This document shows, one piece after another, positions 1 through 64,000 of a stretch of 64,000 nucleotides of DNA. The position numbers and the translations under genes were made by a program. The notes beneath the pieces are model-generated. The model was not told where the DNA came from, ran no database searches, and saw only the letters and a program-made list of their open reading frames with translations. This DNA comes from a virus (taxonomy: Duplodnaviria > Caudoviricetes). The stretch lies in the IMG/VR virus record IMGVR_UViG_3300032327_000792. One strand, given 5' to 3'. The stretch's first letter is position 1; each line of letters opens with the position of its first letter.

Positions 1-2
1 TT

Positions 3-173
3 GCCAACAAAGAATCAAGCAGTGACAATGAAATTGTGGACTTCAAAGCAGACCCAGAAAAGCTAGATAAATTTGCGCAACAACGCACAGGTATTACTGC
101 AACCGCCGGCGGTATCGAAGAGCCCAAAAAATTAGGGTCCGAAAAGACCCTTGGGCGCAAACGTCAACGATAA
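3..173 (+). CDS. 3' end of hypothetical protein (partial)
   Basis: Open frame ANKESSSDNE...LGRKRQR* from the window edge; its TAA abuts the clpP stop (TAATTA). Confidence 0.6.
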   Translation, partial: ANKESSSDNEIVDFKADPEKLDKFAQQRTGITATAGGIEEPKKLGSEKTLGRKRQR

Positions 174-764
174 TTATTTTTTCATATCACTGATGTAGTC
201 GCAGATGCCCAGTTCCAAAGCTTCTTCTGCACTGAGGTAAACATCATTGGCTGGCAACAACTTGGTCTTGATTGTTTCTTCGTTGAGTCCAGTGGTTTGT
301 TGATAGTGACGAATCATTCGTGTTTGTGCCAACCCAAATTCTTTTGTGATCGCAAAAAGTTCATGATGTTTGCCATCACTGCCCCACGAATACTGATGAC
401 TCAGAATACTGGTATTGGGTGTGAGAATTCTACGTCCGGGAGCGCCAGCCAAAAATATCAACAAACCGCAACTGGACACAGATCCCAATCCCACTGTTTT
501 GATTGGGATTGAACTGGCTTTCATCACATCAATCAAGGCAAACGCATCTTCCATTGATCCACCGGCACTGCAGATCATCAGCAGTAGCTCTTTTTTCTTT
601 TTCTTGGCCACATGATTTTCCACCAAAATCCACTCAATAATGGGCTTGATGGTTTCGCTAGCGACGTTGTCCATGAACACATACATGCCAGCATCTTGAA
701 GAAGCTCGCTGTGGTCTTTGTCTACAAAGTTAATGTCTTTTTCCAGGGGCATTGGGTGAACCAT
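174..764 (-). CDS. clpP: ATP-dependent Clp protease proteolytic subunit
   Basis: ICSAGGS, GLGSVSSCG (Ser), ILSHQ (His), NDVYLSAEEA (Asp): catalytic triad motifs; AAGGA RBS. Confidence 0.92.
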   Translation of the reverse strand: MVHPMPLEKDINFVDKDHSELLQDAGMYVFMDNVASETIKPIIEWILVENHVAKKKKKELLLMICSAGGSMEDAFALIDVMKASSIPIKTVGLGSVSSCGLLIFLAGAPGRRILTPNTSILSHQYSWGSDGKHHELFAITKEFGLAQTRMIRHYQQTTGLNEETIKTKLLPANDVYLSAEEALELGICDYISDMKK

Positions 765-836
765 GTTGTTTGTGTCCTTTAAGTATGTATATAATTATAC
801 TGTATTTTCCGGGCATCAACTAGTACTTATGGCGAA

Positions 837-1811
837 CTAGCAGTCTTTTTGTGACAGAATTTTTACCTCAATTCTATCCACTTGCTTCAACCTGTGTGTA
901 TCCTGCCCAAAATTCAATGAAAGATCGCCACCTACACGATATCCTGTGTCAAAAAACGGTGCTGTTTTGTGCCACATCAACAAGTATCTTGTGGGTTTGA
1001 CGAACCCGGTATTTTCAGGACTGATGGTAAATGCTTTACATTCTTTTTGTAATACTGCGCCATGACTGTCCACTGCGGTCAATCGTATTGTGGGTTGTTG
1101 TGTCGTTGCCTGTTGGTACACCCAGGCATTTTTGGCCGGATCACGAGTGAGTTTTAGCGTGTCATTGATTGCATCAACAAATCTAGAGTCCCATTGTATG
1201 GTTACATCAGTGGAAATTACGGCTCTGCGATATTCATCAAATTTGACTCGACTTTTGCCTACTTGGACATCAAAAGCTCTATGAGGATAGTCTTGCATCA
1301 CAGCATTGACCAGTCGATCACCTTGTTGCCGTTCATCCAACAATGTTTCAATTTGGGTGCCAATTCTATCACCCGGAACCTGTTGACTGTTGTGGCTTTG
1401 TCCCAACAGCCTGTGAGCCAGTTTGCTCTCGGCTACCCAAACACGCATTTTTAGTCTGACTCGGTTGCCCACATCCTGTTGTTCCAAGATTTCAAAGCGA
1501 TCAACAAATCCAGAACTGTAGTTGATGATTTCGTCACGCACCAGGCGTTGATTTTGTGTTTGAGTTTGGGTAGCAACCACTGATCCCACGGCTTGATTTA
1601 CTGCGGTGCGAAATCCTTCTAACCTAGCTTGTTCAACAGTGGCACCTTCTGAAACAACATCAACCTGTGTGTAATTCTGTTTGCCTGATCCTAGATTGAG
1701 TGCAATACGTATCACACTCAGCACCACACTGGCTGTGCTCATTGCAGGCGTTTGTGCTTGTGCTGGCCCAACGAGACTCAGCACAAGCATCAAGGCCACT
1801 AACTTGCGCAC
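837..1811 (-). CDS. Secreted protein with LPP20/FlgT-N-like domain
   Basis: Sec signal peptide (AQA); EGATVEQARLEGFRTAVNQAVG...SGFVDRFEIL resembles the LPP20/FlgT N-terminal module. Confidence 0.5.
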   Translation of the reverse strand: MRKLVALMLVLSLVGPAQAQTPAMSTASVVLSVIRIALNLGSGKQNYTQVDVVSEGATVEQARLEGFRTAVNQAVGSVVATQTQTQNQRLVRDEIINYSSGFVDRFEILEQQDVGNRVRLKMRVWVAESKLAHRLLGQSHNSQQVPGDRIGTQIETLLDERQQGDRLVNAVMQDYPHRAFDVQVGKSRVKFDEYRRAVISTDVTIQWDSRFVDAINDTLKLTRDPAKNAWVYQQATTQQPTIRLTAVDSHGAVLQKECKAFTISPENTGFVKPTRYLLMWHKTAPFFDTGYRVGGDLSLNFGQDTHRLKQVDRIEVKILSQKDC

Positions 1812-1813
1812 TG

Positions 1814-2491
1814 TTACATTGCCATCAAGTTACGCAATACCGGACGTGCAGCATTGCTCTTGCGATCCCAACGATATACTGCACGCACATTCTTGCCGTC
1901 GTTGATTACTTCACCTTCTACCAAATACAATCCACCCAAAATACCACGATTGTTTACTGTGATAGTGGTTCGAACCTGACTGGCAATACGCAATGCATCG
2001 TTGCGAACAGCAGTGTTTTCTTCGCGATTGAGTTCGCCCTTGACTTCTTCATCTGACGTTTCTTCAGCAACTATGTCGCGACTTTTGTTTGTGGCAAACT
2101 TGTTGGTTTTGTTGTCTTTGGCCTGTTCCAAGTTCTTGGAAATCATGGCCACTGAAGTTGTGCTGGCAATTGACTCTTGGTTGATAAAGTCATTCAAACT
2201 TTTCTTTGCTTCAAGTTCAGCCACACGGAATGCTTCGCGAGAGGCATTTTGACTGTTGCCCCACACAGGCGCATAGCCAGTGGTTTCAATTGATTCTACT
2301 TCGCCGCCCAAGGTGTAAGTAACTCTCACACCAAGACGTTTAAAGTCATTGCTGAGTCTTTGTTCCGAGATTGCTTGTTGTGTGCCTGTGGGCAAAGAGG
2401 TACCCGGGCCCATGTTGGATACTTTGGTTGAACTACACGCACCCAATCCTAACGTAGCCAAAATAGCTACTGCCAATACAGTTTGTTTCAT
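1814..2491 (-). CDS. LPP20-like lipoprotein
   Basis: Lipobox LGAC; AFRVAELEAKKSL helix followed by a beta strand pattern. Confidence 0.55.
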   Translation of the reverse strand: MKQTVLAVAILATLGLGACSSTKVSNMGPGTSLPTGTQQAISEQRLSNDFKRLGVRVTYTLGGEVESIETTGYAPVWGNSQNASREAFRVAELEAKKSLNDFINQESIASTTSVAMISKNLEQAKDNKTNKFATNKSRDIVAEETSDEEVKGELNREENTAVRNDALRIASQVRTTITVNNRGILGGLYLVEGEVINDGKNVRAVYRWDRKSNAARPVLRNLMAM

Positions 2492-2524
2492 TTTGATTCC
2501 TTCATTAAAAAATCCAGTATGTGT

Positions 2525-2553
2525 AATTTAACACAATACTGGATTCTAGTCAA
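2525..2553 (-). promoter_or_regulatory. sigma70-type early promoter
   Basis: TTGACT-17 nt-TAAATT upstream of the lipoprotein; GGTTGACTAGAAT resembles the promoters at 34.7 and 35.2 kb. Confidence 0.55.
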
Positions 2554-2579
2554 CCGGGTCAAAACCCGTTCAAAATCAA

Positions 2580-2834
2580 TTACTTGCTTGTTGTTGCTTT
2601 TTTCAAGTTTGATTGAGCTTGTTCGGCGGCTGTTTGGAAAGCCTTGCCAAATGACTTGGCAGCAACCAAATTAGCACGAGCAAAGTTTGCGTTTGCGGCG
2701 TTCAATGTCAACAATGTTTCTTTGATCTCTGCCTGTGGCAAATATGTCAATACTGATGCCACTGACTTTTCTGTTTGGTCTACGATTGCGTCTACGTTGA
2801 ACATCTGTTCGATTTGTTTTGTAAATTGTTCCAT
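2580..2834 (-). CDS. Small amphipathic helical protein (weakly phasin-like)
   Basis: Start moved to MEQFTK (AAGGAGA RBS); 84 aa, Ala-rich, helical. Confidence 0.6.
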   Translation of the reverse strand: MEQFTKQIEQMFNVDAIVDQTEKSVASVLTYLPQAEIKETLLTLNAANANFARANLVAAKSFGKAFQTAAEQAQSNLKKATTSK

Positions 2835-2919
2835 TTTGCTTCTCCTTGAGTTTAAGCGAGTTTTAAAGTTGCTACTGCCCGACCTATTCGGCACAGTATT
2901 TCTTTAACAACTTTATTTA
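2835..2919 (-). ncRNA. ROSE-like RNA thermometer leader, copy 1
   Basis: TAAATA, then stem TACTG-TGCCGA..TCGGG-CAGTA, then CTCGCTT-AAACTC-AAGGAG (UCGCU opposite the SD, bulged G). Confidence 0.65.
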
Positions 2920-2934
2920 TCAAGTTTAACAGAC

Positions 2935-2957
2935 TTTATGTTGCTTTGCAACATAAA
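2935..2957. terminator. Perfect 10-bp hairpin downstream of the desaturase
   Basis: TTTATGTTGC-TTT-GCAACATAAA; weak U-tract on the minus strand. Confidence 0.4.
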
Positions 2958-2973
2958 TTTACACCTTTTTTGA

Positions 2974-3690
2974 CTATTTTGGCAAAACTGCTCTGGGTTT
3001 TGCAAGCCCTAAAGTTTCAAGTATGCGTATATACATCCAACCAATATCAAACTCCCACCAACGCTGACTAAACTTTGGATTTGCACCATCTGCATGGTGT
3101 CCATTGTGTAACTCCTCACCGCCGATCCAGAACGCCCAGGGAATCAAATTGGTTGAAGTATCTGGTGTATTGGTATTTCTATATCCCCACCAATGTGCTA
3201 GACCGTTGATAACTCCGGCTGCCCAAAATGGTACCCAAATCATCTGAATACCCCAAATTACAAACCCCCACCAACCAAACAAAGCTAGATTGATCAACAA
3301 CATAATCGAGATACCCAGACGGCTATGCTTGCTGTAGATGTTGCGTTCCGCCCAATCATCAGGAGTACCAATGCCTAGTCGTTCAACCATGTCACGGTCT
3401 TTGCTGGCTTCGTGATACAAAAACGCACCACTAAACAACACACGCTTGATACCGTGTATTTGTGGTGAGTGCGGATCTCCTTCTTGATCACTGCGTTGAT
3501 GGTGCCGGCGGTGTATAGCTACCCACTGTTTTGTCACCATGCCTGTGGTTAGCCAAAGCCAAGCTCGCATAAAATGATTAACTGCTGGGTGAAATGTCAC
3601 TGCCTTGTGAGTTTGTGATCTATGTAAGTATAGAGTAACACAGGCTATAGTGATTTGTACCATCACCAAGGTATAGATTAGTTCAGTCAT
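2974..3690 (-). CDS. Membrane fatty acid (acyl-CoA/acyl-lipid delta-9-type) desaturase
   Basis: Three His boxes HRSQTH, HRRHH, HNGHH; hydrophobic segments; WWEFDIGW motif. Confidence 0.9.
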   Translation of the reverse strand: MTELIYTLVMVQITIACVTLYLHRSQTHKAVTFHPAVNHFMRAWLWLTTGMVTKQWVAIHRRHHQRSDQEGDPHSPQIHGIKRVLFSGAFLYHEASKDRDMVERLGIGTPDDWAERNIYSKHSRLGISIMLLINLALFGWWGFVIWGIQMIWVPFWAAGVINGLAHWWGYRNTNTPDTSTNLIPWAFWIGGEELHNGHHADGANPKFSQRWWEFDIGWMYIRILETLGLAKPRAVLPK

Positions 3691-3693
3691 ATG

Positions 3694-4239
3694 TTACTTA
3701 GCAACTGGCCAGCTGTTTTCCAATAACTTGGTAAAGATATTGCGGTTTATTGAAGCAAACTCTTTGCCCACTGAAATCATGCTAGGCGGAGGTAATTCCA
3801 CATTGACATCGCCGTCGCCGTCTTGATTGTGTATTGCCAACTGATATTTTTTGCACAAATGCTGTATGGGCTGGTTCCAGCTCAAACAATGCAGACACAG
3901 TCTTGAGTATCTGCGATTCTGTGCCCAGGTAATGCCTTCATCCATCAAGCGATCAGCAATGCCTTGACCACGATGTTCAGGGTCAACAATAAACCCAAAC
4001 TCAACGTCTGAAGCAGATTGTGTGGCCATATGCAATACTCCCAACCAACTTTCGTGATCAAACGCCACCAAAAAATGATGTTGGTCTGAATTTTTACAGA
4101 TGCGACTCACTAGATTGTTAACGAATTCTGGTTTTACAGGAATTCCAAAGTAAGTTTTCAACGTTTCTGAATCTTGGCGCAACAACCACTCTTTGTACAA
4201 AGGATAGTCTTGTTGCGGCAGAAACATTGTGGTAATCAT
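3694..4239 (-). CDS. GNAT family acetyltransferase
   Basis: EFGFIVDPEHRGQGIADRLM acetyl-CoA binding motif A. Confidence 0.85.
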   Translation of the reverse strand: MITTMFLPQQDYPLYKEWLLRQDSETLKTYFGIPVKPEFVNNLVSRICKNSDQHHFLVAFDHESWLGVLHMATQSASDVEFGFIVDPEHRGQGIADRLMDEGITWAQNRRYSRLCLHCLSWNQPIQHLCKKYQLAIHNQDGDGDVNVELPPPSMISVGKEFASINRNIFTKLLENSWPVAK

Positions 4240-4331
4240 TTTTGTTTTTTGTCTTTGTATGCCAAGTATGCGTTACGACCTTCAATCCATGCTTCCAGCA
4301 TGTCTACTAGATATTTTTGTACGGCTTTCAT
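4236..4331 (-). CDS. Small hypothetical protein (31 aa)
   Basis: MKAVQKYLVDMLEAWIEGRNAYLAYKDKKQK; TAAATA, 8-bp hairpin (GTATAAAC/GTTTATAC) and AAAGGA upstream; ATGA overlap with the GNAT gene. Confidence 0.55.
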   Translation of the reverse strand: MKAVQKYLVDMLEAWIEGRNAYLAYKDKKQK

Positions 4332-4480
4332 TTTGCGAATTCCTTTGGGTAATGTATAAACTCGTGGTTTATACTGATATATTTATCGTAAAATGTGCAG
4401 ATGCACAAATTATGACTTGATTCTGTCCTCTTTTAGCCCATTTGGATAATATAGGGTTAAATACATGCAAGGAGATTTAT

Positions 4481-4705
4481 ATGTTAAACTTTATCAAGAA
4501 ACTTTTTGGCACAGAAAAATCAGCAGAAACAACAACCGAAGTCAAAGGTGTTGAAGCCAAAACTACGTTGGAATTTCATGAAGAAATCAAGCAACAGGTA
4601 GAAGCTCAGCCTTTTCCGATAGCCAAAGAAAAACCGGCAGCTAAAAAAGCCCCGGCCAAAGCTACGGCTAAAAAAGCACCAGCTCGTAAATCAAAAAAAC
4701 AGTAA
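4481..4705 (+). CDS. Small protein with histone H1-like PAKKA tail
   Basis: C-terminus KPAAKKAPAKATAKKAPARKSKKQ; TAAATA and GGAGA RBS before the ATG at 4481. Confidence 0.7.
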   Translation: MLNFIKKLFGTEKSAETTTEVKGVEAKTTLEFHEEIKQQVEAQPFPIAKEKPAAKKAPAKATAKKAPARKSKKQ

Positions 4706-4990
4706 TTTAATCAAGGCCACTGTGTCCACTGCCACTAGGAAGGCATAGTTGGCCAACCCCCCTAGACTGTTGCGAGTCCATAATGCCCAGGCAAATATGG
4801 CACTGCTGGCCACAGTCAAACTCAAGAACCAAATAAACGGTACGTTGGGTACTGTCCACATAAACATGATGTTGGCTGCTACGCTCATAGTCCAGCCTAG
4901 GATTTCCACAACACACCGAACAGGATGTTCGCGATAGTCTCGAGCTATCCACCCAAAGATATCGTTAAGCACGTTGCTTCCACTGATCAT
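4691..4990 (-). CDS. Small multi-pass membrane protein
   Basis: Three hydrophobic segments in 99 aa. Confidence 0.6.
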   Translation of the reverse strand: MISGSNVLNDIFGWIARDYREHPVRCVVEILGWTMSVAANIMFMWTVPNVPFIWFLSLTVASSAIFAWALWTRNSLGGLANYAFLVAVDTVALIKLLFF

Positions 4991-5996
4991 ACAACATTTG
5001 AGATGCTAAATTTTTACCCTTAGCTTCGCATTGAATATCAAAGTCCGGGGAGAAAGTCAATGCCCAATCATTCACAGCAGAGTTCCACATAAAGTCAGAA
5101 TGTGCTCGGATTTTTTGTTTTTTCAAGCCTTGAGCAAGAAGTGATTCAAGATCTGGCCTAGTTCGGGTACAATGATCAACAAGAACATCTTCGCGACTAA
5201 CACTGTAATGCATAGCAGGGCGCACACCACGCCAACTGTCAATAACCCTCCGAACACGATCATCCTGCGGATCGATATATTCGCCCGTGTGGACCCAGTG
5301 ATGATGTATATCCAATACAAGAGCGACATGCTCGCCCACAGCAAGAGTAGTGTCCAGACCATTTGTTATTTCGTCATTTTCTATAGTTATGAGATTGCGA
5401 GCCTCGGGTGACAGTTTTTGTAATGTACGCAAGAACTTTTCGGCACCGCCTTTGCCACTCAGGTGCACATTGATCTTGAATCCATGATCATGCCATGATG
5501 CACCATAGCCCATCCAACGTGCCATATCTGCGTGATATTCAAATTCTGCAATACTGCGTTCCACAATACCGTCATTGGCCGAAGCCAACACACAAAATTG
5601 TCCCGGATGAAAGCTCAGTCTAACGTCCAGTCTGCGTGCAGTTTCACCTATGGGTGCAAAAATCTTCTCTAGATGATCCTGTATTGCTCTATCTTGCCAC
5701 CAATCAATCCAGCTGGCTTCGGTATAACCTTGTAGCATTTCACTACCCAGTCGAACCATTCTACGCTCAGGCGGCAATGTGGCCACACGCTCAATCATTT
5801 TGACAGCCGCTGTGGCATTGTGGTTCATAATGTCCCACTGACGTTGTTCAGCCTCTAGTGGATGTTCGCGTAACCAACGCATGGTAGTTGAACGCCCGTT
5901 AAGGTCTCGATCCACGGCATTGACTTTCATACCACCGCATTCAGAAGGGTCATTGAGCCATTTGCAACAGAAGCCAAATCGATTAAGTGTAGTCAT
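4965..5996 (-). CDS. uvsE: UV damage endonuclease (UVDE)
   Basis: RLSFHPGQFCVLAS, ITIENDE, VLDIHHH, HYS, RAHSD, EAKGKNLA motifs. Confidence 0.92.
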   Translation of the reverse strand: MTTLNRFGFCCKWLNDPSECGGMKVNAVDRDLNGRSTTMRWLREHPLEAEQRQWDIMNHNATAAVKMIERVATLPPERRMVRLGSEMLQGYTEASWIDWWQDRAIQDHLEKIFAPIGETARRLDVRLSFHPGQFCVLASANDGIVERSIAEFEYHADMARWMGYGASWHDHGFKINVHLSGKGGAEKFLRTLQKLSPEARNLITIENDEITNGLDTTLAVGEHVALVLDIHHHWVHTGEYIDPQDDRVRRVIDSWRGVRPAMHYSVSREDVLVDHCTRTRPDLESLLAQGLKKQKIRAHSDFMWNSAVNDWALTFSPDFDIQCEAKGKNLASQMLYDQWKQRA

Positions 5997-6002
5997 ACAA
6001 GC

Positions 6003-6031
6003 ATTATATACACAATGCCTTTATGTGTCAA
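6003..6031 (-). promoter_or_regulatory. Consensus sigma70 promoter for uvsE
   Basis: TTGACA-17 nt-TATAAT, perfect consensus. Confidence 0.8.
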
Positions 6032-6585
6032 CTGACCAGGAGTTTCAGCACACTGGCCAGTGAATCTTGTGTGATATTTGGTAAATCTTTGAGTTCTAGC
6101 ATGAGTTCGGGCGTGTGATCAATCAGAACCCATTGTACCTGACTGTTTTCTGCTATGGCTTGCTTGATCAACGTTCTATAATTTTGAGCACGGTGTTCTT
6201 GTAACCGATCTGGATTTTTTGGTCGAGGTTGCCAATCAAAACCCAACAACAACACAAGATCACTTTGACTGCCTGCTAAGTGCATGGCAATGATTTCTTC
6301 TTTGTTTTCTAAATCTAGTTCGGTGGTTCCGTCATACAATTTTACTGCGGTTGGATGATCCAGTCGTTGATATATGGTGTTAGGTATATAAAAATTACAG
6401 CCTTCATTGAATTTTCTAACCAGCAATGATTGAGCACGATCAAAGTCATTGCAGATCACATTGTCGGTGCCACAACTACGCCATGTTTGCCACCCACCCC
6501 AAAACGGGCCAATTTCTTTGAGTTTGGCAAGATCAAGTTCTGGATCTGGAATCAGTCCATTGGCCAGTATCCAACTGATGTTCAT
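6028..6585 (-). CDS. Hypothetical protein, possibly GT42/MptE-like Rossmann fold
   Basis: N-terminal WILANG and VLLLGFD motifs resemble the IGNGPS...LLGFD families. Confidence 0.4.
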   Translation of the reverse strand: MNISWILANGLIPDPELDLAKLKEIGPFWGGWQTWRSCGTDNVICNDFDRAQSLLVRKFNEGCNFYIPNTIYQRLDHPTAVKLYDGTTELDLENKEEIIAMHLAGSQSDLVLLLGFDWQPRPKNPDRLQEHRAQNYRTLIKQAIAENSQVQWVLIDHTPELMLELKDLPNITQDSLASVLKLLVS

Positions 6586-7625
6586 TCAACCGCCCGGATT
6601 ATCTTCCACTTGAATCCACCCAGACACTGCCATGCAAACACATTGTCGTTTATGCTGGGATTGGCGTTGAATACCACATCGCCCTTGGTGCCAGCATAGT
6701 TTGGTACTTCTGTACCATGACTGATTCTGTGTACTCCTACCCGCAATTTTTTAACAGCAGTGACACCATCAATGTCAATTTCCACTGCCGGGGTACGGTT
6801 AACACCTAGCACAAGATTTTGTGATCGTCCTGTGCCAATGTAGGCTGACCGGTCTTTGAACTTGCCTGCTAGGATGGAAACTTCTTCGTCCCACACACTC
6901 AAGGCCATTTCTGGTTCTTGAGTATTGATTCCTACTCGCTTGTTGAGCACACTCACAGTGTTGTAGATATGTGCTTCTCCGGCAACTGTTAATTCTTTGA
7001 GTTCGCCCACTGACTGTAAATTGCTGTTGGTAATTTTTCTTGACAGTGTGTCTCCGACCACTACACGTACCCCGTCAATCTGAACCTGGGCAAAATCAAT
7101 ACCATTTTCACGTATTTTATTTTCTACATCCGTAACCAATGATTCTCGCCATTCTGTGTTTAAACGATCAAGAGTTTTTTTGCTAATATCTTCGCTGAGT
7201 GTTTGCCATGCATGGTTGTCAGTGTTGATTGATCCTGTGACAGTGAGTTCTTTGATTCGAGCCGACGTGACCACTTCTATTCTGTTGGCGGTCAAACAAT
7301 GCTCAACCACAACGTTTTCATCTAACACAGTTAACTCAGGATTGTGAGCATGATCTTGTATGCCGGGCGTATGCAATCTTGCAGCAACTCGGCTGTCCAA
7401 ATCACTCATGTTTTCGTCTACACGTTGCTGAATCAATCCTCCAACATCAACAGAGCTTAACCCAGCAACAACTCGGCGAACCATTGCTTGATTGACCAGT
7501 TGTTCAATTTTTTCTACCCACGCTGGATCTGTGCCAAGATGTTGAATGGTGTTTACTACTTGATCATTGATGGATTTTTCAATCTGTTCTTCGACTAATT
7601 TATTTAGAGCTGTTTGGTCAAGCAT
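6582..7625 (-). CDS. Hypothetical protein (possibly structural)
   Basis: 347-aa ORF coupled to neighbours; beta-rich C-terminus (KGDVVFNANP...WQCLG). Confidence 0.6.
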   Translation of the reverse strand: MLDQTALNKLVEEQIEKSINDQVVNTIQHLGTDPAWVEKIEQLVNQAMVRRVVAGLSSVDVGGLIQQRVDENMSDLDSRVAARLHTPGIQDHAHNPELTVLDENVVVEHCLTANRIEVVTSARIKELTVTGSINTDNHAWQTLSEDISKKTLDRLNTEWRESLVTDVENKIRENGIDFAQVQIDGVRVVVGDTLSRKITNSNLQSVGELKELTVAGEAHIYNTVSVLNKRVGINTQEPEMALSVWDEEVSILAGKFKDRSAYIGTGRSQNLVLGVNRTPAVEIDIDGVTAVKKLRVGVHRISHGTEVPNYAGTKGDVVFNANPSINDNVFAWQCLGGFKWKIIRAVE

Positions 7626-8532
7626 GTTTTCTCCGGGTATCTAATGTCACACAATGAAATCCACCGCCCAGTGTACGACTGTGCCTGAGTTCCAACGGAA
7701 TGACTGCAAATTTGTGTTGTTCCAACAATTGAATCAACTGTGTCTGATGTCGATCTACTATCACTGTGTGCGGATCTAGTACCAACATATTTAAGGCAAT
7801 CCATTTTGATGCATAAGGATATTGATAGAATCCTTGAGGCACTACTTCATCGACATAAATTTTTGTCCAACTATCAAACGCTCTAGGGCAATTTGATTCA
7901 TTGACTCGGTGTCCATTCAACAACACCAGTCCTTCTCGTAAAGGAACAATGGTTGAATCAATGTGTACACCGGCATAAAAATTGCATAATTCAATGTTGA
8001 TCTCTGGAAACTGTTCACGCAGCCAATCATAAGCCGTACGATTGCCCGAATAACTTTCTAGGAACAACCAAGTATCACCAAGCCTACAAATGTTGGCGGC
8101 ATCTAGTATCATGCCTGAATTTTTGGGCATGATCACGGGTTCGTACCCAACCCAGGCATGTTCCAACGATCCAAATTCTTGATTCCGGCACGGATACATC
8201 ATTGATACATCAACTATCTTTTTGCCAGCAATCAACACCCGGTCACGTGGGCAATAGCCGTACATACCGTTGCGTTTGACATAATTGTAGGGTTGTGGTC
8301 TGTGTACCACTGCACCATAATCTCGGCAGACTTTTGCCAAGGCATTAAGGTCTTCATTGGCTTCGTCCACAATCCATTGTGGCACCGGCCCACTGGGCAC
8401 AGGAGTTTCTGTCCAAAGAGTTTTTTTTGATTCTTCAGCAAACACAGGGTCAGTTGTGGGCCAATTGGCATAGTCAGCACGGCCAACCACTACTTCCTCC
8501 AATGGATCCCATTCGTTTCTGCTGTCAATCAT
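7618..8532 (-). CDS. Amidinotransferase, StrB1 (inosamine-phosphate)/glycine amidinotransferase family
   Basis: NEWDPLEEVVVG, CPRD, DAANICRLG, HIDSTIVPL, HSRTLGGGFHCVTLD; start moved to MIDS (ATGA overlap). Confidence 0.88.
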   Translation of the reverse strand: MIDSRNEWDPLEEVVVGRADYANWPTTDPVFAEESKKTLWTETPVPSGPVPQWIVDEANEDLNALAKVCRDYGAVVHRPQPYNYVKRNGMYGYCPRDRVLIAGKKIVDVSMMYPCRNQEFGSLEHAWVGYEPVIMPKNSGMILDAANICRLGDTWLFLESYSGNRTAYDWLREQFPEINIELCNFYAGVHIDSTIVPLREGLVLLNGHRVNESNCPRAFDSWTKIYVDEVVPQGFYQYPYASKWIALNMLVLDPHTVIVDRHQTQLIQLLEQHKFAVIPLELRHSRTLGGGFHCVTLDTRRKHA

Positions 8533-9047
8533 AGATGTCCTGTGATTTGCAAAGTATATCTTGGTTGTAATCCAATGTTGGCTGCCATGTGCGGAGTGTC
8601 GTGGATCCACTCAACCACTTGCCCTGCTTGCCAGTCAACTATCGGACGATCCATGACTTCAAGATAATGACCAGATTTCCAATCCTCCAACAATACCAGA
8701 GCACGACGTATGAGATGCTCCTGGCCAGCAAGATCAAATAGCTCAATGTAACGTCGATATAGGTCGCTGTGAACTGGCATTACTGTTCCAGTATCCATAC
8801 GATAATAAGAAACGCCAATGTCTTTCCATCCTAGATCAGCATAGTATTCAACAAAATGATGATTCCAACTAGGTAGTCTGTGGCGCATGTCTGCCATGGC
8901 TCCGCATATCTTGGATTGATATCCTTGGCTGATCCACTGGTTGACACTAACAGGATCATTAAAAGGCTCATAGATATAATTGAGCCCTTTGAACTCATCA
9001 TCCCAAAATACTTCTAGGTTATATTCACTGATTGCGTGTGTTACCAT
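8529..9047 (-). CDS. 2OG-Fe(II) oxygenase/cupin-like hydroxylase
   Basis: MPVHSD (HxD) ... DTPHMAAN ... RYTLQITG facial-triad pattern. Confidence 0.7.
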   Translation of the reverse strand: MVTHAISEYNLEVFWDDEFKGLNYIYEPFNDPVSVNQWISQGYQSKICGAMADMRHRLPSWNHHFVEYYADLGWKDIGVSYYRMDTGTVMPVHSDLYRRYIELFDLAGQEHLIRRALVLLEDWKSGHYLEVMDRPIVDWQAGQVVEWIHDTPHMAANIGLQPRYTLQITGHL

Positions 9048-10266
9048 AGTGTACTACGTTGATGTTGGGCATGTCCACGGGCAACTGGCGCCACGGATCC
9101 ACAATAACTGAACCTGATTTGATTTCGCAATACGGCTTGGTGGCTTCCTGTTCGCCTGTGTATTCGTAAGTTATTCGGCGATTGTGTGCCCATAAAAATA
9201 CAGCTGGCAAGTCCACACTTGCGACCACATTGGTTGCATCATCTGCCAACGGATCAACATAGGTCACACGATGACCGGCCTGTTCAACATAGTGCCCAAC
9301 CAAAGTTGAATAGCTTCCAATACAATAAGGAACATCTGGCTTGTATGCTTTGCCGTGAATCACAATTGGTAAGTTGTTTTTTTGTGCTTGTACCACCAAG
9401 AACAATGCCAAGTTTTTGGCCTGGATTTCTCTGGCATGCATGATTGTGTCAAATAAATCATATCCAACTTCGTATTCCTGTGCTAACCAACGTAAGGCAA
9501 TATTATCACGCGGATGACAGGCACCTGCATCGCCCATGCCTGCTGTCATGTACTTGGGTCCCATGATACGCATAGTTGATCTTGCTAGAGCATTGGTTAC
9601 AACATCAACGTTGATGTTGCCAATTTTAAGTGCAAAGTCTTGAATCATGTTGGCCAGTCCAACTTTGGCACTAATAAATGTGTTGTAAAAAATTTTGATT
9701 GCTTCGCATTCGTCCCACGTACCAATTTCGTAACGTGGATTGTTTTGCATGATAGTCTTGTAGATATCAATCAACTCACCAGCCAATGTATTTGGGTTAC
9801 CGTCCTCTGTGCCAATCATGATCATTTCTGGATTGACCATGTCCCATTTGACTGATCCCATGGCAATCAAATATGGATTGTACAGGAACTGATGTTTTTT
9901 ATCCAACAAGGTAATAAAGTGTCGACGTGTTGTTCCCGGCAATACAGTAGAAATCAGTACGACTTTTTTGGGAGTGGTAGCGTATTGGTTGACTTTTTGC
10001 AGTGCATCTTTGACTGCATCATGTCCAAAATCTTTGGGTGCCATGTGACTTGATGGAACCGACCCATCATAGCCTTCTTCGTGCGGTGTTGGTACCGCAA
10101 TAAAAATCCATTCGCTTTCGTTGACAGTTTCTTCAATGCTGCAAACTTTTACCTGGTCACTGGTTCTTGGGTAAATATCAAAGCCGCGTACAGTGTGTTT
10201 TTCTGCCATTACTTCAGCACAGTCCAGGCCAAGTTTTCCTAAACCAATAAATCCTATATTTTTCAT
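9025..10266 (-). CDS. UDP-glucose/GDP-mannose dehydrogenase family protein (full length)
   Basis: GFIGLGKLG NAD-binding, IAVPTP, STVLPGT, K-x-FYNTF, GACHPRD catalytic Cys, GKAYKP. Confidence 0.88.
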   Translation of the reverse strand: MKNIGFIGLGKLGLDCAEVMAEKHTVRGFDIYPRTSDQVKVCSIEETVNESEWIFIAVPTPHEEGYDGSVPSSHMAPKDFGHDAVKDALQKVNQYATTPKKVVLISTVLPGTTRRHFITLLDKKHQFLYNPYLIAMGSVKWDMVNPEMIMIGTEDGNPNTLAGELIDIYKTIMQNNPRYEIGTWDECEAIKIFYNTFISAKVGLANMIQDFALKIGNINVDVVTNALARSTMRIMGPKYMTAGMGDAGACHPRDNIALRWLAQEYEVGYDLFDTIMHAREIQAKNLALFLVVQAQKNNLPIVIHGKAYKPDVPYCIGSYSTLVGHYVEQAGHRVTYVDPLADDATNVVASVDLPAVFLWAHNRRITYEYTGEQEATKPYCEIKSGSVIVDPWRQLPVDMPNINVVHYGNTRNQ

Positions 10267-10269
10267 ATT

Positions 10270-11541
10270 ATGAGTGTCCCTTTAGATCGTTTATATCACT
10301 ACATTGAAAGCATCGCCCAAGAAGTCTACGGCGACGTATTAATTTATCGCTTTTATCCTCATGGGTCAAAAAAAATAGAAGATTTAACATGCCCCAAAAA
10401 AAAGCACACACCTTATCATGGTGCATACTGCCCTCAGTTGATATGCTACGATCAGGAACCGTTAAATTATGATCTATACAAACATACTCCTGTTCGATTA
10501 GATAAAAAATTTTATTCGTGTGATCCTAGCGACTTGCCAAAACGAAATCTTAGAGTTAAAGTTGGAAATATCTACGATAAATGCTTGTTGTTGCATAGTG
10601 AACTAAACAGTAACGAAGTTAATCGTTATCAACAAGATCAATTTGTGCCTGTGTACTACTGGAGTCACGCTATTATATCAAGAGACTGGTTTAGATATGC
10701 TGTACATGTTGACTTTAAAAAAGATATCAACAAAACTTTTTTAATTTATAATCGTGCATGGACCGGAACTAGAGAATATAGATTAAAATTTATTGAAATG
10801 CTGGGTGAGAACAATTTAGTCAATCATTGCCAAAGCAATTTTAATCCATCCGACGGCGAGAGCTATTATAAAACATATAAATTTGCCAACCCGGTTTGGA
10901 AACCCAACTCCGACTTAGAGCAATATTTTGATCCAACAACAGCGTCGAGTGCCAGCAGTGCAGATTTTGATATTGATGATTACAATAGCACAGAGATTGA
11001 AGTTGTACTTGAAACATTGTTTGATGATCAGCGTCAACAGTTAACTGAAAAGATACTGCGACCAATTGCTTGTAAACAGCCGTTTATTTTGGCATCTACG
11101 GCTGGCAGTTTGACATATTTACGTACATATGGATTTAAAACATTTGAAGAAATCTGGGACGAAAGCTATGATTCCATTGATGATCCAATCGAACGTATGC
11201 AAAGAATTATTAAAACAATGCGTGATATTGCATCATGGTCACCAGAATACAAAAAAACCCAGATGCAAAAACTTAGAGAAATTGTTGAACATAATCATCA
11301 ATATTTTTTTAGTGATAAATTTTTTCAGAGTGTAATCTTGGAACTTAAAAAAAATCTATCCACGGCATTTGACCACATAGAAAATACCACAGTTGGAAAA
11401 CACTACCTTGACGTTTCTATGAAGAATATACCCGGGATACGCGAACCCAGAAAAACTTCTAGTTACAATAGACAGTTTAAACACGACGTACTTAAAAAAT
11501 TAAAAGAGTACAGAAAAAGAAATCGTAAAGGGGTTAAATAA
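10270..11541 (+). CDS. Putative glycosyltransferase (TEK...PF family, GT10-like C-terminus)
   Basis: LTEKILRPIACKQPFIL...LRTYGFKTF..WDESYD motif; AT-rich. Confidence 0.5.
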   Translation: MSVPLDRLYHYIESIAQEVYGDVLIYRFYPHGSKKIEDLTCPKKKHTPYHGAYCPQLICYDQEPLNYDLYKHTPVRLDKKFYSCDPSDLPKRNLRVKVGNIYDKCLLLHSELNSNEVNRYQQDQFVPVYYWSHAIISRDWFRYAVHVDFKKDINKTFLIYNRAWTGTREYRLKFIEMLGENNLVNHCQSNFNPSDGESYYKTYKFANPVWKPNSDLEQYFDPTTASSASSADFDIDDYNSTEIEVVLETLFDDQRQQLTEKILRPIACKQPFILASTAGSLTYLRTYGFKTFEEIWDESYDSIDDPIERMQRIIKTMRDIASWSPEYKKTQMQKLREIVEHNHQYFFSDKFFQSVILELKKNLSTAFDHIENTTVGKHYLDVSMKNIPGIREPRKTSSYNRQFKHDVLKKLKEYRKRNRKGVK

Positions 11542-11544
11542 TTG

Positions 11545-13596
11545 ATGTTCAAAAAAGTTCTACTTAGCTCCTGGACTGCTCTATTAACCCTTGTGTTGAT
11601 AGTGGGCATACGTGTAGCAGATCCCTCATTTGTCGAAAGCGTAAGACTACGGTATTTTGACACGCTGATTACTGCCAAAGCTCCAACTGAGAATAACATC
11701 TATACTGTCAACATAGATGAAGCCGCGCTAGACAAATATGGCCAGTGGCCTTTACCGAGAGATCAATATGCTAAAATCATTCAAGATTTGTATCAGCGTG
11801 GTGCTGGTGTTGTGGTTCTTAATGTGCTTATGGCTGAGTCTGATCGCACCGGTGGAGACGTTGTACTAGCCAACGCACTAAAACAATACCCTGTGGTGCT
11901 TCCTAGTGTGCCCGGTGACAAAACAAAGAACAATCCACGACAACCCGGGTCAGCTGTTATTGGTGCCGAGTACACTGATCTAATTGTACAGTATCCGGGA
12001 TTAATTGCCAACGTTCGAGCTCTGGAAACCGGTGCAGTCGGAGTTGGTATTGTAAACACCTTGCCCGAAGTAGATGGTGTTAATCGTAGACTACCCATGG
12101 TAGTTGCTGTCAACGGACGAGTATATCCCAGCATGGCCATGGAGACTCTGCGTGTAGCCGCAGGTGATTCAACGTTTCAAGTCAAACTATCAGAAATTGG
12201 CGTAGAAAAGATGCGCATTCCGGCCGTTGGAGCTATCACCACAGACAACCTAGGACGTGTATGGGTTGATCTAAGTCAGCAATCAAAGTCGGCGAGTTTA
12301 ATGAACTTACCCAAAGACTTTGGTGGGGCTATTGTCATAGTCGGAGCAACGGCTGCTGGTATCGCCAACCCTGTTCCTACTGCCAAAGGTGCTGTATGGC
12401 CGCAGGAGTTTCAGGCCATGGCCATTGGCACAATGATCAATGGTGTGGTCATTGCCAGACCAGCATGGGCCAACGGTGCTGAACTTTTGACAATGTTGGC
12501 TGTTGGTGTTGTACTATTATTTTTAACAAGGTGGACTTATGTTGGTATTGCGTCGGTTATTGGTTTCATTGCTGTATTTGCGTATGGCAGTTACTTTATG
12601 TTTAGCAGTAGTCTTTGGCTATTTGACATTACCGGGCCAATCGCAGGAGTTGTCCTTGTTGCGCTCCATGCTTACGGAGTCAAGTTTGTTTCAGAGTTCT
12701 TACAAAAGCAACAGATAAAGAAACAGTTTGGCACATACCTATCGCCAGCTATGGTAGAAAGGTTACAGCGGAATCCAGAGCTACTACAACTAGGTGGTGA
12801 GTCAAGAGAACTTTCGATTATGTTCACTGACGTTCGTGGATTTACCACAATCTCAGAACACTATGGCAAAGATGTACAAGGCTTGACCCGAATCATGAAT
12901 CGCTACATGACAGCCATGACAGCAAAAATTATAGAGAACCAAGGTACCTTAGACAAGTATATTGGTGACGCACAGATGGCTTTTTGGAACGCACCCCTGG
13001 ATGATGCTGACCATGCCAAGAATGCTGTGCGTACAGGTTTACAAATGATGGGAAGTTTAGATGCATTCAATCAAGAAATTACAGCAGAAGGCATACCAGC
13101 TTTTGGTATGGGTCTTGGGATTAATACTGATACCGTTGTGGTCGGGAACATGGGCAGTGATCAGCGGTTTGACTATACTTGTCTCGGCGATGGCGTCAAC
13201 TTGGCAGCTCGTCTGGAAGGGCAAAGCAAGCCGTACGGTGTCAAAATCGTACTGGGCCCGAAGACGGCGCAACTGGTAAAAGACGAATATTTTGTGCTTG
13301 AGCTAGATTGTATAGCAGTCAAAGGCAAAAAAGAAGGTGTAACAATTTACACAGTGCTGGGTCGTAACAACGAGATCAATCTAGACAAAGGTGACGTGCA
13401 AATGCACGAAGCTATGTTGGTATTGTATCGTCAACAACGGTTTGACCAAGCCATTAAGTTCTGCCAAGACCTCAAGGGCAGATTTGCAGGTGAGATGGAC
13501 CAATACTACGACGCTTGGATAGAGCGTTGTGAGGAGATGAAACATGTTGAATTACCAACAGATTGGGACTCAGTTTACAGAGCAGTTTCAAAATAA
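11545..13596 (+). CDS. CHASE2-domain class III adenylate cyclase
   Basis: N-terminal TM, CHASE2 (IDEAAL..GQWP.PR; PEVDGVNRRLP), 3 TM, catalytic MFTDVRGFT, DKYIGDA, YTCLGDGVNLAARLE, VKGK. Confidence 0.93.
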   Translation: MFKKVLLSSWTALLTLVLIVGIRVADPSFVESVRLRYFDTLITAKAPTENNIYTVNIDEAALDKYGQWPLPRDQYAKIIQDLYQRGAGVVVLNVLMAESDRTGGDVVLANALKQYPVVLPSVPGDKTKNNPRQPGSAVIGAEYTDLIVQYPGLIANVRALETGAVGVGIVNTLPEVDGVNRRLPMVVAVNGRVYPSMAMETLRVAAGDSTFQVKLSEIGVEKMRIPAVGAITTDNLGRVWVDLSQQSKSASLMNLPKDFGGAIVIVGATAAGIANPVPTAKGAVWPQEFQAMAIGTMINGVVIARPAWANGAELLTMLAVGVVLLFLTRWTYVGIASVIGFIAVFAYGSYFMFSSSLWLFDITGPIAGVVLVALHAYGVKFVSEFLQKQQIKKQFGTYLSPAMVERLQRNPELLQLGGESRELSIMFTDVRGFTTISEHYGKDVQGLTRIMNRYMTAMTAKIIENQGTLDKYIGDAQMAFWNAPLDDADHAKNAVRTGLQMMGSLDAFNQEITAEGIPAFGMGLGINTDTVVVGNMGSDQRFDYTCLGDGVNLAARLEGQSKPYGVKIVLGPKTAQLVKDEYFVLELDCIAVKGKKEGVTIYTVLGRNNEINLDKGDVQMHEAMLVLYRQQRFDQAIKFCQDLKGRFAGEMDQYYDAWIERCEEMKHVELPTDWDSVYRAVSK

Positions 13597-13750
13597 TTAT
13601 TTTTTAAACGAGATATTTGACGGTTGGGCGTGGTTCATGCTCAAGCTAATGTATGCACCTTATGAATTACCTACTCAGTTAGGAGATGCCGAGTCCTGGA
13701 TAAAGAACGCAGGGTTAAACGGTGCTTGTTGGTTTGATATGTTTAATCCA

Positions 13751-13768
13751 AAGTAACACAACTGTAAC
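13751..13768 (+). promoter_or_regulatory. PhoB/OmpR-type direct-repeat box
   Basis: AAGTAAC-ACAA-CTGTAAC, 11-bp period; near-identical to 16638-16655. Confidence 0.5.
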
Positions 13769-13790
13769 ATGTTAAGTTATAAATAATTCT

Positions 13791-13858
13791 AATCGAGTGC
13801 AATGATCGAGCACAGTTGGAACTCGTAACCAACACTAAAGAGCCTAGGCTCTTTTTTT
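13791..13858 (+). ncRNA. Candidate small RNA with its own promoter and terminator
   Basis: TATAAATA at 13778-13785; hairpins GTGC/GCAC and GTTGG/CCAAC; terminator AAAGAGC-CTAG-GCTCTTTTTTT; no ORF. Confidence 0.55.
13837..13858 (+). terminator. Intrinsic terminator
   Basis: Palindrome AAAGAGCCTAGGCTCTTT followed by a T-tract. Confidence 0.8.
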
Positions 13859-13935
13859 AATGACTTGTAATATTGTGTGTAATATTTTGTCCACAACAAT
13901 TTGTTAAATAACTACACTACAAGGAGGAGTAAGCC

Positions 13936-14094
13936 ATGAAACAAGAAAAACTTGTTCAAAAGCTGTATCGGGCCTGCTTCGACCACGACGCCGAGAAGAT
14001 TGCAAAACTTCGCCAAGAAGAATTTGCCAAAATCTTGAAACGCAAGGCCGAAGGCAAGTCTTTTACTGCTGAGTGGACTGTTGTACAGATATAA
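13936..14094 (+). CDS. Small basic hypothetical protein (52 aa)
   Basis: [21 protein letters not shown]...; TAAATA and AAGGAGG RBS. Confidence 0.75.
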
Positions 14095-15070
14095 GACTGC
14101 GTTGAAATATGTGCCAACAGGCTTCCCAGGTCCATCGTTGAGAAGCTTGTTGAACTCTGTTGCGATCTAACAACAAGCAGTGTTCCACAGCCGTGATTAG
14201 ATTTTCATCCATCCATCCATTGATACCATTTTCCACAACATCTATGGGTCCTTGCACAGGAAATGCTGCCACTGGAGTGCCTTGTGCCATGGCTTCAATC
14301 ATTACCAAGCCAAAAGTATCAGCTCTGCTGGGAAACACAAACACATCGGCGTTGTAGTATTGATTCACTAGATCTTGTCCTTGCTTGTAACCCAGGAACA
14401 ATGCATTGGGTAACAATCTCTGTGCTTCTTCCCTATAGGGGCCATCACCAACTATGATTAGAAAATAACGATTCTGTATTTCGACCAGTTGATCTAGTCC
14501 TTTTTCGGGACTGACGCGACCCACACACAACACAATGGGCAAGTGTTTGTGGTCGACTCGTAGGATATTGGGTTCAATAGATCTATCTACTCCGCGAGCC
14601 CACACAGTGAGATTTTTAAATCCGTGTGAGTGTAAATCTTTGCGTATGGTTTCAGTTGTGACCAACACTCTGTGACTGTTTTTGTGAAACCAACGCAGAT
14701 AAGCATAGGTCCAGCGAGCAGGAACTCCATACATCACAGATAAGAACTTAGGAAAGTCAGTGTGATAGCTAGTGTTATAACTATAACCATTACGCTCACA
14801 CCACCAGCGAGCAAAAAGGCCCACAGGTCCTTCTGTAGCGATGTGTATAAAGTCCGGCTGTATCTCCTTAATTTTTTTTGAGATACCCCAGGGCCACGAG
14901 AGCTTAACTTCAGGATAGCCAGGGCAATCACAATGAGGGAACTGCCCGGGATCAAGATAAACAACGTCATAGCCGTTGCCAACAGCATGACTTTCCAAGT
15001 TTTTGAAAGTTGTGACCACGCCATTGATCTGCTCCTGTGTGTTGTCCGTGACAATTAATATTTTAGGCAT
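14063..15070 (-). CDS. agt: GT4 glycosyltransferase, Agt-like diacylglycerol glycosyl/glucuronosyltransferase
   Basis: [78 protein letters not shown]; start moved to MPKIL. Confidence 0.8.
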
Positions 15071-15848
15071 TGCGATATTGTTTGTTAGATTCAATAGCAG
15101 TAGACAACATAGGCATGTGTACCTGTTGACCTTGGGCTAGATAGTTCAATGCTGCGGTATCCTTGGGGAAGCATGCTCCGCCATAGCCATGTTCTCCGTC
15201 AGGCCCGGGTACAGCCCAGTGAGTATTGCCCAAGCGGCTATCTGTTTTGGCAATACTGGACAGTTTGTCCCAATCCAGTTCCAATGCATGAGCCAATACA
15301 TACAACTCATTGTTCACAATAACCTTCATGGCCAGCATACAATTGGCCATGTACTTGAAGTAACTGGCTTCTTCGATGCTACAGTATTCTATTTTTACTC
15401 GATCAAAGTTCACAGCACTGGACATCAATATGTCAGTGACTTCATCACGTAGTTTCTTTCGACATCCTACCACAATCTTGTGTGGGTTTACATAGTCAAA
15501 CTTGGCACGAGCCTGTGTCAAAAACTCTGGTACATGTGCTAGATTTAGATCTAGCTCTTTTTCCAACTGTCTATAAACTGTAGGACTTGCTGTGCTTTTG
15601 GCAACAACTATTCCGTTGTACCCAGATAGGCCTGTCAACACCTGTGTTAATGTTGAGGTATCACACTCGCCTGAGTCAGACTGAGGAGTTGGTACACAAA
15701 CAAATATAGCACGGCATTTGTCACGAAGTTTGTCTATTGAGACCGATTCTGATCCTAGCTTGGGATCATTTATCAAAATCTTGTCGTCAGGATAACTGGC
15801 AGCCACTGCCGAGCCAACATATCCATTGCCTATGATACCTATTTTCAT
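15063..15848 (-). CDS. ugd: UDP-glucose 6-dehydrogenase-like protein lacking the C-terminal domain
   Basis: GIIGNGYVG, FVCVPTP, KSTASP, PEFL, KYMANCMLA, GYGGACFPKD; only 261 aa. Confidence 0.8.
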   Translation of the reverse strand: MKIGIIGNGYVGSAVAASYPDDKILINDPKLGSESVSIDKLRDKCRAIFVCVPTPQSDSGECDTSTLTQVLTGLSGYNGIVVAKSTASPTVYRQLEKELDLNLAHVPEFLTQARAKFDYVNPHKIVVGCRKKLRDEVTDILMSSAVNFDRVKIEYCSIEEASYFKYMANCMLAMKVIVNNELYVLAHALELDWDKLSSIAKTDSRLGNTHWAVPGPDGEHGYGGACFPKDTAALNYLAQGQQVHMPMLSTAIESNKQYRNA

Positions 15849-16606
15849 TTTTCGCTCACAATCTCATTCCAGTATACAATTTCCCAACGACCATCCCAGT
15901 GTTCAACCAATGCTGTACAACTTTCTACCCAGTCGCCGTCGTTCATGTACACAATACCATCAATGTCTCGTATTTCAGCTGTGTGTATGTGTCCACAGAT
16001 GATGCCATCATAGCCTTTGGTCTTGCAATAGTCAGCCAACAATGTTTCAAAGTTTAAGACATACGAAACAGCCTGTTTGGTATTTTGCTTGATCCAGCGA
16101 CTCATGGACCAGTATCTAAGACCCAATCGAGAACGCACAAAGGACCATGCATCGTTCAAACGAATAATGATGTCGTACAACCAATCTCCAATGTGCATCA
16201 GCACTCGCCCTGAACTGATGTGCATCAATGTGTCAAACATATCTCCATGTACCACTAGATACCGACGACCATCCAATCCTGTGTAATCACATCGGTTGAC
16301 AACTTCAACATTGCCCACTGCAGGAATAAAGTTTAGCCATTTACGTAGTACTTCATCGTGATTACCCACAATGTATTTGATTGTAGCACCTCGTTTGGCT
16401 GCTGTCAATATTTTACGGACAACGTTTGAATGTTCTTGGGGCCAAAACCATTTCTTTTGTAGACGCCAACCGTCAATGATATCGCCTACCAGTAATATTG
16501 TTTCGGCTGTGTTGTGTTTTAAAAAGTTACAAAGCAAATCTGCCTTGCATCCTCGGCTGCCCAGATGTATGTCGCTGATACTGATAGTTCTATATTTTGG
16601 TTGCAT
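15845..16606 (-). CDS. plcP: PlcP-like phospholipase C (LpxH-like metallophosphoesterase)
   Basis: SDIHLG, C.A..L..FL, LVGDIIDGW.L...W.WP..H..VV.KIL, GNHDE, HGDMFD, GL.YWS.S, CGHIH, NDGDWVESCTALVE. Confidence 0.85.
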   Translation of the reverse strand: MQPKYRTISISDIHLGSRGCKADLLCNFLKHNTAETILLVGDIIDGWRLQKKWFWPQEHSNVVRKILTAAKRGATIKYIVGNHDEVLRKWLNFIPAVGNVEVVNRCDYTGLDGRRYLVVHGDMFDTLMHISSGRVLMHIGDWLYDIIIRLNDAWSFVRSRLGLRYWSMSRWIKQNTKQAVSYVLNFETLLADYCKTKGYDGIICGHIHTAEIRDIDGIVYMNDGDWVESCTALVEHWDGRWEIVYWNEIVSEK

Positions 16607-16637
16607 ACACTATTTACAGTTTCTGCAACATTGCCCT

Positions 16638-16655
16638 ATTACATTTGTGTTACAT
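16638..16655 (-). promoter_or_regulatory. PhoB/OmpR-type direct-repeat (Pho-box-like) upstream of plcP
   Basis: ATGTAAC-ACAA-ATGTAAT, 11-bp period, ~30 nt upstream of the plcP start. Confidence 0.55.
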
Positions 16656-16684
16656 TAGAAGGCTTTGATTATCACAAATAACAT

Positions 16685-17095
16685 TTATTTGATAGGAATA
16701 CGCAATCGTGCCGCAATACATCCAGCAACCATGTCTCCGACTTGTGGGATAATCATTGTGCATACCCAGCCATAACACACTTCGGGCAATGCCACAGGTA
16801 TCACATTCTGTACAGCATAGCCAGTAACTGCGCCAGCGTTGATACCTATGTCCCAGCGATTATTTTTATACAAAGAATATCTAGCATAGGCATACGTGCT
16901 GTAACGATACTCACTGTTTTTATAAGCGCCTGCTGCTGCTGTCCAATTACCACCAATTGTTTGCTCGTAACCAGCGCCCCAGTTTTGTTCGTTGTATCCA
17001 GATTTATTGTGTTTGCTTACACCATTGAAATGTACGTAAGATTCTGCACTAGCAGTTGATGTGATGAATAGTAATAAGAAAAGTAGGCGTTTCAT
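16685..17095 (-). CDS. Small outer-membrane beta-barrel, PagP-like
   Basis: Signal peptide ASA; SKH..YNEQNWGAG..AYKNS..STY..GAVTGY pattern. Confidence 0.55.
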   Translation of the reverse strand: MKRLLFLLLFITSTASAESYVHFNGVSKHNKSGYNEQNWGAGYEQTIGGNWTAAAGAYKNSEYRYSTYAYARYSLYKNNRWDIGINAGAVTGYAVQNVIPVALPEVCYGWVCTMIIPQVGDMVAGCIAARLRIPIK

Positions 17096-17106
17096 ACACC
17101 TACTTA

Positions 17107-17439
17107 TTATCCTTCTCCGGATCCTGCTGTTTTCTTGTCTTCGTCGTTGACTTTTTTCATAGTTTGTTTGTTGATTTCAGCCTCAGCTTCCACACGCTCA
17201 TATTCAATGGTTTTACCACGTAGGTGTAACACTGTGTTGACTTTCTGATTTAGTCTGATCAAATCGTTGTCCAACATGCGAATACGATCAATAAGTGCAA
17301 TCAGTACAGTGTTGGCTTCTGATATAACCGGCTTGACTTCTTTGGTCGACCATTCCCATACATATTTTATTATATACCCAAGACCGACTGCCATAACAAT
17401 CGGGAATCCATATTTTTGTATTAGTGCTACTACGTCCAT
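17107..17439 (-). CDS. Single-TM coiled-coil protein
   Basis: KYGFPIVMAVGLGY TM then LIDRIRMLDNDLIRL; paralogous pattern to 17839-18120; AAGGAG RBS. Confidence 0.75.
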   Translation of the reverse strand: MDVVALIQKYGFPIVMAVGLGYIIKYVWEWSTKEVKPVISEANTVLIALIDRIRMLDNDLIRLNQKVNTVLHLRGKTIEYERVEAEAEINKQTMKKVNDEDKKTAGSGEG

Positions 17440-17440
17440 T

Positions 17441-17593
17441 TTATCTCCTTAATTCCAATATACTTTTTATTGTTTTATTACAAAAGTCTTTTATCTGCTC
17501 TTCGAGTTTGATTATCAACCACACACAATACACACTCGCTGCCAATGTCAGAATGGAAATAAAATAAATTGCTAGGAGTATGTAGTTATTCAA
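17441..17593 (-). CDS. Small membrane peptide (50 aa)
   Basis: TTG start overlapping the upstream TGA; hydrophobic NNYILLAIYFISILTLAASVYCVWLII. Confidence 0.45.
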   Translation of the reverse strand: MNNYILLAIYFISILTLAASVYCVWLIIKLEEQIKDFCNKTIKSILELRR

Positions 17594-17658
17594 AATGCAA
17601 CGTCCAATAAAACACCAATAGCAGGCAAACTGTCATACCACTGTTGCCATCTACTCAT
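17590..17658 (-). CDS. 22-aa mini ORF, possibly a gene remnant
   Basis: MSRWQQWYDSLPAIGVLLDVAF; coupled to both neighbours. Confidence 0.3.
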   Translation of the reverse strand: MSRWQQWYDSLPAIGVLLDVAF

Positions 17659-17839
17659 TGCCAATTCCATTACGCAAAAACTTTTCTAACGGGTCTACTT
17701 TAACTAACATAGTACGACCATTGACATTAATAACTTTAAAATAGTCGCCGCTGCGCCAACCCAACTTGTCTGTATTAAGTTCGGCATCTAATACAATTCT
17801 GTTAGGTTCTAAATCCCACTCGTAGTCGTAATATTTCAT
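17651..17839 (-). CDS. Small protein, possibly AbrB-like swapped hairpin
   Basis: LGWRSGDYFKV..NGRTMLVK pattern. Confidence 0.45.
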   Translation of the reverse strand: MKYYDYEWDLEPNRIVLDAELNTDKLGWRSGDYFKVINVNGRTMLVKVDPLEKFLRNGIGNE

Positions 17840-18120
17840 TAGTCACGTCTCGCATCATTCTTGCCGTCGGCACGACTGATACGGTCAACATCAGGACGTA
17901 GACCCAGTGCGTTTGATACCACCGTATCAATACGAATAACATCGTGATTCATTGTTTTGACACGATTGTCCAAAGCAGTAATAATGCCAGCCATGCCTTT
18001 GATAGACGACAATACACCCGCAAGTAAAAGTTTGATAGTCAAGTACACAAAGTATCCGCCTGCCAGCGCCACTGCAACAGGAAATCCTAGATCCCCTATT
18101 AGTTTGAATATTTCGCCCAT
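17839..18120 (-). CDS. Single-TM coiled-coil protein
   Basis: DLGFPVAVALAGGYF TM then LDNRVKTMNHDVIRID; TAAATA and AGGAG RBS. Confidence 0.75.
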   Translation of the reverse strand: MGEIFKLIGDLGFPVAVALAGGYFVYLTIKLLLAGVLSSIKGMAGIITALDNRVKTMNHDVIRIDTVVSNALGLRPDVDRISRADGKNDARRD

Positions 18121-18178
18121 TTTAGCTCCTGTTAATTATGTAGGTATTTATTCGTTTGTAAATATCCAAGGTCAATGC

Positions 18179-19276
18179 TTACTTTTGTACAATAGTAATC
18201 ACTGTTGATCCGCCACGATTGATTTGCTGAGTTACTGGTGCGCTATCTTGCGAAATATTGAGAGTAACATCGGCTTCCTTGTTGATTGTGACCTGTGCAG
18301 TGTGCATAGTTTGTCTGCGTAAAATCAGTTTTAATTCGTCTTCATTGAAACCGTAGGTCAATCCAGATGCCGCATTGTATCCTGGTAACATGGTTTTTTC
18401 AGTCAATAGATTTTCTTGACTTTGTGCCAACTGTCGATTAGAAAGATCCAGCATATTCATCAACATATCTCCGTCGAGGTAGTTAAGGTCTAGATCGCGG
18501 AATGCTGCTAACGGATCTTCATCCAATGCGTTGTATTTCAAGAAGTCTTGATCCAAAAAGTTTATCAATGGATTGTCTCTGGACAGTGCATTAACAGCTT
18601 CTTCTATTTGCGGAGGTGGTTGAACAATCAGCATGTTGTTGATGTTGGCTTGATCCAACACAATGGTCACAGGAATGCTAGGCATGGCTGACAGACTGGC
18701 AACCATGGTGGCTTGATATGCTTGGTCCAGGGTCACTTCGCCTGCGTCATTTGACACAGTAATGGCACCCGTGACACATCCGCGGTTATCGCAACTGGGC
18801 AACAGAATCACAAGACTGCGGCCTAGTTCGTCCACGGTCATTGAAAAGTCTGTGCCACGTACAGCCACAGTGGCAGTGGGAGTTTTCACATCAACATTCT
18901 GTGGGTTGGTCTTGGCAATCTGTCCTGAGGCATACCGAGCTGTGCCTAACACAACTTTCATGGCAATCTTGCCTGATCCTTTTTTGGGATCATACACAAA
19001 GTCATCAATTATCAGTTTTGATTGTTCTGTGATATTGACTGTGGTGTTGTCTTCGAATGTGAGTTTGGCTTTGGCTCGGGCAGTGACAATGGTGTCATTC
19101 ATTTCCACAGGAGAATTCACTGAGGATGGCAGTGATTTTTTAGCACGTACAATTTCTGTTGGACCAGTTTGCTCTGTAATTTTACCTACAGAAGCCAAAC
19201 TAGTCTGACTGAACAATGCTGACAGTATTGCTGTTGCCAGTAGTATTGACTGTGACAGTTTTTGCGGTAAGACCAC
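18179..19276 (-). CDS. FecR-domain secreted protein
   Basis: Signal peptide; V.MNDTIVT..AKAKLTFEDNTTVNITEQSKL.ID..., VKTPTATVAVRGTDF. Confidence 0.85.
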   Translation of the reverse strand: MVLPQKLSQSILLATAILSALFSQTSLASVGKITEQTGPTEIVRAKKSLPSSVNSPVEMNDTIVTARAKAKLTFEDNTTVNITEQSKLIIDDFVYDPKKGSGKIAMKVVLGTARYASGQIAKTNPQNVDVKTPTATVAVRGTDFSMTVDELGRSLVILLPSCDNRGCVTGAITVSNDAGEVTLDQAYQATMVASLSAMPSIPVTIVLDQANINNMLIVQPPPQIEEAVNALSRDNPLINFLDQDFLKYNALDEDPLAAFRDLDLNYLDGDMLMNMLDLSNRQLAQSQENLLTEKTMLPGYNAASGLTYGFNEDELKLILRRQTMHTAQVTINKEADVTLNISQDSAPVTQQINRGGSTVITIVQK

Positions 19277-19832
19277 TCTGTGTTACTCCAATTGTGTTTA
19301 GATCACCTGTGGCAGTGATAATGGTTGTGCTTGCGCCGCTGTTGGTGCTGGTATGGGTCACTGTGTTGGTGTCTCCGCTAATGTTGACAAAACTTGAGTG
19401 GTTAGCACCTGTGCCCAAGTTCTGTGTGATCACGTTGTTGTCACCGGCAACTTGCTGGTTAATTACACTACCACTACAGCCAGCACTTTGCGTGGTTCCA
19501 CAATTGATCACACTTTGGTTGCCTGAACCAGTAATACTCACTGTTGAACTAGTTGATGCACCATTCAACACCATGGCCAACTTATTGTTGCTGCCAATTT
19601 GTTCAATGATTACTGAGTTAGAACCGCCACCAACAAAAGCATCAAGTCCTGCGCCCGGCTCTCCGACTCGGTTGCCTGTGCCATCTTGTGTGATGGTTAT
19701 GGAGGAATTGTCACCAACTTGTTCAATGTAAATTTCGTTGGCAGAAACACCGCTAGACAACATCACTGTTGCCAGCAGTATGGCGGATATATGTTTGACC
19801 AATTCACCAACATTTGTTAATCTTGTTTTCAT
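19200..19832 (-). CDS. Curlin-like repeat protein (CsgA/CsgB-like)
   Basis: Signal peptide then repeats IYIEQVGDN, ITQDGTGN, IEQIGSNN, QQVAGDNN, ATGDLN, TTGNSN. Confidence 0.75.
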   Translation of the reverse strand: MKTRLTNVGELVKHISAILLATVMLSSGVSANEIYIEQVGDNSSITITQDGTGNRVGEPGAGLDAFVGGGSNSVIIEQIGSNNKLAMVLNGASTSSTVSITGSGNQSVINCGTTQSAGCSGSVINQQVAGDNNVITQNLGTGANHSSFVNISGDTNTVTHTSTNSGASTTIITATGDLNTIGVTQSGLTAKTVTVNTTGNSNTVSIVQSD

Positions 19833-19926
19833 TTTATTCAACAAATCGAGTTGGCAAACATATTAGTCTGTACCCCGATCCTCTCCCTGGTCTTTGAGAC
19901 CTTTTTATCATTATATTTACAGGATA

Positions 19927-20991
19927 TCATGGTTTCATTAACCTGTCGCTTTTGACCCAGCCTCGACGACCAACTGAGTCTTGCACTGCCATCCACGAGT
20001 CCGGTCCTGGAGTCACTGTTAACTCTGTGTTTTCTTTCAACATCCATGTACGTTGACTACGTTCGTTGGGTTCTTTGTAGATGTAAGACGCTTCACGAAG
20101 TTTCATAGTTGACACTGACTCTTTGACCACTGCGGGTGGTTTGATTTCTGCCACTGGTTCTACAACCACCGACGTTGCTGTTGTGGTTGCAGGTACAGCA
20201 GATACAACATTGTTGGCTAGTTGTTTGTACTTCCACAGGCCTTTCTTTTCGCCTTCCACAATCATTTCGTAAACGGCCTGTTCAATGGCCACACGTACAG
20301 CATAGGTAGTAGGCTCATTGAGTGCTGCGCCTGATTCAAGTTCCAGACTTCTAGTTCCTTGATCCACAAATCTCAACACACTGACATTGTGCTGAGTACT
20401 GTAGATAGTTTTTGACACTGCCACATTCAACAACACTTCGCCGGAAGATATTGAAATTAGTCTAAGACTGATTACAATTTCATCCACACGATATTGTTGA
20501 CTTCCACCGATACCCAAAAATCTAGCACCATTACCACCTGATCGAATGTTGCTGTCATATCCAATAATGCCGCCTTCCAAGATCAAGCCGGCTACTGTGA
20601 GTGGCTTCAAAGGTTTGGCTTCTTTGCCCTCATAGACTTCACGCTGATTTCTTATGAGTTGACGCTCTTTGATCAAGTTGTCCAGACCCACACGTTCAAC
20701 AACTCGAAACCATTTTTTTGAGTCTTGTAAACTCTTGATCAAAAACACTTCGGATCCTTGTGTGACTGCACTGGAGAACAGAGCTAGATTTGTACTGGAT
20801 TTTTTTTGTCCTGTTAGATCTTTGAATCCATACACTGCCACTGTCATGGGAGCACCATCCAATTCTGGCAGTTTGGTCAACAAGTTCTCTCGAGGGTTCA
20901 ACGCAATAGGATCTTCCTTAGCTAGATCCATGTGAATCTGAGCACACCCCGACAGTGTGATTGCAACAAAAAAGATTAGCAAGTAGCGCAT
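19927..20991 (-). CDS. csgG: Curli secretion channel CsgG with a C-terminal SH3-like extension
   Basis: Lipobox LSGC; VAVYGFKDLTGQ, FSSAVTQG, WFRVVERVGLDNLIKERQ, GGIIGYDSN; tail ...GWVKSD. Confidence 0.9.
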   Translation of the reverse strand: MRYLLIFFVAITLSGCAQIHMDLAKEDPIALNPRENLLTKLPELDGAPMTVAVYGFKDLTGQKKSSTNLALFSSAVTQGSEVFLIKSLQDSKKWFRVVERVGLDNLIKERQLIRNQREVYEGKEAKPLKPLTVAGLILEGGIIGYDSNIRSGGNGARFLGIGGSQQYRVDEIVISLRLISISSGEVLLNVAVSKTIYSTQHNVSVLRFVDQGTRSLELESGAALNEPTTYAVRVAIEQAVYEMIVEGEKKGLWKYKQLANNVVSAVPATTTATSVVVEPVAEIKPPAVVKESVSTMKLREASYIYKEPNERSQRTWMLKENTELTVTPGPDSWMAVQDSVGRRGWVKSDRLMKP

Positions 20992-21434
20992 TAGAATGCA
21001 AAACTCCCTATGGGTACAGTAACCGTGGTAACTCCACCAGCGGCTTCTCTAATAGTCAGCGTAACGTCTGTGCCAGTTTTGATCCAAGAGATGTTGGTGC
21101 CTTGGAACGCCATTTCTCCTGAATTGGCGCCGTCACTGAACATAGCATCTGCCAGTTGCTTTGAGAGTTGAGCATAAATTCTAGACTCTACGTTGACTAA
21201 AAATTTAGCCAGATTGGTATTTTTAGCATCTCGTGCCACCTGATCCGCAGCTGATTTTTCTGCATCTTTGATGGTCTTGCGTCGGTTGGCTTCTAATTGC
21301 TCAATGGTCAACACATGGGTTGAATACCCATTGCCCGGTATAAATGCTGGAGACTGGAAAGAGTGGACCAGCTCTGTGGCCCATGCCGTTGCTGAAAAAA
21401 CAGCGACTATTGTTATTGTTATTATTTTTTTCAT
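20991..21434 (-). CDS. csgF: CsgF-like curli assembly protein
   Basis: Signal peptide; ELVHSFQSPAF.GNG...; FLVNVESRIYAQLSKQL; coupled to csgG. Confidence 0.7.
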   Translation of the reverse strand: MKKIITITIVAVFSATAWATELVHSFQSPAFIPGNGYSTHVLTIEQLEANRRKTIKDAEKSAADQVARDAKNTNLAKFLVNVESRIYAQLSKQLADAMFSDGANSGEMAFQGTNISWIKTGTDVTLTIREAAGGVTTVTVPIGSFAF

Positions 21435-21467
21435 TCTAGATCCTATTAGTATTTAATAGAATCTAGA
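21435..21467 (-). promoter_or_regulatory. RBS-sequestering hairpin containing the late promoter
   Basis: TCTAGATTCTATTA-AATAC-TAATAGGATCTAGA directly before the ATG; TAAATA spans 5' arm and loop, AGGA lies in the 3' arm. Confidence 0.7.
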
Positions 21468-21470
21468 GCA

Positions 21471-21495
21471 AACAATAAACGGCTAGTTTATTGTT
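21471..21495. terminator. Perfect 10-bp hairpin
   Basis: AACAATAAAC-GGCTA-GTTTATTGTT at the end of the 21494 gene. Confidence 0.45.
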
Positions 21496-21736
21496 AGCTG
21501 GGCATTGGCAAACTGGCTAGGACCTTGATCAGTTGATCTGCAAACAGCTTTTGTTCGTGGAATTGTGCTTCGTCTACTATGACTTGTGTTCTAACTAGAT
21601 CTTCAAGTAAGGCCGCTTGTTCATCTGGGGCTATTTGCCCTTGAGCGAATGCTTGATTGATTTCTTGTGCTCTTGTTGCGAGATCAACAATGCCGGCATA
21701 GCCCGGCAACATACCGTACAATGTTTCGTAGCTCAT
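21494..21736 (-). CDS. Hypothetical protein
   Basis: 80 aa; ATGA coupling to the upstream lipoprotein. Confidence 0.65.
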   Translation of the reverse strand: MSYETLYGMLPGYAGIVDLATRAQEINQAFAQGQIAPDEQAALLEDLVRTQVIVDEAQFHEQKLFADQLIKVLASLPMPS

Positions 21737-22134
21737 CTTGGTCTCCTAGCGTTCGTACGCTGAATAATTTCTATTTGTGTGGCAATATTTTTTAATCGCA
21801 ATTCACAGAACACCTTGCTAGGCGCACGGTCAGAATCTCGATATCGCTTGGCAAAGTCAGCAGTGGTATTTTTCAATTCAACAGCCATCTTTTCTGCTGA
21901 TTCATTGTTGGGTATGTATTGAGTATAGAACAGCAACCATGTTGCATCACTGTCTATGTTTTCAGCACTGTATCTTGCCAACTTTGGGTGGTCACAATGT
22001 TGTTCAGTTTGTGCCACATATACAGTGTGTCGAACATCGACCATACGACTGTGTTCGATTGGGTCAAACTTGACAGCACAAGCTGTCAATGCAATGCTAC
22101 TGACTACGAGCAGTTTTTTCAATAATGCCATCAA
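21733..22134 (-). CDS. Lipoprotein
   Basis: Lipobox LTAC; TAAGTA and AGGAGA upstream. Confidence 0.7.
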   Translation of the reverse strand: MMALLKKLLVVSSIALTACAVKFDPIEHSRMVDVRHTVYVAQTEQHCDHPKLARYSAENIDSDATWLLFYTQYIPNNESAEKMAVELKNTTADFAKRYRDSDRAPSKVFCELRLKNIATQIEIIQRTNARRPR

Positions 22135-22465
22135 ACGATTCTCCTGGATCTTGTTGTGTATACTTAGTTATTCTTTCATTTAGACTGGTATAATAGCTAT
22201 CCATGTCGGCGCCCCAATAGCCAAGTAAGTGCTCAAGAGCTTGAGTACAAAAATTCCAATCACGTTTGCGATAATTGATCAACAGATTTTCGTGTAGATT
22301 TTTCATACTTTCGGCTTTGGGCATGTTTAGAATAGGGATAGACTCTACCAAACAATAAGCAGTGACTACCTGATTTGTTGGTAAAATTCGAACTGTATCC
22401 AATTCCAATATGGTGTATTTTTCTTCTACGTTGTGCAAATTCTCTTTGCCAAATATTATGTTCAT
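22097..22465 (-). CDS. Stand-alone paralog of the adenylate cyclase C-terminal region
   Basis: IIFG...KYTILELD..., LHE.LL..YR..DW...G.W..DMD.YY..ER aligns by eye to the last ~120 aa of 11545-13596; AAGGA RBS. Confidence 0.7.
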   Translation of the reverse strand: MNIIFGKENLHNVEEKYTILELDTVRILPTNQVVTAYCLVESIPILNMPKAESMKNLHENLLINYRKRDWNFCTQALEHLLGYWGADMDSYYTSLNERITKYTQQDPGESFDGIIEKTARSQ

Positions 22466-22489
22466 CTTAATTCCTTTTAAATATGTATC

Positions 22490-23278
22490 ATGCAATTTAA
22501 TTTTGATTTAATTTCTGATCTACACATAGAAACTTGGGACAGCTTTGATTGGTCAGGTCAACCTACCAGTCCTTACTGCGTTGTTGCCGGTGATGTTTGT
22601 AGAGATCGCGACGTATTGCGAGATACCTTGCGCCATTTGGGCACTTGTTATCAAGGTGTGTTTTACATCGACGGCAATGATGAACATCGCAACGACCTTG
22701 ATAATCTTGGAGAAAGTTACCAATATCTTGATCAAACTCTGGACAACATCAAAAACGTAGTATACCTTCAGGACAATGTGGTCATCATCAACGGTGTTGC
22801 TATACTGGCCACCAACGGCTGGTGGAGCTACGACATGGATCCTGAAATTGACTATGAACAAAGTCAGTTTTGGTATCAGGACCGCATGCAAACGTTGCCC
22901 GGAACCACGGACTCTATCACCGGTATTGCGTTCAATGACGCCACATACATGCTCAACAGTGTGAAAAAATTACAAACCCACCAAGATGTTCGTAGCATTG
23001 TAATTGTTACTCATACTGTTCCGGCACCTTGGATTTTGAGTCATGATATTGACCTAGTTGACACCTGGCGGTTTAATTGCATGGGTAATCCACACCTACA
23101 GTTATTGCTCAACGAAGACACCGAAAACAAAATTCATACCTGGTGTTTTGGTCACTATCACAAATCAGTAGACCGTGTACACAACGGTATACGCTATGTC
23201 AACAACTGCCGAGGACGAGGTGATACCAAATGGTCTCAGCCGGCATATTACCCTCGACGTATCACTGTTGAGATTTAA
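22490..23278 (+). CDS. Calcineurin-like metallophosphoesterase
   Basis: SDLH, AGD, DGNDEH, VTHTVP, FGHYH. Confidence 0.85.
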   Translation: MQFNFDLISDLHIETWDSFDWSGQPTSPYCVVAGDVCRDRDVLRDTLRHLGTCYQGVFYIDGNDEHRNDLDNLGESYQYLDQTLDNIKNVVYLQDNVVIINGVAILATNGWWSYDMDPEIDYEQSQFWYQDRMQTLPGTTDSITGIAFNDATYMLNSVKKLQTHQDVRSIVIVTHTVPAPWILSHDIDLVDTWRFNCMGNPHLQLLLNEDTENKIHTWCFGHYHKSVDRVHNGIRYVNNCRGRGDTKWSQPAYYPRRITVEI

Positions 23279-23583
23279 ACAGTGTCCGGTTCTAGTTTGA
23301 TTTGTAACGGATAGTCTTGACTGCGTGCAGCCACAGTAACTTCAATGCCTTTTTGTTCTGCTACTTCATAAGGCAACACAGCAACCACAGCTGATCCAGC
23401 ATGATGAATATCTTCTGTAATCTTTAGAGCTGTTTGTGCGGTGTAATTAAAAAAATCAATCAAGGTTTCAATAACAAATTCCATTGACGTTTGATTGTCA
23501 TTGATATAGATGACCTTGAACATTGGAGGTTCTTTAAGTGCGGTATTGTTTTTTGTTTTTGTTACTGCATCTGGTTGTGACAT
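23275..23583 (-). CDS. clpS: Clp protease adaptor ClpS
   Basis: PPMFKVIYINDNQTSMEFV..L..FF...A..I...IH..GSAVV...YEVAEQK. Confidence 0.9.
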   Translation of the reverse strand: MSQPDAVTKTKNNTALKEPPMFKVIYINDNQTSMEFVIETLIDFFNYTAQTALKITEDIHHAGSAVVAVLPYEVAEQKGIEVTVAARSQDYPLQIKLEPDTV

Positions 23584-23642
23584 CCTTGGTCCTTTGTTGG
23601 GTGTGGAGAGCCGATGCCCTCCACAGTATTTACTATATTATA

Positions 23643-24080
23643 TCAGTTTTCGTATGAGATTGCAATAGTCTTTGGCTTGGCTGATTCCGGCACAATGCGT
23701 TCCAACTTCACAGTTAGAATACCGTCACGAGCAATAGCTGTTCTAACTTCAACATAATCTCCCAGGCTAAATGTTCGAATAAACTTACGAGCACTGATAC
23801 CGTGATGTCTGACTACATGTCCTTCGGGCAACACATCAGTTTTTGCTCCAGTGATAATAAGTTCTCCATCTTTGACTGTGATTTCAAGATCTCCTTGACT
23901 GAAACCGGCCACTGCTACCTGTACTTCATAGGTATTCTCGCCAGTTTCCACAATGTTGTATGGTGGGTAATTTGTTGATGCAGCATGATCGATCTGATTC
24001 ACAATACGATCAAACAGTCTATCTACGCCAATGGCGTTGCGATAGAATGGGGTTAGATCAAAAGCAGTAATTTTAGTCAT
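23643..24080 (-). CDS. Small heat shock protein (Hsp20/IbpA-like)
   Basis: IGVDRLF, YPPYNIV, AVAGFS, HGISARKFIRTF.L, GILTVKLER..PE. Confidence 0.93.
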   Translation of the reverse strand: MTKITAFDLTPFYRNAIGVDRLFDRIVNQIDHAASTNYPPYNIVETGENTYEVQVAVAGFSQGDLEITVKDGELIITGAKTDVLPEGHVVRHHGISARKFIRTFSLGDYVEVRTAIARDGILTVKLERIVPESAKPKTIAISYEN

Positions 24081-24156
24081 TTGTTTTCTCCTTTGTTAAG
24101 CAAGTTGACTATACAGTGTGGACCCGACCATCGGCATCCACACATGTATTTATTTA
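24081..24156 (-). ncRNA. ROSE-like RNA thermometer leader, copy 2 (hsp20)
   Basis: TAAATA; stem GTGTGGA-TGCCGA..TCGGG-TCCACAC; CTTGCTT-AACA-AAGGAG. Confidence 0.7.
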
Positions 24157-24175
24157 GACAAGTCTATGATGTCAA

Positions 24176-25807
<1,632 letters not shown>

Positions 25808-26104
25808 TTATTCTCCTTTGTTTACAACTGCCATCACATCATCTTCACGCATGATAAGATATTCTTGATCGTCAATCTTGACTTTTTGTCCTGCTGTTTT
25901 GCTAAACAACACCCGGTCGCCTGTTTGGATAACCATGGGCACAATCTTGCCGTCCACGTCAATTTTGCCTGTGCCTGCGGCCAATACATCGCCTTGGCTG
26001 GGTTTTTCTGCGGCTGCATCAGGAATAAAGATTCCAGACTTGGTCACAGTTTCTGATTCTAGTACTTGGACCACTAATCGGTCACGAATTGGTTTTAACT
26101 TCAT
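25808..26104 (-). CDS. groES: Co-chaperonin GroES
   Basis: [32 protein letters not shown]; start moved to MKLKP (AAGGAG RBS). Confidence 0.97.
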
Positions 26105-26142
26105 TTTTTCTCCTTGGATAATTAGAATCTGCGTCAACAGAT

Positions 26143-26172
26143 AGTATAGCACACATCATGGATGTGTGTCAA
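26143..26172 (-). promoter_or_regulatory. sigma70 promoter for groES-groEL with a palindrome in the spacer
   Basis: TTGACA-18 nt-TATACT; inverted repeat CACACATC-ATG-GATGTGTG at 26150-26168. Confidence 0.7.
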
Positions 26173-26188
26173 CGATTATTTTTAGGAT

Positions 26189-26224
26189 TTAAGATGGCCA
26201 GGATGGCCAGAGTGATTTGGTCAT
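26189..26224 (-). pseudogene. 11-aa mini ORF (MTKSLWPSWPS), possible remnant of a second sHsp gene
   Basis: Strong RBS and thermometer leader shared with hsp20; begins MTK like hsp20; internal 9-nt tandem repeat. Confidence 0.4.
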
Positions 26225-26289
26225 GTTATTCTCCTTTGTTAAGCAAGTTTAATCGTTGTAGCCCATTAGGCACTACAACATTATTTATA
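26225..26289 (-). ncRNA. ROSE-like RNA thermometer leader, copy 3
   Basis: TATAAATA; stem GTTGTAG-TGCC-TAAT-GGG-CTACAAC; AACTTGCTTAACAAAGGAGAA identical to the hsp20 leader. Confidence 0.65.
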
Positions 26290-26303
26290 ACACAGATCTG
26301 AGA

Positions 26304-26528
26304 TTAGTACAATTTTTTTGGCAAACTTTGTTTTGCTAGTTCTTTACGATGACGGTTCTTTGCGGCTGCTTTTTTCTTTTTGCGGGCAGTAGTGGGTTTT
26401 TCATAGGTCTCACGTTCGCGAAGATCCTGCAATAGACCTGATTCCATTACCTTTTTCTTGAATTTGCGTAGAGCTTGTTCAACTTTGTCGTCTTTGACCA
26501 GTACTGAATTTCCGTATATGGGTTTCAC
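26304..26528 (-). CDS. rpsU: Ribosomal protein bS21
   Basis: [34 protein letters not shown]. Confidence 0.9.
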
Positions 26529-27727
26529 TTATTTTCCTGTGCGAGTGTGGCAGGAATATTTACCTGATCTTTGTTGATAACTACCTTGATAATGTTTTGC
26601 TTGCGGTACTGCGACAGATCAAACATATGCGGCAACAACACACGCTCTAGCTCACTGTGCAGTCCTCGAGCACCTGTTTTTGTGCTGATTGTACGTTCTG
26701 CTATGAGATCCAAACTTTCTGGATCAAATTCTAATTCTACACCATCTTGATCAAATAACCATTTGTATTGTTCTACAAAGTTGTGTTTTACCCCGGTCAA
26801 TATGTTGATCAATTGTTGTTTGGTCAGTTGTTCCAATGATACTGCAACCGGAAAACGTCCTACAAATTCTGGAATTAGTCCAAACCGCACTAGATCATCT
26901 GCAGTATGTTCAACGTGATCTATATTGGTTGCGACCTCTGCACCAAATCCAATACTGGTTCCTTTGACTCGATTTTTCACAATGTTTTCCAGACCCACAA
27001 ATGCTCCACCTGCCACAAACAAGATACGACTGGTGTCAATTTCCACAGTGTCAGATCCTGAGGATTTTTTGTTGCCTTGTGTGGGTATTTTACATTTAGT
27101 ACCTTCTACCAATTTAAGCAATGCCTGTTGCACTCCTTCGCCTGATACGTCTCTGGCCACTGTGGCATTTTCACTTTTGCGACTGATCTTGTCAATTTCA
27201 TCAACAAATATAATGCCACGCTGAGTACGTTCTATGTCATAGTTGGCAGCCGCATACAATCTAGAGATCAATGTTTCAACATCGTCTCCCACATAACCGG
27301 CTTCGGTCAAACAGGTAGCATCTGCAATCACAAAAGGTACGTCAAGATAACGTGCCACAGTACGAGCCAACAGAGTTTTTCCTGTGCCCGTTGGTCCAAT
27401 TATTAAGATGTTGGATTTTTGTATTTCAATTGAGGGATCTGTGTTGGCAATGCGTTTGTAGTGATTGGCAATGGCCACACTCAGTACACGCTTGGCATTG
27501 CTTTGACCAATCACATACTGATCAAGATATTGGTAAATTTCCCTAGGATCAAGATCAACGGAAGAGATTTTTTTGTTTGTTTTTTTGATCGAAGAATCTT
27601 TGAGCAAACCACTGCACAGTTCCACACACTCATTGCAAATTGAAACTTTGTGACTCACAATCAATTTGCCAACTTGATCTTTGTGTTTGTTACAAAAACT
27701 ACAATGATTGATAGAGTTGTCCGTCAT
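26525..27727 (-). CDS. clpX: Clp protease ATP-binding subunit ClpX
   Basis: CSFC..CNEC zinc domain, [32 protein letters not shown] loop, GARGL. Confidence 0.96.
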
Positions 27728-27728
27728 A

Positions 27729-29258
27729 TTATTTGTGCTTTAGACGATGTTCAATTTGATCTTGTTCTGCTGAGCTCAGTAACTCAGGATCATACTCTCC
27801 GGACTCAATCTTGTCAATCAAATGATCAATATAAGCAGTATCATAGGCATACTGATCGCTCAATGATTTGTCAACTTCGATCCAACGAATACCATTGAAC
27901 TTGTATAAAACACTGGGGATACGATCCACTCTCAAAAATGTATCACCCTTGTTTGCTGGCGCAGGAAATGCTGTGCCAAATCCCAACATAGTTCCTGCAT
28001 GTGGCAATACATTGTCTGGTTGCAGTGTCAAATCTTCCCAAGGTAAATGACTAATCTTGCCGTGCTCCAATAGGTCTCGTTGATGCTTGATTGTATCATT
28101 GGGATTAACTTGTTTCCATTGACGCATGGCTTCTTTATCTGGATCGGTTAAATAATCACCAGGACGATTGTCGCTGATAACAACTGTTGGATCCTCGAAT
28201 AGAGATTCGGTGGCAATAACATTGCCCGTGGGCAAATCATCTTTGACTGTTTCTTTGATTTGTGCGACTTGCTCGTCTGTTAAAGCACCATCATCTGGCT
28301 CGTAATTGGGTTCTTTATCAACAACTTTAGGACTGCCAAACGCCGCCGTCATGGGCCACGGAAATCCAGCAAACCTAATTGGTTTGATTTTGGGTTTGGA
28401 TTGGGATTCTTGTTGTCGATCCCAAAAACGAGCACGTTGCTTGGCACGATTGAACCAATTCATTATGCCCAAATTTTCTTCAAAATCAATGCCACGCTTG
28501 CCTTGACGTTCCCATCGGATCGATTCTGTGGCGGCCAACACCATCATGATGGCCAATGGATCAAACACCAACACCAGTATAATGATAACCCAGCGTACTG
28601 CTTTTTCCAACAAATTAGCATCAGGATTGTCACCATAGATCAAAGCGGCAATGTATTTGATTGGTCCTACTTCTGCTTCAACTTTGCGCAATTCGCTGGC
28701 AATAGGAGCACGTTCTTGATTGAGTGCGGCAATTTTCTTCTGTGCTTGAGCTATATCATTTTGCAATGCGGCACGCTCTCTAGCCTGACTTCTACGAATC
28801 TGCACTGCTTTGTCTGCGCCTTGCTCTGTGGTTGATCGACCCATTGTTTGATCGACTGCATTGTCCATCTGTGCAATGGCTCGTCGAGCAGAGTCTATTG
28901 TGTCGCGTTCAGTTTTGATTTTTTCATCCAGAATCTGTACCTGGGCAGTTACGTCACCTGTGGGCACTGCTTGATCTAAGTGTGCTTTGGATAAAAATCC
29001 AAATATGCCCATTGAAGTGATAAACATCAAAACTATCACACTGACAGTCAGTTGTACCTTCATTGAACGTTTGCAATATTGCCAATATTCGTGTAGCCAT
29101 ATAGTCACAGTTACCTTGGCCACTTCCATGATACCGCCCATCACAATGATAGGAATAGCAGCCGCGGCGAAAATAGCGGTCAAGCCAATAATACTATACC
29201 ATGCAGCAACAAGACTCAAACTCAGTGCTACTGCCAACGTCCAATAACTCAAAATCAT
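27729..29258 (-). CDS. Membrane-anchored coiled-coil protein
   Basis: 3 N-terminal TM, long coiled coil, further TM (FDPLAI); start moved to MILSY after TAAATA. Confidence 0.7.
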   Translation of the reverse strand: MILSYWTLAVALSLSLVAAWYSIIGLTAIFAAAAIPIIVMGGIMEVAKVTVTIWLHEYWQYCKRSMKVQLTVSVIVLMFITSMGIFGFLSKAHLDQAVPTGDVTAQVQILDEKIKTERDTIDSARRAIAQMDNAVDQTMGRSTTEQGADKAVQIRRSQARERAALQNDIAQAQKKIAALNQERAPIASELRKVEAEVGPIKYIAALIYGDNPDANLLEKAVRWVIIILVLVFDPLAIMMVLAATESIRWERQGKRGIDFEENLGIMNWFNRAKQRARFWDRQQESQSKPKIKPIRFAGFPWPMTAAFGSPKVVDKEPNYEPDDGALTDEQVAQIKETVKDDLPTGNVIATESLFEDPTVVISDNRPGDYLTDPDKEAMRQWKQVNPNDTIKHQRDLLEHGKISHLPWEDLTLQPDNVLPHAGTMLGFGTAFPAPANKGDTFLRVDRIPSVLYKFNGIRWIEVDKSLSDQYAYDTAYIDHLIDKIESGEYDPELLSSAEQDQIEHRLKHK

Positions 29259-29268
29259 AGCTTGATAT

Positions 29269-29850
29269 TTACCGCCATTGTTTGTGCTTTTCTGCAATCC
29301 ATTCAAGACCATCGTACTCGTTGATGACCCACTCTACGTCTCCGGGAATTTTGACCACTTTTAAACTGGCAAGGTTGCTGTTTACTGCATCCCCCATCTC
29401 ACGCACCAATGCAACAAGTATGGGATCGTCACGAGCAATGTTGTGTCGGTCGTTCCAGTCGTTGCCATTGGACAATTTGATTTTTGAACCAAACCTAACA
29501 GTGTCATCTCTTGACTCCCTGTCTTCTAAACTATAGGCAATACCGGCTCTATCCAAGTATTCAATTTGAGCCTCTCGACTGAGTCCAAATCCGCCATGAT
29601 CACAATTGATCACTATGTGTCGCACACCTTTGAGTGCTTCAAATGTTTCTTCGGCTTCCTCAGAGAGTTCTTCTTCCTCAAACTCCATGTCGCCCACATC
29701 AAGATATTGTTCGGCCATGTCAATCATGCAACTAAAACAAGTTGGACAGAATGCCACAGGCAATATGCCAAAATGCCCATCTACGCCACCTTCGTCTTCG
29801 GTGAATGTGCATGAACACACACTACATTTATAGCTTAGGATTTCTTCCAT
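29269..29850 (-). CDS. Hypothetical two-module protein (Cys4 zinc module plus conserved phage domain)
   Basis: CSVC..CPTC; acidic linker; VINCDHGGFGLS..RDDPIL..EYDGLEWI. Confidence 0.65.
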   Translation of the reverse strand: MEEILSYKCSVCSCTFTEDEGGVDGHFGILPVAFCPTCFSCMIDMAEQYLDVGDMEFEEEELSEEAEETFEALKGVRHIVINCDHGGFGLSREAQIEYLDRAGIAYSLEDRESRDDTVRFGSKIKLSNGNDWNDRHNIARDDPILVALVREMGDAVNSNLASLKVVKIPGDVEWVINEYDGLEWIAEKHKQWR

Positions 29851-30065
29851 TGTTCCAACGTTAGGTTATAGTCTCGTTCGGCATGAATCAGTCTGTTTTC
29901 TAGTTGATTGATCCGGTGTTCACATCTGAACAGACGCACTGCTAAAAACACTATTATAGCAATAACCACGCTCATAGTCAAGCCCCAACCAGCCAATAGG
30001 CTATAGATGCTGTACCATAAATTTTCAACGTTGTTTTGTAGAAAGGCGATTGGATTTAGATTCAT
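29835..30065 (-). CDS. Small TM/coiled-coil protein
   Basis: One TM followed by a coiled coil. Confidence 0.6.
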   Translation of the reverse strand: MNLNPIAFLQNNVENLWYSIYSLLAGWGLTMSVVIAIIVFLAVRLFRCEHRINQLENRLIHAERDYNLTLEQWKKS

Positions 30066-30592
30066 CAGTCGTTGGCCTCATCTTCGATAGTTTTAAACGG
30101 CCATATTCTACCTTGTACTGATTCTAATTTAGTAGGTTTGACTTCTTGACCTTCACTGCCATACACATCTTCATCTACTAATTCAATTTTTACAGGACCC
30201 AAAATAGCCACATGGTCGTCTTCAATTTCCCAATTATGATCTCCATCATACAACCAAGCAGTACCACAGCGTCCGTCATCATCCTCGGATTCCCAACGTA
30301 AGATACTTTCAATCTTCTCTTTCTCTTGGTCGGTAAACCCATCTGAAAAATTTACGTACACTGCACACAAGTCATCTAGTTCACAGCCCCAACCTGTTTC
30401 CGGGCGGCAATATACTCGGTCAGATTCTGACTCCCATACTTCGTTATCTTCTTCTCTGAATCCTTGGCCCCAGCGCCATGTTTCTGTGACGTCAAACCCA
30501 CGCATGGAGCCATCAGGCAAGGTTTCAAATACATCAACAAAATATTCTACGGATTTCTTTTCCAGTGGAGTGATTCTATATAGTTTGGCCAT
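30065..30592 (-). CDS. Acidic hypothetical protein
   Basis: Start moved to MAKLY (TAATG overlap). Confidence 0.65.
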   Translation of the reverse strand: MAKLYRITPLEKKSVEYFVDVFETLPDGSMRGFDVTETWRWGQGFREEDNEVWESESDRVYCRPETGWGCELDDLCAVYVNFSDGFTDQEKEKIESILRWESEDDDGRCGTAWLYDGDHNWEIEDDHVAILGPVKIELVDEDVYGSEGQEVKPTKLESVQGRIWPFKTIEDEAND

Positions 30593-30807
30593 TATACAGT
30601 TTCCCAACGATCAGTTTCAATAATTTGACGTGCTTTGTGTTCTGCTTCTTGTTGAGTCAATGCCGGAATTTCCACAGTCAATATTCCGTTTTTGACCTTG
30701 ATGTTCCACGGTGCCGGTTGTTTCAAACTGAATGACCCAATACGGGCCTGCACTGTAAAAAGCTCACTGTAGCGAGCTTGATTGATTATGTCATTTGCGT
30801 TTAACAT
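30592..30807 (-). CDS. Hypothetical protein
   Basis: Start moved to MLNAND because the upstream part is occupied by another ORF. Confidence 0.55.
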   Translation of the reverse strand: MLNANDIINQARYSELFTVQARIGSFSLKQPAPWNIKVKNGILTVEIPALTQQEAEHKARQIIETDRWETV

Positions 30808-30946
30808 TGTGTTCCTTACATTCTTGATTGCATTGGTCTCTACCTTGGCGACAATCGCCCCAACATCCACTTGGTAATTTTTTCACAAGCCATGCCACTG
30901 CAACCACAGTCACAGCAAATATTGATCCCATGGCTATGGCTGTCAT
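30791..30946 (-). CDS. Small TM peptide with Cys-rich tail (51 aa)
   Basis: MTAIAMGSIFAVTVVAVAWLVKKLPSGCWGDCRQGRDQCNQEC...; coupled to the upstream stop. Confidence 0.55.
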   Translation of the reverse strand: MTAIAMGSIFAVTVVAVAWLVKKLPSGCWGDCRQGRDQCNQECKEHNVKRK

Positions 30947-31194
30947 TTACGACTCAACTCCCTGGCAATACGGTCTTGTTCGGTACGATACAGATAGTAT
31001 TGAAATTTAACTGTCCACACAACAGCATCAACAAAACTGATCACTATACCTGTGATCAGTATGCCCAACGGCCACGGATCTGGGCAAGACGCTAGCTTGG
31101 CCACAACGGCCAAAATAACTAGCATAAGTGCCCAAAATTGAACACTCTTGTAGCAGTCTTGAAACTGCCATCTTAAAAACCCCAACATTTTCAT
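30943..31194 (-). CDS. Two-TM membrane protein
   Basis: Two hydrophobic segments. Confidence 0.6.
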   Translation of the reverse strand: MKMLGFLRWQFQDCYKSVQFWALMLVILAVVAKLASCPDPWPLGILITGIVISFVDAVVWTVKFQYYLYRTEQDRIARELSRK

Positions 31195-31205
31195 ATTATT
31201 CCTTA

Positions 31206-32243
31206 TTATTTTATTTCTACTGGATCAACAGCAAGTCCTCGCCACGCAACCACGTCCTTGATGGATTGGCCTTCTGCATTTTTCCAAGTACGACCGGACC
31301 ATTCTGCACGAACAATTCTTGCAAACGGCCAGGCAATGTCTTTGCCTAGGTCAATTTCGTATTCGCCTTGGCGCACAGGTTTGATATCCACTGGGTACCA
31401 ATCAGTCATCATGTCTTCGCCGAGTTGATCTAGTTCTGCAATCAAACCATCTTCGATAGTAAACGAACCCGGAGTAGCGAACTCATGTGGAGTCTCGTCC
31501 TCTTCATCTTCGTCTTCATCGTCTTCGTTTCGATATTTGCCTTGATAGACTTCATCTCCGTTGCAAAGAATCCACTTGTTTTCGTTCCACTTGCCAGTGG
31601 TTGAATATCCACCTGTGCCGTCAATTTCTACCCCATCATATTCCACACTGCTGATCAGCCACCAACCATCACAGTTTTCATAGTACACAGTGAGTTTCTT
31701 TGGATCAAACGGCTGTGTAAGTTCAATTTCACCATCAAAGAATGTGCCTTTTTCACCTTGACCGCCCCAGTGTACAATAGTATCTTTTGGTAGGTCATCA
31801 AGCTCACATCCACCCGATTTGTTTACCTCAACACCTGCATCTTCAAGTTCATTGAGTCCTGCAGCACAACACCAGTGCTGGTTGCCGTGCTCATCATTGA
31901 TTTGAATTTCGTTTGAGCTGGATAGTTCTGCACCTGATGCATGAAACAAGTCGTCACAGTCATAGGGACTGCCAGGGCTGAATGGCATTAACTCACGAGG
32001 GACATCGCCAAACACATCGTCCCAATCATTGGCATACTGTTCAATGTCAATTTTGTTTTGTTTGAAGTATTCGTAAGTAGCACGATCCACCTTGCCGGCA
32101 TAGGATTCGCCACCGTAGCCACCAATGTAGATTGTGTAGGTTCGTGGTGTAAATTTAAGAGTTTGAATCAACTCTTCATGCTGTTTTTTAGTTGCCATCA
32201 ATGCTTTCCTTGTAAATCTGCCCAACTTGGGCAATGTCATCAA
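31206..32243 (-). CDS. Acidic hypothetical protein with a C-terminal WYP..KPVRQGEYE module
   Basis: 345-aa ORF; poly-acidic linker. Confidence 0.65.
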   Translation of the reverse strand: MMTLPKLGRFTRKALMATKKQHEELIQTLKFTPRTYTIYIGGYGGESYAGKVDRATYEYFKQNKIDIEQYANDWDDVFGDVPRELMPFSPGSPYDCDDLFHASGAELSSSNEIQINDEHGNQHWCCAAGLNELEDAGVEVNKSGGCELDDLPKDTIVHWGGQGEKGTFFDGEIELTQPFDPKKLTVYYENCDGWWLISSVEYDGVEIDGTGGYSTTGKWNENKWILCNGDEVYQGKYRNEDDEDEDEEDETPHEFATPGSFTIEDGLIAELDQLGEDMMTDWYPVDIKPVRQGEYEIDLGKDIAWPFARIVRAEWSGRTWKNAEGQSIKDVVAWRGLAVDPVEIK

Positions 32244-32418
32244 CCTACATATTTGCTCTTTTTAAATAGCTGTTTGATCCGCCACTTGATATAGTGTAGC
32301 CATTCTTTTCTATGAATCATTTATCTTCTCCAAACCGATCTATAAAACAATCTACAATTTTGTCTATAATTAATACACCAACTATGGCCGCTAGTATCAA
32401 TATAATGTATGCTAACAT
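32240..32418 (-). CDS. Two tandem mini ORFs (33 aa TM peptide 32317-32418; 26 aa basic peptide 32240-32320)
   Basis: ATGA-coupled chain filling the gap between the ligase and the 31206 gene. Confidence 0.35.
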
Positions 32419-32438
32419 AAATTCAATATCCTGTCAAA

Positions 32439-33812
32439 TTAAATTTTGTCACCGGCTTCAAAATCTCTAAAGCGTAAAAATCTTGGAAACCTTAGCGAGT
32501 ATGATCCGTCTTGGTTTTGCGTAACTGCATCAGCTTGGACTTCAACCAAGTGACCAACAATGGAATCCCGACCGGACCAGAAAACATCCCTATTGCTATC
32601 AGACAAACCACTGCCCACATTAACATGAATGTGTCGTTCATTATCAACTCCTTCACAAATTAGTGCGCCTAAACGTCCGGCATTACGACCTGTACCTTCT
32701 TCCATACCAATCACCGTTAGGTCTACACTGATGGTTGGTTTCCACTTCATCCAAAAACTACTGCGTCTACATTCATATGGCGCATCCAAGTCCTTGATCA
32801 TGATTCCTTCAAATCCATCTGCCACAGCATCATCTGCAAACCTACGCATTTGATCATGTCCCTCGGCAGTGTCCAAATCAACTTCAAATCCAGGCATAAC
32901 TTGTAGGCCAGTTTCGGTTTCAATCTTACTACGATTGTTCATTAACCATGCCGTACGCTTGTGTTGTTGTGCGTTCCAATATCCACGTTCAAAATCCTCA
33001 AATGGCATGGCATCGAAGATACAGTAAGTCATACCTTCAGTTTCAACATCACTTTTACGCTGTGCTTGGCGCATCAAGGCTTGAAAACTTTCACCGATGA
33101 TCTCACCATCCAACACAATCCGACCACCATAGGTTGGTGTAAGATGTTTGGCCACACGTCGAATTGATTCCTGAATCTGCGGAAAGTTATCAAAGGGTTT
33201 GCCGTTGCGGCTGTACAAGTTTACTGCGGTACCATGAATAATTGCCAGTACACGCACTCCGTCCAGTTTCTTCTCAATCAGCTTGCGTCCCTTGAGCTTG
33301 CTTTGATGATCATTGGAATCTGTAGCCAACTGGCATGAGAACACAGGAATCTTCCATTCTGTTTTGCCCAACACCTTGTTTAGAGTCTTTTCCGAAATAC
33401 CACAGCGTAGATCTTTGATCAGGACTCTACGAGCAAGTCCGTTCCACTCCTCAGAGTCAAACTGTTGTGCTATGTCTTGAATAGCATCTCTAGCATTGTG
33501 TCCTGTGACACTACGAGTTCTCAGTGATTCAAGCAAGCCCCAGAATCGAGGCCATGGGTTTGCGGCATTCTTGATATCTTGGGTTTCCAATACTTGTTTG
33601 ACGCCAAACACATAATAGGGGTTGTAGGCCTGGTAGCAGTTGAACAAAAAGGATTGAGCATTGAGACTGCCCAACTTCGAGGCCATTAATGCTTTCTCGA
33701 TCACTTTCTCTTTGTGTAATCTGCTGTCGCTTGATTCTAGGTCTCTGATCCAGTCCGCGGCCAACTTTAGTCCTTTGCATTCATGTACTCGTGTTTGAAA
33801 TGAGTCATTCAT
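32439..33812 (-). CDS. lig: ATP-dependent DNA ligase
   Basis: EKKLDGVR (motif I), LDGEI, FDAM, EGIMIK, WMKWK, OB-fold LRFPRFLRFR. Confidence 0.95.
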   Translation of the reverse strand: MNDSFQTRVHECKGLKLAADWIRDLESSDSRLHKEKVIEKALMASKLGSLNAQSFLFNCYQAYNPYYVFGVKQVLETQDIKNAANPWPRFWGLLESLRTRSVTGHNARDAIQDIAQQFDSEEWNGLARRVLIKDLRCGISEKTLNKVLGKTEWKIPVFSCQLATDSNDHQSKLKGRKLIEKKLDGVRVLAIIHGTAVNLYSRNGKPFDNFPQIQESIRRVAKHLTPTYGGRIVLDGEIIGESFQALMRQAQRKSDVETEGMTYCIFDAMPFEDFERGYWNAQQHKRTAWLMNNRSKIETETGLQVMPGFEVDLDTAEGHDQMRRFADDAVADGFEGIMIKDLDAPYECRRSSFWMKWKPTISVDLTVIGMEEGTGRNAGRLGALICEGVDNERHIHVNVGSGLSDSNRDVFWSGRDSIVGHLVEVQADAVTQNQDGSYSLRFPRFLRFRDFEAGDKI

Positions 33813-33819
33813 ATATTTA

Positions 33820-34230
33820 CTACCAGCTTGAATTATAAAATACACGCAGTCCTAAAAACAGTTCTGCACGAGCTTGTCGGACGAATTCTAAATCTTGGGT
33901 ACGATAGTAATCGTCGGCACCTTCACCAAAGAAGAATCCCGAAGTTCTTGGGAAATCTCCATTGACCACCGCCGACTCCAGGCGTTCCAACATATCCCAA
34001 TCGATTTCCAACTGGTCACCGTTGAAGTCACCAGTGTTGCCTTGGTCTAGCCATTCCTTGTGGAACCATCCGTGTAAATTTGGATGCTTTCGCCAGTATG
34101 CTAGTTCTTTGGGTTTGGTTACTGTTGCACTAACAAATTCTTTTGAATCTTTGTCAAGCTCGCAGGAGTCCCAATATTCTCCATACTGTTTCTCGCTGGC
34201 GGCTGCATAAGCATACATGTCCAGACCCAT
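33820..34230 (-). CDS. Conserved phage hypothetical protein
   Basis: MGLDMYAY..., YWRKHPNLHGWF, FYNSSW. Confidence 0.7.
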   Translation of the reverse strand: MGLDMYAYAAASEKQYGEYWDSCELDKDSKEFVSATVTKPKELAYWRKHPNLHGWFHKEWLDQGNTGDFNGDQLEIDWDMLERLESAVVNGDFPRTSGFFFGEGADDYYRTQDLEFVRQARAELFLGLRVFYNSSW

Positions 34231-34231
34231 A

Positions 34232-34420
34232 TTATTGCTCCATCACAGCTTTGAGAACTTCTTGAACTTGTGGGAAGCCTTTGCGTTCTTCACGACGTAC
34301 CAGTTCTTCGATCATGTCGGCCTGCATGTCATGTAGACCCGACACAAATGTCATGATGTCTTCTCTTTTCATGATATATTTGAGTCCCATGATCTTTTTT
34401 GGTTCTTTGCTGTATTCCAT
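34232..34420 (-). CDS. Hypothetical protein
   Basis: GGGGAC RBS-like; 62 aa. Confidence 0.5.
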   Translation of the reverse strand: MEYSKEPKKIMGLKYIMKREDIMTFVSGLHDMQADMIEELVRREERKGFPQVQEVLKAVMEQ

Positions 34421-34429
34421 ATTGTCCCC

Positions 34430-34696
34430 TTAGTCCCAACTCTTTTTGTCGCCGTGCAATTCATTCCATTCGTAGCCAGCTAGGTACTCAGCTACTTCGT
34501 CTGCTGTCAAATTGACCACTGCTGTGCCGTTGTAGCTACCTGTCGGATGCCAATGCGGTGCAGGTGGTCGACTGTAATAACTGTCTGCTGATCCGCGATC
34601 AAACAACCCACCGTGACGTTTACGATCAAACTGTGGACCACGCAAAGCTCTGACCACTGCTTGTTGTTCTTTTTCATCCAATATCTGCAAGTACAT
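34430..34696 (-). CDS. Hypothetical early protein
   Basis: AGGAG RBS; HGGLFDRGSADSYY motif. Confidence 0.65.
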   Translation of the reverse strand: MYLQILDEKEQQAVVRALRGPQFDRKRHGGLFDRGSADSYYSRPPAPHWHPTGSYNGTAVVNLTADEVAEYLAGYEWNELHGDKKSWD

Positions 34697-34726
34697 ATTT
34701 GCTCCTAAATTCTAACTATATGTAAT

Positions 34727-34755
34727 ATTATACTGTTTTGGGTATTTCTGGTCAA
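34727..34755 (-). promoter_or_regulatory. sigma70-type early promoter
   Basis: TTGACC-17 nt-TATAAT; shares GGTTGACCAGAAATACCC with 35206-35234. Confidence 0.8.
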
Positions 34756-34767
34756 CCGCCTGCTAAG

Positions 34768-34923
34768 TCATTGATTTTGATGGCGAAATTCACGCTTTAA
34801 CCAGTATTTGAACTTGTTAAAATATTCCTGTTGGCTAAGTGGTTGCTCATTGAACGCATCACGCTCGCGACAGTTTTCCTGCCAAAGTTGGCGCAACCAA
34901 GATCTAAATTCAGTGTTTTTCAT
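34768..34923 (-). CDS. Small hypothetical protein (51 aa)
   Basis: MKNTEFRSWLRQLWQENCRERDAFNEQPLSQQEYFNKFKYWLKREFRHQNQ; ATGA coupling. Confidence 0.6.
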   Translation of the reverse strand: MKNTEFRSWLRQLWQENCRERDAFNEQPLSQQEYFNKFKYWLKREFRHQNQ

Positions 34924-35174
34924 ACCGCACCCAGATATGGTGAGTAAACTTCTTCAGGAGCCTCAACAAAATCAAAAGCATATTTGCCTGTGTCGCCAAT
35001 AGCAGTAACTTGCACTGTACCTACTCCCAATGATTGACTGAGTCTGTGAAACACTGTGCGAGCTTGACCTTCGTTGATAGGACTCACGAACAAACATCCG
35101 TTGTAGAACTCAGTTCGGACTGATTCATTTGTAAGGGCAGTTTTAACTATTTGACTTACACAAGTTTCAAACAT
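34920..35174 (-). CDS. Hypothetical early protein
   Basis: AGGAGA RBS downstream of the early promoter. Confidence 0.65.
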   Translation of the reverse strand: MFETCVSQIVKTALTNESVRTEFYNGCLFVSPINEGQARTVFHRLSQSLGVGTVQVTAIGDTGKYAFDFVEAPEEVYSPYLGAV

Positions 35175-35205
35175 AACTTCTCCTGATGTTTAACTTTATA
35201 ACAAT

Positions 35206-35234
35206 ATTATAGCAAAACGGGTATTTCTGGTCAA
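35206..35234 (-). promoter_or_regulatory. sigma70-type early promoter
   Basis: TTGACC-17 nt-TATAAT. Confidence 0.8.
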
Positions 35235-35239
35235 CCATG

Positions 35240-35262
35240 AAAAACCCCTAGTAATAGGGGTT
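35240..35262 (-). terminator. Intrinsic terminator
   Basis: AACCCCTA-TTAC-TAGGGGTT followed by TTT on the minus strand. Confidence 0.75.
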
Positions 35263-35288
35263 GTAAGTTGTTGATTTGTAACAGTTTT

Positions 35289-35513
35289 TTATTGTACGGG
35301 ACCTGTAGTGTCTATTGGATGTACCCGATCACGTCTACTGACCACATCGTCAACAATTTGTTTGTACTCTTCAGGATCCAGTACTGTTTTGTAGATACGC
35401 ATTCCCATGACCATCAATACCGCGGCCAACGCTAGAGAATCGTGTTCTTCCAACAATGTAGCAGTGACTCTGCCCACTACATCATACACATCTGCAACCT
35501 TGTCGTCGTTCAT
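35289..35513 (-). CDS. Hypothetical protein
   Basis: 74 aa; ATGA coupling. Confidence 0.6.
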   Translation of the reverse strand: MNDDKVADVYDVVGRVTATLLEEHDSLALAAVLMVMGMRIYKTVLDPEEYKQIVDDVVSRRDRVHPIDTTGPVQ

Positions 35514-35662
35514 TTCTTAAGATCCTTATCGAACAAACTGTTTATAACGCTGGTCCAATAACGTAACCAAAGTTTGGTTTGTTGTTCTTGATACTGAACC
35601 CAAGGACTCCATGGGTTTGCCGGAGGTTGCTGCTTTGGTTGATTATTGTTTTGTTCTGACAT
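35510..35662 (-). CDS. Small hypothetical protein
   Basis: MSEQNNNQPKQQPPANPWSPW... Confidence 0.5.
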   Translation of the reverse strand: MSEQNNNQPKQQPPANPWSPWVQYQEQQTKLWLRYWTSVINSLFDKDLKK

Positions 35663-35714
35663 AAGGTTCTTTCTAAATTCTATATTGTGATTATAGCAAG
35701 AAAAATTCAATTTG

Positions 35715-36710
35715 TCAAATAATTTTTTGACTAGTTGCTTGTGCTACTGTATATTGACCGGTTCCTAAATCAGCCTGTGGTTCGGCAACTTCGTCACTGA
35801 CAATGATATCAGTGGTAATACCTGCGGCACTTAATCTGTTTTGATTTCTGGCTTCTCGCATGGTACTGATTATTGCTTGCCCGCCTTGTGTGTTGGTTGC
35901 CAAACTTTGCATGATATAAGCAGCTCCGCCTTCTGTGGTATCAAGGCCATTACTAGCCAAACCAGTTACCAAACCCATTGGTGTCATACCAACAACCAAA
36001 TCTGCCAGTACTACGTCGGCCAAAGCAAGATTGGTGATTTCGAGAGCAATCTGCGCAGACATGTTGTTAAAATCAGTTGTGGTCTGTGCTACATTGGCAC
36101 TGTTGCTTGATATAATAGGTGCCACTGCTGACAACATCGCTGGTGTTAGCCCATTATCAAATGCCAACTGTATAGATGCAGATGCACTATTAGCAGTGTA
36201 AGTTCCGGCGCCGGGCAAGCCACCTGGAATGGTAGTGGTACAACTAAGCACTGGAGGAGGTCCTGGATCTACTTCCGAACATACTGTATATGCGCCAGAA
36301 GCAGTTGTTGCCATCACAGTATACACCCCTGTGGTTGAATTGGTTAATGTAGAGAATGCTCCAGCCGTGGTCATGGCAGTTAAGACAGCAGTGGTGTTGG
36401 CCAATGCTTCGTTGTGTACCCATCCTGTGGGAGTACCAATAAAATCTGTCAGCAAAAACAATCCATCCTCACCAGTGCCAGTGGAGAAGGTAGTAGTAAA
36501 ATATGCTAGCACGTTGGCCGGCAATGGCTCTGTCAATGCGTTAATTAAGTCTAGACCTACATTGGATTCTAATCTTGCAGTTGCTTTGGCAACCAATGGC
36601 AACGAACTATCAAAAATTGTTTTGATTTGTTCAAAAGCAGCTTGCAATGCTTTGTTAGACAATGCCTGATCTGCAGGAATAATCTGTCGTAACTGACTGT
36701 AGGTGCTCAT
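35715..36710 (-). CDS. Probable virion (tail/baseplate-associated) protein
   Basis: Thr/Ala/Gly-rich; in an operon with the PAAR gene. Confidence 0.5.
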   Translation of the reverse strand: MSTYSQLRQIIPADQALSNKALQAAFEQIKTIFDSSLPLVAKATARLESNVGLDLINALTEPLPANVLAYFTTTFSTGTGEDGLFLLTDFIGTPTGWVHNEALANTTAVLTAMTTAGAFSTLTNSTTGVYTVMATTASGAYTVCSEVDPGPPPVLSCTTTIPGGLPGAGTYTANSASASIQLAFDNGLTPAMLSAVAPIISSNSANVAQTTTDFNNMSAQIALEITNLALADVVLADLVVGMTPMGLVTGLASNGLDTTEGGAAYIMQSLATNTQGGQAIISTMREARNQNRLSAAGITTDIIVSDEVAEPQADLGTGQYTVAQATSQKII

Positions 36711-37681
36711 AATGCGTTGTTTCCTTGATTCTGCAAAGGATTGCCTTGCAACGGAGCCAATACACTGGCTGGCAACGATGTTGCCAAATTTGAATTTACT
36801 GATCCGGCTGTGTCTATATAGATGCCTCGTAGACCGTTGGCGGTAGGAGCTGTCAATGTTATGTAACTGCGAGGAAATATCTTGTAGGGATTCAACAGGT
36901 CAGCCATAGTGGCGATACCAGCAGTGGTCACTCTCAACAACTTTAAAATCTGTGCAAGATCTGTTCCGGTCACTGTGGTCATGGCCTGATAAATTAGTTT
37001 TTGTTCAGCCGGAGTAAAGGTTGTGGTACCAATGTTGTCAATGGCATCTTGGCTTATTCCCACACCCAATAAAGCTGTTGTTAGGCCCGGAGTCGGATAG
37101 CTCAATGTTGCTACTTGTTCCAACAATGCTGCTGGACTACCTAAATTATTCAAGTTGTTCAAATCAATCAGCACACCCAGTTGTGCTACATCCGCACTGA
37201 ACGCTGCAAAGGCCTGAGTAACATCACTGAACCCACCAGTGATGGTGTTGTCCTGACTGGTAAATCCTGTGACCACATTTGGATCGTTGGCGTTAATTGT
37301 ACTTTTAATAAGTTGATTGGCCTGCGCCTGGTATCCACTGGCAGAGTTAAATATTTGTTCAAACTGACCTAGATCCCCGTTGCCCAAGATGTTACCAGAC
37401 TGCGTGTTGATTTTTCCAGTCATTGTGCCCGTTCCCAAAGAACCTTGATAGGCAGTGGGAATGGCGTTGGTCAATGCAGGAAAGGTATTGGCCACAACGT
37501 TGACAGAAATGTATCCAGTGCCGGCGATGGCGGCAAATTGACTTACTACGGGAACACTAGTATAGGCACTGATGTTGCTGGTAAGCTGAGCATTGGCTTG
37601 AATGGCAACTCCGCCAATGTTGCCCAGTATGCCGGCACCCGCAATAAGATTAACAGAACTTAATGTTCCAAGAATAGTCAT
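36707..37681 (-). CDS. Probable virion (tail/baseplate-associated) protein
   Basis: Directly downstream of PAAR; C-terminal IFPRSYITLTAP. Confidence 0.5.
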   Translation of the reverse strand: MTILGTLSSVNLIAGAGILGNIGGVAIQANAQLTSNISAYTSVPVVSQFAAIAGTGYISVNVVANTFPALTNAIPTAYQGSLGTGTMTGKINTQSGNILGNGDLGQFEQIFNSASGYQAQANQLIKSTINANDPNVVTGFTSQDNTITGGFSDVTQAFAAFSADVAQLGVLIDLNNLNNLGSPAALLEQVATLSYPTPGLTTALLGVGISQDAIDNIGTTTFTPAEQKLIYQAMTTVTGTDLAQILKLLRVTTAGIATMADLLNPYKIFPRSYITLTAPTANGLRGIYIDTAGSVNSNLATSLPASVLAPLQGNPLQNQGNNAL

Positions 37682-37968
37682 TAACCAACCCTGACATTTC
37701 TGCTGCCACTGCTACTTCTTCCGTGTGCGCAGGTATCTTTATCACCGCCGGTCAACAATGGTTTACCATTGACCAACACACTTCGACTACCCCCACGAGT
37801 ACTAGCCGCACAATGTTGTGGAGCTTTTTTACTACATGGAGGATGTGGAGTAACAGAACTTCCGGGAGATGCTGCCGGACGACCGTTAATCAAAACAGAA
37901 CTATCGCCGGATTTAATAAGTCCGCCGCCCTGATTTGGATCGCCTTTTCTCTGTGCTCCACCTGCCAT
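37681..37968 (-). CDS. PAAR-domain spike tip protein (T4 gp5.4-like)
   Basis: RKGD..GG.I.SGDSSVLINGRPAA..G..VTPH.PC...H...GSRSVLVNGKP...GD..TC.H. Confidence 0.9.
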   Translation of the reverse strand: MAGGAQRKGDPNQGGGLIKSGDSSVLINGRPAASPGSSVTPHPPCSKKAPQHCAASTRGGSRSVLVNGKPLLTGGDKDTCAHGRSSSGSRNVRVG

Positions 37969-37971
37969 TGA

Positions 37972-38274
37972 TTATCCCATTAAAATTTTACTGCTCACAG
38001 GCTTGATACCTGTGGTTGCTTCAATGTAGCTGTCACGTACTTCATCACGTGCTAGAGCAACCATTGAACATGCTGTTTTATTTAGTGTCATGGTTTTGTC
38101 AGGATTTGCTGTGAACAAGCTCATGATCATTTGAATGCCTTGTGGTCCGGGTACCACTGTCAGTGGCTTGTTGATCAAAAAGTTGCCTTGTTCGTCAACG
38201 TCAATTACTTTGGTTACAATTTCGTCACCATTAGAAATTTTGATTGTGTAAATTAGTTCTTTTTCGAGTTGCAT
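37972..38274 (-). CDS. Conserved phage protein (Sm-like fold likely)
   Basis: TIKISNGDEIVTKV...PL.V. Confidence 0.6.
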   Translation of the reverse strand: MQLEKELIYTIKISNGDEIVTKVIDVDEQGNFLINKPLTVVPGPQGIQMIMSLFTANPDKTMTLNKTACSMVALARDEVRDSYIEATTGIKPVSSKILMG

Positions 38275-38275
38275 A

Positions 38276-38500
38276 CTATCCTTGTAAATGTTTTTGAAGT
38301 TCTATAAATCCGCCAATTAATTCGTTATCTAAGAAAATTTGCGGAACTGTTCGTGCTGTGGGTACTGCTTCTAATAAATCTTCTCGAGTAAATTCGTGTC
38401 CAATCCGTTTTTCTTCAAACTCAATACCTTTTAATTTGAGCAGATTTTTGGCCTGATCGCAGAAAGGACAGGAGTCTTTTGACCATACTATTGCTTTCAT
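38276..38500 (-). CDS. grx: Glutaredoxin
   Basis: CPFC, TVPQIF, IGGF; AGGAG RBS at MKAIV. Confidence 0.95.
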   Translation of the reverse strand: MKAIVWSKDSCPFCDQAKNLLKLKGIEFEEKRIGHEFTREDLLEAVPTARTVPQIFLDNELIGGFIELQKHLQG

Positions 38501-38519
38501 ATTTTTCTCCTGTGCGCTA

Positions 38520-39620
38520 TTATAAACTGGGCAATGCGTTGTAGTCAAGTGTATCGGACATTATTCCGATTACATAATTGGTTGACTCATTTTCCTGCAA
38601 TGCAGTTTGTTTGTTTGAAGTATTGACGTGTTTGTTGAACCACGGGATTGGTGTTGACTTTGGCGCCGGTGTTTGATACTTGATGCCAATTTCTTTGAGT
38701 GCGCCCACTGCTGTGTAGTCCACAAAGTCCTTGAGAATAGCGGCGTTGAGGCCAATCACAGGGCCTCGGTTGAACAAATAGTCTGCCCATGATTTTTCTT
38801 CGCGAATCACATCTGCATACATGGCATAGACTTCTGCTTCACACTCCGCTTTGGCTGCCAAGAAGCGTGGATCCTCTTTGACCACCTGATTGATCAAGAA
38901 TGCTGTCCAATCTTTGTGTAAAATTTCGTCTTGTAGAATCAAGCTGATGATGTTGCCGTTGCCGATAAAAATACGATTCTCTACCATGGCCAAACTGGTG
39001 GCAAACGATACCATAAAGCGGAATGCTTCCAGTCCGTAGCTGGCATTGAGCGCCAACCAAATTGCTCTAATGTGTTCGCGCTCGTCGATTGTTTCCCCAG
39101 CTTCTTTTCTACAGTTAATCACGTGTAGGTCGTCGTAGTAGCGACCAATACTGGAAGCCATGTTGATAATTTCTTGGGTGTCGTGAATTGTGTTGAACAC
39201 ATCTTTTGGCACATTGTAAACGTTACGAATAATGTGACTGTATGAACGACTGTGAATATTGGTTTCAAAGAATGTCCAGTTGTAGACCAACGCTTCTAGT
39301 TCTGGCAAACTGATCACAGGTGTAAAAATTTGGCTTGGACCACGACCTTGTAAACTGTCCAGTGCTGTTTGACGCAACAGGTTTGATGTAAAAATATGAC
39401 GCACTGTTTCAGATGCATCTTTGAAATCTGCTGCATCCTTGGTCAATGATACTTCTTCGGGTACCCAAAAGAAACCACGGGCCTCTTGTTCAAATTTTAC
39501 AATCTTGTTGTACTTGACTTCTTCAAAGCGTTGAATGGTCACAGGACCGGCGGGATCCAGGAACATCTTGCGTTGCAGATAATCTGTTTTTGTTGTTAGG
39601 TTATATTGTTGTTTGCTCAT
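38520..39620 (-). CDS. nrdB: Class Ia ribonucleotide reductase beta subunit
   Basis: FFWVPEEV, LDSLQG, ETNIHSRSYSH (Tyr radical), LEAFRF, DEILH. Confidence 0.96.
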   Translation of the reverse strand: MSKQQYNLTTKTDYLQRKMFLDPAGPVTIQRFEEVKYNKIVKFEQEARGFFWVPEEVSLTKDAADFKDASETVRHIFTSNLLRQTALDSLQGRGPSQIFTPVISLPELEALVYNWTFFETNIHSRSYSHIIRNVYNVPKDVFNTIHDTQEIINMASSIGRYYDDLHVINCRKEAGETIDEREHIRAIWLALNASYGLEAFRFMVSFATSLAMVENRIFIGNGNIISLILQDEILHKDWTAFLINQVVKEDPRFLAAKAECEAEVYAMYADVIREEKSWADYLFNRGPVIGLNAAILKDFVDYTAVGALKEIGIKYQTPAPKSTPIPWFNKHVNTSNKQTALQENESTNYVIGIMSDTLDYNALPSL

Positions 39621-40762
39621 AATTTTTCTTCGATTAAATTAGATAAGTTAGTGCCACGAATATTATCCAGTGTTAACAAATATTCGTCTCTTTGATTTTT
39701 CAATACTGGATCAAACTTGTATTTTTTTAACTCTTGTATTGTTTGGTCTACTATGTGTTGATTGGTTGTAGAAGCTATCTGCAACAATTCATTCATAAAG
39801 TTATTGACAATATCTGGTTCAATACTATTTATTGTGAGATAATCAGGATTGGTTAACACTGTACTGCCTATAGACAGTTGATGTTTGTCGCACCATTGTA
39901 TCACTGGTATCAACGTCTTTACACTAAAACATTGCAACACATAATTAATATTAAAATACACATTTGGCAAGGCACTTAACCTCAATGCATTGGACTCGAC
40001 CGCGTTCCAAGATGAAAGAAATCTAATTTCATTGTTATCACTGCCAATGCCATCTAGGCTTACGCTTATCCAGGCCTGTTTGAATTTTTCAAGTGTGTTT
40101 AAAAATTCAGTATTGAGTTTGGTAGCATTGGTAGTTATGCTTATTGTTACCAACTCAGGATTTGGTATTTCGTTCAACAAATTTATCACATATGGAATCA
40201 TAGTAGGTTCGCCGCCGGTGAATTTGATCCATCGTGCTTGTGATTTAAATTTGTCAAGAAAATTTTTAAATTCTTCAGAATCTGGCCAATTATAATTTGC
40301 GTCGGTATTTGGAATATTGTAGTAATCTAGATTTTTAAATGTATCAAGATGAATTTTGTATTCGGACATTAATTGGCTTGACGAATGACCGTTACACATT
40401 ACGCATTTTAAATTGCACAAATTACCTAATTTAAAATCAAATGTAGTTACAGTATCATCAACTATCCAATCTTTATTTAATTTTGAAAAATCAAAATATT
40501 TTGAAAACTCAGCATTGTAAATCTTTCGTAAACTTTTTTTCCCATTGTCTTCATCATTCCAACATTGAGAACAAGATTTTATTTTAGTTCCATTGTGCAA
40601 ATCCTTGCGAACTTCTTGCATCTCGACTGAATTAATCCAGTTATCAAATTGAGTAAAATAATACTCATCGGAACCCTTCCACACACAGCATGGCGTTAAT
40701 TTACCAGTCGGAGTCACGCAGGTATGTGTCCAGGGAGCAATACAAAAAGTTTTAGAGTTCAC
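39617..40762 (-). CDS. Radical SAM protein with an N-terminal SPASM/twitch-like domain
   Basis: FCIAPW..PCC..CSQCW; CNLKCVMC; FTGGEP; AT-rich. Confidence 0.88.
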   Translation of the reverse strand: MNSKTFCIAPWTHTCVTPTGKLTPCCVWKGSDEYYFTQFDNWINSVEMQEVRKDLHNGTKIKSCSQCWNDEDNGKKSLRKIYNAEFSKYFDFSKLNKDWIVDDTVTTFDFKLGNLCNLKCVMCNGHSSSQLMSEYKIHLDTFKNLDYYNIPNTDANYNWPDSEEFKNFLDKFKSQARWIKFTGGEPTMIPYVINLLNEIPNPELVTISITTNATKLNTEFLNTLEKFKQAWISVSLDGIGSDNNEIRFLSSWNAVESNALRLSALPNVYFNINYVLQCFSVKTLIPVIQWCDKHQLSIGSTVLTNPDYLTINSIEPDIVNNFMNELLQIASTTNQHIVDQTIQELKKYKFDPVLKNQRDEYLLTLDNIRGTNLSNLIEEKL

Positions 40763-40878
40763 AAATAATTAGTCCGATTGTAATGGTTAAGATATAAAAT
40801 AATAAAGCATACCAGCAATCTGTCTGCTTTGATTGCTATTATAGCATGTTTTCAGACTAGTTGCCAACTATGTTTAGT

Positions 40879-41379
40879 TTATTTTCTTACTTCTTTGGTC
40901 GCGTCCGGCCACCATTCTGGATCAGGATCCAGCTTGTTTTTGTACAGTTGTTTGATACGGCGTTCGTATTCTTCTTTGGAGCCTTTGATTCTTTCTGAAA
41001 CCACATCCAACACATAGTTCAATGTTACAGCGTTGGCGCTGAGTGTGGCGCATCTTGCAGTGACTTCATTTTTCAACAAATCCAACAGGATGCTTTCTGA
41101 TGATTCTGCCAGTACACGTACAAAACGTTTGGGCACATGCAGATCTATTGTGCTGTACACATAGTCATAGTGAGGTGCCGGACAACAGTGCAAAATATAT
41201 TCATCTTTGACTTCGATGCGTTTGAATCCATCCTTGTCGTACCACACTGCACGATTGTCGGTGAGTTCGGCTGGTACGCCCAGTTTTTTTGTCAGACTTT
41301 TTACAAGCTCTACAGGCTCTTCGTTGCGCCAGGCCGCAGTGGTGTTTTTTGATTCTAAAAGTATGTCTGATATTTTCAT
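40879..41379 (-). CDS. Probable internal head protein
   Basis: Start MKISDILLE|S 4 nt after TAAATA; LxE maturation-protease-type motif. Confidence 0.5.
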   Translation of the reverse strand: MKISDILLESKNTTAAWRNEEPVELVKSLTKKLGVPAELTDNRAVWYDKDGFKRIEVKDEYILHCCPAPHYDYVYSTIDLHVPKRFVRVLAESSESILLDLLKNEVTARCATLSANAVTLNYVLDVVSERIKGSKEEYERRIKQLYKNKLDPDPEWWPDATKEVRK

Positions 41380-41389
41380 GATGTATTTA

Positions 41390-41992
41390 TTATTGCTGAA
41401 CCCAAAAGCCCAGACGATCGCCTCCGGGACTTGCATACCATGTGGTATTTGGGGGTTGTTCAGTGGGCTGATCTTGCCAAACTGGATATATGACGTTGCC
41501 GTTGTGATTGCTAAAATCGTCGTTCCACCGCAGATGCACTTCTATAACCTTGCCATCTACATATTCCACATTGACCCAGGGTGCCATCTTCCATAAATCT
41601 TCCAGTACTGCGGGAAACGGATATTGATCTGAGATTCGTTCCCAGCGACAGAATCTATCCAATCGGTCACTGTTTCTAAATCCTTCTACTGCTAATTCTT
41701 GTATGCCATAATGGAAATCCACTGATGTGTGGCGACCTTCAAAACATTCTGTCCAGAAAAAACCATCCGGTACAGAATCTGTGTCTGCAGGAGTCAACCA
41801 AACTTTTTGGGCACCTCGGCTCATCATGCGAATGTTGGTTATGGGACGCACAATATACCAGTCTGCTCGAGGAACTGCAATGCCTGCTGGTGCTGCTAGG
41901 TGGCCCATTTTGCGTGCCAGTATCAGTTTGTCGTAGATCCACAAGTAATCCACAGGACACTGCGACCACACATCCTTGTCATCTATAAACAT
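41390..41992 (-). CDS. Degenerate ATP-grasp-like protein
   Basis: YIVRP..N..MSRGA, ECFEG.HTSVD, VNVEY..GKVIEVHLRWN. Confidence 0.45.
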   Translation of the reverse strand: MFIDDKDVWSQCPVDYLWIYDKLILARKMGHLAAPAGIAVPRADWYIVRPITNIRMMSRGAQKVWLTPADTDSVPDGFFWTECFEGRHTSVDFHYGIQELAVEGFRNSDRLDRFCRWERISDQYPFPAVLEDLWKMAPWVNVEYVDGKVIEVHLRWNDDFSNHNGNVIYPVWQDQPTEQPPNTTWYASPGGDRLGFWVQQ

Positions 41993-41993
41993 G

Positions 41994-42629
41994 TCAGTAC
42001 TTGTTGCTGGCCAACACTATCCGGCAAATGTGTTCCAATCGTTCTATGTGTTCATAGGCACGCCATGGACTAGTGTCAATAGCAACTACTCCGTGTCCTT
42101 TGATGCCCACAATATCATAGCCAATGTTGCCTTCGCGATCCAACTTTAGATTTTCATGACAACGATCCGCAAGTTCTTGACTGATTGGAGGCACATCTCC
42201 CACATTAGGTGCTACTCTGGTATAACGATTGAGTTCTGGAAATGCCGCACTCACAGTACTCAAATCAATCCCGGCATGCATAGCTGCAATACAGTAGGTG
42301 GGGTGAACGTGTACTACCACTCTCACTTCGTTTGAGTGTTGTCCCATTCTTTTTTGCAACCCAAAATGCAAAGGTATTTCTCCACTGGGTCGTAATCTGG
42401 CACTGATATCAGTGTATGGCAATTCTACCCAGTCGATGTCCTGATCTGGACGTGTGGTTATACCAATCTTTTTAAACTGATCTGGTTGCAGAGTTTGCTT
42501 ACGCACACCACTGGGAGTGATGTAGAAATGATCACGGTCGTGATGACGGATACTTACATTGCCATCACGACTGGTAATCCAATTGCGTTTGTACGCATCC
42601 AACATTACATCACATATAGTTTCTAACAT
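41994..42629 (-). CDS. Class II aldolase/adducin family protein
   Basis: SRDGNVSIR, ITPSG, PSGEIPLH, HVHP, GHGVV. Confidence 0.88.
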   Translation of the reverse strand: MLETICDVMLDAYKRNWITSRDGNVSIRHHDRDHFYITPSGVRKQTLQPDQFKKIGITTRPDQDIDWVELPYTDISARLRPSGEIPLHFGLQKRMGQHSNEVRVVVHVHPTYCIAAMHAGIDLSTVSAAFPELNRYTRVAPNVGDVPPISQELADRCHENLKLDREGNIGYDIVGIKGHGVVAIDTSPWRAYEHIERLEHICRIVLASNKY

Positions 42630-43747
42630 TATTGGAAAGACCCAATCGGAATTGCAATAATACCTTTAGGCCCGTGATCCTTGTGTCCGCCCTTGCCGGG
42701 TACACCATGAGGTTTGTTGTGTGCCCGCATATCAGCTGACCCTAGGGCTTGGTCATAGTTGACTTCCCCTCTGAAACAGCCAATGGCATATGGAAATTCA
42801 CGGTTCAAGTGATAGTGATAGATATTCTGTATCTTGCCGTCCCACATAACTGGATGAGTGTGTCCATGACATTCATCTAATTGTTTGTTGGTAACCATCT
42901 TACCATCATCGCCTCGTGGGCCATAGATACCGAATCCATCCAGTGCATAGCCAAACAGGGGCGAATGTCCTTCGGTTCCTTGATTGGGGAAACATTTCCA
43001 GCTGTAACCATGCAGGTGATACTGTTGAGCATAAGGATGTCCCCAGCACTGATCAACGGGCAAGATTGAAGCTGGCGGATACCAAGCTGTGGCACTGGCG
43101 TTGGCAATCTCAGCGTGCCATACTGTGCCTGTGAGTGTGACGCCAATTGGCAATGCCGCAATGGGATTTGGCTTGGCACTTAGCTTTGGGATTTTGGGTA
43201 GTTGAATATTCAACTCGTAAGGACTAATGCCAATGGCCGCGGCACTTGAATAGTCATGACCGGGAAAGCCTGTTCTAAAGTCATGGCCGCCCGGAGCTTC
43301 TTGGTAAAACTTGTAGGCAGGAGTTCCGGGTTGCACAGGAAAGTTGCCCATGGCAGTGTTTGGCAATCCATTGCCCACAAAATAACGATACCGGTCATCT
43401 TCGGTTATAGCAAACACACTGCCTTCTTTGGCATAGTCTTTGGCATATTTGGTACCACTCACATATGGCATCTTTGAGATAACCACAGTATTGTTTGTGG
43501 TATCCATCCAGGGCTGGGTGCTCAGTTCGAATCGTGTGTTGCCAGGTACTGCCGCAAGAAAATCTGCAGCCATGAATAGTCCGTTGCGTTGAGCCTGATA
43601 AGGACTTATGGTTCCAGAGCTTAGTAATGTTGTTGGTGCATTAGCATCTTCTGTGACAGCGGTAGTTGTTGTAGTTGCTGTTGTAGAGGTGTCTTTAGAA
43701 CAACCTACCATAACAAGCAACAACATCATTGATACAAAGTATTTCAT
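42629..43747 (-). CDS. YHYH-family lipoprotein
   Basis: Lipobox MVGC; D.CWGH...QYHLH, GYALDGFGIYG, LDECHGH, YHYH; His-rich tail. Confidence 0.8.
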   Translation of the reverse strand: MKYFVSMMLLLVMVGCSKDTSTTATTTTTAVTEDANAPTTLLSSGTISPYQAQRNGLFMAADFLAAVPGNTRFELSTQPWMDTTNNTVVISKMPYVSGTKYAKDYAKEGSVFAITEDDRYRYFVGNGLPNTAMGNFPVQPGTPAYKFYQEAPGGHDFRTGFPGHDYSSAAAIGISPYELNIQLPKIPKLSAKPNPIAALPIGVTLTGTVWHAEIANASATAWYPPASILPVDQCWGHPYAQQYHLHGYSWKCFPNQGTEGHSPLFGYALDGFGIYGPRGDDGKMVTNKQLDECHGHTHPVMWDGKIQNIYHYHLNREFPYAIGCFRGEVNYDQALGSADMRAHNKPHGVPGKGGHKDHGPKGIIAIPIGSFQ

Positions 43748-43759
43748 TTCTTTTCTTCC

Positions 43760-46087
43760 TTAGAGTTTACAGCTTTCACAATCTTCCTCATCATCAAAGT
43801 TGATTGGTTCCAACGCTTGAACATTGTTGGGTTGAGTGTTGTTGGATTTACTGCCGGCCTTGTTGATTAGACTGTAGTAAAATGTTTTTAATCCCCAGTG
43901 ATGTGCCTTCATCAAATTTGTAGCAATCAGTGTGGTTGGCACTTTACGATCTGCCCAATGTGCAGGATTGTAAAAAGTGTTGGTACTTATTGATTGATCA
44001 ACATAGGCAGCAATAACAGCCGCAGTTTTTAGATAACCGTCGCAGTCTCTTTGTTCCCACATCAGTTGGTACCGGTTCTTGAGTTTGTGATACTCTGGTA
44101 CAACCTGTGTCAATGATCCAGCTTTTGATTCTTTGACAGTGATCAAACTCATGGGCATTTCAATACCATTGGTTGAGTTGATAACCACCGAGCTAGATTC
44201 CACAGGAGCCACTGCCATTTGTGTGGCATTACGAACGCCGTAGTGTTTCATGTTGATTCGTAGTGTTTCCCAATCCAGTTCTGGTGCAAAGTTTGCCAAC
44301 TCGTTGACTCCACGAGCACGCAGTTCCCACGGGAATGTACCTTGTCCGTAGCGGGTTTTTTCGCTGTGTAAACATGCACCGCGTTCCTTGGCCAACTCCA
44401 CTGACGCTTCAGTCAAGTAATATGCTTGATGTTCCATCCAGCTCTTGAGCTCCTGTAGTGCGTCCTTATCACCATAACGTAGGCCGCGCTTGGCATGCCA
44501 GTAGGCCAAGTTTGTGATGCCAATGCCCAAGGGACGAATTTCGTCATTGCTTAATTTTGATTGAATACTCAAAAAATCTTGATAATCCAATATGTTGTTC
44601 AAACTGCGATGCAAAATACGGCAGGCACGGCGCATGTCTTCAGGATTACGGAACGCACCAAAGTTGATTGAGCCCAAGGTACATAGTGCGATACGACCTT
44701 GGTCATCATCCAATCTTTTGAATGATTTGGTTGGCAACAAGATTTCACAACACAGGTTTGACTGATAGATTGTGTGGAATTCAGGATCAAATGATCCTTG
44801 CTTGGCCACGTTGTCAATATACACAAGATAGATACGTCCTGTGTCTGTGCGCTCTTTTAAGATGCCACCTTTGAACACGTCTTCTGCGGCCATGGTTTTC
44901 TTGCGTAGGTCTGTGCGCTTTTCATATTGGACATACAGTTCTTCAAACAACTCTGTGTTGGCATAGAATGCTTGGTAAAGATCCGGAACTTCGTTGGGAT
45001 CAAAGAATGTTATTTGTTCTTTGTTTTTGAATCGTCTCCAAAAGAACGCAGACAGAACCACACCGTAGTCCATGTGTCTGACTCTGGTTTCTTCTGTGCC
45101 TTGATTGTTCTTCAGCACAATAAGATCATCAAACTGTAGATGCCAAATTGGATAGAACACAGTGGCTGATGCATTTCTAATGCCGCCCTGACTGCAACTA
45201 CGCAAATCGCCAAACCATTTCTTCAAGAATGGAATCATACCCGTGTGCATGATTTCACCACCACGGATGGGACTGCCTAATGATCTCAGTCTACCAATCT
45301 CTAACCCTATGCCAGCACGCTTGCTGGCATACTTGGCCATCATTTCTCCCGAAGCAAAAATACTGTCAAGATCATCGTCACTGCGTATAAGCACACAACT
45401 TGAGAACTGCTTAGTGGGGGTACCGAGGCCAGCCAACACAGGAGTAGCCAAAGTAAAAAGGCCGTCACTAGCCGCGTTGTAATATTCTTTGATGTAGCGC
45501 ATTCTAGCGGCGTTAGGTTCCTCGCGATGGAACACAGTGGCTGCTGCAATGATGTAACGAATTTGTGGTGTTTCATAAATTTCCTTTGTGGCTCGATTTT
45601 TGACCAGGTACTTTTCAATCAACTGTTCAATGGCCGCATAACTGTAACCTTCATCTTTGTCATGATCCAGGATGTCGTTCATGCGATTCCAGTCATCCTC
45701 TGTGTACCATTCTAGCAGTTCGGGTGTGTAAAGACCCGTGGCCACATTGGTCTTGACAATTTCGTAAAGATGTGGCGGAGTGTAGGTGCCATAGACATTT
45801 TTACGCAACATGCTGAGTCGTTGTTTGCCGGCCACGTATTGATAATTTGTGTGTCCCACATCAGGATTCTGTTCTACATCAATTAGATCAACAATAGCAC
45901 GTAGAGTAATACCGTCAATTTCTTCTGTGGTGATGCCATCGTAAAAATGCAACTGTGCTTTGATCTCAATCATGGATTGTGAGACATCTGCTATACCTTT
46001 ACAGACTTTTGCTACCTGGGCTTGCCACTTTTCAATGTGCAATGGCTCTTTGGCCCCGCTTCTTTTAACTACTGTAATCTGCGTCAT
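43760..46087 (-). CDS. nrdA: Class Ia ribonucleotide reductase alpha subunit (with ATP cone)
   Basis: VVKRSG ATP cone, ATPVL, FSSCVL, QSNLCCEI, APVESSS, LKTFYY, CESCKL. Confidence 0.97.
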   Translation of the reverse strand: MTQITVVKRSGAKEPLHIEKWQAQVAKVCKGIADVSQSMIEIKAQLHFYDGITTEEIDGITLRAIVDLIDVEQNPDVGHTNYQYVAGKQRLSMLRKNVYGTYTPPHLYEIVKTNVATGLYTPELLEWYTEDDWNRMNDILDHDKDEGYSYAAIEQLIEKYLVKNRATKEIYETPQIRYIIAAATVFHREEPNAARMRYIKEYYNAASDGLFTLATPVLAGLGTPTKQFSSCVLIRSDDDLDSIFASGEMMAKYASKRAGIGLEIGRLRSLGSPIRGGEIMHTGMIPFLKKWFGDLRSCSQGGIRNASATVFYPIWHLQFDDLIVLKNNQGTEETRVRHMDYGVVLSAFFWRRFKNKEQITFFDPNEVPDLYQAFYANTELFEELYVQYEKRTDLRKKTMAAEDVFKGGILKERTDTGRIYLVYIDNVAKQGSFDPEFHTIYQSNLCCEILLPTKSFKRLDDDQGRIALCTLGSINFGAFRNPEDMRRACRILHRSLNNILDYQDFLSIQSKLSNDEIRPLGIGITNLAYWHAKRGLRYGDKDALQELKSWMEHQAYYLTEASVELAKERGACLHSEKTRYGQGTFPWELRARGVNELANFAPELDWETLRINMKHYGVRNATQMAVAPVESSSVVINSTNGIEMPMSLITVKESKAGSLTQVVPEYHKLKNRYQLMWEQRDCDGYLKTAAVIAAYVDQSISTNTFYNPAHWADRKVPTTLIATNLMKAHHWGLKTFYYSLINKAGSKSNNTQPNNVQALEPINFDDEEDCESCKL

Positions 46088-46104
46088 TTAACTTCCGTAT
46101 GTGT

Positions 46105-46533
46105 TTATAGGTACTGCTGTTTTACTGCTGACTGCGTCAACTGCCGTTTGATGTTCATTGCTTGGATGGTATTTACGATTGTGTCTTGGTCCCAATTAAG
46201 TATATATTTTGATTTTGCCACCTGTACTAAATTATCTCCGGAATCCGTCAAAACCAGTGCGGCATCATCTAAATCTTCACGGTCCAGCAAAGTTATAGTA
46301 TACAGGATTCCTAACCCTCTTGCAAGATCACAGTAGTGATTGTCGCTCAAAAGTTGCCAAGGATCGGGCCAATTTGCCTGATCATCCCAGTGCAGATAGT
46401 ATGGACGCCAAGGTACTGCAAACCACCATAAGTTGATGTCTTCCAATGCTTTTTCTAGAGGTAATAGTTGGCAGGTATCGCGGAGATGGTTCCACGACTC
46501 TAGCCGTTGGGCAAAATTAACGGGCCACATCAA
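46105..46533 (-). CDS. Hypothetical protein (transglutaminase-like Cys motif)
   Basis: WPDPWQLL...YCDLARGLG. Confidence 0.45.
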   Translation of the reverse strand: MMWPVNFAQRLESWNHLRDTCQLLPLEKALEDINLWWFAVPWRPYYLHWDDQANWPDPWQLLSDNHYCDLARGLGILYTITLLDREDLDDAALVLTDSGDNLVQVAKSKYILNWDQDTIVNTIQAMNIKRQLTQSAVKQQYL

Positions 46534-48114
46534 TTACAGTGTTGAGTAAATTGAATAGATAAATGTACCGTTGGCACCTGCTGTTGCAGTATACTTGACG
46601 TCTGCGGTACCGGCATTGTTGACCACTGTTATTACCACACCAGTGGCAGCTGTTTGGTTGAAATCATCAGTGTATATCACATTGCCCACTAGATCATTGG
46701 CCACAGTAATTATGCCAGTACGTTTGTTTGTGCCACGTACAACGCTATAGTTTACGCTAAATGCGGGTAAATTAGATGATACAATTGTGGCAGCACTTAC
46801 AGTATTACCAATCACTACTTCTGTAAGTCCACTTTCGCGACGGAAAGCACCAAGTTGAATTTCTTTGCCATTGGTTGTGGCAATGACTTGTCGGCTGTTG
46901 ATATTGATTCGAGGATACGTGTCTACATAGTCGTCGCCGCGCTCAAACATATCCCCAAAGCAAACATTGTTGTTGCCATCAATATCAATGATTGTGGTCG
47001 CGGGTTGTAACACACCATCAAAATGATTGCCCACATCATAAAAAATATTGTGTCCTGTTCCGTTGAGACTGATTGCACCCATTTCAATGCCCTGAGCATA
47101 AATGTTGTCAAACAAGTTGTGTATGATCCTGGTGCCAGTTGGGCCGCCATTGACTGGAGTTGCGACACCTAGTACAATGCCTTTGAACAAGGTGTCAAAC
47201 TTTGAATTTGACACTGTGACGCCATTGGTCTGTTGTTCTGTGGCAATACCATAACTTGTGCCTGAAAACACACAGCGGTCAATTGTGACTGTGTTGCATA
47301 CCAAACTTGCGGTACTGGCAAAGCGTATACCAGCTGTGTTATCAACCTCGGTGTCAAGATCTGCAGTAGTCAACGGGCCAGTAAATGTTACACCTGTGAA
47401 ACTACAGTTGTTGATATCTTCAATCAAAAACACATCAACGTCAGGATCCAAACTTTGAAATCCCATATTGGCTATGGTGACAAATTGTGGAACAATAGCT
47501 CCGTTGGAGCCTATGTTTACACCAGTTTGCTGTAGACTATCACCTGTGCGAGCAACATAGGCTCTGAAAGCTGAGTCGTCGCTGGATGTCATCTGAATAA
47601 CACTGTTGTCTGCACCTTCGCCACACAGTGTAGCAAATGGCGGAATTATAATTGATTGTGTGACCTTGTAAACTCCAGCCGGGAAAAACAATCCACGACG
47701 TATTTGAGGATTTACTTCTCTACAATAGATTTGATACAGAGCACGATTGATAGCTGCTGTGTCATCAGCAACACCATCACCTACTGCACCAAAGTCTTTG
47801 ACTGTGGCAAATTGATCCAGCCAGTTTTGCAAACTTTGACTGATTGGTGAACCAGCTGTGGGGCCTGTTTGAACGGCATAACCAGTGGCAGTTTGTCCAC
47901 TGTAGGTGTAATTGGTTTGAAAAGCCAAAATATCAGAAAACTCTGTAAGAACTTCTGTGTTACCGATTACCGGAGCGCCTTCTTGCAGTGTGCCATTGCC
48001 AATGAACAATCTACGTTCATCAATTGACCAGCCAAATTCAGCACCAGCTAGTTGTGGTAAGTTTTCCTGTAGCCCTTTGCGTTGGGTAATTCGCGATATT
48101 TGTACAATAGCCAT
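46534..48114 (-). CDS. Tail spike/fibre with pectate lyase-like beta-helix
   Basis: N-terminal LPQLAGAEFGWS.D.RRLFIGNG; VKDFGAVGDGVADDTAAINRA; beta-helix repeats. Confidence 0.85.
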   Translation of the reverse strand: MAIVQISRITQRKGLQENLPQLAGAEFGWSIDERRLFIGNGTLQEGAPVIGNTEVLTEFSDILAFQTNYTYSGQTATGYAVQTGPTAGSPISQSLQNWLDQFATVKDFGAVGDGVADDTAAINRALYQIYCREVNPQIRRGLFFPAGVYKVTQSIIIPPFATLCGEGADNSVIQMTSSDDSAFRAYVARTGDSLQQTGVNIGSNGAIVPQFVTIANMGFQSLDPDVDVFLIEDINNCSFTGVTFTGPLTTADLDTEVDNTAGIRFASTASLVCNTVTIDRCVFSGTSYGIATEQQTNGVTVSNSKFDTLFKGIVLGVATPVNGGPTGTRIIHNLFDNIYAQGIEMGAISLNGTGHNIFYDVGNHFDGVLQPATTIIDIDGNNNVCFGDMFERGDDYVDTYPRININSRQVIATTNGKEIQLGAFRRESGLTEVVIGNTVSAATIVSSNLPAFSVNYSVVRGTNKRTGIITVANDLVGNVIYTDDFNQTAATGVVITVVNNAGTADVKYTATAGANGTFIYSIYSTL

Positions 48115-48128
48115 CTATAGTTCTCCGA

Positions 48129-48851
48129 TCACGTATTTAGCACATAAAACTGCTCTACACGTTTCCACCACTGACTACGATAATGTTCAAATTCAGCACC
48201 TTCCAAAACAAATTCCTGATACTGTGGCTCTGTTAGTACATTGCCCATGTCATCTACTTCGGGCTTGACACACATCAAAATCACACCTTTTTTGATGTCA
48301 GTGCCGTGTAATTCATTATGTGCTTCTGCGTAGGCACAGAGTTGTAGGAAATAATCCTCGATCCACTCAATCTTTTTGGGCTTGTTGGTTTGCTTGTAGT
48401 CCAAAATAGCCGGTTCATTTAGATGCATTCCAGCGGCATCTGTGGTGCCTGCGTATATGCCGGGAAAATACAGCGGAACTTCGTAGCCCCAGAACTCATT
48501 GACTCGATCAGTTACCCCTTGATCAATCACTGTTTGTGCCATGGCATGACTGGCCCACCCAAAAGGATTGGTTCCTCTATCTTTTAGTTCACCATGTTTG
48601 ACATAGTGTTCCAAGTAGGTATGCATACGTGTTCCACGGTTGGCAGCTTCTGTGGTGATCTGCTGTGCTTTGGCTTCGCCCACACGTTGGCGCCATTGTT
48701 GCAACGCCTGTATTTTTTCTGCTGGTTTGGTTCGATCCAAGATAGTTGTAACTGAAGGCAACTTGTTGCCGTCGGGTGTAGCATAAAAACGTTTGCCATT
48801 GACTTCTACTCTAGGAACTGGTGCATATTCAAATCGAGGATTGAACATCAA
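48129..48851 (-). CDS. PD-(D/E)xK exonuclease
   Basis: LPSVTTIL, RGTRMH, YAGTTD...ILDYK, YFLQLCAY. Confidence 0.85.
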   Translation of the reverse strand: MMFNPRFEYAPVPRVEVNGKRFYATPDGNKLPSVTTILDRTKPAEKIQALQQWRQRVGEAKAQQITTEAANRGTRMHTYLEHYVKHGELKDRGTNPFGWASHAMAQTVIDQGVTDRVNEFWGYEVPLYFPGIYAGTTDAAGMHLNEPAILDYKQTNKPKKIEWIEDYFLQLCAYAEAHNELHGTDIKKGVILMCVKPEVDDMGNVLTEPQYQEFVLEGAEFEHYRSQWWKRVEQFYVLNT

Positions 48852-49168
48852 ATTCTAAAACTTTCTCCGCAACCACAGCGGTCTTTTTCTGCATCGTTGA
48901 TAAATTGAAATCCTTCGTTGAGTCCTTGTCGTACATAGTCCACAGTGAGATTTTTGAAATAAGGTTGATCTTTGCGATTGATCACCACACTGAATCCATC
49001 ATGTAGTTCTGCGTCATCGCCAGGTTGTAGAGTGTCCACATACTCCAGCACATAAGCCAGCCCACTACATCCGGTGGTTCTAACACCTATGCGTATGCCC
49101 ATGCCACCACCACGTCGATCTAGGTTGCGTGCTATTTTACTGGCAGCTGCCGGAGTAACTGCAATCAT
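48848..49168 (-). CDS. iscA: A-type Fe-S carrier IscA
   Basis: [25 protein letters not shown]...RCGCGESF; start MIAVT. Confidence 0.93.
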
Positions 49169-49476
49169 GCCGAGAAGCTTGATCCACAACCGCAGGTTGT
49201 TTGGGCGTTAGGATTCGTGATTGAAAAGCTACTGCCATTGACATCGTCTTTGAAGTCAATCACTGCACCAGCAAGATATTGCATGCTCATGGCATCTACC
49301 AGCACGCCGCTGACTTCAAAGTCATCTTCGCCGGTTACTTCATCCAGTGTAAATCCATATTGAAATCCTGAGCATCCGCCGCCTTGCACAAATGCACGAA
49401 CCTTTAGATTGGCGTTGTTTTCTTCGGCCAAAATGTCGGCAATTTTTGCCTGTGCTGTTTCAGTTATTGTTATCAT
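49165..49476 (-). CDS. erpA: A-type Fe-S carrier ErpA
   Basis: [40 protein letters not shown]. Confidence 0.93.
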
Positions 49477-49856
49477 ACTGTTCCTTGTTTGTTTCGGTAA
49501 TCTTGGATGGCGGCTTTGATTGCGTCTTCGGCCAAGATGCTACAGTGTATTTTCACAGGCGGCAACGCAAGTTCTTCGGCAATTTGACTGTTCTTGATTG
49601 AGCCTGCTTCGTCGAGACTTTTGCCTTTGACCCATTCGGTAACCAGCGAGGAGCTCGCAATCGCCGATCCACAGCCGTAAGTTTTGAACTTGGCGTCTGT
49701 GATTACTCCATCTTCCACTCGGATTTGTAAACGCATCACATCTCCGCAGGCAGGAGCACCCACTGTTCCTGAACCCACTGAAGGGTCAGTGGCATCCATT
49801 TTGCCCACGTTGCGTGGATTTTCATAGTGTTCAATTACTTTTTCTGAATAGGCCAT
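49473..49856 (-). CDS. iscU: Fe-S scaffold IscU
   Basis: [48 protein letters not shown]. Confidence 0.98.
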
Positions 49857-49876
49857 GTTGGTATCTCCTTAAGGAT

Positions 49877-49905
49877 AGTATAACATATTGCTAGAGTATT
49901 TACAA
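49877..49905 (-). promoter_or_regulatory. sigma70 promoter (overlapping a TAAATA late motif) for iscU
   Basis: TTGTAA-17 nt-TATACT; AAGGAG RBS downstream. Confidence 0.55.
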
Positions 49906-49914
49906 CCGTTTTGG

Positions 49915-50253
49915 TTACTTCATTCGGCGCTTGAGCGCGGCCTTGGCATTGGAATCCACTGTGGCTCTGGCTTGGTCCACTGTCATACCTGTGTCAGTTT
50001 CCAGTTCACCTTTGAATCTAACTACCCCTGAATTTGGATCCAGAGGCTCTAGCACATTTTTGAGAGGAACCTGAGAAATAAGTTCGCCCAGGTTTTCTTT
50101 GGTAACGTTTACATCAAGACTTTTGGCAGCTTTGATAAATGCATCTTGACTGATTTGTCCGCGGGCATTTTCATCTTTTGCTCGATCTGCTAACCATGTG
50201 GTCAATGCCAACAATCTTGTGTTGTTGTCATCTGCAAACTCACGCAGTCTCAT
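49915..50253 (-). CDS. Probable head-associated protein
   Basis: Starts MRLRE|F. Confidence 0.55.
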   Translation of the reverse strand: MRLREFADDNNTRLLALTTWLADRAKDENARGQISQDAFIKAAKSLDVNVTKENLGELISQVPLKNVLEPLDPNSGVVRFKGELETDTGMTVDQARATVDSNAKAALKRRMK

Positions 50254-51119
50254 TATCTCTTGCCGCGGCCCAAACTGACTTCTAGGTCAGAAACTTCTTC
50301 TTCGGGCTCAGGTGCTGGTAATTCTTCTGTGCCCATGTCAGGCATTTCTGCAGGAGCCATGTCAGCACCAGGAACAGCAGGAGCTTGGCCAGTGACCACA
50401 CCCAATGCTATTTCTAGCTGACCTTTGGATCCTTGCAAGTTCTGTGTCAAACCTGCTAGAGCTGCTGTGGCATCTGCATTGAATTGTTGAGCCTGGTCAA
50501 CGCCAACTTCATTCTTTATTGAATCAACCAGGGCTGGCAAATCTTTGAACTGCATTGAAGTAACTTGTTCAATCATTTTTTGTACTTGGTCAACCATGTC
50601 TTGTGACGCCAATACAACTTGAGCCTGTTGAACTTCTGATTCTTTTAAACGACGACGCAGACTGTGAGCTTCCATGGTAGGCATGGGTTTGTTCAATTCT
50701 GCTTTTTCTTTGTTTAACTCAGCCATTTGAGTATCAATTTCTTTGCGACGATCGTCGCGTTGTTTTTTTGCCTTGGCCATTTCGGCGGATTTCATTGCAG
50801 CGGCTTGCTGTGGAGTTTGTCCAGCTGGTGCAGTTGTTGTTTGTCCTACCATAGGGGCTACATCTTGCTCACTGATACGACTGGCCAAAGCCTGTTCCAT
50901 CATGACCAATTTTAAATAAGCAGGATTTTTCTCACTGCTGTGAAATTCAGGTTGGCGACGATGTTCGCTGATCAGGCCACGCACACGGTTCAACATCTCA
51001 TGTGCTTGGCGCTTTGAAATTGATTCAAAGCTAACAGCAGTACCAAAGTGACTTTCCATCACTTTAGCGACTTGTTTGGTTTTTTGTGGTGCGGCCAGAT
51101 CTTGCAGTTTCATTATCAA
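50253..51119 (-). CDS. Probable prohead core/scaffold-like protein
   Basis: Coiled coil, LKE|S motif, acidic Pro-rich tail; TAAATA and AAGGA upstream. Confidence 0.5.
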   Translation of the reverse strand: MIMKLQDLAAPQKTKQVAKVMESHFGTAVSFESISKRQAHEMLNRVRGLISEHRRQPEFHSSEKNPAYLKLVMMEQALASRISEQDVAPMVGQTTTAPAGQTPQQAAAMKSAEMAKAKKQRDDRRKEIDTQMAELNKEKAELNKPMPTMEAHSLRRRLKESEVQQAQVVLASQDMVDQVQKMIEQVTSMQFKDLPALVDSIKNEVGVDQAQQFNADATAALAGLTQNLQGSKGQLEIALGVVTGQAPAVPGADMAPAEMPDMGTEELPAPEPEEEVSDLEVSLGRGKR

Positions 51120-51558
51120 ATCCTTTTTGTTGTAAATATTTAGCTGAATTAATGTATTTGGTCAATTGATTTTCCAGTTCTTTTCGGCGAATTATTTTGG
51201 TTTCTAATTTTGTGTCAATTGATTCTCGAAAATCAGGACTTTTGCTTCGATTGGCAACCCCCATTCTAACAAATATATCATTGGCAGCATGGGTCAAACG
51301 ATTGTCTGTGTGCAATATATCACGTGCCAAATTGTAATTACAATACTTGTCTGCCACACACCAACTCACTGCTGATCTAGTGGAACTGAATTCACCCACG
51401 GCATCTGCTGCACAATACACAGTGTATCCGGGACGATTGGATGTTATTCTATATTTTCCAAACAACTCATAGTCACCGTGATCATTGCGCCAAATAATGT
51501 TGGGCATCACGGTGCGTAATTCTTTTGACACCCAGGCTTCTAGTTCTTGGTCTTTCAT
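51064..51558 (-). CDS. Hypothetical protein
   Basis: 164-aa ORF in the late operon. Confidence 0.65.
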   Translation of the reverse strand: MKDQELEAWVSKELRTVMPNIIWRNDHGDYELFGKYRITSNRPGYTVYCAADAVGEFSSTRSAVSWCVADKYCNYNLARDILHTDNRLTHAANDIFVRMGVANRSKSPDFRESIDTKLETKIIRRKELENQLTKYINSAKYLQQKGFDNETARSGRTTKNQTSR

Positions 51559-51822
51559 TTATTTAAAAACGTAGGAAGCCATTAGCCAACCAATTGCGCC
51601 AATCAACATGCCAATCACACCCACACCCCAGGCAATCAATCTATCGTTGTGTTTTTCCACGTGATCAGCCAACATTTCTCGGATGTCAGCAACACATTGT
51701 TCTACCTTGTTGACTTGGTCGGCAAGATTGTCCAATCGCATATCTAGACTGCTGTAACGTTCTGCACACAGTTCAACGTGTGCTTCTAGACTCTTTTTTT
51801 CAATTTCAGTGGTTTCAGACAT
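51559..51822 (-). CDS. Coiled-coil protein with C-terminal TM (holin/XhlA-like architecture)
   Basis: LEAHVELCAERY coiled coil then LIAWGVGVIGMLIGAIGWL; AGGA RBS at MSETT. Confidence 0.55.
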   Translation of the reverse strand: MSETTEIEKKSLEAHVELCAERYSSLDMRLDNLADQVNKVEQCVADIREMLADHVEKHNDRLIAWGVGVIGMLIGAIGWLMASYVFK

Positions 51823-51836
51823 GGTTAGTTTTCCTA

Positions 51837-52250
51837 TCATGTATTTATTTCTGTTGCTTCAAACCATATGTTTGTGTTCACTGCCAAAACTGTGCCATTG
51901 ACCAATGATTCATTTAATCCTGTCAGCATGGGCACGCCCTCACAGTCTGCTTTCAACACTGCCAGACTGTCTGTGCCATCTGTAAAAAGATTTTGATTTT
52001 CCACTTCAAATTCAAAACACCAACAATCCTGGTTTTTCACAGGATCTTGTAAATTATCAACCTGTGTACGCAAACTGATCAACTGAGTGACAGTTTCCCA
52101 ATTGCGTTGTTGATTTCTAGATCTATTCCATTGTGCAACGTCAGTTATCTTGGACCCAGCCTGATCTTGAAAAGGCATACGATTGTGTTTGACATGTCCT
52201 GTGGTACCTGTGGCAGTGATATCAAAAAGAGTTTGACATTGAATTTTCAT
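51837..52250 (-). CDS. Hypothetical late protein
   Basis: TLFDITATG..., QQRNWETVTQLISLR. Confidence 0.65.
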   Translation of the reverse strand: MKIQCQTLFDITATGTTGHVKHNRMPFQDQAGSKITDVAQWNRSRNQQRNWETVTQLISLRTQVDNLQDPVKNQDCWCFEFEVENQNLFTDGTDSLAVLKADCEGVPMLTGLNESLVNGTVLAVNTNIWFEATEINT

Positions 52251-52271
52251 TGGCAGACATATTTAATGGCC

Positions 52272-52305
52272 AAAAAGAAACCCCAGTAATAACTGAGGTT
52301 CTTTT
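52272..52305 (-). terminator. Intrinsic terminator
   Basis: AGAACCTCAGT-TATT-ACTGGGGTTTCT followed by TTTT on the minus strand. Confidence 0.75.
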
Positions 52306-52326
52306 GTTACAACGGTTAATACGAAA

Positions 52327-52743
52327 TTAAACTGTTGTGAATGATGCTGTTGTTGATACGTTTGCAGTTGGGATACCAATTGCAGAGTTGGCTGTTTGAG
52401 CAGCTGCTACCAATGTTGCTGTTGTGTAAGCACCAGTTGGGTAGATAGCGATACTCAATGTTACGCCGTCAGCAGCAACTTGATACATTGCAACTGTACC
52501 ACCTGCACCAGTGACTGGACCACCGTTTTGGATAGCTTGCAATACGTTACCTACGTAACCGTTTACACCGCCCTGTAGAGAGATGTTGCCGTTAGCTACC
52601 AAACTGAAAAAGTCTAGTTTTGGACCTTGTGGTTGAACTGGACCAGCAATGTTCAAAGCTGCACCTTGAGCTGGTGAACCGTTGCGAACGTCCAAGTTAA
52701 ATACTGGTTGTGTTGAACCATTTGTTTTTGCGAATATTGCCAT
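52327..52743 (-). CDS. Probable abundant virion structural protein
   Basis: Ala/Thr/Gly-rich; own late promoter, strong RBS and terminator. Confidence 0.6.
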   Translation of the reverse strand: MAIFAKTNGSTQPVFNLDVRNGSPAQGAALNIAGPVQPQGPKLDFFSLVANGNISLQGGVNGYVGNVLQAIQNGGPVTGAGGTVAMYQVAADGVTLSIAIYPTGAYTTATLVAAAQTANSAIGIPTANVSTTASFTTV

Positions 52744-52789
52744 TTTAAATCTCCTAAGTATGTGGGTTTTGACCCTACACTTATTTATA
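52744..52789 (-). promoter_or_regulatory. T4-type late promoter with 5' hairpin and RBS
   Basis: TATAAATA; GTGT-A-GGGT-CAAA-ACCC-ACAT; AGGAG. Confidence 0.75.
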
Positions 52790-52810
52790 CCGTTTGGTAA
52801 AAATTAGAGT

Positions 52811-54691
52811 TTACTCGCCCAAATTGGGATTGTTTAAAATTCTGTTGCCTGCCGAGAAACCAAAGCGATTGACCAGTTTGGCGCGACCTGCGTCAGACGC
52901 AATGACCCATCCTTCTTGGCCGGGTTGTTGACGATCTAGCTGAGCCAACATGTCTGTTTTGATTTCATGTAGTAACAAGAAGGCAGTAAAGGCAGCTGAA
53001 ATACCATCCAGGTTTGATCTTGGACTCTGTAGGTATTCCACAATGTTGTTGTACTTGCGCGGTGTCACTGACTGTTGCAACCATGGGCCAAAGTCTGCCA
53101 GCAAGTTGGAGTAGTCTGTGTCAATTCTCGAATTGATATAACGCTTGCATAGCTGTGGCAAATCTGTGATGCCTGCGGCCCGCAAATCAGCAGGATTAAA
53201 CAGCGAATCAATTGCGGCGCCATTTTGTGCTACCACACTACGTAATTCACGTTCTAGCTTTCTGTTGGGTGTGACATTTTTGATGTCTTTTTGTGTGGGC
53301 TCAATCAACAACAGGCCCGGATGCGGGTTAAATTCAATGCGTCGGATTGGTTCTGCTGGCGCGGCAGGATCAGCATAACGTGTGTGTACAGCAATGCCCA
53401 CTTCAGAGTTGCCAATAGCTTCGCCTAACGTACTGGCAACAGGAATACGATATTCAACAAAATTGGGTTTGAACACATAAGCACCTGCTTGCTCAGGAGG
53501 AGTTTCAGTATAAAGTAAATCACCCTGTACATAGCCTTTAAAATTGCTCGGAGTAGCGGCCTCCAACATGGGCCATAGTTTTGCGTAAATGCCAATTAAT
53601 TCACCACGTTCACCGCTACGCATGTTCTGTATGCGTGCCAACTGATCAGGACTGGTTGCTAATCCATCATAGCCCTTGGCCAAAAATCCTGATTTATCTG
53701 TCAGCACAAAACGACCGTCGGGTTTGCGGCCCCAAATGATTGCTGGTTTTCCGTCCCATTTGACTGTGGTTGTTTCTGCTGTGTTTGTGGCGGCTGCTTG
53801 AATAATGGCCAGAGCTTCTCGTATGCCACGGGTGCCTTTTTCAAACACCAGATCTTCAAGATGTTCAATTCTGGCAGCAGCTTCCGTCAACTGTTGACGT
53901 TCAAATATAGGAGTCATGCCTTGATTAACAATTCTATCTCGTAGACGTGCCAAAAAGTTTACTTCTGTGTATCCGGTAGGTGGCGGTAATTGCATGCCTT
54001 CCATAAAAGGCACACCTTCGCGAGCAAAATGCTCACGTGCATCTTTTAATTTTGCATCCTTTTTGGGATCTGTCGCCAAGGCTGCTATAATGGATTCTAC
54101 ACTGAGTAAGTCTTCTTTTGTAGCGGATTTATTTAAAAGAATTTTTGCAATGGCATCAGGATCATTGGAAATGATTTTGTTTGTGGCACGATCCTGTAGT
54201 CCCGCTGTTTGATTTAATTTATAGCCCATTGATTTGGCCATTGAATTCATCAACACATTACGATCCTGTCCGCGATATGCACTGTCAGAGGAAGCCGATA
54301 ACATGAATTTTGAAAATGGCACATCTTTTAAAAACATAAAGTCTGTTTGTACATAGCCTTGATCAGGACGTCCATTGATGGGTGTTTTAAAATGCACTGA
54401 GATACCGCTTTTGCGAACGTATTCTTCGGGCTTTAGTTTGTTTGTTTGTGCCCATTGTGTTAGCTGTGCAACCATTTGTTCTTTGGTGAATTCATTGGCA
54501 TCCACTGCTAGATCTAGGTCACCAGATGTGGGCTTGCGTCCTGTTGAACCCAAGGTGGCATCCTGCAGGTCCATGCCTGTGAGTTGTTCTAGCCAAGCTA
54601 TGGTGCTTCGAACATCTGTTTGATTGATACGCTGTGTTAATGCTCGGTTGGAAGCATCTTTGAAGATGTTGCCGCCCTCAGTTATGTGCAT
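52811..54691 (-). CDS. Pol-beta-type nucleotidyltransferase fused to a ligase-like (KxDG) domain
   Basis: LGSTGRKPTSGDLDLAVD..VQTDF; then TVKWDGKPAIIWG, VQGDLLY; start MHITE (TAATG overlap). Confidence 0.6.
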   Translation of the reverse strand: MHITEGGNIFKDASNRALTQRINQTDVRSTIAWLEQLTGMDLQDATLGSTGRKPTSGDLDLAVDANEFTKEQMVAQLTQWAQTNKLKPEEYVRKSGISVHFKTPINGRPDQGYVQTDFMFLKDVPFSKFMLSASSDSAYRGQDRNVLMNSMAKSMGYKLNQTAGLQDRATNKIISNDPDAIAKILLNKSATKEDLLSVESIIAALATDPKKDAKLKDAREHFAREGVPFMEGMQLPPPTGYTEVNFLARLRDRIVNQGMTPIFERQQLTEAAARIEHLEDLVFEKGTRGIREALAIIQAAATNTAETTTVKWDGKPAIIWGRKPDGRFVLTDKSGFLAKGYDGLATSPDQLARIQNMRSGERGELIGIYAKLWPMLEAATPSNFKGYVQGDLLYTETPPEQAGAYVFKPNFVEYRIPVASTLGEAIGNSEVGIAVHTRYADPAAPAEPIRRIEFNPHPGLLLIEPTQKDIKNVTPNRKLERELRSVVAQNGAAIDSLFNPADLRAAGITDLPQLCKRYINSRIDTDYSNLLADFGPWLQQSVTPRKYNNIVEYLQSPRSNLDGISAAFTAFLLLHEIKTDMLAQLDRQQPGQEGWVIASDAGRAKLVNRFGFSAGNRILNNPNLGE

Positions 54692-55305
54692 TATACTTTG
54701 GCCAATTCTTGATCTAAAAATTTTGTGAACGCTTGGTCTGGAACTGTGCCTGTCTGATCTGCCCACACTCCTTGATCATTGATAGTGTATGTTTTGTTTC
54801 TAAATTGTAGTACAGCAGGATTGACACTGATTACCTTGACTGCTAGGCCACCACCACTGGCGGAAATGTCTGGTGCAGATAGGCCAGCCTGTTGAACTAA
54901 TTTGGAAAATAATTGTGCCACTTGATTTGGGTCTGCTTCCGCCGCAGTGATCTGATCAATCAATTGATTGAGTTCTTGACGATTCACAGCGTTATTGATT
55001 GATTGTCCAGCCAATAAATTCTTTTGTACAAATGCTTGCAATGTTTGTTTGTACAGTGTGGCATATCTAGCAGGATCAGGATTGGCTGCTTTTAATTGTC
55101 TAGCATACTGTAACCAAGCAGGAACAGCTTTGTCAATTACTGTTTGCATTTTTTTTGCACTGGCACGGTCAGTTTTGGCATTTATGCTAGCAGCGGTGAC
55201 ATTGCCGCGTTGCTTGGTCAATGCGCCAACAGCACCAGCAGCAGCGTTTTTAATACCTTGCAGTATACCAGCTTCATTTAGCTGTGTGATTTCATGAATT
55301 TGCAT
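54691..55305 (-). CDS. Probable internal head protein
   Basis: Starts MQIHEITQLNE|AG. Confidence 0.5.
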   Translation of the reverse strand: MQIHEITQLNEAGILQGIKNAAAGAVGALTKQRGNVTAASINAKTDRASAKKMQTVIDKAVPAWLQYARQLKAANPDPARYATLYKQTLQAFVQKNLLAGQSINNAVNRQELNQLIDQITAAEADPNQVAQLFSKLVQQAGLSAPDISASGGGLAVKVISVNPAVLQFRNKTYTINDQGVWADQTGTVPDQAFTKFLDQELAKV

Positions 55306-55540
55306 CTGTTTTTCTCACTGTGCGGGTAAACTTACCAGGGTCACGAAGCTTGATGGCATTCAACAATTTGCGTGTGAGATTTTCAGCTTGCTCTGGTGTG
55401 TATGATTGGTCAATGGATTCCAGCAAACGTATAGCCGACGCAATAACGTTGGACGCACGACTTTCAATTACATGGCGTTGATCACGCTCGATGTACATTG
55501 AATCCAATTCTTCTAATAAGCTACGAGTTTTCTTTTGCAT
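55292..55540 (-). CDS. Conserved hypothetical protein
   Basis: TRSLLEEL...RDPGKFTR; TAAATA and AAGG upstream. Confidence 0.65.
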   Translation of the reverse strand: MQKKTRSLLEELDSMYIERDQRHVIESRASNVIASAIRLLESIDQSYTPEQAENLTRKLLNAIKLRDPGKFTRTVRKTDANS

Positions 55541-55575
55541 ATGGCCGGAACCTTTTTATTATTTATCGGTTAAGT

Positions 55576-56583
55576 TTAATTAGTGGTTCCACATACATCA
55601 TTACAAATAACCAAACGACCTTGCTCAAATGTAGGAATAGTCCAGGTTTTTTCTACTTCGGTAAACCATTCTATGCATTCTTTTAAAGAATATTCTAACG
55701 CATTGTTTTTTTTCATAATGGGTTTCAATTGAGCGTTTGCAGCTTGGTGATATTGGCCAGCGCCATAAGTGTGTGGGTAAAATCCGGTGTGACAACAGGG
55801 ACTAACATCACCATTGGCAGCAATATAAACACTGCGTTGTTTTTTGACGGCACATTCTATTTGTCTGGGTATTCTGTCAGCAACAATATCTTCCAACAAC
55901 ACTGTGTCTGTGATTTTTTTATGAAACAACACGGTAAATTCTTTTTCTCCGGTGTAGTTACCCATGACATGGGTCAGCTTGCCTTGTTTGTCAAATACTG
56001 GCGCTGTGTTTCTACCCTGATTCACCCGGTGAAAATTTTTAAATCCCAGAGTTTGACTTAATTTTTCACATTGATCAATTTGATGAAGATTGTGATCAAA
56101 TTCAATCATTTTCCATGTGGCATGTCCTCCAGCTTGAATAAAAGTTTGGGCATTTTTAATCACAGTGGACCATGACGTATTTTGTCTGTACAAGTGATGC
56201 GTGTCTTCAAGTCCGTCTAATGCAAATGTCACATGAACTTGAGCTTGCGCCAATCTCTTCCAAAAATCACCGTTTCTAGCTGATCCATTGGTACTGATCT
56301 CAATTGTTAAATCTTTGTTGTGCTGTCGAAAGTACTCAACAATGTCAGGAGTTTCTGGATTCATCACAGCATCTCCATAGTTGCCATTGATCATGATGAC
56401 CGTTAATTGAGATAAAAATTCAGGTGTAAAGATATGTTGAGCATAGTCCACTGTGAAATTCAATTCAGGATAGCCGCCGTTGTATGGGTATCCCCAAAAT
56501 GTTCTTGGACACCATGGACAACTGGCATTGCACAGTGTGGATATTTCTAAATGGACATGGCGTATTTCATCAACAGAATACAT
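55576..56583 (-). CDS. Radical SAM protein with a C-terminal SPASM/twitch domain
   Basis: CNASCPWC; GNYGDA; YIAANGDVSPCC..CNDVC. Confidence 0.9.
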   Translation of the reverse strand: MYSVDEIRHVHLEISTLCNASCPWCPRTFWGYPYNGGYPELNFTVDYAQHIFTPEFLSQLTVIMINGNYGDAVMNPETPDIVEYFRQHNKDLTIEISTNGSARNGDFWKRLAQAQVHVTFALDGLEDTHHLYRQNTSWSTVIKNAQTFIQAGGHATWKMIEFDHNLHQIDQCEKLSQTLGFKNFHRVNQGRNTAPVFDKQGKLTHVMGNYTGEKEFTVLFHKKITDTVLLEDIVADRIPRQIECAVKKQRSVYIAANGDVSPCCHTGFYPHTYGAGQYHQAANAQLKPIMKKNNALEYSLKECIEWFTEVEKTWTIPTFEQGRLVICNDVCGTTN

Positions 56584-57983
56584 TAGAAATTCGCCTTTAT
56601 TGAACCCAACAGTTGCTTCAATTTGGCACTCTGTACATCTGCCACCGGTGACACAGTTTCCTCATCACCGGCATCCTGTATTCCCACTCTGCTGGATGCT
56701 TTGATTTGATCCATCACGTTGGGTCGTTTGACAAATCCTGAACTCTGTTGCTGATCTTCGGCCAAGTCTGTGATACGCATGGTTTCAATGTTGTATTCCA
56801 AATCTACCTTTTGTCCAACACCTGTTGAACTACGCGATTTCATACACTGAATTTGATAGCGTCCACGCTCTTTCATGGCGCGACTTGTAAAAATACCAAA
56901 CACGTTGTCAGCAGTGTTAATTTTAGAGATACCACCCGAAATATGACTGTGGTCAAATTCTACTTCTTCCACTGCTCCGCGATTCAACTGTGAAGCTGTG
57001 ACCAACAATACATTTAATTCTTTGGCTAGATTACGTAATTCTTCCGAAACGTATTTGTCTTTTACAAACAAATCATTGGGACTTACTTTGGCACTCACGG
57101 GCATCAGCAAGTCCAAATAGTCAACCATCACAAAGTCCACCTTTATTCCCGTTTGTACCTGTACCTCTTTAAGATATGCTCTGACATCATTGATATTGCT
57201 CTGTGCCGGCAATGCTTTGATTCTATATTGCCCGGCCTTTTTGCTGTACAGTTTGACCTTTAATTCTGTGGTGTCTATGTCGCGGCGGATGTCTTTGGTG
57301 CTCATTCCTGCCAACATAGCATCTGTACGCAAAGCACACAGTTCTTCCGACAGTTCCAAACTCACATACACGCCACTGAGTCCTTGTTGCAACCAACTCA
57401 ATGCAATGTTCATCATCACAAGCGATTTACCCGATCCGGATCCGCCGGCGAAAATGTTTAATTCGCCGCGGCTGAATCCACCATACAGCAATTTGTCCAC
57501 TGAGGGCCATCCTGTGGACACCTGCCCACCCGAATTGAAATACTTTTCCAGACGCATTTTGGGATCATCAAAATAGTCTGTGCCCATGTCCTTGGTCAAT
57601 GATATCTGTACAGCATCTTTGATCAGTTTTTCCACAGGATCAAATTCACCCTTTTCCAACAAGTCTGCTGACTTTAAAATTGCACGTTCTAGTTCTTGAC
57701 GCTTGGTAAATGATTCGAACTGTTCCATAAACCAGTTGAAATGATCTTCGTTCAAATCTGGAATATGATTGAGTTTGATACCAGTTGATGCTGCAATTTG
57801 TTCTGTAACTGGCATGGTTTTGAATTCATTTACGTGCTGAGCAATAAACTCTGCTGCTGGACGCAATGATCTATCAAAGTTTTCAGCATTGTAGATGTTT
57901 TGTACCCGCACATAACTGCCAGCATCCTGGAGCATCATTTCCAAGAACAATCTTTGTACTTCAGTTCCGTAGTCTTTTAACAA
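56583..57983 (-). CDS. Replicative DNA helicase (T4 gp41/DnaB-like)
   Basis: AGGSGSGKS Walker A, VSLELSE, VMVDYLDL, TASQLNR, KSRSS. Confidence 0.93.
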   Translation of the reverse strand: MLKDYGTEVQRLFLEMMLQDAGSYVRVQNIYNAENFDRSLRPAAEFIAQHVNEFKTMPVTEQIAASTGIKLNHIPDLNEDHFNWFMEQFESFTKRQELERAILKSADLLEKGEFDPVEKLIKDAVQISLTKDMGTDYFDDPKMRLEKYFNSGGQVSTGWPSVDKLLYGGFSRGELNIFAGGSGSGKSLVMMNIALSWLQQGLSGVYVSLELSEELCALRTDAMLAGMSTKDIRRDIDTTELKVKLYSKKAGQYRIKALPAQSNINDVRAYLKEVQVQTGIKVDFVMVDYLDLLMPVSAKVSPNDLFVKDKYVSEELRNLAKELNVLLVTASQLNRGAVEEVEFDHSHISGGISKINTADNVFGIFTSRAMKERGRYQIQCMKSRSSTGVGQKVDLEYNIETMRITDLAEDQQQSSGFVKRPNVMDQIKASSRVGIQDAGDEETVSPVADVQSAKLKQLLGSIKANF

Positions 57984-58917
57984 TTTGCTTTTTCCTTAAT
58001 TCAATCTTTATCTTACTGTGTTCTCGTGCTTGCATTATAATTAGCAATGCTCCTAGTCTGCCATACTCAATCACTGCATCGTTTACATCTTTTATTTCAT
58101 CTCCCCACTGGGGCATGCTCACTGACCACCCTAGTTCAATGGCACGATCCACCAGTTTCATTCCTGCTGCATCTTGATCGGGTACCACAACAACTTCTCT
58201 ACCCAGACTTCTGATCACCCGTACTTGCGCATCGTTAATTTCGGCATGTAGCACTGCCAGTCCTCCAATGCTGAGAGCATCAAATACACCTTCCATGACC
58301 AACACTGATTGCCATGCGTTGCGTTGTAGGTCAGTACCAAACACATACCCGGGTTGCATGTCATTTAGATATTTGGGGGTACGATCGTCTAGAAATCTGG
58401 TACAATTTCCCACCACTTGATTGTCATGCGTGAATGGAATAACAATGCCTGGACGTGGTGTTGCCTTGAACAAAAATGGATAGTCCAAACTGATACTTCT
58501 ACGGTTCAAATATTCTATTGCTTGTGCTGACAACTCTTCAGTGTCTGCAGGTAAATCACGTTCTTCAAATTCGATATCCACTGGCTTTTCAACTAGCTGT
58601 CTAGATTCTAAAATACCATTAATTGATTTGTGTCGTAGACTTTCTAAGTTAATACGTTCTATTTCTTCCTGGGGAACCATTAACCATGACAAAAACTTGC
58701 GTGCTTTGAATGTTAAATTACGCCCCAACACAAAGCTGGCAGTATATCCACAGTTAAAACAATGATAGCTCCATCCTTCCTCGCCGAGCTTCAATCCGCC
58801 ACGCGATCTTCGATCTTGGTTTTCACCATTGTGTACACAACAAGGTGCATTGAAACTTATCCAGCCCGAACTTGATGTCTTACGTCGAGCAGGTAGATAA
58901 GCGAGAATGTCTAGCAT
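57961..58917 (-). CDS. DNA primase (zinc finger plus TOPRIM)
   Basis: APCC.H..HCFNCG; VMEGVFDAL; PDQDAAG; KDVNDA. Confidence 0.88.
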   Translation of the reverse strand: MLDILAYLPARRKTSSSGWISFNAPCCVHNGENQDRRSRGGLKLGEEGWSYHCFNCGYTASFVLGRNLTFKARKFLSWLMVPQEEIERINLESLRHKSINGILESRQLVEKPVDIEFEERDLPADTEELSAQAIEYLNRRSISLDYPFLFKATPRPGIVIPFTHDNQVVGNCTRFLDDRTPKYLNDMQPGYVFGTDLQRNAWQSVLVMEGVFDALSIGGLAVLHAEINDAQVRVIRSLGREVVVVPDQDAAGMKLVDRAIELGWSVSMPQWGDEIKDVNDAVIEYGRLGALLIIMQAREHSKIKIELRKKQIVKRLRN

Positions 58918-59651
58918 TCATACATTGTACAGGAATCTATTTGGGAAATCAAGCGATCGCGGACAATTTGATGTCCAAGTTCGTTGGGGTGGCCGCCAGG
59001 CATGATCAGTTGTCGTTTTTGGTTGTCCACACGGTCTCTAAAATGCATGGTCCAAGAAAAATCAGGTTCTATAATGGTGTCCAAATTCACAGTCATTGGG
59101 GGAGGCATAATATGAAATTGCATAGTGGGTATTTTTCTTTTGTGGCTCACACTGTCAAACAATAGCACTGCCTGTTGATAGTTCAATGCCGACAATTCTC
59201 TTGAATCAGTCAATACCAAATAGCGTTTGATCATGTCAGTGAATTCGGGTCCAATTACACTGCTGCCAAAATGTATCCATGTGCTGTGTACAAACTTGTT
59301 CCAAGGAGGGTCGTTTGAATAATGCGTATGATTGGGATTGTAGAAACTGGTTCGATCTGCTTCAGTCAATGCTACCAACACCAGACATTGATCCGGGTTG
59401 GGCTCATGTTCCAGCCACCAGAGATAAGTCCAAATAGTGCTTTGTAAACTGCCTCCGGGGATACCAAAATTTTCAGTGGGTACATTGTAATGTTGGCCCA
59501 ACAACCCTAAAAAGCAATGCTGTTCTCTATAGGGTACATTTTGTACCCAACAAGAGTGTGCATCTTTTTCAGTTGCAACCAACACAGGATCCAACAATTC
59601 GTCGCCGTACATCCAGGAGTCGCCAAACCCAACAATCTTTTTGAATTTCAT
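58911..59651 (-). CDS. SGNH/GDSL hydrolase-like protein
   Basis: FGDSW, NFGIPGGS, GGHPNELGH. Confidence 0.65.
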   Translation of the reverse strand: MKFKKIVGFGDSWMYGDELLDPVLVATEKDAHSCWVQNVPYREQHCFLGLLGQHYNVPTENFGIPGGSLQSTIWTYLWWLEHEPNPDQCLVLVALTEADRTSFYNPNHTHYSNDPPWNKFVHSTWIHFGSSVIGPEFTDMIKRYLVLTDSRELSALNYQQAVLLFDSVSHKRKIPTMQFHIMPPPMTVNLDTIIEPDFSWTMHFRDRVDNQKRQLIMPGGHPNELGHQIVRDRLISQIDSCTMYEC

Positions 59652-59669
59652 CTAGTAATTATCGATGAA

Positions 59670-60782
59670 TTATCTGTACTTTAAATTAACCACGTGTCCG
59701 GTTGAAATAATGACTTGTGCAGCAGTCATTGTGGGCGGTACTGGTCTATAGCCCGATCCGCCTGTGACCACAGAGATACTGGCAATTTGTCCATTGGACA
59801 CAGTAGACACTGCTGACGCTCCTGCTCCTTCGCCCACGATTTGAATCAATGGCGGAGCTTGGTATCCTTGACCTGCGTTCACAATGCTGATGCCTGTAAC
59901 CACACCATCTGCAACTGTGGCAGTGGCCTGTCCAGCATAGCCCATGCTCAGGTTGCCGCTTTCACCAGTGGTGTAGATTGAGTTGTTGAAACACAATCTA
60001 ATCAAAGGATGCCAGCCCACAATGGTCATTGACACTGTGCCAGTACGGTTCAAATACTGTGTGGATTCTGTGATATTGTAAAATATGCTTTGATATGTTT
60101 CGGCTGCTTGTGCCTTGATAGTACCTGTATATCCAATCAAATCAAACTGAACAGTGGTAATGGCGCTGCGGGGTTCAATGAAACTTGAGTAAAATTCAGT
60201 GGATTGATACGGGGTGTAGTTGTTGATGGGTGACCCGCCCTGCAATGCCCAATCTGGATAGTTGCTGGAACTGGACCCACCATAGCTGTCTCGGGCTGTT
60301 AGATCTGTTGTGGGTATTGTGAGCTCTGCACTGGGCACAAATTCAGGATATATTGAGTCCACAATGTCCACTGGAGCTGCAGCGCCTGCCTGTGCATCAG
60401 TGAACACTGCTTCTGTCAAGTTGCCCGAAGTTCTGCTGATACTGTAGTTTGCTGGTTGTGCTTCAATATAGTTCAGTGCATCTGCTGTCAGTGTGACTTT
60501 GGCACGTCCTGCTGTGGCATTGATAATCACCATTTGGGTGGCCGTCATCAGCTCTACACCGTCTTGACTGATCAAGCGAAATATCAGGCTACTACCCGAA
60601 ATATTTACAGGCTTTTGATCTTGGTTGATGAACTCAAATAGTATGACATTATCAACACCTTTGTTTATGGTTAGTTTTTTTGCGTACACAGGGTCGTACC
60701 TCATAGTAAAGTAAGCACCACTGGTGTCTACTGCCAATACTCTGGTTTTTTGTTGATATAGATACGCCGTGGTTGAATACAT
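59670..60782 (-). CDS. Probable baseplate/tail structural protein
   Basis: C-terminal repeats ATATVADGVVTGISIVNAGQGY / AVSTVSNGQIASISVVTGGSGY. Confidence 0.65.
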   Translation of the reverse strand: MYSTTAYLYQQKTRVLAVDTSGAYFTMRYDPVYAKKLTINKGVDNVILFEFINQDQKPVNISGSSLIFRLISQDGVELMTATQMVIINATAGRAKVTLTADALNYIEAQPANYSISRTSGNLTEAVFTDAQAGAAAPVDIVDSIYPEFVPSAELTIPTTDLTARDSYGGSSSSNYPDWALQGGSPINNYTPYQSTEFYSSFIEPRSAITTVQFDLIGYTGTIKAQAAETYQSIFYNITESTQYLNRTGTVSMTIVGWHPLIRLCFNNSIYTTGESGNLSMGYAGQATATVADGVVTGISIVNAGQGYQAPPLIQIVGEGAGASAVSTVSNGQIASISVVTGGSGYRPVPPTMTAAQVIISTGHVVNLKYR

Positions 60783-60825
60783 AGTTATTATTTAGCGATT
60801 TTAGAATTGGTAAATATCTCTGCTT

Positions 60826-61203
60826 ATGGGCAATGACATCTTTACCAAACTTGCAGACAAATATCCTTTTATAACTTTGTGTATCTACGCCACCACAGAA
60901 TATGTGGGAATTATACAAAACAAAGACGACACTATCACCACGATTTACGATTTTGGCAGCATACAAGATCCGGATTTGAAACGAGAATTTTTGGAATTGG
61001 CCAATGTATGGTGGTGGGAAAGCAACAGATCAATTCCTATCAATATTTTCCTAAAATCTGAGTGGGATCCATTCCGAGCCTATCTCAAAACATTTGTAAA
61101 CAAGGATTTGGAAGTGGTCCACGGACCTGTGTGCAGTCTTGTTGATATGGCTCGTAAAAAGAGCAAACGCAAGAGTATTACACTGGTTCGGCGGGTTGAC
61201 TGA
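60826..61203 (+). CDS. Conserved hypothetical protein
   Basis: YVGIIQN..TIYDFG..WWWESNRSIPINIFL; TAAATA 9 nt upstream. Confidence 0.7.
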   Translation: MGNDIFTKLADKYPFITLCIYATTEYVGIIQNKDDTITTIYDFGSIQDPDLKREFLELANVWWWESNRSIPINIFLKSEWDPFRAYLKTFVNKDLEVVHGPVCSLVDMARKKSKRKSITLVRRVD

Positions 61204-61756
61204 GCAAGTTCATATGCAAAGTCACCAGCATTGCATATCCCAGGCTGTGAGCTTTTTTAAACACAAATCCTCGACTGGCATCGCCATCCCAAACTGATTC
61301 AAATACTTCGCTCCAGGGTCGACCTTGCAAATGAGCCTTGCCCGGCCTAATGATTGAGATAAATGCTGCCATTCTAGGTATCGAATCTGGCTTCATTTGT
61401 TTCAGTAATTCTGCGTAATTGCCCACGTGAACCAGTTGTTTGACCCACTCTATATCTGTCCACAAGCGTGCCCAATTGGGTTCTTTGTTCAACATAGTTT
61501 GATAATGCTCGGGACTCTTGACCAGATTGTACACACTCATATTGAGCAAGTCTATTTTGAAGTAGCCACGTTGTTCAGCTGTTTCATAGTCTATGGCCGC
61601 ACACTGATTCACTGGATCGTAGGGTATGCCTGTGACATAAACACCTGAGTTATGACGGCGTACTTGCCCTTGATGCATTTGTCTGGCCGGAATAGCCTGT
61701 ATCAACTTTAACAGTTGATCTCTATCGGCCAAGTCCAAATCAATATCTGCACTCAT
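61178..61756 (-). CDS. Miniature family-C (DnaE-like) polymerase core
   Basis: ADIDLD, HNSGVY, YFKIDLL, ISIIRPG, FVFKKAH; only 192 aa. Confidence 0.75.
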   Translation of the reverse strand: MSADIDLDLADRDQLLKLIQAIPARQMHQGQVRRHNSGVYVTGIPYDPVNQCAAIDYETAEQRGYFKIDLLNMSVYNLVKSPEHYQTMLNKEPNWARLWTDIEWVKQLVHVGNYAELLKQMKPDSIPRMAAFISIIRPGKAHLQGRPWSEVFESVWDGDASRGFVFKKAHSLGYAMLVTLHMNLLSQPAEPV

Positions 61757-62427
61757 TACCAGCCTGCTTTCTTTAGTATATCTCTAGCGTATTCACGATC
61801 TGCCATGTAATCGGAGAACTTTTTGGTCCATACTTCCGAGTCAATATAAGGCCAAACCATGGCAACTTGTGTAGCGTCTAGCTCACTTAGAAATTTCTGA
61901 CCCGACTCTGAATTGTACAAAACCCAAGGGCTGATACGTCCCGACGTTACAGCATAGGCCATGGCATTTGAGTTGCCATATCTCAAACAGTCATGCGCCG
62001 GATGTCCGGATTTTTCGGCCCAGTCCATGCCAAACTCAATGGCACGAGCCAGGGCATCATTGATATTTTCCACTCGCAAATAATCCAACAGGTACTCTGT
62101 GTAGATCGAATCCTTGCACCAATGATCAATTTTTTTGTTTTGACGGATTAGCCACTCAGTGAAACGCATAGGATTGATTGCTCGTATGGCCACACAGTGT
62201 CTGCCAAACTTGACAAATGCACGATAAAAACTTGACTCTGCAAAGTCATCAAACGTTTTTAGTTTGGCCGAACCTTGAGTTATTTCGTAGAACTTTAGAT
62301 ATGCCTGAAGACCCAGTTGCACACCGCGTTCGTTGCATTCTTGATGTCGACGTCGGGGCTCACACACGTGAACCGCTAGTGTACTTTCTTTAAGGAAATC
62401 TTTTTTGCAATATCTACATTGATACAT
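61756..62427 (-). CDS. Hypothetical protein with an N-terminal C2H2/C2HC zinc finger
   Basis: YQCRYCKKDF..ESTLAVHVC. Confidence 0.7.
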   Translation of the reverse strand: MYQCRYCKKDFLKESTLAVHVCEPRRRHQECNERGVQLGLQAYLKFYEITQGSAKLKTFDDFAESSFYRAFVKFGRHCVAIRAINPMRFTEWLIRQNKKIDHWCKDSIYTEYLLDYLRVENINDALARAIEFGMDWAEKSGHPAHDCLRYGNSNAMAYAVTSGRISPWVLYNSESGQKFLSELDATQVAMVWPYIDSEVWTKKFSDYMADREYARDILKKAGW

Positions 62428-62876
62428 TATTTGTCGTTGCCGTGTGCCTTGACGTAAGCATCAAGTTCTTTTTTGGTAGTGATGGCCGCTAGCACTGCCA
62501 GCTCATCGGATTTCATGTTGGGGAATAATTCTGCCAATTGTTTCTTCATGGCACTGGCTCCAGCACTAGTTTCTTTCTTTTTGGGTGCAATCCAGTTGTG
62601 TCTGTGAATGCCCATGCCGGGACTGACTGCTGTGGCCATGAGCCACTGTAATTTAGGATGACGACTCAGTGCAAAGAAGTGCTTGTTGAGATAGTGATTG
62701 GTGCTTTGCACATAGTATTCCTGCATCTCACGGGAACCTTGTATGCTGGATCCCCACCGTAGCATCAAGAATGTTGAGAACTTTTTGCGTTCTTCGTCAG
62801 TTAAGCTATCGTAGAATGTTCGATCCTTGCGGTCAAACACACTCATCTCGTTGGCAATGTTTAGTCGATCACTCAT
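62427..62876 (-). CDS. Clamp loader small subunit (T4 gp62-like)
   Basis: FYDSL.DEERKKFS.FLMLRW.S..N.H...HPKLQW..WI..KKK. Confidence 0.65.
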   Translation of the reverse strand: MSDRLNIANEMSVFDRKDRTFYDSLTDEERKKFSTFLMLRWGSSIQGSREMQEYYVQSTNHYLNKHFFALSRHPKLQWLMATAVSPGMGIHRHNWIAPKKKETSAGASAMKKQLAELFPNMKSDELAVLAAITTKKELDAYVKAHGNDK

Positions 62877-63114
62877 CTTTGCTTAAATTGTATAGCATTA
62901 CGCATTGTTCAAGAGCTGTTTTCAATGCGGAATTGGTCTTTGCGGCTTCGCATATTTTGTGCCAGTCCACTGTGGTTCTATAAGGATCGTAATCTGCACC
63001 GCTTTCATACCCAACAACTCGCCGAGTACTGGGGTCAGCACCATGTTCGCGAGCATAGACTATGCCGCCAGCTCGTTCGTAAATCAATGTTGCTCCGGGT
63101 GTAAGTGTGCCCAT
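62869..63114 (-). CDS. Hypothetical protein
   Basis: LIYERAGG.VYARE.G..RRVVG. Confidence 0.6.
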   Translation of the reverse strand: MGTLTPGATLIYERAGGIVYAREHGADPSTRRVVGYESGADYDPYRTTVDWHKICEAAKTNSALKTALEQCVMLYNLSKDE

Positions 63115-63115
63115 G

Positions 63116-63616
63116 TTACCAAGCCTTGTTGTAGTCTACAATTTCACAGTTACGACTGATGTCTTTGACAAAGTAAACACATTCTGGCCGTTCACTGTCG
63201 TCCAACGGAACACACAGCATCTGTCCGTTTTTTAGTTTGGGAGCATACCAACTGACTTCTTGGTATACGTCTATAATTTCAATGTCTGGAAAGCTGGGTC
63301 TAAAACTGCTGAGTGGATTGAACTGAAATGCTTTGAATCCGCGATCGTTGATTGATGTCAAAGGCAACACTTCTAGATCACCCAAGTCTGGCTCACCAAT
63401 CAAGATTTGCCAGTCTACGGGCATTTTGATTTTCTTGTTGCCAATGCGCAACACCAGTGCAGGAGCATTAAAACTCTCTAAAAATATCAACGGAATGTAG
63501 TGATAATCGGGATCAGCTGGTGTGCTGTTATCTAAGATAGCAAAACGCATGTCATCTACTTCTTCCGGCAAATGATCAAGGTCAAAGCTCTGGTCGTCTA
63601 AGGTTAATATTCTCAT
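63116..63616 (-). CDS. Conserved beta-rich hypothetical protein (possibly Hint-fold-like)
   Basis: 166 aa with its own sigma70 promoter. Confidence 0.6.
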   Translation of the reverse strand: MRILTLDDQSFDLDHLPEEVDDMRFAILDNSTPADPDYHYIPLIFLESFNAPALVLRIGNKKIKMPVDWQILIGEPDLGDLEVLPLTSINDRGFKAFQFNPLSSFRPSFPDIEIIDVYQEVSWYAPKLKNGQMLCVPLDDSERPECVYFVKDISRNCEIVDYNKAW

Positions 63617-63622
63617 GTTTAT

Positions 63623-63651
63623 ATAATATAGGATTGTTGATCAAAAGTCAA
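63623..63651 (-). promoter_or_regulatory. sigma70 promoter
   Basis: TTGACT-17 nt-TATTAT. Confidence 0.65.
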
Positions 63652-63652
63652 G

Positions 63653-64000
63653 TTATTTTAACTTCATCCACTCAAGTTTTTCTTGTGTAAAAGGGTACTT
63701 GGCTTCTTTGTAAAACTGCTTGCGTTTGGTCAAATGACGTTTGGCAAACTTGCAGGTACTGGTTAAATCCCAGATCTGCACAAAGTCTTTGTCTTCGGCT
63801 TTTCTAATACCTCGTCCTATGCTTTGAATTACCCGAACAAAACTCTTGCCAGGTTCCACCAGCACAAGATTAAATATGCGAGGAATATTGATACCCACAG
63901 CAGCCACTCCGTAGGTGGCCACAATGATTTTATCATTGACGTCTGCCACTTCATCGTATTCTTCCTTTCGGTCCTTGGCCTTGGTAGCACCCGACACAAA
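63653..64000 (-). CDS. uvsW: SF2 DNA helicase UvsW, C-terminal part (partial)
   Basis: IVATYGVAAVGINIP, KSFVRVIQSIGRGIRK, IWDL; runs off the window. Confidence 0.88.
   Translation of the reverse strand, partial: FVSGATKAKDRKEEYDEVADVNDKIIVATYGVAAVGINIPRIFNLVLVEPGKSFVRVIQSIGRGIRKAEDKDFVQIWDLTSTCKFAKRHLTKRKQFYKEAKYPFTQEKLEWMKLK

Follow-up and report, generated by a model that had tools for sequence, protein, structure and literature searches.

The element described here lies in a 64,000-nt stretch of DNA, hereafter the window, whose gene content is that of a phage and includes a ribonucleotide reductase, a DnaB-like helicase, a ligase, GroEL and a tail-fibre protein. A gene at 11542-13596 encodes a CHASE2/class III nucleotide cyclase with more than 580 relatives in viral contigs, the best 80 of which share 57-77% identity with it. 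Its last 53 nt are overlapped, in another frame, by a 70-aa open reading frame (ORF; 13544-13756) of uncertain reality, for which the relatives found were weak (36% identity in L071 and a short match in L001) and whose stop codon (13754-13756) falls inside a Pho box. To the right stands a 52-aa ORF (13936-14094) with a strong ribosome-binding site, and its sole relative among 80 cyclase-homologue loci is in L061. Between these two ORFs extends a stretch (13757-13935) for which an earlier note, made from the letters alone, had claimed an independent structured small RNA of ~70 nt at 13778-13858, either trans-acting or ligand-sensing. The features on which that claim was built, namely TATAAATA, both hairpins, the terminator, the CGAG and CUCG motifs and the lack of an ORF, were all recovered in place; the RNA stretch holds no meaningful ORF, just mechanical frames of 30-36 aa on the minus strand. 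The RNA itself is real, and its extent is corrected to ~68 nt, at ~13791-13858. As far as sequence can tell, we lean toward reading position 13791 to about 13858 of the + strand as a stand-alone gene for a structured small RNA (Table 1).

Table 1. Coordinates of the small RNA gene and its predicted control elements in the window
Feature	Position	Strand	Basis
Pho box, two direct GTAACA repeats with an 11-bp period, GTAACACAACTGTAACA	13753..13769	+	exact pattern match
-10 element TATAAATA, conserved part TAAATA at 13780-13785	13778..13785	+	family spacing
46-nt family core	13790..13835	+	match to covariance model R1, 60.7 bits, E = 2e-17
Predicted 5′ end of the RNA, with the conserved tail AAUCG(A)	13791..13796	+	start inferred from -10 spacing
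Hairpin P1, GUGC/GCAC, loop AAUGAUCGA; in DNA letters, arms GTGC (13797-13800) and GCAC (13810-13813), 9-nt loop AATGATCGA	13797..13813	+	minimum-free-energy fold; all four pairs covary
Loop 1 CGAG, proposed partner of loop 2 CUCG (13822-13825)	13807..13810	+	covarying alignment columns
Hairpin P2, GUUGG/CCAAC, loop AACUCGUAA with YUNR-type CUCG; in DNA letters, arms GTTGG (13815-13819) and CCAAC (13829-13833), loop AACTCGTAA	13815..13833	+	four of five pairs covary
Intrinsic terminator, stem of 7-8 bp then 7 U; stem AAAGAGCC-TA-GGCTCTTT at 13837-13854, run of seven T at 13852-13858	13837..13858	+	terminator scan and fold

The minimum-free-energy structure from RNAfold consists of exactly three hairpins, P1, P2 and the terminator. 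Folded alone, the window copy has a z-score of only -2.0 to -2.1 and 7-8 of 200 shuffles fold equally well, so that the single-sequence fold is not decisive. The element is, however, one copy of a widespread RNA family, whose carriers are large freshwater phages and one family of Burkholderiales. The exact 19-mer of hairpin 2 recurs in 11 other IMG/VR viral contigs amid unrelated flanks, and degenerate scans combined with a structure filter located the whole two-hairpin core in more than 120 distinct phage contexts. The 46-nt consensus of the core reads AAYCG-N-P1 (4-5 bp)-loop A(N0-2)GAUWGR-P1′-N1-3-P2 (5 bp)-loop AACUCGUAA-P2′, in which the AAYCG tail is invariant or nearly so in alignments A2 and A4, and loop 2 is nearly invariant among the phage copies. 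A variant subfamily, seen in eight loci (L338, L341, L347, L361, L363, L381, L403 and L042), has the 5′ tail AAAGCG and a 7-nt loop 1 (GACGAAC, GACGUAC or AGCGUAU); P2 is kept, as is loop 2 except in L042.

Conservation and covariation were the points on which the earlier note had staked its proposal, and the covariation is strong. Model R1 was built from 65 distinct phage copies, and the covariation test used a MAFFT alignment of 65 distinct copies, made without fitting to the structure. In the alignment 95.7% of the cells pair, eight of the ten stem pairs show double, both-side changes, and the covariation score is reached by none of 500 shuffles; pairing drops to 20-49% in controls with slid partners, and the covariation persists once the bacterial copies join the alignment. 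G-U pairs fall on the + strand (17, versus 2 non-pairs, with the 7-27 pair left out), which indicates that folding takes place in the RNA of the + strand. Against R1, true members reach 58-73 bits and pattern-only chance matches at most 25 bits, and the window copy is the sole match in 64 kb, the runner-up reaching 10.6 bits. With one copy in the window and one or two in each of five large phage contigs of 105-354 kb, including a single copy in a 354-kb contig rated 98% complete, a dispersed mobile regulatory repeat of the PeSL-like kind is ruled out. In the homologous intergenic region of related phages, by comparison, the element is not conserved. Only 3-5 of the 80 cyclase-homologue loci carry it and there is hardly any conservation of the 70-aa and 52-aa ORFs beside it, so conservation belongs to the element, which is preserved at other loci, and not to the locus.

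The family is new, having neither a model in Rfam 15 nor a description in the searchable literature, and the earlier note, which could match the RNA to no family, is borne out on this point. Rfam 15 gave no match over the element at E ≤ 10 (window 13000-14600), none on six canonical phage loci at E ≤ 1, and none at E ≤ 1 on three loci taken from the bacterial matches, among which L420 alone resembles a true copy; a blastn search of INPHARED with 13000-14600 as the query likewise returned no match. Searching the literature for the topic and for the loop sequence itself revealed no description of the family, and the single sequence match was to an unrelated mouse paper. The general kind, a small RNA controlled by a regulator, is familiar.

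The promoter of the window copy can be read against those of its relatives. Before phage pstS genes stand TGT[C/A]A[T/C]A repeats with an 11-bp period and then TAAATA, an arrangement that corresponds in sequence to the canonical proteobacterial Pho box. The Pho-like box noticed earlier before the element is real and is one of only two exact GTAAYA-N5-GTAAYA matches in 64 kb, the other (16637-16653, minus strand) standing before plcP. From the box, 11 nt lead to TAAATA and 5 nt more to the AAYCG core, and the distance from box end to core is 22 nt (21 nt in one context); this spacing is fixed in 15 of the 20 box-bearing contexts, that is, the window and 14 other phage contexts. Such a geometry is the one predicted for a PhoB-activated sigma-70 promoter in which the Pho box replaces the -35 element, and it places the predicted +1 at the conserved AAYCG, at ~13791. 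The claim that the RNA has a promoter of its own is thus supported in silico, and a 3′UTR-derived small RNA without its own promoter does not describe the window copy, in which a 34-nt gap holding box and -10 element separates the upstream stop codon from the core. The part of TATAAATA that had been proposed as a promoter element needs narrowing: TAAATA is conserved, and the full TATAAATA is not the conserved element. Since the family does not conserve TATAAATA and the window shows no excess of it (3 found, 1.7 expected), it is read as a -10 element and a T4-type late promoter is ruled out; TAAATA as a -10 core is without the final T usual in sigma-70 promoters. A second Pho-like direct repeat, of TGTAATA with a 12-bp period, lies 3′ of the terminator at 13866-13884 and is followed after 20 nt by another TAAATA (13905-13910), with the spacing of the plcP promoter, and the downstream gene therefore has its own predicted promoter.

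Bacterial relatives extend this phosphate connection beyond the phages. A pattern scan of the genome collection was swamped by chance matches, and among the matches listed only those in L216 and L303 are real; the bacterial homologues came from R1 searches centred on these two genomes. Such searches found a match in 26 of 121 genomes of one Burkholderiales family, three weak matches in 150 other genomes of the order, and none in 150 genomes of the class. The type I copies comprise about a dozen orphan loci with varied neighbours, where the core forms the 5′ domain of a ~130-nt gene resembling a small RNA. Their layout is a Pho box (CGTCAAATCACCGTCACA), a CACAAT -10 element, a leader of ~15 nt and the core, followed in most by some 45 further nt and in all by a terminator. 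The type I loci L420, L435, L437-L442 and L448-L451, which have no Rfam match, show a conserved CCGUC...UGUCCGGUA in most copies, and in two genomes rsgA lies downstream of the type I gene. The type II bacterial copies sit in tRNA arrays. The phage RNA thus has the appearance of a 5′ domain captured from a Pho-regulon RNA of the host, which also points to this Burkholderiales family as the likely host group of the phages.

Taken together, these observations make it moderately probable that the element is a phage copy of a host phosphate-stress RNA, controlled by a PhoB-type regulator and probably acting in trans. Upon phosphate starvation, the host PhoB would activate the RNA at the same time as pstS and plcP of the phage; the transcript would fold into its two short hairpins and be ended by the independent intrinsic terminator. 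Through its fold and the U-turn-like loop AACUCGUAA, it may then act on a conserved host partner, RNA or protein, proposed to be the same one that the host's own Pho-regulated RNA engages, so serving as a phage-carried copy of a host phosphate-stress riboregulator. Trans action, which we infer, is favored by the cores located between tRNA genes, the orphan bacterial type I genes and the low number of one or two copies per phage genome. Against it, most phage copies are part of an mRNA, only 20 of 122 contexts having an upstream Pho box of their own, and this fits a role in cis as well.

Target prediction in the phage DNA, which the earlier note had suggested, gave no support. Complements of loop 2 are not enriched in the window (12 found, 10.3 expected) or among 3,990 starts of translation in phages (21 found versus 18.8 expected). 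In one phage lineage (L167, L202, L348, L353, L402 and L418), a gene whose product begins MAKTK lies ~400 nt downstream of the core, and its start region UUUUACGAGGGCAUUCAUG contains a 7-nt complement of loop 2 that overlaps the ribosome-binding site; such complements are not enriched across loci. Pairing of loop 1 with codons 3-6 of plcP fits L003 and L108 and not L011 and L101, and was taken as a coincidence of codon usage.

How the core is placed in phage genomes, surveyed over 122 unique contexts, bears on the possible roles in cis. The phage copies are embedded in a phosphate-stress gene island that comprises pstS, plcP-agt, the CHASE2 cyclase and porin O/P, and within it the element moves around. 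An intrinsic terminator follows the core directly in 86 contexts. A plcP-like metallophosphoesterase lies within 450 nt downstream in 24, eight of which have no intervening terminator; in these roughly eight cases the start codon comes 13-23 nt after the core, as do cyclase start codons elsewhere (13 nt before that of the CHASE2 cyclase in L160). The other genes found downstream include one for a GATase/BPL_N-like protein, AhpC, the L160 cyclase and unrelated genes. An unlikely reading is that the element is a cis-regulatory leader akin to a riboswitch, whose pseudoknot binds a small molecule or ion of phosphate stress and controls read-through into, or translation of, the next gene, be it plcP, the cyclase, the GATase-like gene or, in the window, the 52-aa ORF, targets to which the same low probability attaches. 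A compact covarying fold with nearly invariant loops would suit a leader, as would the plcP-like gene downstream in those 24 contexts, and the occurrence of the core both with a terminator and, closely preceding plcP and cyclase starts, without one amounts to two kinds of expression platform, a hallmark of riboswitches.

The terminators themselves speak otherwise. A search for antiterminators in 86 nascent-transcript folds found none, with on average 9% of the bases in the 5′ half of the terminator paired upstream; the 5′ halves do not pair with the core, and terminator sequences vary freely among family members. This absence across the 86 folds disfavors a classical terminating riboswitch, and the ligand-sensing alternative of the earlier note is left without support from an expression platform. 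Nor is the ribosome-binding site visibly sequestered in the leader-type copies. In the contexts inspected for it, the downstream gene has a predicted Pho box promoter of its own beyond the terminator, as in the window (13866-13884), and such a second Pho-like box is present in 8 of the 86 terminator-bearing contexts. Moreover, the downstream genes are heterogeneous, 41% of the copies resemble 3′ UTRs, and the bacterial type I and tRNA-array copies have no consistent downstream gene. The terminator of the window copy, confirmed by terminator scan and fold, is structurally independent of the core; together with the covariation and the promoter geometry, this supports the independent structured small RNA with its own promoter and terminator that had been proposed at the outset.

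The resemblance to 3′ UTRs stems from the 50 contexts in which an ORF of 150 codons or more ends with its stop codon right against the core; this ORF is most often pstS (PBP_like_2), and porin O/P, a GT2 glycosyltransferase and the cyclase are found in its place as well. With a terminator immediately 3′ in so many contexts and a distribution among related phages as patchy as expected of a portable cassette, one may picture a mobile module at the 3′ (or 5′) end of Pho-regulon transcripts that stabilizes, processes or terminates them, the window copy being a leftover of such a cassette. We consider this improbable: plain stability hairpins need neither invariant 9-nt loops nor a covarying contact between loops, 15 copies, the one in the window among them, are preceded by a promoter of their own whose predicted start coincides exactly with the core, and the bacterial copies are orphan genes or members of tRNA arrays.

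The contact between the loops deserves scrutiny of its own. In the joint alignment A4, which was fitted to the model, columns 25/48 hold A-U in 62 sequences, G-C in 21, G-U in 4 and another combination in 1, and columns 24/49 hold G-C in 87 of 88. Bacterial copies combine a loop 1 ending in GG with the loop 2 sequence AACCCGU, and phage copies a loop 1 ending in GA with AACUCGU; the window copy adds a fourth loop pair, C13807-G13825. This covariation largely splits two clades, bacterial and phage, and may rest on few independent events, and the signal is therefore only suggestive. Contact between the two loops, G-R pairing with Y-C, is nevertheless probable and would make the fold compact and pseudoknot-like. 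The earlier note had paired the loop CUCG with either of two upstream CGAG sites, at 13794 and 13807. The site at 13807 is backed by the covarying pair; the one at 13794, in the 5′ tail, is an allowed alternative that fits almost as well, the rival pairing of the tail CGR with the same loop 2 bases being compatible in 95.6% with 11 exceptions. Kissing of loop 1 ACGA with loop 2 UCGU was rejected, as those loop 1 positions vary freely.

A fold of this kind could also make the core a sensor that binds some signal of phosphate stress, whether small molecule, ion or dedicated protein, and is deployed by host and phages in several formats. This seems quite unlikely, and the formats envisaged with it, an orphan RNA, an mRNA leader, a 3′ UTR and a passenger of tRNA operons, are to be taken with equal reserve.

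Placement among tRNA genes is a recurrent feature of GC-rich phage contigs and, as noted above, of bacterial type II copies. In L158 (2680-3132), L216 (6352-7291) and L423-L434, the core lies between tRNA genes, often just 3′ of another hairpin, and L216 contains at 6682-6735 a truncated tRNA-like sequence without an anticodon arm. The arms of the core have dimensions that we take to recall tRNA, P1 with its 4-bp stem and A...GA loop resembling a D-arm and P2 with its 5-bp stem and CU-CGU-AA loop an anticodon or T arm, and the covarying loop pair would stand for the contact at the tRNA elbow. A decoy that binds a tRNA-recognizing host factor would account for these likenesses and for the tRNA genes that flank the core in several GC-rich loci of phages and bacteria. 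It is nonetheless a very improbable account, for ARAGORN calls the flanking tRNAs and not the motif, and the Rfam tRNA model does not match it. The core has neither an acceptor stem nor a third arm, and a full tRNA-like fold was not found in the GC-rich copies; loop 2 has 9 nt and not 7, and loop 1 is without the GG of D-loops. Such a decoy also gives no link to phosphate control.

Finally, chance hairpins in a spacer before the ordinary terminator of a cyclase operon, for which the modest z-score of the single sequence and a terminator that could serve upstream genes too might be adduced, have a practically negligible probability, contradicted as they are by the comparative data: the copy scores 60.7 bits against a family that counts over 120 copies in phages and over 25 in bacteria and shows compensatory changes, and the promoter geometry is fixed.

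Compared with known systems, the phage copy of a host phosphate-stress RNA that we favor combines familiar traits in an unfamiliar way. Almost all known regulators of phosphorus metabolism in bacteria are reported to be proteins, and the PhoS small RNA of Bacillus is induced by phosphate starvation and originates from the 3′ UTR of phoPR (PMC11522486). The family shares with PhoS a predicted control by the phosphate two-component regulator and an origin from, or adjoining, the 3′ end of a Pho-regulon mRNA. There is no kinship in sequence or structure: PhoS is a chromosomal RNA of a Firmicute, whereas the carriers here are phages and one Burkholderiales family, and the phage RNA has a covarying two-hairpin core with a probable loop-loop contact.

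Like DicF (RF00039), the element would yield a short, terminator-ended, phage-encoded noncoding transcript presumed to act on host functions. Unlike small RNAs of the DicF type, with their unstructured seeds, its conserved bases lie in the loops of a compact fold and its expression is tied to a Pho box; the sole DicF match in the window, at 13.9 bits, is elsewhere and a chance one. The preQ1-I, guanidine-III and fluoride riboswitches, which we take to be small pseudoknotted aptamers followed by terminators, have the size of the core (~45-50 nt) and, like it, combine covarying stems and invariant bases in the loops with a tertiary pairing and an intrinsic terminator close by. The core differs from them in matching no Rfam riboswitch, in lacking competition between terminator and antiterminator, in the heterogeneity of its downstream genes, and in having copies in 3′ UTRs and tRNA arrays. 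The put RNA of phage HK022 is a two-hairpin processive antiterminator that acts in cis on RNA polymerase. It too has ~70 nt and two hairpins just upstream of terminators in a phage transcript; there is no likeness in sequence, and the core described here is found also as an orphan bacterial gene and in tRNA arrays.

The closest parallel in biological setting comes from cyanophages, whose pstS and phoA are auxiliary metabolic genes under host PhoB control: in both cases a host-derived gene resides in a phage phosphate-stress island behind a host-type Pho box, and the cargo here is an RNA, not a protein. To our knowledge, the phage phosphate genes described so far (pstS, phoA and phoH) all encode proteins, and the literature searches found no RNA counterpart of a phage Pho-regulon auxiliary gene. 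Three aspects of the family are unusual, namely, its carriage by phages in phosphate-stress islands, its compact fold with a loop-loop contact, and its several transcript formats.

In bacteria and in their probable phages alike, the family is wired to a Pho box. Should the RNA act on the host response, phages would be seen to acquire regulatory RNAs, in addition to enzymes, for steering the physiology of nutrient stress. Through its bacterial homologues the target could be sought in culture, and the family also hints at which hosts a large group of uncultured jumbo phages from freshwater infects. The sensor reading, if true, would make it the first sensor of bacterial phosphate control that works at the RNA level, and also the first case of an auxiliary regulatory RNA taken by phages from the host Pho regulon. 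For RNA databases, it represents a clean new family, whose members number over 120 in phages and over 25 in bacteria. One further structured RNA was seen near a phage pstS gene: a 250-kb phage contig (L101) carries at 2815-3396, ~2 kb upstream of pstS, a permuted two-piece tmRNA that scores 78.8 bits against RF04321.

Follow-up and report, generated by a model that had tools for sequence, protein, structure and literature searches.

The operon and its surroundings

The window, that is the whole 64,000-nucleotide stretch of viral DNA that was analysed, carries three minus-strand open reading frames between positions 16606 and 14063 behind a direct repeat with an 11-bp period, an observation of the first-pass annotation that was confirmed (Table 1). 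The first gene, plcP, matches the Pfam Metallophos domain, the second, ugdS, the N-terminal and central domains of UDPG_MGDP_dh, and the third, agt, both Glyco_transf_4 and Glycos_transf_1. The ATG of agt is likelier than the upstream TTG and is the start called in contigs L089 and L090, which are 93-95% identical to the window. As plcP and ugdS overlap by 4 nt and ugdS and agt by 8 nt, translation of the three genes is coupled.

Table 1. Features of the plcP-ugdS-agt locus and associated genes (window coordinates)
Feature	Position	Strand	Description	Further detail
ugdL	9025..10266	-	full-length but divergent nucleotide-sugar dehydrogenase-like protein, 413 aa	
Small-RNA promoter (predicted)	13752..13785	+	second box (AGTAAC-N5-TGTAAC) with TAAATA 11 nt downstream	
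Small RNA	13786..13858	+	conserved structured small RNA	two hairpins with conserved loops and an intrinsic terminator
agt	14063..15070	-	Agt/GTcp-clade GT4 (diacylglycerol glucosyl/glucuronosyl transferase type), 335 aa from ATG	343 aa if from TTG at 15094
ugdS	15063..15848	-	short two-domain UDP-glucose/GDP-mannose-dehydrogenase-like protein, 261 aa	GGACFPKD kept; lacks UDP-binding domain
plcP	15845..16606	-	PlcP-family metallophosphoesterase, 253 aa, no signal peptide	Metallophos domain, failure of LpxH model, tree
TAAATA	16611..16616	-	candidate -10 element	4 nt before plcP ATG, 21 nt after box
Pho-box-like direct repeat	16638..16654	-	TGTAAC-ACAAA-TGTAAT, 11-bp period	also kept before plcP in diverged phage contigs
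PagP-like gene	16685..17095	-	outer-membrane protein with signal peptide	phrog_3600, E 2.4e-21; no Pfam match

The contig is a phage and not a piece of host chromosome. It encodes both the alpha and beta subunits of ribonucleotide reductase, a DnaB helicase, primase, ligase and GroEL, and further matches include tail-fibre and other virion proteins, the curli genes csgF and csgG and a CHASE2 cyclase, as found in pelagimyophage-type phages. The source is a large T4-like aquatic phage of the lytic type. Compared with the phage collection by megablast, the region gave no match, and the nearest cultured relatives share only about 40-53% protein identity. The region is rich in envelope genes, among them the PagP-like gene, csgF/csgG, a FecR-like gene and a DesA desaturase that scores above its equivalog cut-off. 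The PagP-like gene lies directly upstream of the operon, outside it, is missing from the same place in L089 and possibly represents a further envelope-lipid gene.

The first gene encodes a PlcP-family protein

The 253-aa protein is a member of the PlcP phospholipase C family, as the first-pass annotation had proposed. Its match to the calcineurin-like Metallophos core has an E value of 2.3e-14, and the residues D12, H14, D42, N82, H83, H120, H206 and H208 of the metal-binding motifs are invariant in 12 homologues. LpxH, the UDP-2,3-diacylglucosamine diphosphatase, belongs to the same metallophosphoesterase superfamily, but the LpxH equivalog NF003743 scores the phage protein at only 36.4 bits against a cut-off of 134, and no sequence match to solved LpxH structures was found. 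Within one Arenimonas genome the same model separates a true LpxH (294 bits) from a PlcP paralogue (43.5 bits). In a phylogenetic tree the window protein falls inside the PlcP clade and LpxH sits on a very long branch outside all 90 PlcP rows. Phage homologues in GenBank, IMG and KEGG-based surveys nevertheless bear the name lpxH.

The protein shares 48-63% identity with 80 bacterial homologues of the kind that precede agt-type glycosyltransferases, and tblastn gives E values of 1e-80 to 1e-106 against homologues in bacterial plcP-agt operons, including those of Rhizobiales and Rhodobacteraceae. Comparison with the experimentally characterised PlcP and Agt proteins is indirect, by way of these operon-borne homologues; the criterion of Sebastian et al. 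for PlcP is a BLASTP E value below 1e-40 to the characterised PlcP MED193_17359 (EAQ46983). By family membership, the phage enzyme is predicted to have phospholipase C activity yielding diacylglycerol.

The third gene encodes an Agt/GTcp-type glycosyltransferase

The assignment of the GT4 to the Agt/GTcp clade is upheld by clade motifs and by the conserved adjacency of plcP and agt; solved GT4 structures match it only weakly. The motifs GRVSPEKG (residues 192-199) and FPSRADTFG (254-262) correspond to the clade motifs GRVAxEKN and FPSxTDTFG, and the Asp that replaces the usual GT4 Glu is present here and in 56 of 61 plcP-linked GT4s. Residues H111, R167 and W323, each conserved in 58-60 of the 61 sequences, correspond to the catalytic His104 and the diacylglycerol-contacting Arg163 and Trp320 of GTcp with offsets of 3-7, matched by numbering and not by alignment; GTcp is known to depend on these His, Arg and Trp residues.

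A neighbouring gene for a phosphorus-free lipid, such as agt or btaAB, is a criterion for the PlcP family, and in the phage operon the GT4 gene has this role. A full-length homologue of the GT4, with 29-42% identity and E values as low as 1e-85, adjoins plcP in 58 of the 80 bacterial loci, and in 57 loci it follows plcP directly on the same strand, which is the arrangement of the published type-2 plcP-agt operon (PMC4796936). Synthesis of glucosyl- or glucuronosyl-diacylglycerol by the phage enzyme would be in keeping with its clade.

These results bear on a different reading, according to which the dehydrogenase and the glycosyltransferase modify lipopolysaccharide, O-antigen or capsule and the phosphoesterase is an LpxH-like lipid A enzyme. 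Pelagimyophage Ugd and glycosyltransferase genes have been published as O-chain modification genes (PMC7029224), virome surveys place such phosphoesterase genes as lpxH under LPS biosynthesis, and a PagP-like gene adjoins the operon. This reading is nonetheless very improbable given the failed LpxH equivalog, the distinct PlcP and LpxH paralogues of a single genome, the Agt/GTcp-specific Asp motif and diacylglycerol-contact residues of the GT4 and the retention of the bacterial plcP-agt adjacency.

The second gene belongs to a family of short dehydrogenases

The 261-aa product of ugdS matches PF03721 and PF00984, and its GNGYVG motif and catalytic-Cys motif GGACFPKD align to Klebsiella Ugd. 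With Ugd/TuaD/KfiD (PDB 3PHL, 1DLI) and GDP-mannose dehydrogenase (1MFZ) it has in common the Rossmann NAD domain (GxGxxG) and the central helical domain (GGxCxPKD), and its predicted fold resembles the corresponding parts of these enzymes with TM scores of 0.6-0.78 over the query. Unlike them, it is entirely devoid of the C-terminal UDP-binding domain: PF03720 has no match, and the protein ends at residue 261. It scores 150.1 bits with TIGR03026 (cut-off 189.8) and 72-104 bits with the Ugd equivalogs (cut-offs 670-757), and the substrate loop PEFLREG of Ugd reads PEFLTQA, a form that is invariant across the short family.

A broken gene was considered and rejected, as a length of about 260 aa is conserved over hundreds of homologues and is the norm of the family rather than a truncation. 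Homologues of ugdS measure 259-265 aa, the 150 best-scoring cluster representatives almost all fall in the range of 250-300 aa, and the family comprises 285 clusters at E<=1e-30. UgdS is, on sequence grounds, a member of this large conserved family and not a canonical Ugd. The earlier statements that the operon forms a complete module and that its Ugd makes UDP-glucuronate are not supported in that form: the UDP-binding domain is missing, the score lies below the nucleotide-sugar dehydrogenase cut-off, the substrate loop is altered and the gene also occurs in phages that have neither plcP nor agt nearby. A real source of UDP-glucuronate could possibly be ugdL, located elsewhere in the window; in relatives ugdL is kept beside a gene encoding 408-437 aa of no assigned family.

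It may also be asked whether ugdS is a mere neighbour, unrelated to glycolipids and with a different task in the phage, for example supplying sugar nucleotides for the glycosylation of DNA or virions. In contigs L096 and L097 it stands alone among small phage genes, away from plcP and agt, Campylobacter CP220-type phages, cyanophage S-SSM7 and Bacillus phage SP-15 encode short proteins distantly related to it, and the family is large. Against this, four gene orders in diverged contigs keep ugdS beside plcP and/or agt, which argues for selection on the linkage and leaves the neighbour explanation doubtful, if a serious contender.

A Pho-box-like promoter and a small RNA

Taken from 16655 to 16638, the direct repeat consists of two 7-bp units, ATGTAAC-ACAA-ATGTAAT, with an 11-bp period, each resembling the Pho-box unit CTGTCAT, and it is followed by weaker TGT half-sites at steps of 12-13 bp. 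The box of the relatives reads CTGTAACAAAACTGTAAT, with TTGTCAT or CTGTCAC in some. TGTAAY-N5-TGTAAY has a single exact match in the 64-kb window, where block shuffles predict 0.05. When one mismatch is allowed the window contains three boxes against 2.2 expected, which is not above chance, and a second relaxed pattern, searched in the window only, likewise gives three against 3.0. The significance of the box thus comes from its conservation in relatives rather than from the relaxed count in the window.

Downstream of the box lies the hexamer TAAATA; no Shine-Dalgarno sequence precedes plcP and the mRNA may therefore be leaderless. In a PhoB-dependent promoter the box takes the place of the -35 element, with the -10 element about 10 bp further downstream. 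Among relatives the box lies 11 nt from TAAATA in 18 cases and 21-22 nt, one helical turn more, in others; the longer spacing is that of the window, L089 and several further contigs. Unique boxes number 67 in 2.6 Mb of phage loci and 4 in 1.56 Mb of bacterial loci, and 18 of the 67 phage boxes show the full layout of box, 11 nt, TAAATA and ATG. In related phage contigs, the ORFs that follow a box-TAAATA promoter fall mainly into a PstS cluster (25) and a PlcP cluster (14); the four PstS ORFs that were tested score 386-429 bits with NF008171 (cut-off 339). No pstS is present within the 64-kb window itself.

A second box and TAAATA form a predicted promoter for a small RNA on the opposite strand, which runs towards the operon's 3' end. 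In many relatives the RNA immediately precedes plcP or comes just behind pstS, and its motif shows strong covariation. An Rfam search returned no matching family, and the small RNA is previously undescribed. About 77 of the 15-mer matches in viral contigs cover the core only and are probably due to chance.

The TAAATA hexamer resembles T4-type late promoters. Because of this likeness, and because TAAATA also stands 4-6 nt before the ATG of other, unrelated window genes, the box could be the target of a phage activator rather than of PhoB. The repeat would then be the operator of a phage-encoded activator that defines a temporal promoter class, and expression would be timed and not phosphate-sensed. 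T4 MotA boxes are situated 11-13 bp upstream of the -10 element, and the fixed 11-nt spacing to TAAATA recalls this T4-type promoter logic. Most half-sites are TGTAA and not TGTCA, and the pattern TGTNAN-N5-TGTNAN occurs upstream of only two of 79 bacterial plcP genes, both from Arcobacter, so that the phage box was not simply copied from those bacteria. Such an operator is nevertheless unlikely: the boxes are rare, with one exact copy in the 64 kb of the window, several have the canonical half-sites TGTCAT or TGTCAC, and the genes downstream are almost exclusively pstS, plcP and the one small RNA, while a general temporal class would be expected before many types of genes. The sequence TATAAATA is not enriched in the window (three found against 1.7 expected), and TAAATA may or may not represent a T4-type late element.

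The module in related phages and in bacteria

A survey of synteny, suggested by the first-pass annotation, shows the plcP-agt pairing in many phage loci as well as in the bacterial ones described above. The gene orders in phage contigs are plcP-ugdS-agt, plcP-agt-ugdS, plcP-agt, pstS-plcP(-agt) and plcP-pstS-porin-ugdS; in phage Mosig plcP is divergent from pstS. In one relative the glycolipid genes are replaced by an ATP-grasp gene and an OlsB/FeeM-type N-acyltransferase. The genes are widespread: a single PlcP homologue, which lies among T4-type baseplate genes, recurs in 253 blocks of the collection, Tara Oceans samples among them.

The bacterial plcP-agt systems (Sinorhizobium PlcP; Phaeobacter MED193_17359; SAR11 HTCC7211 PB7211_983 with PB7211_960/GTcp; Agrobacterium Agt atu2297) comprise the same two families in the same order and on the same strand with a Pho-box-type site upstream, and their GT4 has the clade motifs and key residues in common with that of the phage. 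The phage operon differs from them in that a short dehydrogenase is inserted between both genes, an arrangement that all 80 bacterial loci lack, and in being encoded by a T4-like phage under a promoter with TGTAA half-sites and a TAAATA beside the ATG.

Marine phages carry pstS, phoA and phoH as phosphate-stress auxiliary genes, and cyanophage pstS is under the control of host PhoB/PhoR. The plcP module is likewise tied to phosphate scarcity, and pstS in the related contigs has this box-TAAATA promoter too and is often the gene immediately ahead of plcP. It is distinct from pstS, phoA and phoH in that it would target the phosphorus store of the cell's own membrane and not uptake. The literature search found no paper describing a phage PlcP module and none that treats PlcP as a viral gene, in line with the first-pass remark that the full pathway was not known to have been described as a phage module.

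Probable membrane-lipid renovation under phosphate stress

Judging from gene content and promoter, the stretch probably serves the phage as an auxiliary metabolic operon that renovates membrane lipids when phosphate runs short. When phosphate is scarce, a PhoB-type response regulator of the host would activate the Pho-box-like and TAAATA promoter. Cytoplasmic PlcP would then cleave the phosphorylated head group from inner-membrane phospholipids to leave diacylglycerol, which the Agt/GTcp-type GT4 would glycosylate from UDP-glucose or UDP-glucuronate, so that phosphorus-free glycolipids preserve the bilayer. The freed phospho-head groups, once dephosphorylated by other enzymes, could enter the phosphorus pool for phage DNA. 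UgdS would be functionally tied to the module and would probably supply the glucuronate head group.

The first-pass reading of the operon as phosphate-stress lipid remodelling is thus well supported computationally, without the completeness that it attributed to the pathway. Its proposal that phosphate is released from host membranes stands as far as the link to phosphate stress is concerned, with pstS and a phosphate porin as neighbours in relatives and a Pho-box-type promoter common to phage pstS; free phosphate would require an extra phosphatase that is absent from the operon. Points against the reading are the 21 nt instead of 11 nt between box and TAAATA in the window, its TGTAA half-sites in place of TGTCA, the lack of pstS in the window and the occurrence of ugdS alone in other phages. 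Two marine isolates released 0.27-0.9 million P atoms per cell through remodelling (PMC4796936), and at about 0.5 million per 250-kb genome the gain would amount to roughly 0.5-2 phage genomes.

The enzymes might act as proposed and yet benefit the phage through a changed membrane or surface, by superinfection exclusion, resistance to stress or grazers, or fluidity in a long infection, and not through phosphorus. Bacterial lipid remodelling is described as altering phage adsorption and predator-prey outcomes (PMC9938194, PMC9804370 and PMC9457565), the operon lies in the envelope-gene-rich region noted above, and the relative with an N-acyltransferase has other functions in place of the glycolipid genes. 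The repeated linkage of plcP to pstS and a phosphate-selective porin, and the promoter type they have in common, point instead to phosphate economy and make a purely surface-related benefit distinctly unlikely. The two benefits are not mutually exclusive. The PagP-like, curli and DesA desaturase neighbours fit a general purpose of surface or membrane remodelling equally well.

A bolder variant of the preferred phosphate-stress reading, put forward here as an outside chance, is that these phages carry a small Pho regulon of their own that is read by host PhoB and comprises pstS, plcP-agt, the small RNA and ugdS, in which ugdS, having shed its UDP-binding domain, would oxidise glucosyl-diacylglycerol to glucuronosyl-diacylglycerol and not UDP-glucose. 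If true, this would constitute a new route to an acidic glycolipid replacing phosphatidylglycerol, by oxidation of a membrane head group.

Implications

By-products of the analysis are a well-defined type of promoter, a new RNA motif and a large, unstudied family of dehydrogenases, and a cultured system for tests exists in phage Mosig on HTCC1062. Virome surveys (PMC10653327, PMC9611531) have probably given the wrong name to their lpxH entries, and part of the marine PlcP signal that has been credited to bacteria (PMC4796936, PMC6030836) may be viral. The known phosphate-stress genes of phages, such as pstS and phoA, raise uptake; mining the phospholipids of host membranes with the bilayer kept intact would be a different strategy, and the estimated 0.5-2 genome equivalents would be relevant to large phages with small bursts.

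Operon layout and phage origin

The operon consists of plcP, ugdS (a short Ugd-like dehydrogenase) and agt (a GT4 glycosyltransferase). The ATG at 15070 (335 aa) is a more likely start for agt than the TTG, because the same start is called in contigs with 93-95% identical products; from this ATG the genes overlap by 4 and 8 nt and therefore form one translationally coupled operon. Both the three overlapping genes and the upstream 11-bp-period repeat are as described in the first-pass annotation.

Coordinates of the operon and associated features in the window
Feature	Position	Strand	Description
plcP (gene 1)	16606..15845	-	ORF, 253 aa; Pfam Metallophos
ugdS (gene 2)	15848..15063	-	ORF, 261 aa; Pfam N-terminal and central domains, UDP-glucose/GDP-mannose dehydrogenase family
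agt (gene 3)	15094..14063	-	ORF, 343 aa from TTG; Pfam, both GT4 halves
Direct repeat	16654..16638		TGTAAC-ACAAA-TGTAAT; 11-bp period; inside 78-bp gap upstream of plcP
Small RNA gene	13786-13858	+	Converges on operon 3' end
Small RNA promoter	13752-13785	+	Box (one mismatch), 11 nt, TAAATA
PagP-like gene	16685-17095	-	136-aa secreted protein; PHROG annotated PagP (lipid A palmitoyltransferase); directly upstream of plcP
ugdL	10266..9025	-	Full-length divergent nucleotide-sugar dehydrogenase, 413 aa; 24% identical to ugdS; below family cut-off
DesA-family gene	2974-3690	-	Membrane fatty-acid desaturase; NCBIfam equivalog 404.5 bits, cut-off 400
csgF, csgG, curlin-repeat gene; FecR-like gene; CHASE2 adenylate/guanylate cyclase	18179-21434 and 11542-13596	- and +	Flank operon

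The window is phage DNA, as first proposed, and not host chromosome. Its tightly packed genes lie nearly all on one strand, and PHROG matches include both subunits (large and small) of ribonucleotide reductase, a DnaB-type helicase, primase, ATP-dependent ligase, GroEL, tail-fibre proteins and virion structural proteins. The curli, FecR-like and CHASE2 cyclase set is known in pelagimyophage-type phages (PMC7029224), and the cyclase shares ~40% identity with its counterparts in Methylophilales phage Melnitz and Pelagibacter phage HTVC008M. A search of the cultured-phage collection found no close relative. Two paralogous small membrane proteins (phrog_18771) sit between these flanking genes, and a proteostasis set of ClpP, ClpS, Hsp20, GroEL and an AAA-type ATPase is encoded at 174-764, 23275-25804 and 26525-27727 (minus strand).

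PlcP and Agt

Gene 1 is assigned by its sequence to the PlcP family, and the proposed distinction from LpxH is borne out by both profile scores and phylogeny. The curated LpxH equivalog model, whose cut-off is 134 bits, gives 36.4 bits, solved LpxH structures searched by sequence returned no match, and the metal-binding motifs are all invariant. A search of bacterial genomes found homologues of the gene 1 product at 80 named loci, with identities of 48-63%. An Arenimonas genome carries a true LpxH (294 bits) on a separate contig from its PlcP-type paralogue (43.5 bits), and alphaproteobacterial genomes contain the weak PlcP-type match to the LpxH model alone. In a quick tree of 92 sequences, with SH-aLRT support only, LpxH forms a very long branch outside every PlcP-type sequence and the window PlcP falls among phage copies, beside a Holophagaceae MAG and Hyphomonadaceae. 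The identification as LpxH is rejected on the score, the long branch and the presence of both paralogues in Arenimonas. The published PlcP criterion (BLASTP E<1e-40 to MED193_17359) could be applied by proxy only.

Gene 3 is by family membership an Agt/GTcp-type glycolipid synthase, in line with the original call, and would act as a glycosyltransferase. Biochemical study of GTcp, the SAR11 agt product, defined its clade by the motifs GRVAxEKN and FPSxTDTFG, with Asp256 replacing the usual GT4 Glu, as well as His104 and the diacylglycerol contacts Arg163 and Trp320. The window GT4 carries the clade motifs plus H111, R167 and W323, and these features are kept in 56-61 of 61 plcP-linked GT4s. Solved GT4 structures align to its C-terminal half only (E 1e-10 or worse), which fits the reported low identity of the GTcp clade to other GT4s. 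A full-length homologue (29-42% identity, E down to 1e-85) adjoins plcP at 58 of the 80 bacterial loci, and in 57 of these 58 it directly follows plcP on the same strand. This is the 'type 2' plcP-agt arrangement of Sebastian et al., who showed that glucosyl- and glucuronosyl-diacylglycerol are the products of SAR11 agt (PMC4796936).

The short dehydrogenase

The gene 2 product retains GNGYVG, the KST and PEF motifs and the catalytic GGACFPKD, and aligns with Klebsiella Ugd residues ~110-317, but it is not a canonical Ugd. It stops at residue 261, short of the UDP-binding domain, scores 150 bits with the nucleotide-sugar dehydrogenase model (cut-off 189.8), and has the substrate loop PEFLTQA, invariant in its family, where Ugd has PEFLREG. 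With these features the earlier proposal that it makes UDP-glucuronate is not supported as it stands. Its AlphaFold model is confident (pLDDT 84.9; only residues 110-121 are low) and has two domains that superpose on the corresponding N-terminal and central parts of GDP-mannose and UDP-glucose dehydrogenases. A damaged Ugd is rejected, as short length is the family norm: of the 120 best homologues listed (60-95% identity), all but a few have 259-265 aa, and an exhaustive search gave 285 clusters at E<=1e-30, with lengths of 250-300 aa in nearly all of the top 150.

Related contigs show four different orders, plcP-ugdS-agt (the window, L089/L090), plcP-agt-ugdS (L092/L093), the latter with two inserted genes (L091), and plcP-pstS-porin-ugdS (L094/L095), which argues for a functional linkage of ugdS with plcP and/or agt. 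The gene is also found alone, without these neighbours, and distant short homologues occur in Campylobacter, Bacillus SP-15 and cyanophage genomes. ugdL could be the real source of UDP-glucuronate. It forms a divergent pair, kept across relatives, with a 423-aa protein that has no family match (window 9025-11541).

Promoter and phosphate link

Phage plcP is recurrently linked to pstS, the gathered phage loci containing pstS-plcP nine times and pstS-plcP-agt four times. In Pelagibacter phage Mosig a PlcP homologue (53% identity, annotated UDP-2,3-diacylglucosamine hydrolase) is divergent from pstS, and in L094/L095 pstS and a phosphate-selective porin lie downstream of plcP.

The Pho-box-like repeat upstream of plcP is kept in diverged contigs where the surrounding sequence is not (CTGTAACAAAACTGTAAT in L092, TGTAACACAACTGTAAT in L091). 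Forty unique upstream regions share a fixed layout: the box TGT(A/C)A(C/T)-N5-TGT(A/C)A(C/T), a gap of 11 nt or 21-22 nt (the class of the window), the candidate -10 element TAAATA, 4-5 nt and the ATG, with no Shine-Dalgarno sequence. Unique boxes number 67 in 2.6 Mb of phage loci vs 4 in 1.56 Mb of bacterial loci, and several have the classical Pho-box half-sites TTGTCAT...TTGTCAC or CTGTCAC...CTGTCAC. The ORFs that follow box-TAAATA promoters belong to two families, 25 PstS and 14 PlcP; PstS identity was checked for 4 of the 25 (386-429 bits, curated equivalog cut-off 339). A few boxes lie in front of a small RNA.

In PhoB-dependent promoters an 11-bp-period direct repeat takes the place of the -35 and lies one helical turn before the -10-like element. 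Putative PhoB control is the best reading of the box promoter because this box type is shared with phage pstS. The rival reading is that the box serves a temporal class of promoters and is bound by an activator that the phage itself encodes; TAAATA is similar to late promoters of the T4 type and also occurs near the ATG of unrelated window genes. As at plcP, it stands 4-6 nt before the ATG of several of these (11545, 22490 (+) and 60782 (-)), and it may mark a class of promoters for leaderless mRNAs or else act as an initiation signal of non-Shine-Dalgarno type.

A small RNA opposite the operon

The conserved small RNA (~70 nt) consists of two hairpins, whose loops (GAUAGA-type and AACUCGUAA) are conserved, followed by an intrinsic terminator. 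A viral-contig scan with its 15-nt core, together with the loci already gathered, gave 48 full copies, 18 of which have a plcP start <=400 nt downstream on the same strand; in several contigs the RNA directly follows pstS. Across 27 sequences 99.2% of cells pair, 31 cells are changed on both sides vs 7.3 in shuffles, and the covariation score is 0.449 vs 0.150 in shuffles (reached by 0/500), the top of hairpin 2 being set by the search pattern and uninformative. Slid controls were near zero, and Rfam gave no match. Beyond the RNA lie two copies of a TGTAAT-containing 12-bp tandem repeat (13866-13889, +), then a 52-aa ORF (13936-14094, +) preceded by a strong Shine-Dalgarno sequence; this ORF overlaps the GT4 gene 3' end head-on by 32 nt.

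Distribution and implications

Metagenomic members of the PlcP family number in the thousands, and many of the closest lie on phage-like contigs. A 247-aa homologue (62% identity; L098-L103, from Tara and other marine metagenomes) occurs in 253 blocks of the collection and has T4-type gp53, gp2, baseplate and gp32 genes around it, which would make part of the PlcP signal in the oceans viral. The literature search found no paper joining plcP with 'auxiliary metabolic', and papers naming PlcP alongside phages or viruses concern host lipids, in agreement with the earlier remark that no description of such a phage module was known. A pelagimyophage study classed Ugd and glycosyltransferases as O-chain modification (PMC7029224), virome surveys placed lpxH under LPS biosynthesis, once as typical of oligotrophic-sea surface waters (PMC10653327, PMC9611531), and the Melnitz paper is silent on these genes. 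PlcP and Agt are already known as a system of bacteria; what is new is their occurrence in a phage, the short dehydrogenase placed between them, and the promoter.

The neighbouring PagP-like, curli and DesA desaturase genes make it plausible that the phage benefits in another way than by phosphorus supply, or in addition to it, for instance through superinfection exclusion or altered membrane properties; published effects of lipid remodelling on phage adsorption agree. The PagP-like protein has no Pfam match, and the 93%-identical relative L089 lacks its gene at the corresponding place. Desaturases also lie near plcP in L006, L091 and L092, which together with the DesA match makes the desaturase a second membrane-lipid gene. 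L006 (JGI 3300025389, a 141-kb contig) is syntenic with the window (csgF-csgG-FecR-curlin ... CHASE2 cyclase). At 6001-8293 the genes that follow plcP encode a RimK-type ATP-grasp protein and an N-acyltransferase of Acetyltransf_5/FeeM (OlsB-like) type in place of the glycolipid genes, and this locus may be an aminolipid version of the module.

As a phospholipase C, PlcP would free phospho-head groups from phospholipids and not, as had been proposed, phosphate directly, and another phosphatase would be needed. Remodelling lowered published phospholipid quotas by 0.27 and 0.9 million P atoms in each cell (PMC4796936); set against the roughly 0.5 million in a genome of 250 kb, this would give the phage ~0.5-2 genome equivalents. 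Such a gain would matter where bursts are small, as in HTVC008M with a burst of about 9 (PMC7029224).

Follow-up and report, generated by a model that had tools for sequence, protein, structure and literature searches.

A rearranged curli, FecR and adenylate cyclase cassette in a probable jumbo phage genome and its possible role in signalling

Introduction

The stretch of DNA analysed here, from an aquatic phage (IMG/VR record IMGVR_UViG_3300032327_000792; 64,000 nucleotides, hereafter the window), carries curli genes together with a FecR-domain gene and two small membrane protein genes, with a CHASE2 adenylate cyclase gene nearby. This raises the question of whether the curli genes and the cyclase belong to one system and, if so, whether a signal could pass from the outer-membrane pore through the FecR protein to the cyclase, as the original prediction proposed.

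Results and Discussion

Gene content of the locus

The minus-strand block predicted at 17107-21434 (csgF-csgG-curlin-fecR-TM-TM) was confirmed, each gene call being backed by Pfam or phrog matches, and so was the intact CHASE2 class III cyclase about 3.5 kb from it. The features are listed below; loci are called well-flanked where at least 8 kb is available on both sides.

11542..13596, plus strand: CHASE2 receptor adenylate cyclase, class IIIb-like (Pfam CHASE2, E 1.2e-37; Guanylate_cyc, E 2.1e-18); likely start, the ATG at 11545
17081..17105, minus strand: hairpin resembling a terminator, closing the csg-FecR-TM block; a 10-bp stem and then a T-rich tail (consensus match only)
17107..17439, minus strand: small membrane protein B, 110 aa, paralog of A (phrog_18771, E 3e-28)
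17441..17593, minus strand: 50-aa hydrophobic ORF, uncertain (ORF evidence only; 0 homologs in related loci)
17651..17839, minus strand: 62-aa ORF between A and B (tblastn matches in 16 of 39 well-flanked FecR-anchored loci; no family match)
17839..18120, minus strand: small membrane protein A, 93 aa (phrog_18771, E 2e-30)
18179..19276, minus strand: secreted FecR-fold protein with signal peptide (PF04773, E 4e-11); the last part of the curlin gene overlaps with this ORF
19200..19844, minus strand: curlin-repeat (CsgA/B-like) secreted fibre subunit with signal peptide (PF07012, E 7e-7; four repeat stretches)
19927..20991, minus strand: csgG, outer-membrane lipoprotein channel, lipobox LSGC (PF03783, E 1.6e-51)
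20991..21434, minus strand: csgF, curli channel accessory protein with signal peptide (PF10614, E 1.4e-15; phrog_35372, E 8e-49)
21494..21736, minus strand: 80-aa ORF, module membership uncertain (no match in the family search), followed by a 10-bp inverted repeat immediately ahead of csgF
21733..22134, minus strand: 133-aa predicted lipoprotein (lipobox LTAC) between the cyclase C-terminal-domain paralog and csgF, module membership uncertain (no Pfam family; homologs in only three of the related loci, L084, L085 and L167)
22097..22495, minus strand: 132-aa ORF, a free-standing paralog of the cyclase's C-terminal domain (matches cyclase residues 566-684 in BLASTP, E 6e-12); the likely true start is Met at 22465, which shortens the protein to 122 aa

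Wittmers et al. 2022 (PMC9599517) described a viral type VIII secretion (T8SS) region of the order 'HK'-CsgF-CsgG-CsgA/B-FecR-(CsgA/B)-adenylate cyclase, and the same cassette is contiguous in Pelagibacter phage HTVC008M (KC465899) and Methylophilales phage Melnitz (MZ577097). Judged by its sequences, the locus is almost certainly a rearranged copy of this viral gene set for type VIII secretion (curli), FecR and an adenylate cyclase. It is a new member of a cassette already published in 2022 (PMC9599517), and the linkage itself is not new.

The two small membrane proteins are paralogs, as had been supposed: both match phrog_18771, and they align with each other and with the pairs in Melnitz and HTVC008M. 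Protein A has an N-terminal hydrophobic segment followed by an amphipathic helix. The pair is kept in 38 of the 39 well-flanked loci, and the similarities of A and B across loci are correlated (rho 0.78). The published 'histidine kinase' ('HK') label for these proteins fails here. We would like to note that the first reading missed two short ORFs (62 aa and 50 aa) between the paralogs.

In CsgG, a linker rich in Pro, Thr and Val is followed by an SH3-like tail at the C-terminus (about 19930-20220), where residues 304-351 match Pfam SH3_4 barely above threshold (E 2.9e-5; score 24.2 bits, cut-off 24.1). The tail is thus present as first described, but it is not atypical within the phage family: among 123 distinct related CsgG sequences, 53 are at least 300 aa long and 25 have a homologous tail. 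The description of the block as late found no support, since TATAAATA occurs three times in 64 kb against 1.7 expected, with none at the block, and ATAAATA occurs 11 times against 10 expected.

The curlin protein has a Q/G/N ladder that is invariant in 23 homologs; no second curlin copy was found in the window by tblastn. Pfam and family searches retrieved no CsgE, CsgC or CsgD among the ORFs of the block. The lack of CsgE in phage cassettes, including this one, would fit a proposal made for Melnitz (PMC9004378) that CsgG/CsgF has a role in lysis timing, here as a repurposed gated pore (pinholin- or secretin-like) with the other genes as regulators. We consider this very improbable, as a curlin gene, with a signal peptide here, is present in this locus and in 39/39 well-flanked loci, which contradicts the premise of a missing fibre gene, and no lysis genes adjoining the block were identified in the window.

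Linkage of the cyclase to the curli genes

IMG/VR contains at least 515 relatives of the FecR protein and at least 579 of the cyclase, and the cassette genes are found together in hundreds of phage contigs. Among the best 80 loci of each scan, a sample in which curli regions without a cyclase may be under-represented, the cyclase is present in 39/39 well-flanked FecR-anchored loci, and FecR, csgG and csgF are present in 27/27 well-flanked cyclase-anchored loci. Co-occurring loci show at least 19 gene orders. The linkage between the cyclase and the csg/FecR genes is not due to chance, and the independent distribution that the original prediction had named as counter-evidence was not seen.

In the window, the cyclase is inverted relative to the csg block (plus against minus strand), and a plcP-ugd-agt lipid operon and a PagP-like gene lie between the two. 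Such envelope genes are inserted between cassette parts here and in about 20 relatives. In the closest relative, L004, the cyclase immediately follows small protein B, so the 3.5-kb gap here is an insertion. The region is a variable island, in which proximity weighs less than it would within an operon.

This layout raises the possibility of two independent functions in one variable island, with csg and FecR making a surface amyloid ('sibling capture' aggregation or phage exclusion) and the cyclase raising cAMP for host takeover. The cyclase lies on the other strand, 3.5 kb off and past a putative bidirectional terminator, with unrelated lipid-remodelling genes in between; its similarity across loci hardly follows that of any csg/FecR part (rho 0.04-0.24), indicating an evolutionary history of its own; and curli regions without a cyclase have been reported, chiefly in podoviruses (Wittmers et al. 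2022, PMC9599517). Nevertheless, we regard this possibility as rather unlikely, given that the 39/39 and 27/27 co-occurrence persists despite 19 rearrangements, that bacteria have FecR-CHASE2 neighbourhoods without csg genes (see below), and that a paralog of the cyclase's C-terminal domain heads the csg operon. Functional coupling between the two halves of the cassette is likely.

The cyclase and its free-standing C-terminal domain

The cyclase is a CHASE2 adenylate cyclase of the class IIIb type, and its set of catalytic motifs is complete. All 94 homologs keep the metal-binding Asp residues D430 and D476 and Lys K472, nearly all keep R557, and the protein contains the DYTCLGDGVNLAARLE motif. 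Of the solved structures, the cyclase domain of CyaB1 is the nearest (6fht, E 5.9e-36). Because the CHASE2 and catalytic domains of the same protein are uncorrelated across loci (rho 0.04), the enzyme is best described as a recombining mosaic with its own history.

The C-terminus of the cyclase is a conserved beta/helical extension, and it is this part that recurs as the free-standing paralog upstream of csgF. The paralog is predicted to be cytoplasmic, without a signal peptide, and its model (pLDDT 87) retrieves the C-terminal ends of class III cyclases from AFDB. Related loci contain 22 distinct homologs, 13 of them on the same strand as csgF and at most 110 nt upstream of it. Residues H68 and Y102 are invariant and common to phage and bacterial CHASE2-cyclase C-termini. 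Placed first in the csg operon, a domain of this kind would couple cyclase regulation to expression of the operon.

The FecR-fold protein

The FecR-fold gene is always directly behind the curlin gene. Its product (predicted model, pLDDT 88.8) has a beta domain of the PupR/FecR type towards the N-terminus (residues ~30-215), then a helical linker that is conserved and rich in Leu and Asp (215-300), and at the C-terminus a second, small beta domain (303-364). The PupR cell-surface-signalling fold has an outer-membrane protein as its partner, whose periplasmic domain it binds. As modelled, the N-domain has the FecR/PupR periplasmic signalling fold, aligning with the PupR CCSSD (6ovk) over 134 residues at Z 15.3 and rmsd 2.6, and with 4m0n at Z 14.3. 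Ahead of the FecR domain there is only a signal peptide, with neither a cytoplasmic anti-sigma domain nor a transmembrane anchor.

FecR similarity across loci tracks that of CsgF and CsgG (rho 0.53-0.67), with the N-domain at rho 0.57 against CsgG and the C-half following CsgF best (rho 0.67). In contrast, it barely tracks CHASE2 (rho 0.11).

The link between the C-half and CsgF would also suit a tethered cargo, in which the FecR head is a periplasmic retention module or anchor while the linker and C-terminal beta domain are threaded into or through the conduit and join the fibre, so that a surface fibre would be mechanically linked to a periplasmic domain readable by the CHASE2 sensor. Model residues 27-121 resemble the N-terminal domain of MpIBP (5ix9; Z 7.0, rmsd 2.1, 73/76 residues aligned), the template for the LapA retention module (bioRxiv 10.1101/198937), and the last 54 residues of the protein can be aligned with the final curlin repeat and end in an invariant Q. 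In addition, the phage-like contig L173 encodes a FecR head on a 1317-aa protein beside TolC-like and HlyD-like genes, with the same cyclase and small proteins. However, a Z of 7 is within the range of chance fold resemblance, the curlin alignment reached only 15% probability in hhalign (E 0.0017) with no Pfam Curlin_rpt match at the C-terminus, and the rho values may stem from linkage and shared fast evolution. Moreover, CsgG substrates are thought to enter via an N-terminal signal, which does not suit a retained N-terminal head. We thus find the tethered cargo doubtful.

Bacterial FecR-CHASE2 neighbourhoods

The co-occurrence of FecR-domain proteins with CHASE2 cyclases in bacteria, on which the original prediction drew, was borne out: in 29 of 69 bacterial loci with the nearest FecR homologs, a CHASE2 adenylate cyclase gene lies no more than ~4 kb away, and in 28 of these 29 a TPR and Slam/DUF560-like barrel gene lies beside FecR. 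From the csg, Slam-like and L173 TolC/HlyD-like contexts, FecR and the CHASE2 cyclase therefore recur with three different outer-membrane conduits.

These neighbourhoods also bear on whether FecR is an iron (ferric citrate-type) regulator, with the cassette importing iron or a cofactor through the CsgG pore, as the Pfam family name and a suggestion in PMC9599517 would have it. This is highly unlikely: the nearest bacterial relatives adjoin Slam-like barrels and CHASE2 cyclases, not iron transport genes, the phage protein lacks the anti-sigma domain and anchor of such regulators, and inspection of the block revealed no gene of the FecA or FecI type.

A possible route from conduit to cAMP

The explanation we favour, by a modest preference, is a rearranged cassette whose conduit or fibre state is read by the CHASE2 cyclase. 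CsgG/CsgF would form an outer-membrane conduit exporting a curlin-like fibre in the infected cell, the FecR-fold protein would act at its periplasmic face, and the cyclase would read the state of the conduit, fibre or envelope and so set cAMP in the infected cell. Because no phage-encoded cNMP-binding protein or domain was found in five related phage records, the read-out would probably be a host cAMP receptor. The relay first proposed, from pore to FecR to cyclase, is thus supported in part, by co-occurrence, bacterial neighbourhoods and the PupR fold, while the very weak correlation between FecR and CHASE2 and the failure to find a phage cNMP-binding protein in those five records count against it; direct FecR-to-CHASE2 contact is its weakest step. 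The explicit FecR-CHASE2 reading is the only point that goes beyond PMC9599517.

Comparison with known systems

All core genes are homologous to those of the pelagiphage T8SS, and the csgF-csgG-curlin-FecR order is kept; identities are 38-39% for FecR, 39-42% for the cyclase, 48-51% for CsgG and 41-54% for the small proteins. In contrast to the pelagiphage arrangement, where the small-protein pair lies upstream of csgF, the pair here is found downstream of FecR. In addition, the cyclase is inverted, with the PagP-like gene and plcP-ugd-agt operon inserted between it and the block, there is one curlin gene instead of two, CsgG has the SH3-like tail, and the free-standing cyclase C-terminal-domain paralog lies upstream. 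The published carriers are ~140-kb phages or podoviruses, whereas the genome here is probably that of a jumbo phage of ~340 kb: relatives with complete genomes measure 337-364 kb, and the closest contig, 149 kb long, is estimated to be 44% complete.

Common to the block and E. coli csgBAC/csgDEFG are a channel of the CsgG family, CsgF and a secreted curlin-repeat subunit. CsgE, CsgC and CsgD were not found in it, and it adds the FecR-fold protein, CHASE2 cyclase and small membrane proteins, which are not in bacterial curli operons (PMC9599517). FecR/PupR anti-sigma regulators have the same periplasmic fold, but the phage protein is secreted and stands alone, without anti-sigma domain, membrane anchor or FecA-/FecI-type partners.

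The bacterial Slam/DUF560-like barrel-FecR-CHASE2 loci occur in Alphaproteobacteria, Omnitrophota, delta-type proteobacteria and Spirochaetales MAGs. Their FecR N-domain is homologous over ~30-205 (28-37% identity), and their cyclases share the architecture, including the C-terminal extension, with a catalytic part 40-49% identical to the phage enzyme. They differ in having a TPR and SlipAM-like barrel (0 in 161 viral loci and 0 in the window) as outer-membrane partner in place of CsgG/CsgF, in their longer FecR proteins (300-800 aa), often in 2-3 copies, and in lacking curlin and the small membrane pair.

In S. meliloti, the outer-membrane beta-barrel NsrA acts upstream of the CHASE2 cyclases CyaD1, CyaD2 and CyaK, and Clr reads the cAMP (PMC13001267); SMc02177, which has a FecR domain, is among the targets of Clr in this circuit, and signal perception is reported to be independent of it (PMC5498481). 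Unlike the phage cassette, this is a chromosomal bacterial system in which curli genes are absent, but it serves as a functioning example in which CHASE2 adenylate cyclases receive their input from an outer-membrane protein.

The csg-FecR block and its genes

The original prediction described a minus-strand block of csgF, csgG, curlin and fecR genes followed by two genes for small transmembrane proteins, and this reading was correct, with each of these genes (17107-21434) retrieving a Pfam or phrog match. The genes of the block, the CHASE2 adenylate cyclase gene, and the genes lying between them are listed here.

Features of the csg-FecR-cyclase region (coordinates, strand, assignment)
11542-13596, plus strand: adenylate cyclase with a CHASE2 domain (PF05226, E 1.2e-37) and a class III catalytic domain
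14063-15094, minus strand: GT4 glycosyltransferase, in the insert between csg block and cyclase
15063-15848, minus strand: short UDP-glucose/GDP-mannose dehydrogenase-family gene, same insert
15845-16606, minus strand: metallophosphoesterase, same insert
16685-17095, minus strand: PagP-like outer-membrane protein (phrog_3600, E 2.4e-21), directly after small protein B
17107-17439, minus strand: small protein B, 110 aa (phrog_18771)
17839-18120, minus strand: small protein A, 93 aa (phrog_18771)
18179-19276, minus strand: FecR-domain gene (PF04773, E 4e-11)
19200-19844, minus strand: curlin-repeat gene (PF07012, four repeats, signal peptide)
19927-20991, minus strand: csgG (Pfam PF03783, E 1.6e-51)
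20991-21434, minus strand: csgF (Pfam PF10614, E 1.4e-15)

The csgF stop and the csgG start share base 20991, the curlin gene lies directly 3' of csgG, and the FecR gene comes directly next, its ORF overlapping the end of the curlin gene. Two additional small ORFs sit between the paralogs A and B, and the last gene of the block is followed by a terminator-like hairpin. When the window was searched by tblastn with its own curlin and with the second curlin copies of the Methylophilales phage Melnitz and the Pelagibacter phage HTVC008M, only 19200-19844 was matched, i.e., the window has a single curlin gene.

CsgG carries a lipobox (LSGC), a Pro/Thr/Val-rich linker, and a C-terminal SH3-like unit. 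This tail, which had been called atypical, gives only a marginal match to SH3_4 (24.2 bits, barely above the cut-off of 24.1) and 18.6 bits against SH3_3 (cut-off 27); it is, however, a recurrent variant, found in 25 of 123 related CsgGs, and some extension occurs in 53 of the 123. The description of the block as late was not borne out, as T4-type late promoter motifs were not enriched and none was placed at the block. A scan for sigma-70-like promoters performed at chance (30 found, 26 expected).

Linkage of the cyclase to the csg and FecR genes

That curli genes occur in pelagiphage genomes is established in the literature. Zaragoza-Solas et al. 2020 (PMC7029224) and Buchholz et al. 2022 (PMC9004378) reported a csgF/csgG cluster, with FecR and the cyclase unmentioned, and Wittmers et al. 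2022 (PMC9599517) described exactly this cassette in podo- and myo-pelagiphages, in the order of one or two 'histidine kinase' genes, CsgF, CsgG, CsgA/B, FecR, and often a second CsgA/B and an adenylate cyclase. The latter work gave a global distribution, with the cassette at all 65 ocean stations surveyed, metatranscript evidence, and an argument for selection on the whole set; FecR was taken as an iron regulator, and CHASE2 was unmentioned. The cassette in the window is a rearranged copy of this already published one.

Among deposited phage records, homologs of both the FecR protein and the CHASE2 cyclase were found in Melnitz and HTVC008M only, and a near-DNA search of phage records with the window gave no match. 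In these two phages csgF-csgG-curlin-FecR-(second curlin)-cyclase is contiguous on one strand, with two small paralogs ahead. IMG/VR scans returned at least 515 contigs with FecR as the query and at least 579 with the cyclase; the best 80 of each scan, amounting to 139 distinct loci, were examined, and co-occurrence was counted only in loci with at least 8 kb on both flanks. The cyclase, csgG, csgF and curlin were present in 39/39 such FecR-anchored loci and the small pair A and B in 38/39 (from the best 80 of at least 515), while FecR, csgG, csgF and the small pair were present in all 27 cyclase-anchored loci (from the best 80 of at least 579). This co-occurrence is kept through 19 gene orders, the commonest of which, at 38 loci, is csgF-csgG-curlin-FecR-cyclase and then the inverted small pair; the Melnitz order accounts for 30 loci, and the window's order, FecR-A-B and then the inverted cyclase, for 6. 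The linkage in phages is thus real, and the distributions of cyclase and csg/FecR genes are not independent.

In the window, the cyclase gene lies on the strand opposite to the block and 3.5 kb away from it. Since the cyclase directly follows small protein B in L004, the closest relative of the window locus, this gap is an insertion. It holds the PagP-like gene and a metallophosphoesterase-dehydrogenase-glycosyltransferase operon (14063-16606), whose Pfam domains agree with a plcP-ugd-agt (lipid-remodelling) reading, and homologous lipid-gene pairs lie between FecR and cyclase in about 20 related loci. PagP-like homologs adjoin the cyclase in two of the compared loci (L008 and L032). Between the converging cyclase and glycosyltransferase genes there is a perfect palindromic hairpin (13837-13854) with T-runs on both strands, likely a bidirectional terminator, and the sole TATAAATA of the region is at 13778.

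The window comes from a large phage, its context comprising ribonucleotide reductase, ligase, a DnaB-like helicase, baseplate-like proteins, GroEL, ClpS, and Hsp20. In IMG/VR its nearest relative is a contig of 149 kb with an estimated completeness of 44%, and complete relatives with the same module measure 160 kb and 337-364 kb. A proteostasis cluster (22490-25804) adjoins the module, with ClpS at 23275-23583, Hsp20 at 23643-24080, GroEL at 24176-25804, and a possible GroES at 25808-26152; many relatives keep ClpS and a 262-aa gene (22490-23278) in synteny with the csg block.

The CHASE2 cyclase and a free-standing paralog of its C-terminal domain

The cyclase is intact, as had been proposed from the sequence, with a strong CHASE2 match (residues 16-325) and the complete set of class III catalytic motifs. 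Hydrophobic segments at about residues 7-24 and 313-382 predict a periplasmic CHASE2 domain held between membrane segments. Class IIIb adenylate cyclases of cyanobacteria and Pseudomonas are the nearest relatives of the catalytic domain (6fht, E 5.9e-36), and the cyclase is 39-42% identical to the cassette cyclases of Melnitz and HTVC008M. Across 94 homologs, D430, D476 and K472 are invariant and R557 nearly so, while T546 and N553 were read off the motif DYTCLGDGVNLAARLE; to these residues we assigned the class III roles, namely two metal Asp, a substrate Lys plus Thr/Asp, and a transition-state Asn and Arg. Ahead of the cyclase, a 423-aa protein with no Pfam family (10270-11541, plus strand) ends 3 nt before the cyclase ATG, and the two are for this reason probably co-translated; homologs of this protein lie near the module in many relatives, but do not adjoin the cyclase there.

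A 132-aa ORF at 22097-22495 (minus strand), here called p132, is a paralog of the final 120 or so residues of the cyclase (E 6e-12). Related loci contain 22 distinct homologs, 13 of them encoded immediately upstream of csgF. A His and a Tyr are invariant in the domain, which is common to the C-termini of phage and bacterial CHASE2 cyclases. Its predicted structure, a small sheet with three helices (pLDDT 87), retrieves many class III cyclases from the AlphaFold DB, aligning with their C-terminal ends; a search of the PDB retrieved just generic helical or TPR-like matches (Z at most 6.1). p132 is a second, independent genomic tie of the cyclase to the csg operon.

The FecR-fold protein and the small membrane pair

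The structural model of the FecR protein is confident (pLDDT 88.8) and consists of a signal peptide, an N-terminal beta domain, a conserved Leu/Asp-rich helical linker, and a small six-stranded C-terminal domain. Residues 58-214 of the model superpose on the PupR signalling domain 6ovk_R (Z 15.3, rmsd 2.6, 134 residues aligned), the N-domain resembles a Bacteroidetes anti-sigma periplasmic domain (Z 14.3), and a match to 5ix9 maps to N-domain residues 27-121. For the C-terminal domain only Ig-like matches were retrieved (Z 3-4); that this end is curlin-like is a weak lead, with a profile-profile probability of just 15% and no match to Pfam Curlin_rpt. About 28 residues, signal-peptide-like, precede the beta domain, and neither a cytoplasmic anti-sigma domain nor a transmembrane anchor was found in the protein, which is therefore no FecR-type regulator in the strict sense. 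PupR uses this fold to bind an outer-membrane transducer by the latter's periplasmic signalling domain, and the fold would thus fit a protein working at the inner face of an outer-membrane machine.

The homologs of A and B in Melnitz and HTVC008M are the two genes encoded ahead of csgF, and we infer from position and size that these are the 'histidine kinase' genes of Wittmers et al. The kinase label itself was rejected: the proteins are only 93 and 110 aa long, no kinase family was retrieved from Pfam at E-values up to 10, and there is no invariant His, this residue being absent from 10 of 99 A-type and 22 of 104 B-type homologs. They are probably bitopic small membrane proteins, and are co-inherited (similarity rho 0.78). 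Their flanking charges are balanced, such that the positive-inside rule gives no orientation.

Co-variation and the proposed relay

The original prediction ran from outer-membrane CsgG/curlin through periplasmic FecR to the inner-membrane CHASE2 cyclase, and thence to cAMP. Pairwise similarity matrices of the proteins and domains involved were compared over 98 loci.

Correlation of pairwise similarity matrices over 98 loci
FecR N-domain vs CsgG: rho 0.57, Mantel p 0.002
FecR C-half vs CsgF: rho 0.67, Mantel p 0.002
FecR N-domain vs CHASE2: rho 0.11, Mantel p 0.034
CHASE2 vs catalytic domain of the same protein: rho 0.04, Mantel p 0.13

Judged by these correlations, the evolutionary partner of FecR appears to be the pore apparatus (CsgF/CsgG) rather than CHASE2; part of the pattern can come from linkage and unequal rates, and interfaces that are conserved need not co-vary. 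The comparison gave no positive sign of a specific FecR-CHASE2 fit over the 98 loci. Between CHASE2 and the catalytic domain there is next to no correlation, which points to frequent recombination within the phage cyclase genes (L003-L161), and, the similarity matrices being uncorrelated, the cyclase would be a recombining mosaic with a history for the most part separate from that of the csg-FecR block. The main rival reading, in which the fibre genes and the cyclase serve unrelated ends within one variable island, has to be read beside this mosaic history on one side and the co-occurrence kept through 19 gene orders on the other, and we consider it unlikely.

The relay thus stands in part: co-occurrence with the cyclase and the PupR-type fold of FecR speak for it, but the FecR N-domain hardly co-varies with CHASE2, and direct FecR-CHASE2 contact is its least secure step. 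PF00027 (cNMP_binding) retrieved nothing from five related phage records, and any cAMP signal would therefore be read by the host, which speaks against a relay complete in itself. We lean, if only slightly, towards a coupling of the CHASE2 adenylate cyclase to the state of a curli-type conduit and fibre installed by the phage. That state would be passed through the FecR-fold protein, perhaps with the small membrane pair, and the cyclase would respond to it.

FecR-CHASE2 loci outside the phages

The nearest bacterial FecR homologs were sought by a scan of genome contigs, in which the top matches were phage-like contigs binned into MAGs. Full phage-type modules (L162-L170) occur in MAGs labelled Flavobacteriaceae, Polynucleobacter, Pelagibacter, Rhodobacteraceae, Luteolibacter, Pirellulales, and an actinobacterium; these are most likely mis-binned phage contigs. 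The truly bacterial loci number 69, and in 29 of them a CHASE2 adenylate cyclase with the same architecture is encoded within about 4 kb of FecR, in agreement with the co-occurrence in bacteria that the original prediction cited. A gene for a TPR plus Slam/DUF560-like barrel protein adjoins FecR in 49 of the 69 (Pfam SlipAM scores are borderline, 20.5-23.9 bits against a cut-off of 22), barrel and cyclase are both present in 28, and no csg genes were found in any of the 69. A barrel of this kind beside FecR was found in 0/161 viral loci and is absent from the window. A third arrangement is seen in L173 (5210-15114), a phage-like contig in a Rickettsiales MAG, where a 1317-aa protein with an N-terminal FecR domain accompanies a TolC-like gene, split HlyD-like genes, and the same CHASE2 cyclase and small pair, with no csg genes, making it a type I-like variant of the module.

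The recurrence of FecR and the CHASE2 cyclase with three outer-membrane conduits supports the idea that the pair needs a conduit. A working precedent in S. meliloti, as summarised in PMC13001267, places the outer-membrane barrel NsrA upstream of CHASE2 cyclases. A broader reading, tentative and in our view rather improbable, is that the FecR-fold protein and CHASE2 cyclase make up a portable core for trans-envelope signalling, one that requires a conduit in the outer membrane but can exchange it for another, FecR being tethered to the pore or fibre in phages. Bacteria would supply a Slam/DUF560-like barrel as the conduit, most phages CsgG/CsgF with a curlin fibre, and at least one phage-like contig a TolC/HlyD-type channel. 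The phage FecR head would be retained in the periplasm while its tail engages pore or fibre, and surface-fibre contact or load, or secretion blockage, would be turned into cAMP in the infected cell.

Significance and comparison with known systems

Few auxiliary gene sets of aquatic T4-like and jumbo phages are as widespread as this cassette, with IMG/VR contigs numbering at least 515-579, and to its existence the window adds little. What it adds are details: a rearranged architecture, a stand-alone gene for the cyclase C-terminal domain heading the csg operon, evidence against the 'histidine kinase' label, and co-variation of FecR with CsgF/CsgG rather than CHASE2. If the cyclase truly reads the state of a fibre apparatus that the phage builds in the outer membrane, the host would be carrying a sensory pathway installed by the phage, and there would be a concrete route to studying what CHASE2 domains sense.

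Unlike the canonical curli system, the window block has no CsgE or CsgD family among its ORFs at E-values up to 10. The phage FecR protein shares the periplasmic FecR/PupR fold with FecR-type anti-sigma regulators but is missing their anti-sigma domain and transmembrane anchor, and the phage module differs from the bacterial Slam-FecR-CHASE2 module in being without the TPR plus SlipAM/DUF560 barrel. Compared with the cassette of Wittmers et al., the window is without the second CsgA/B (tblastn found none between FecR and cyclase), which is frequent but not universal there; alike in both are the adjacent csgF and csgG, the curlin gene followed by FecR, the cyclase in the region, and, if A and B are indeed the 'histidine kinase' genes of that paper, the two small paralogs.
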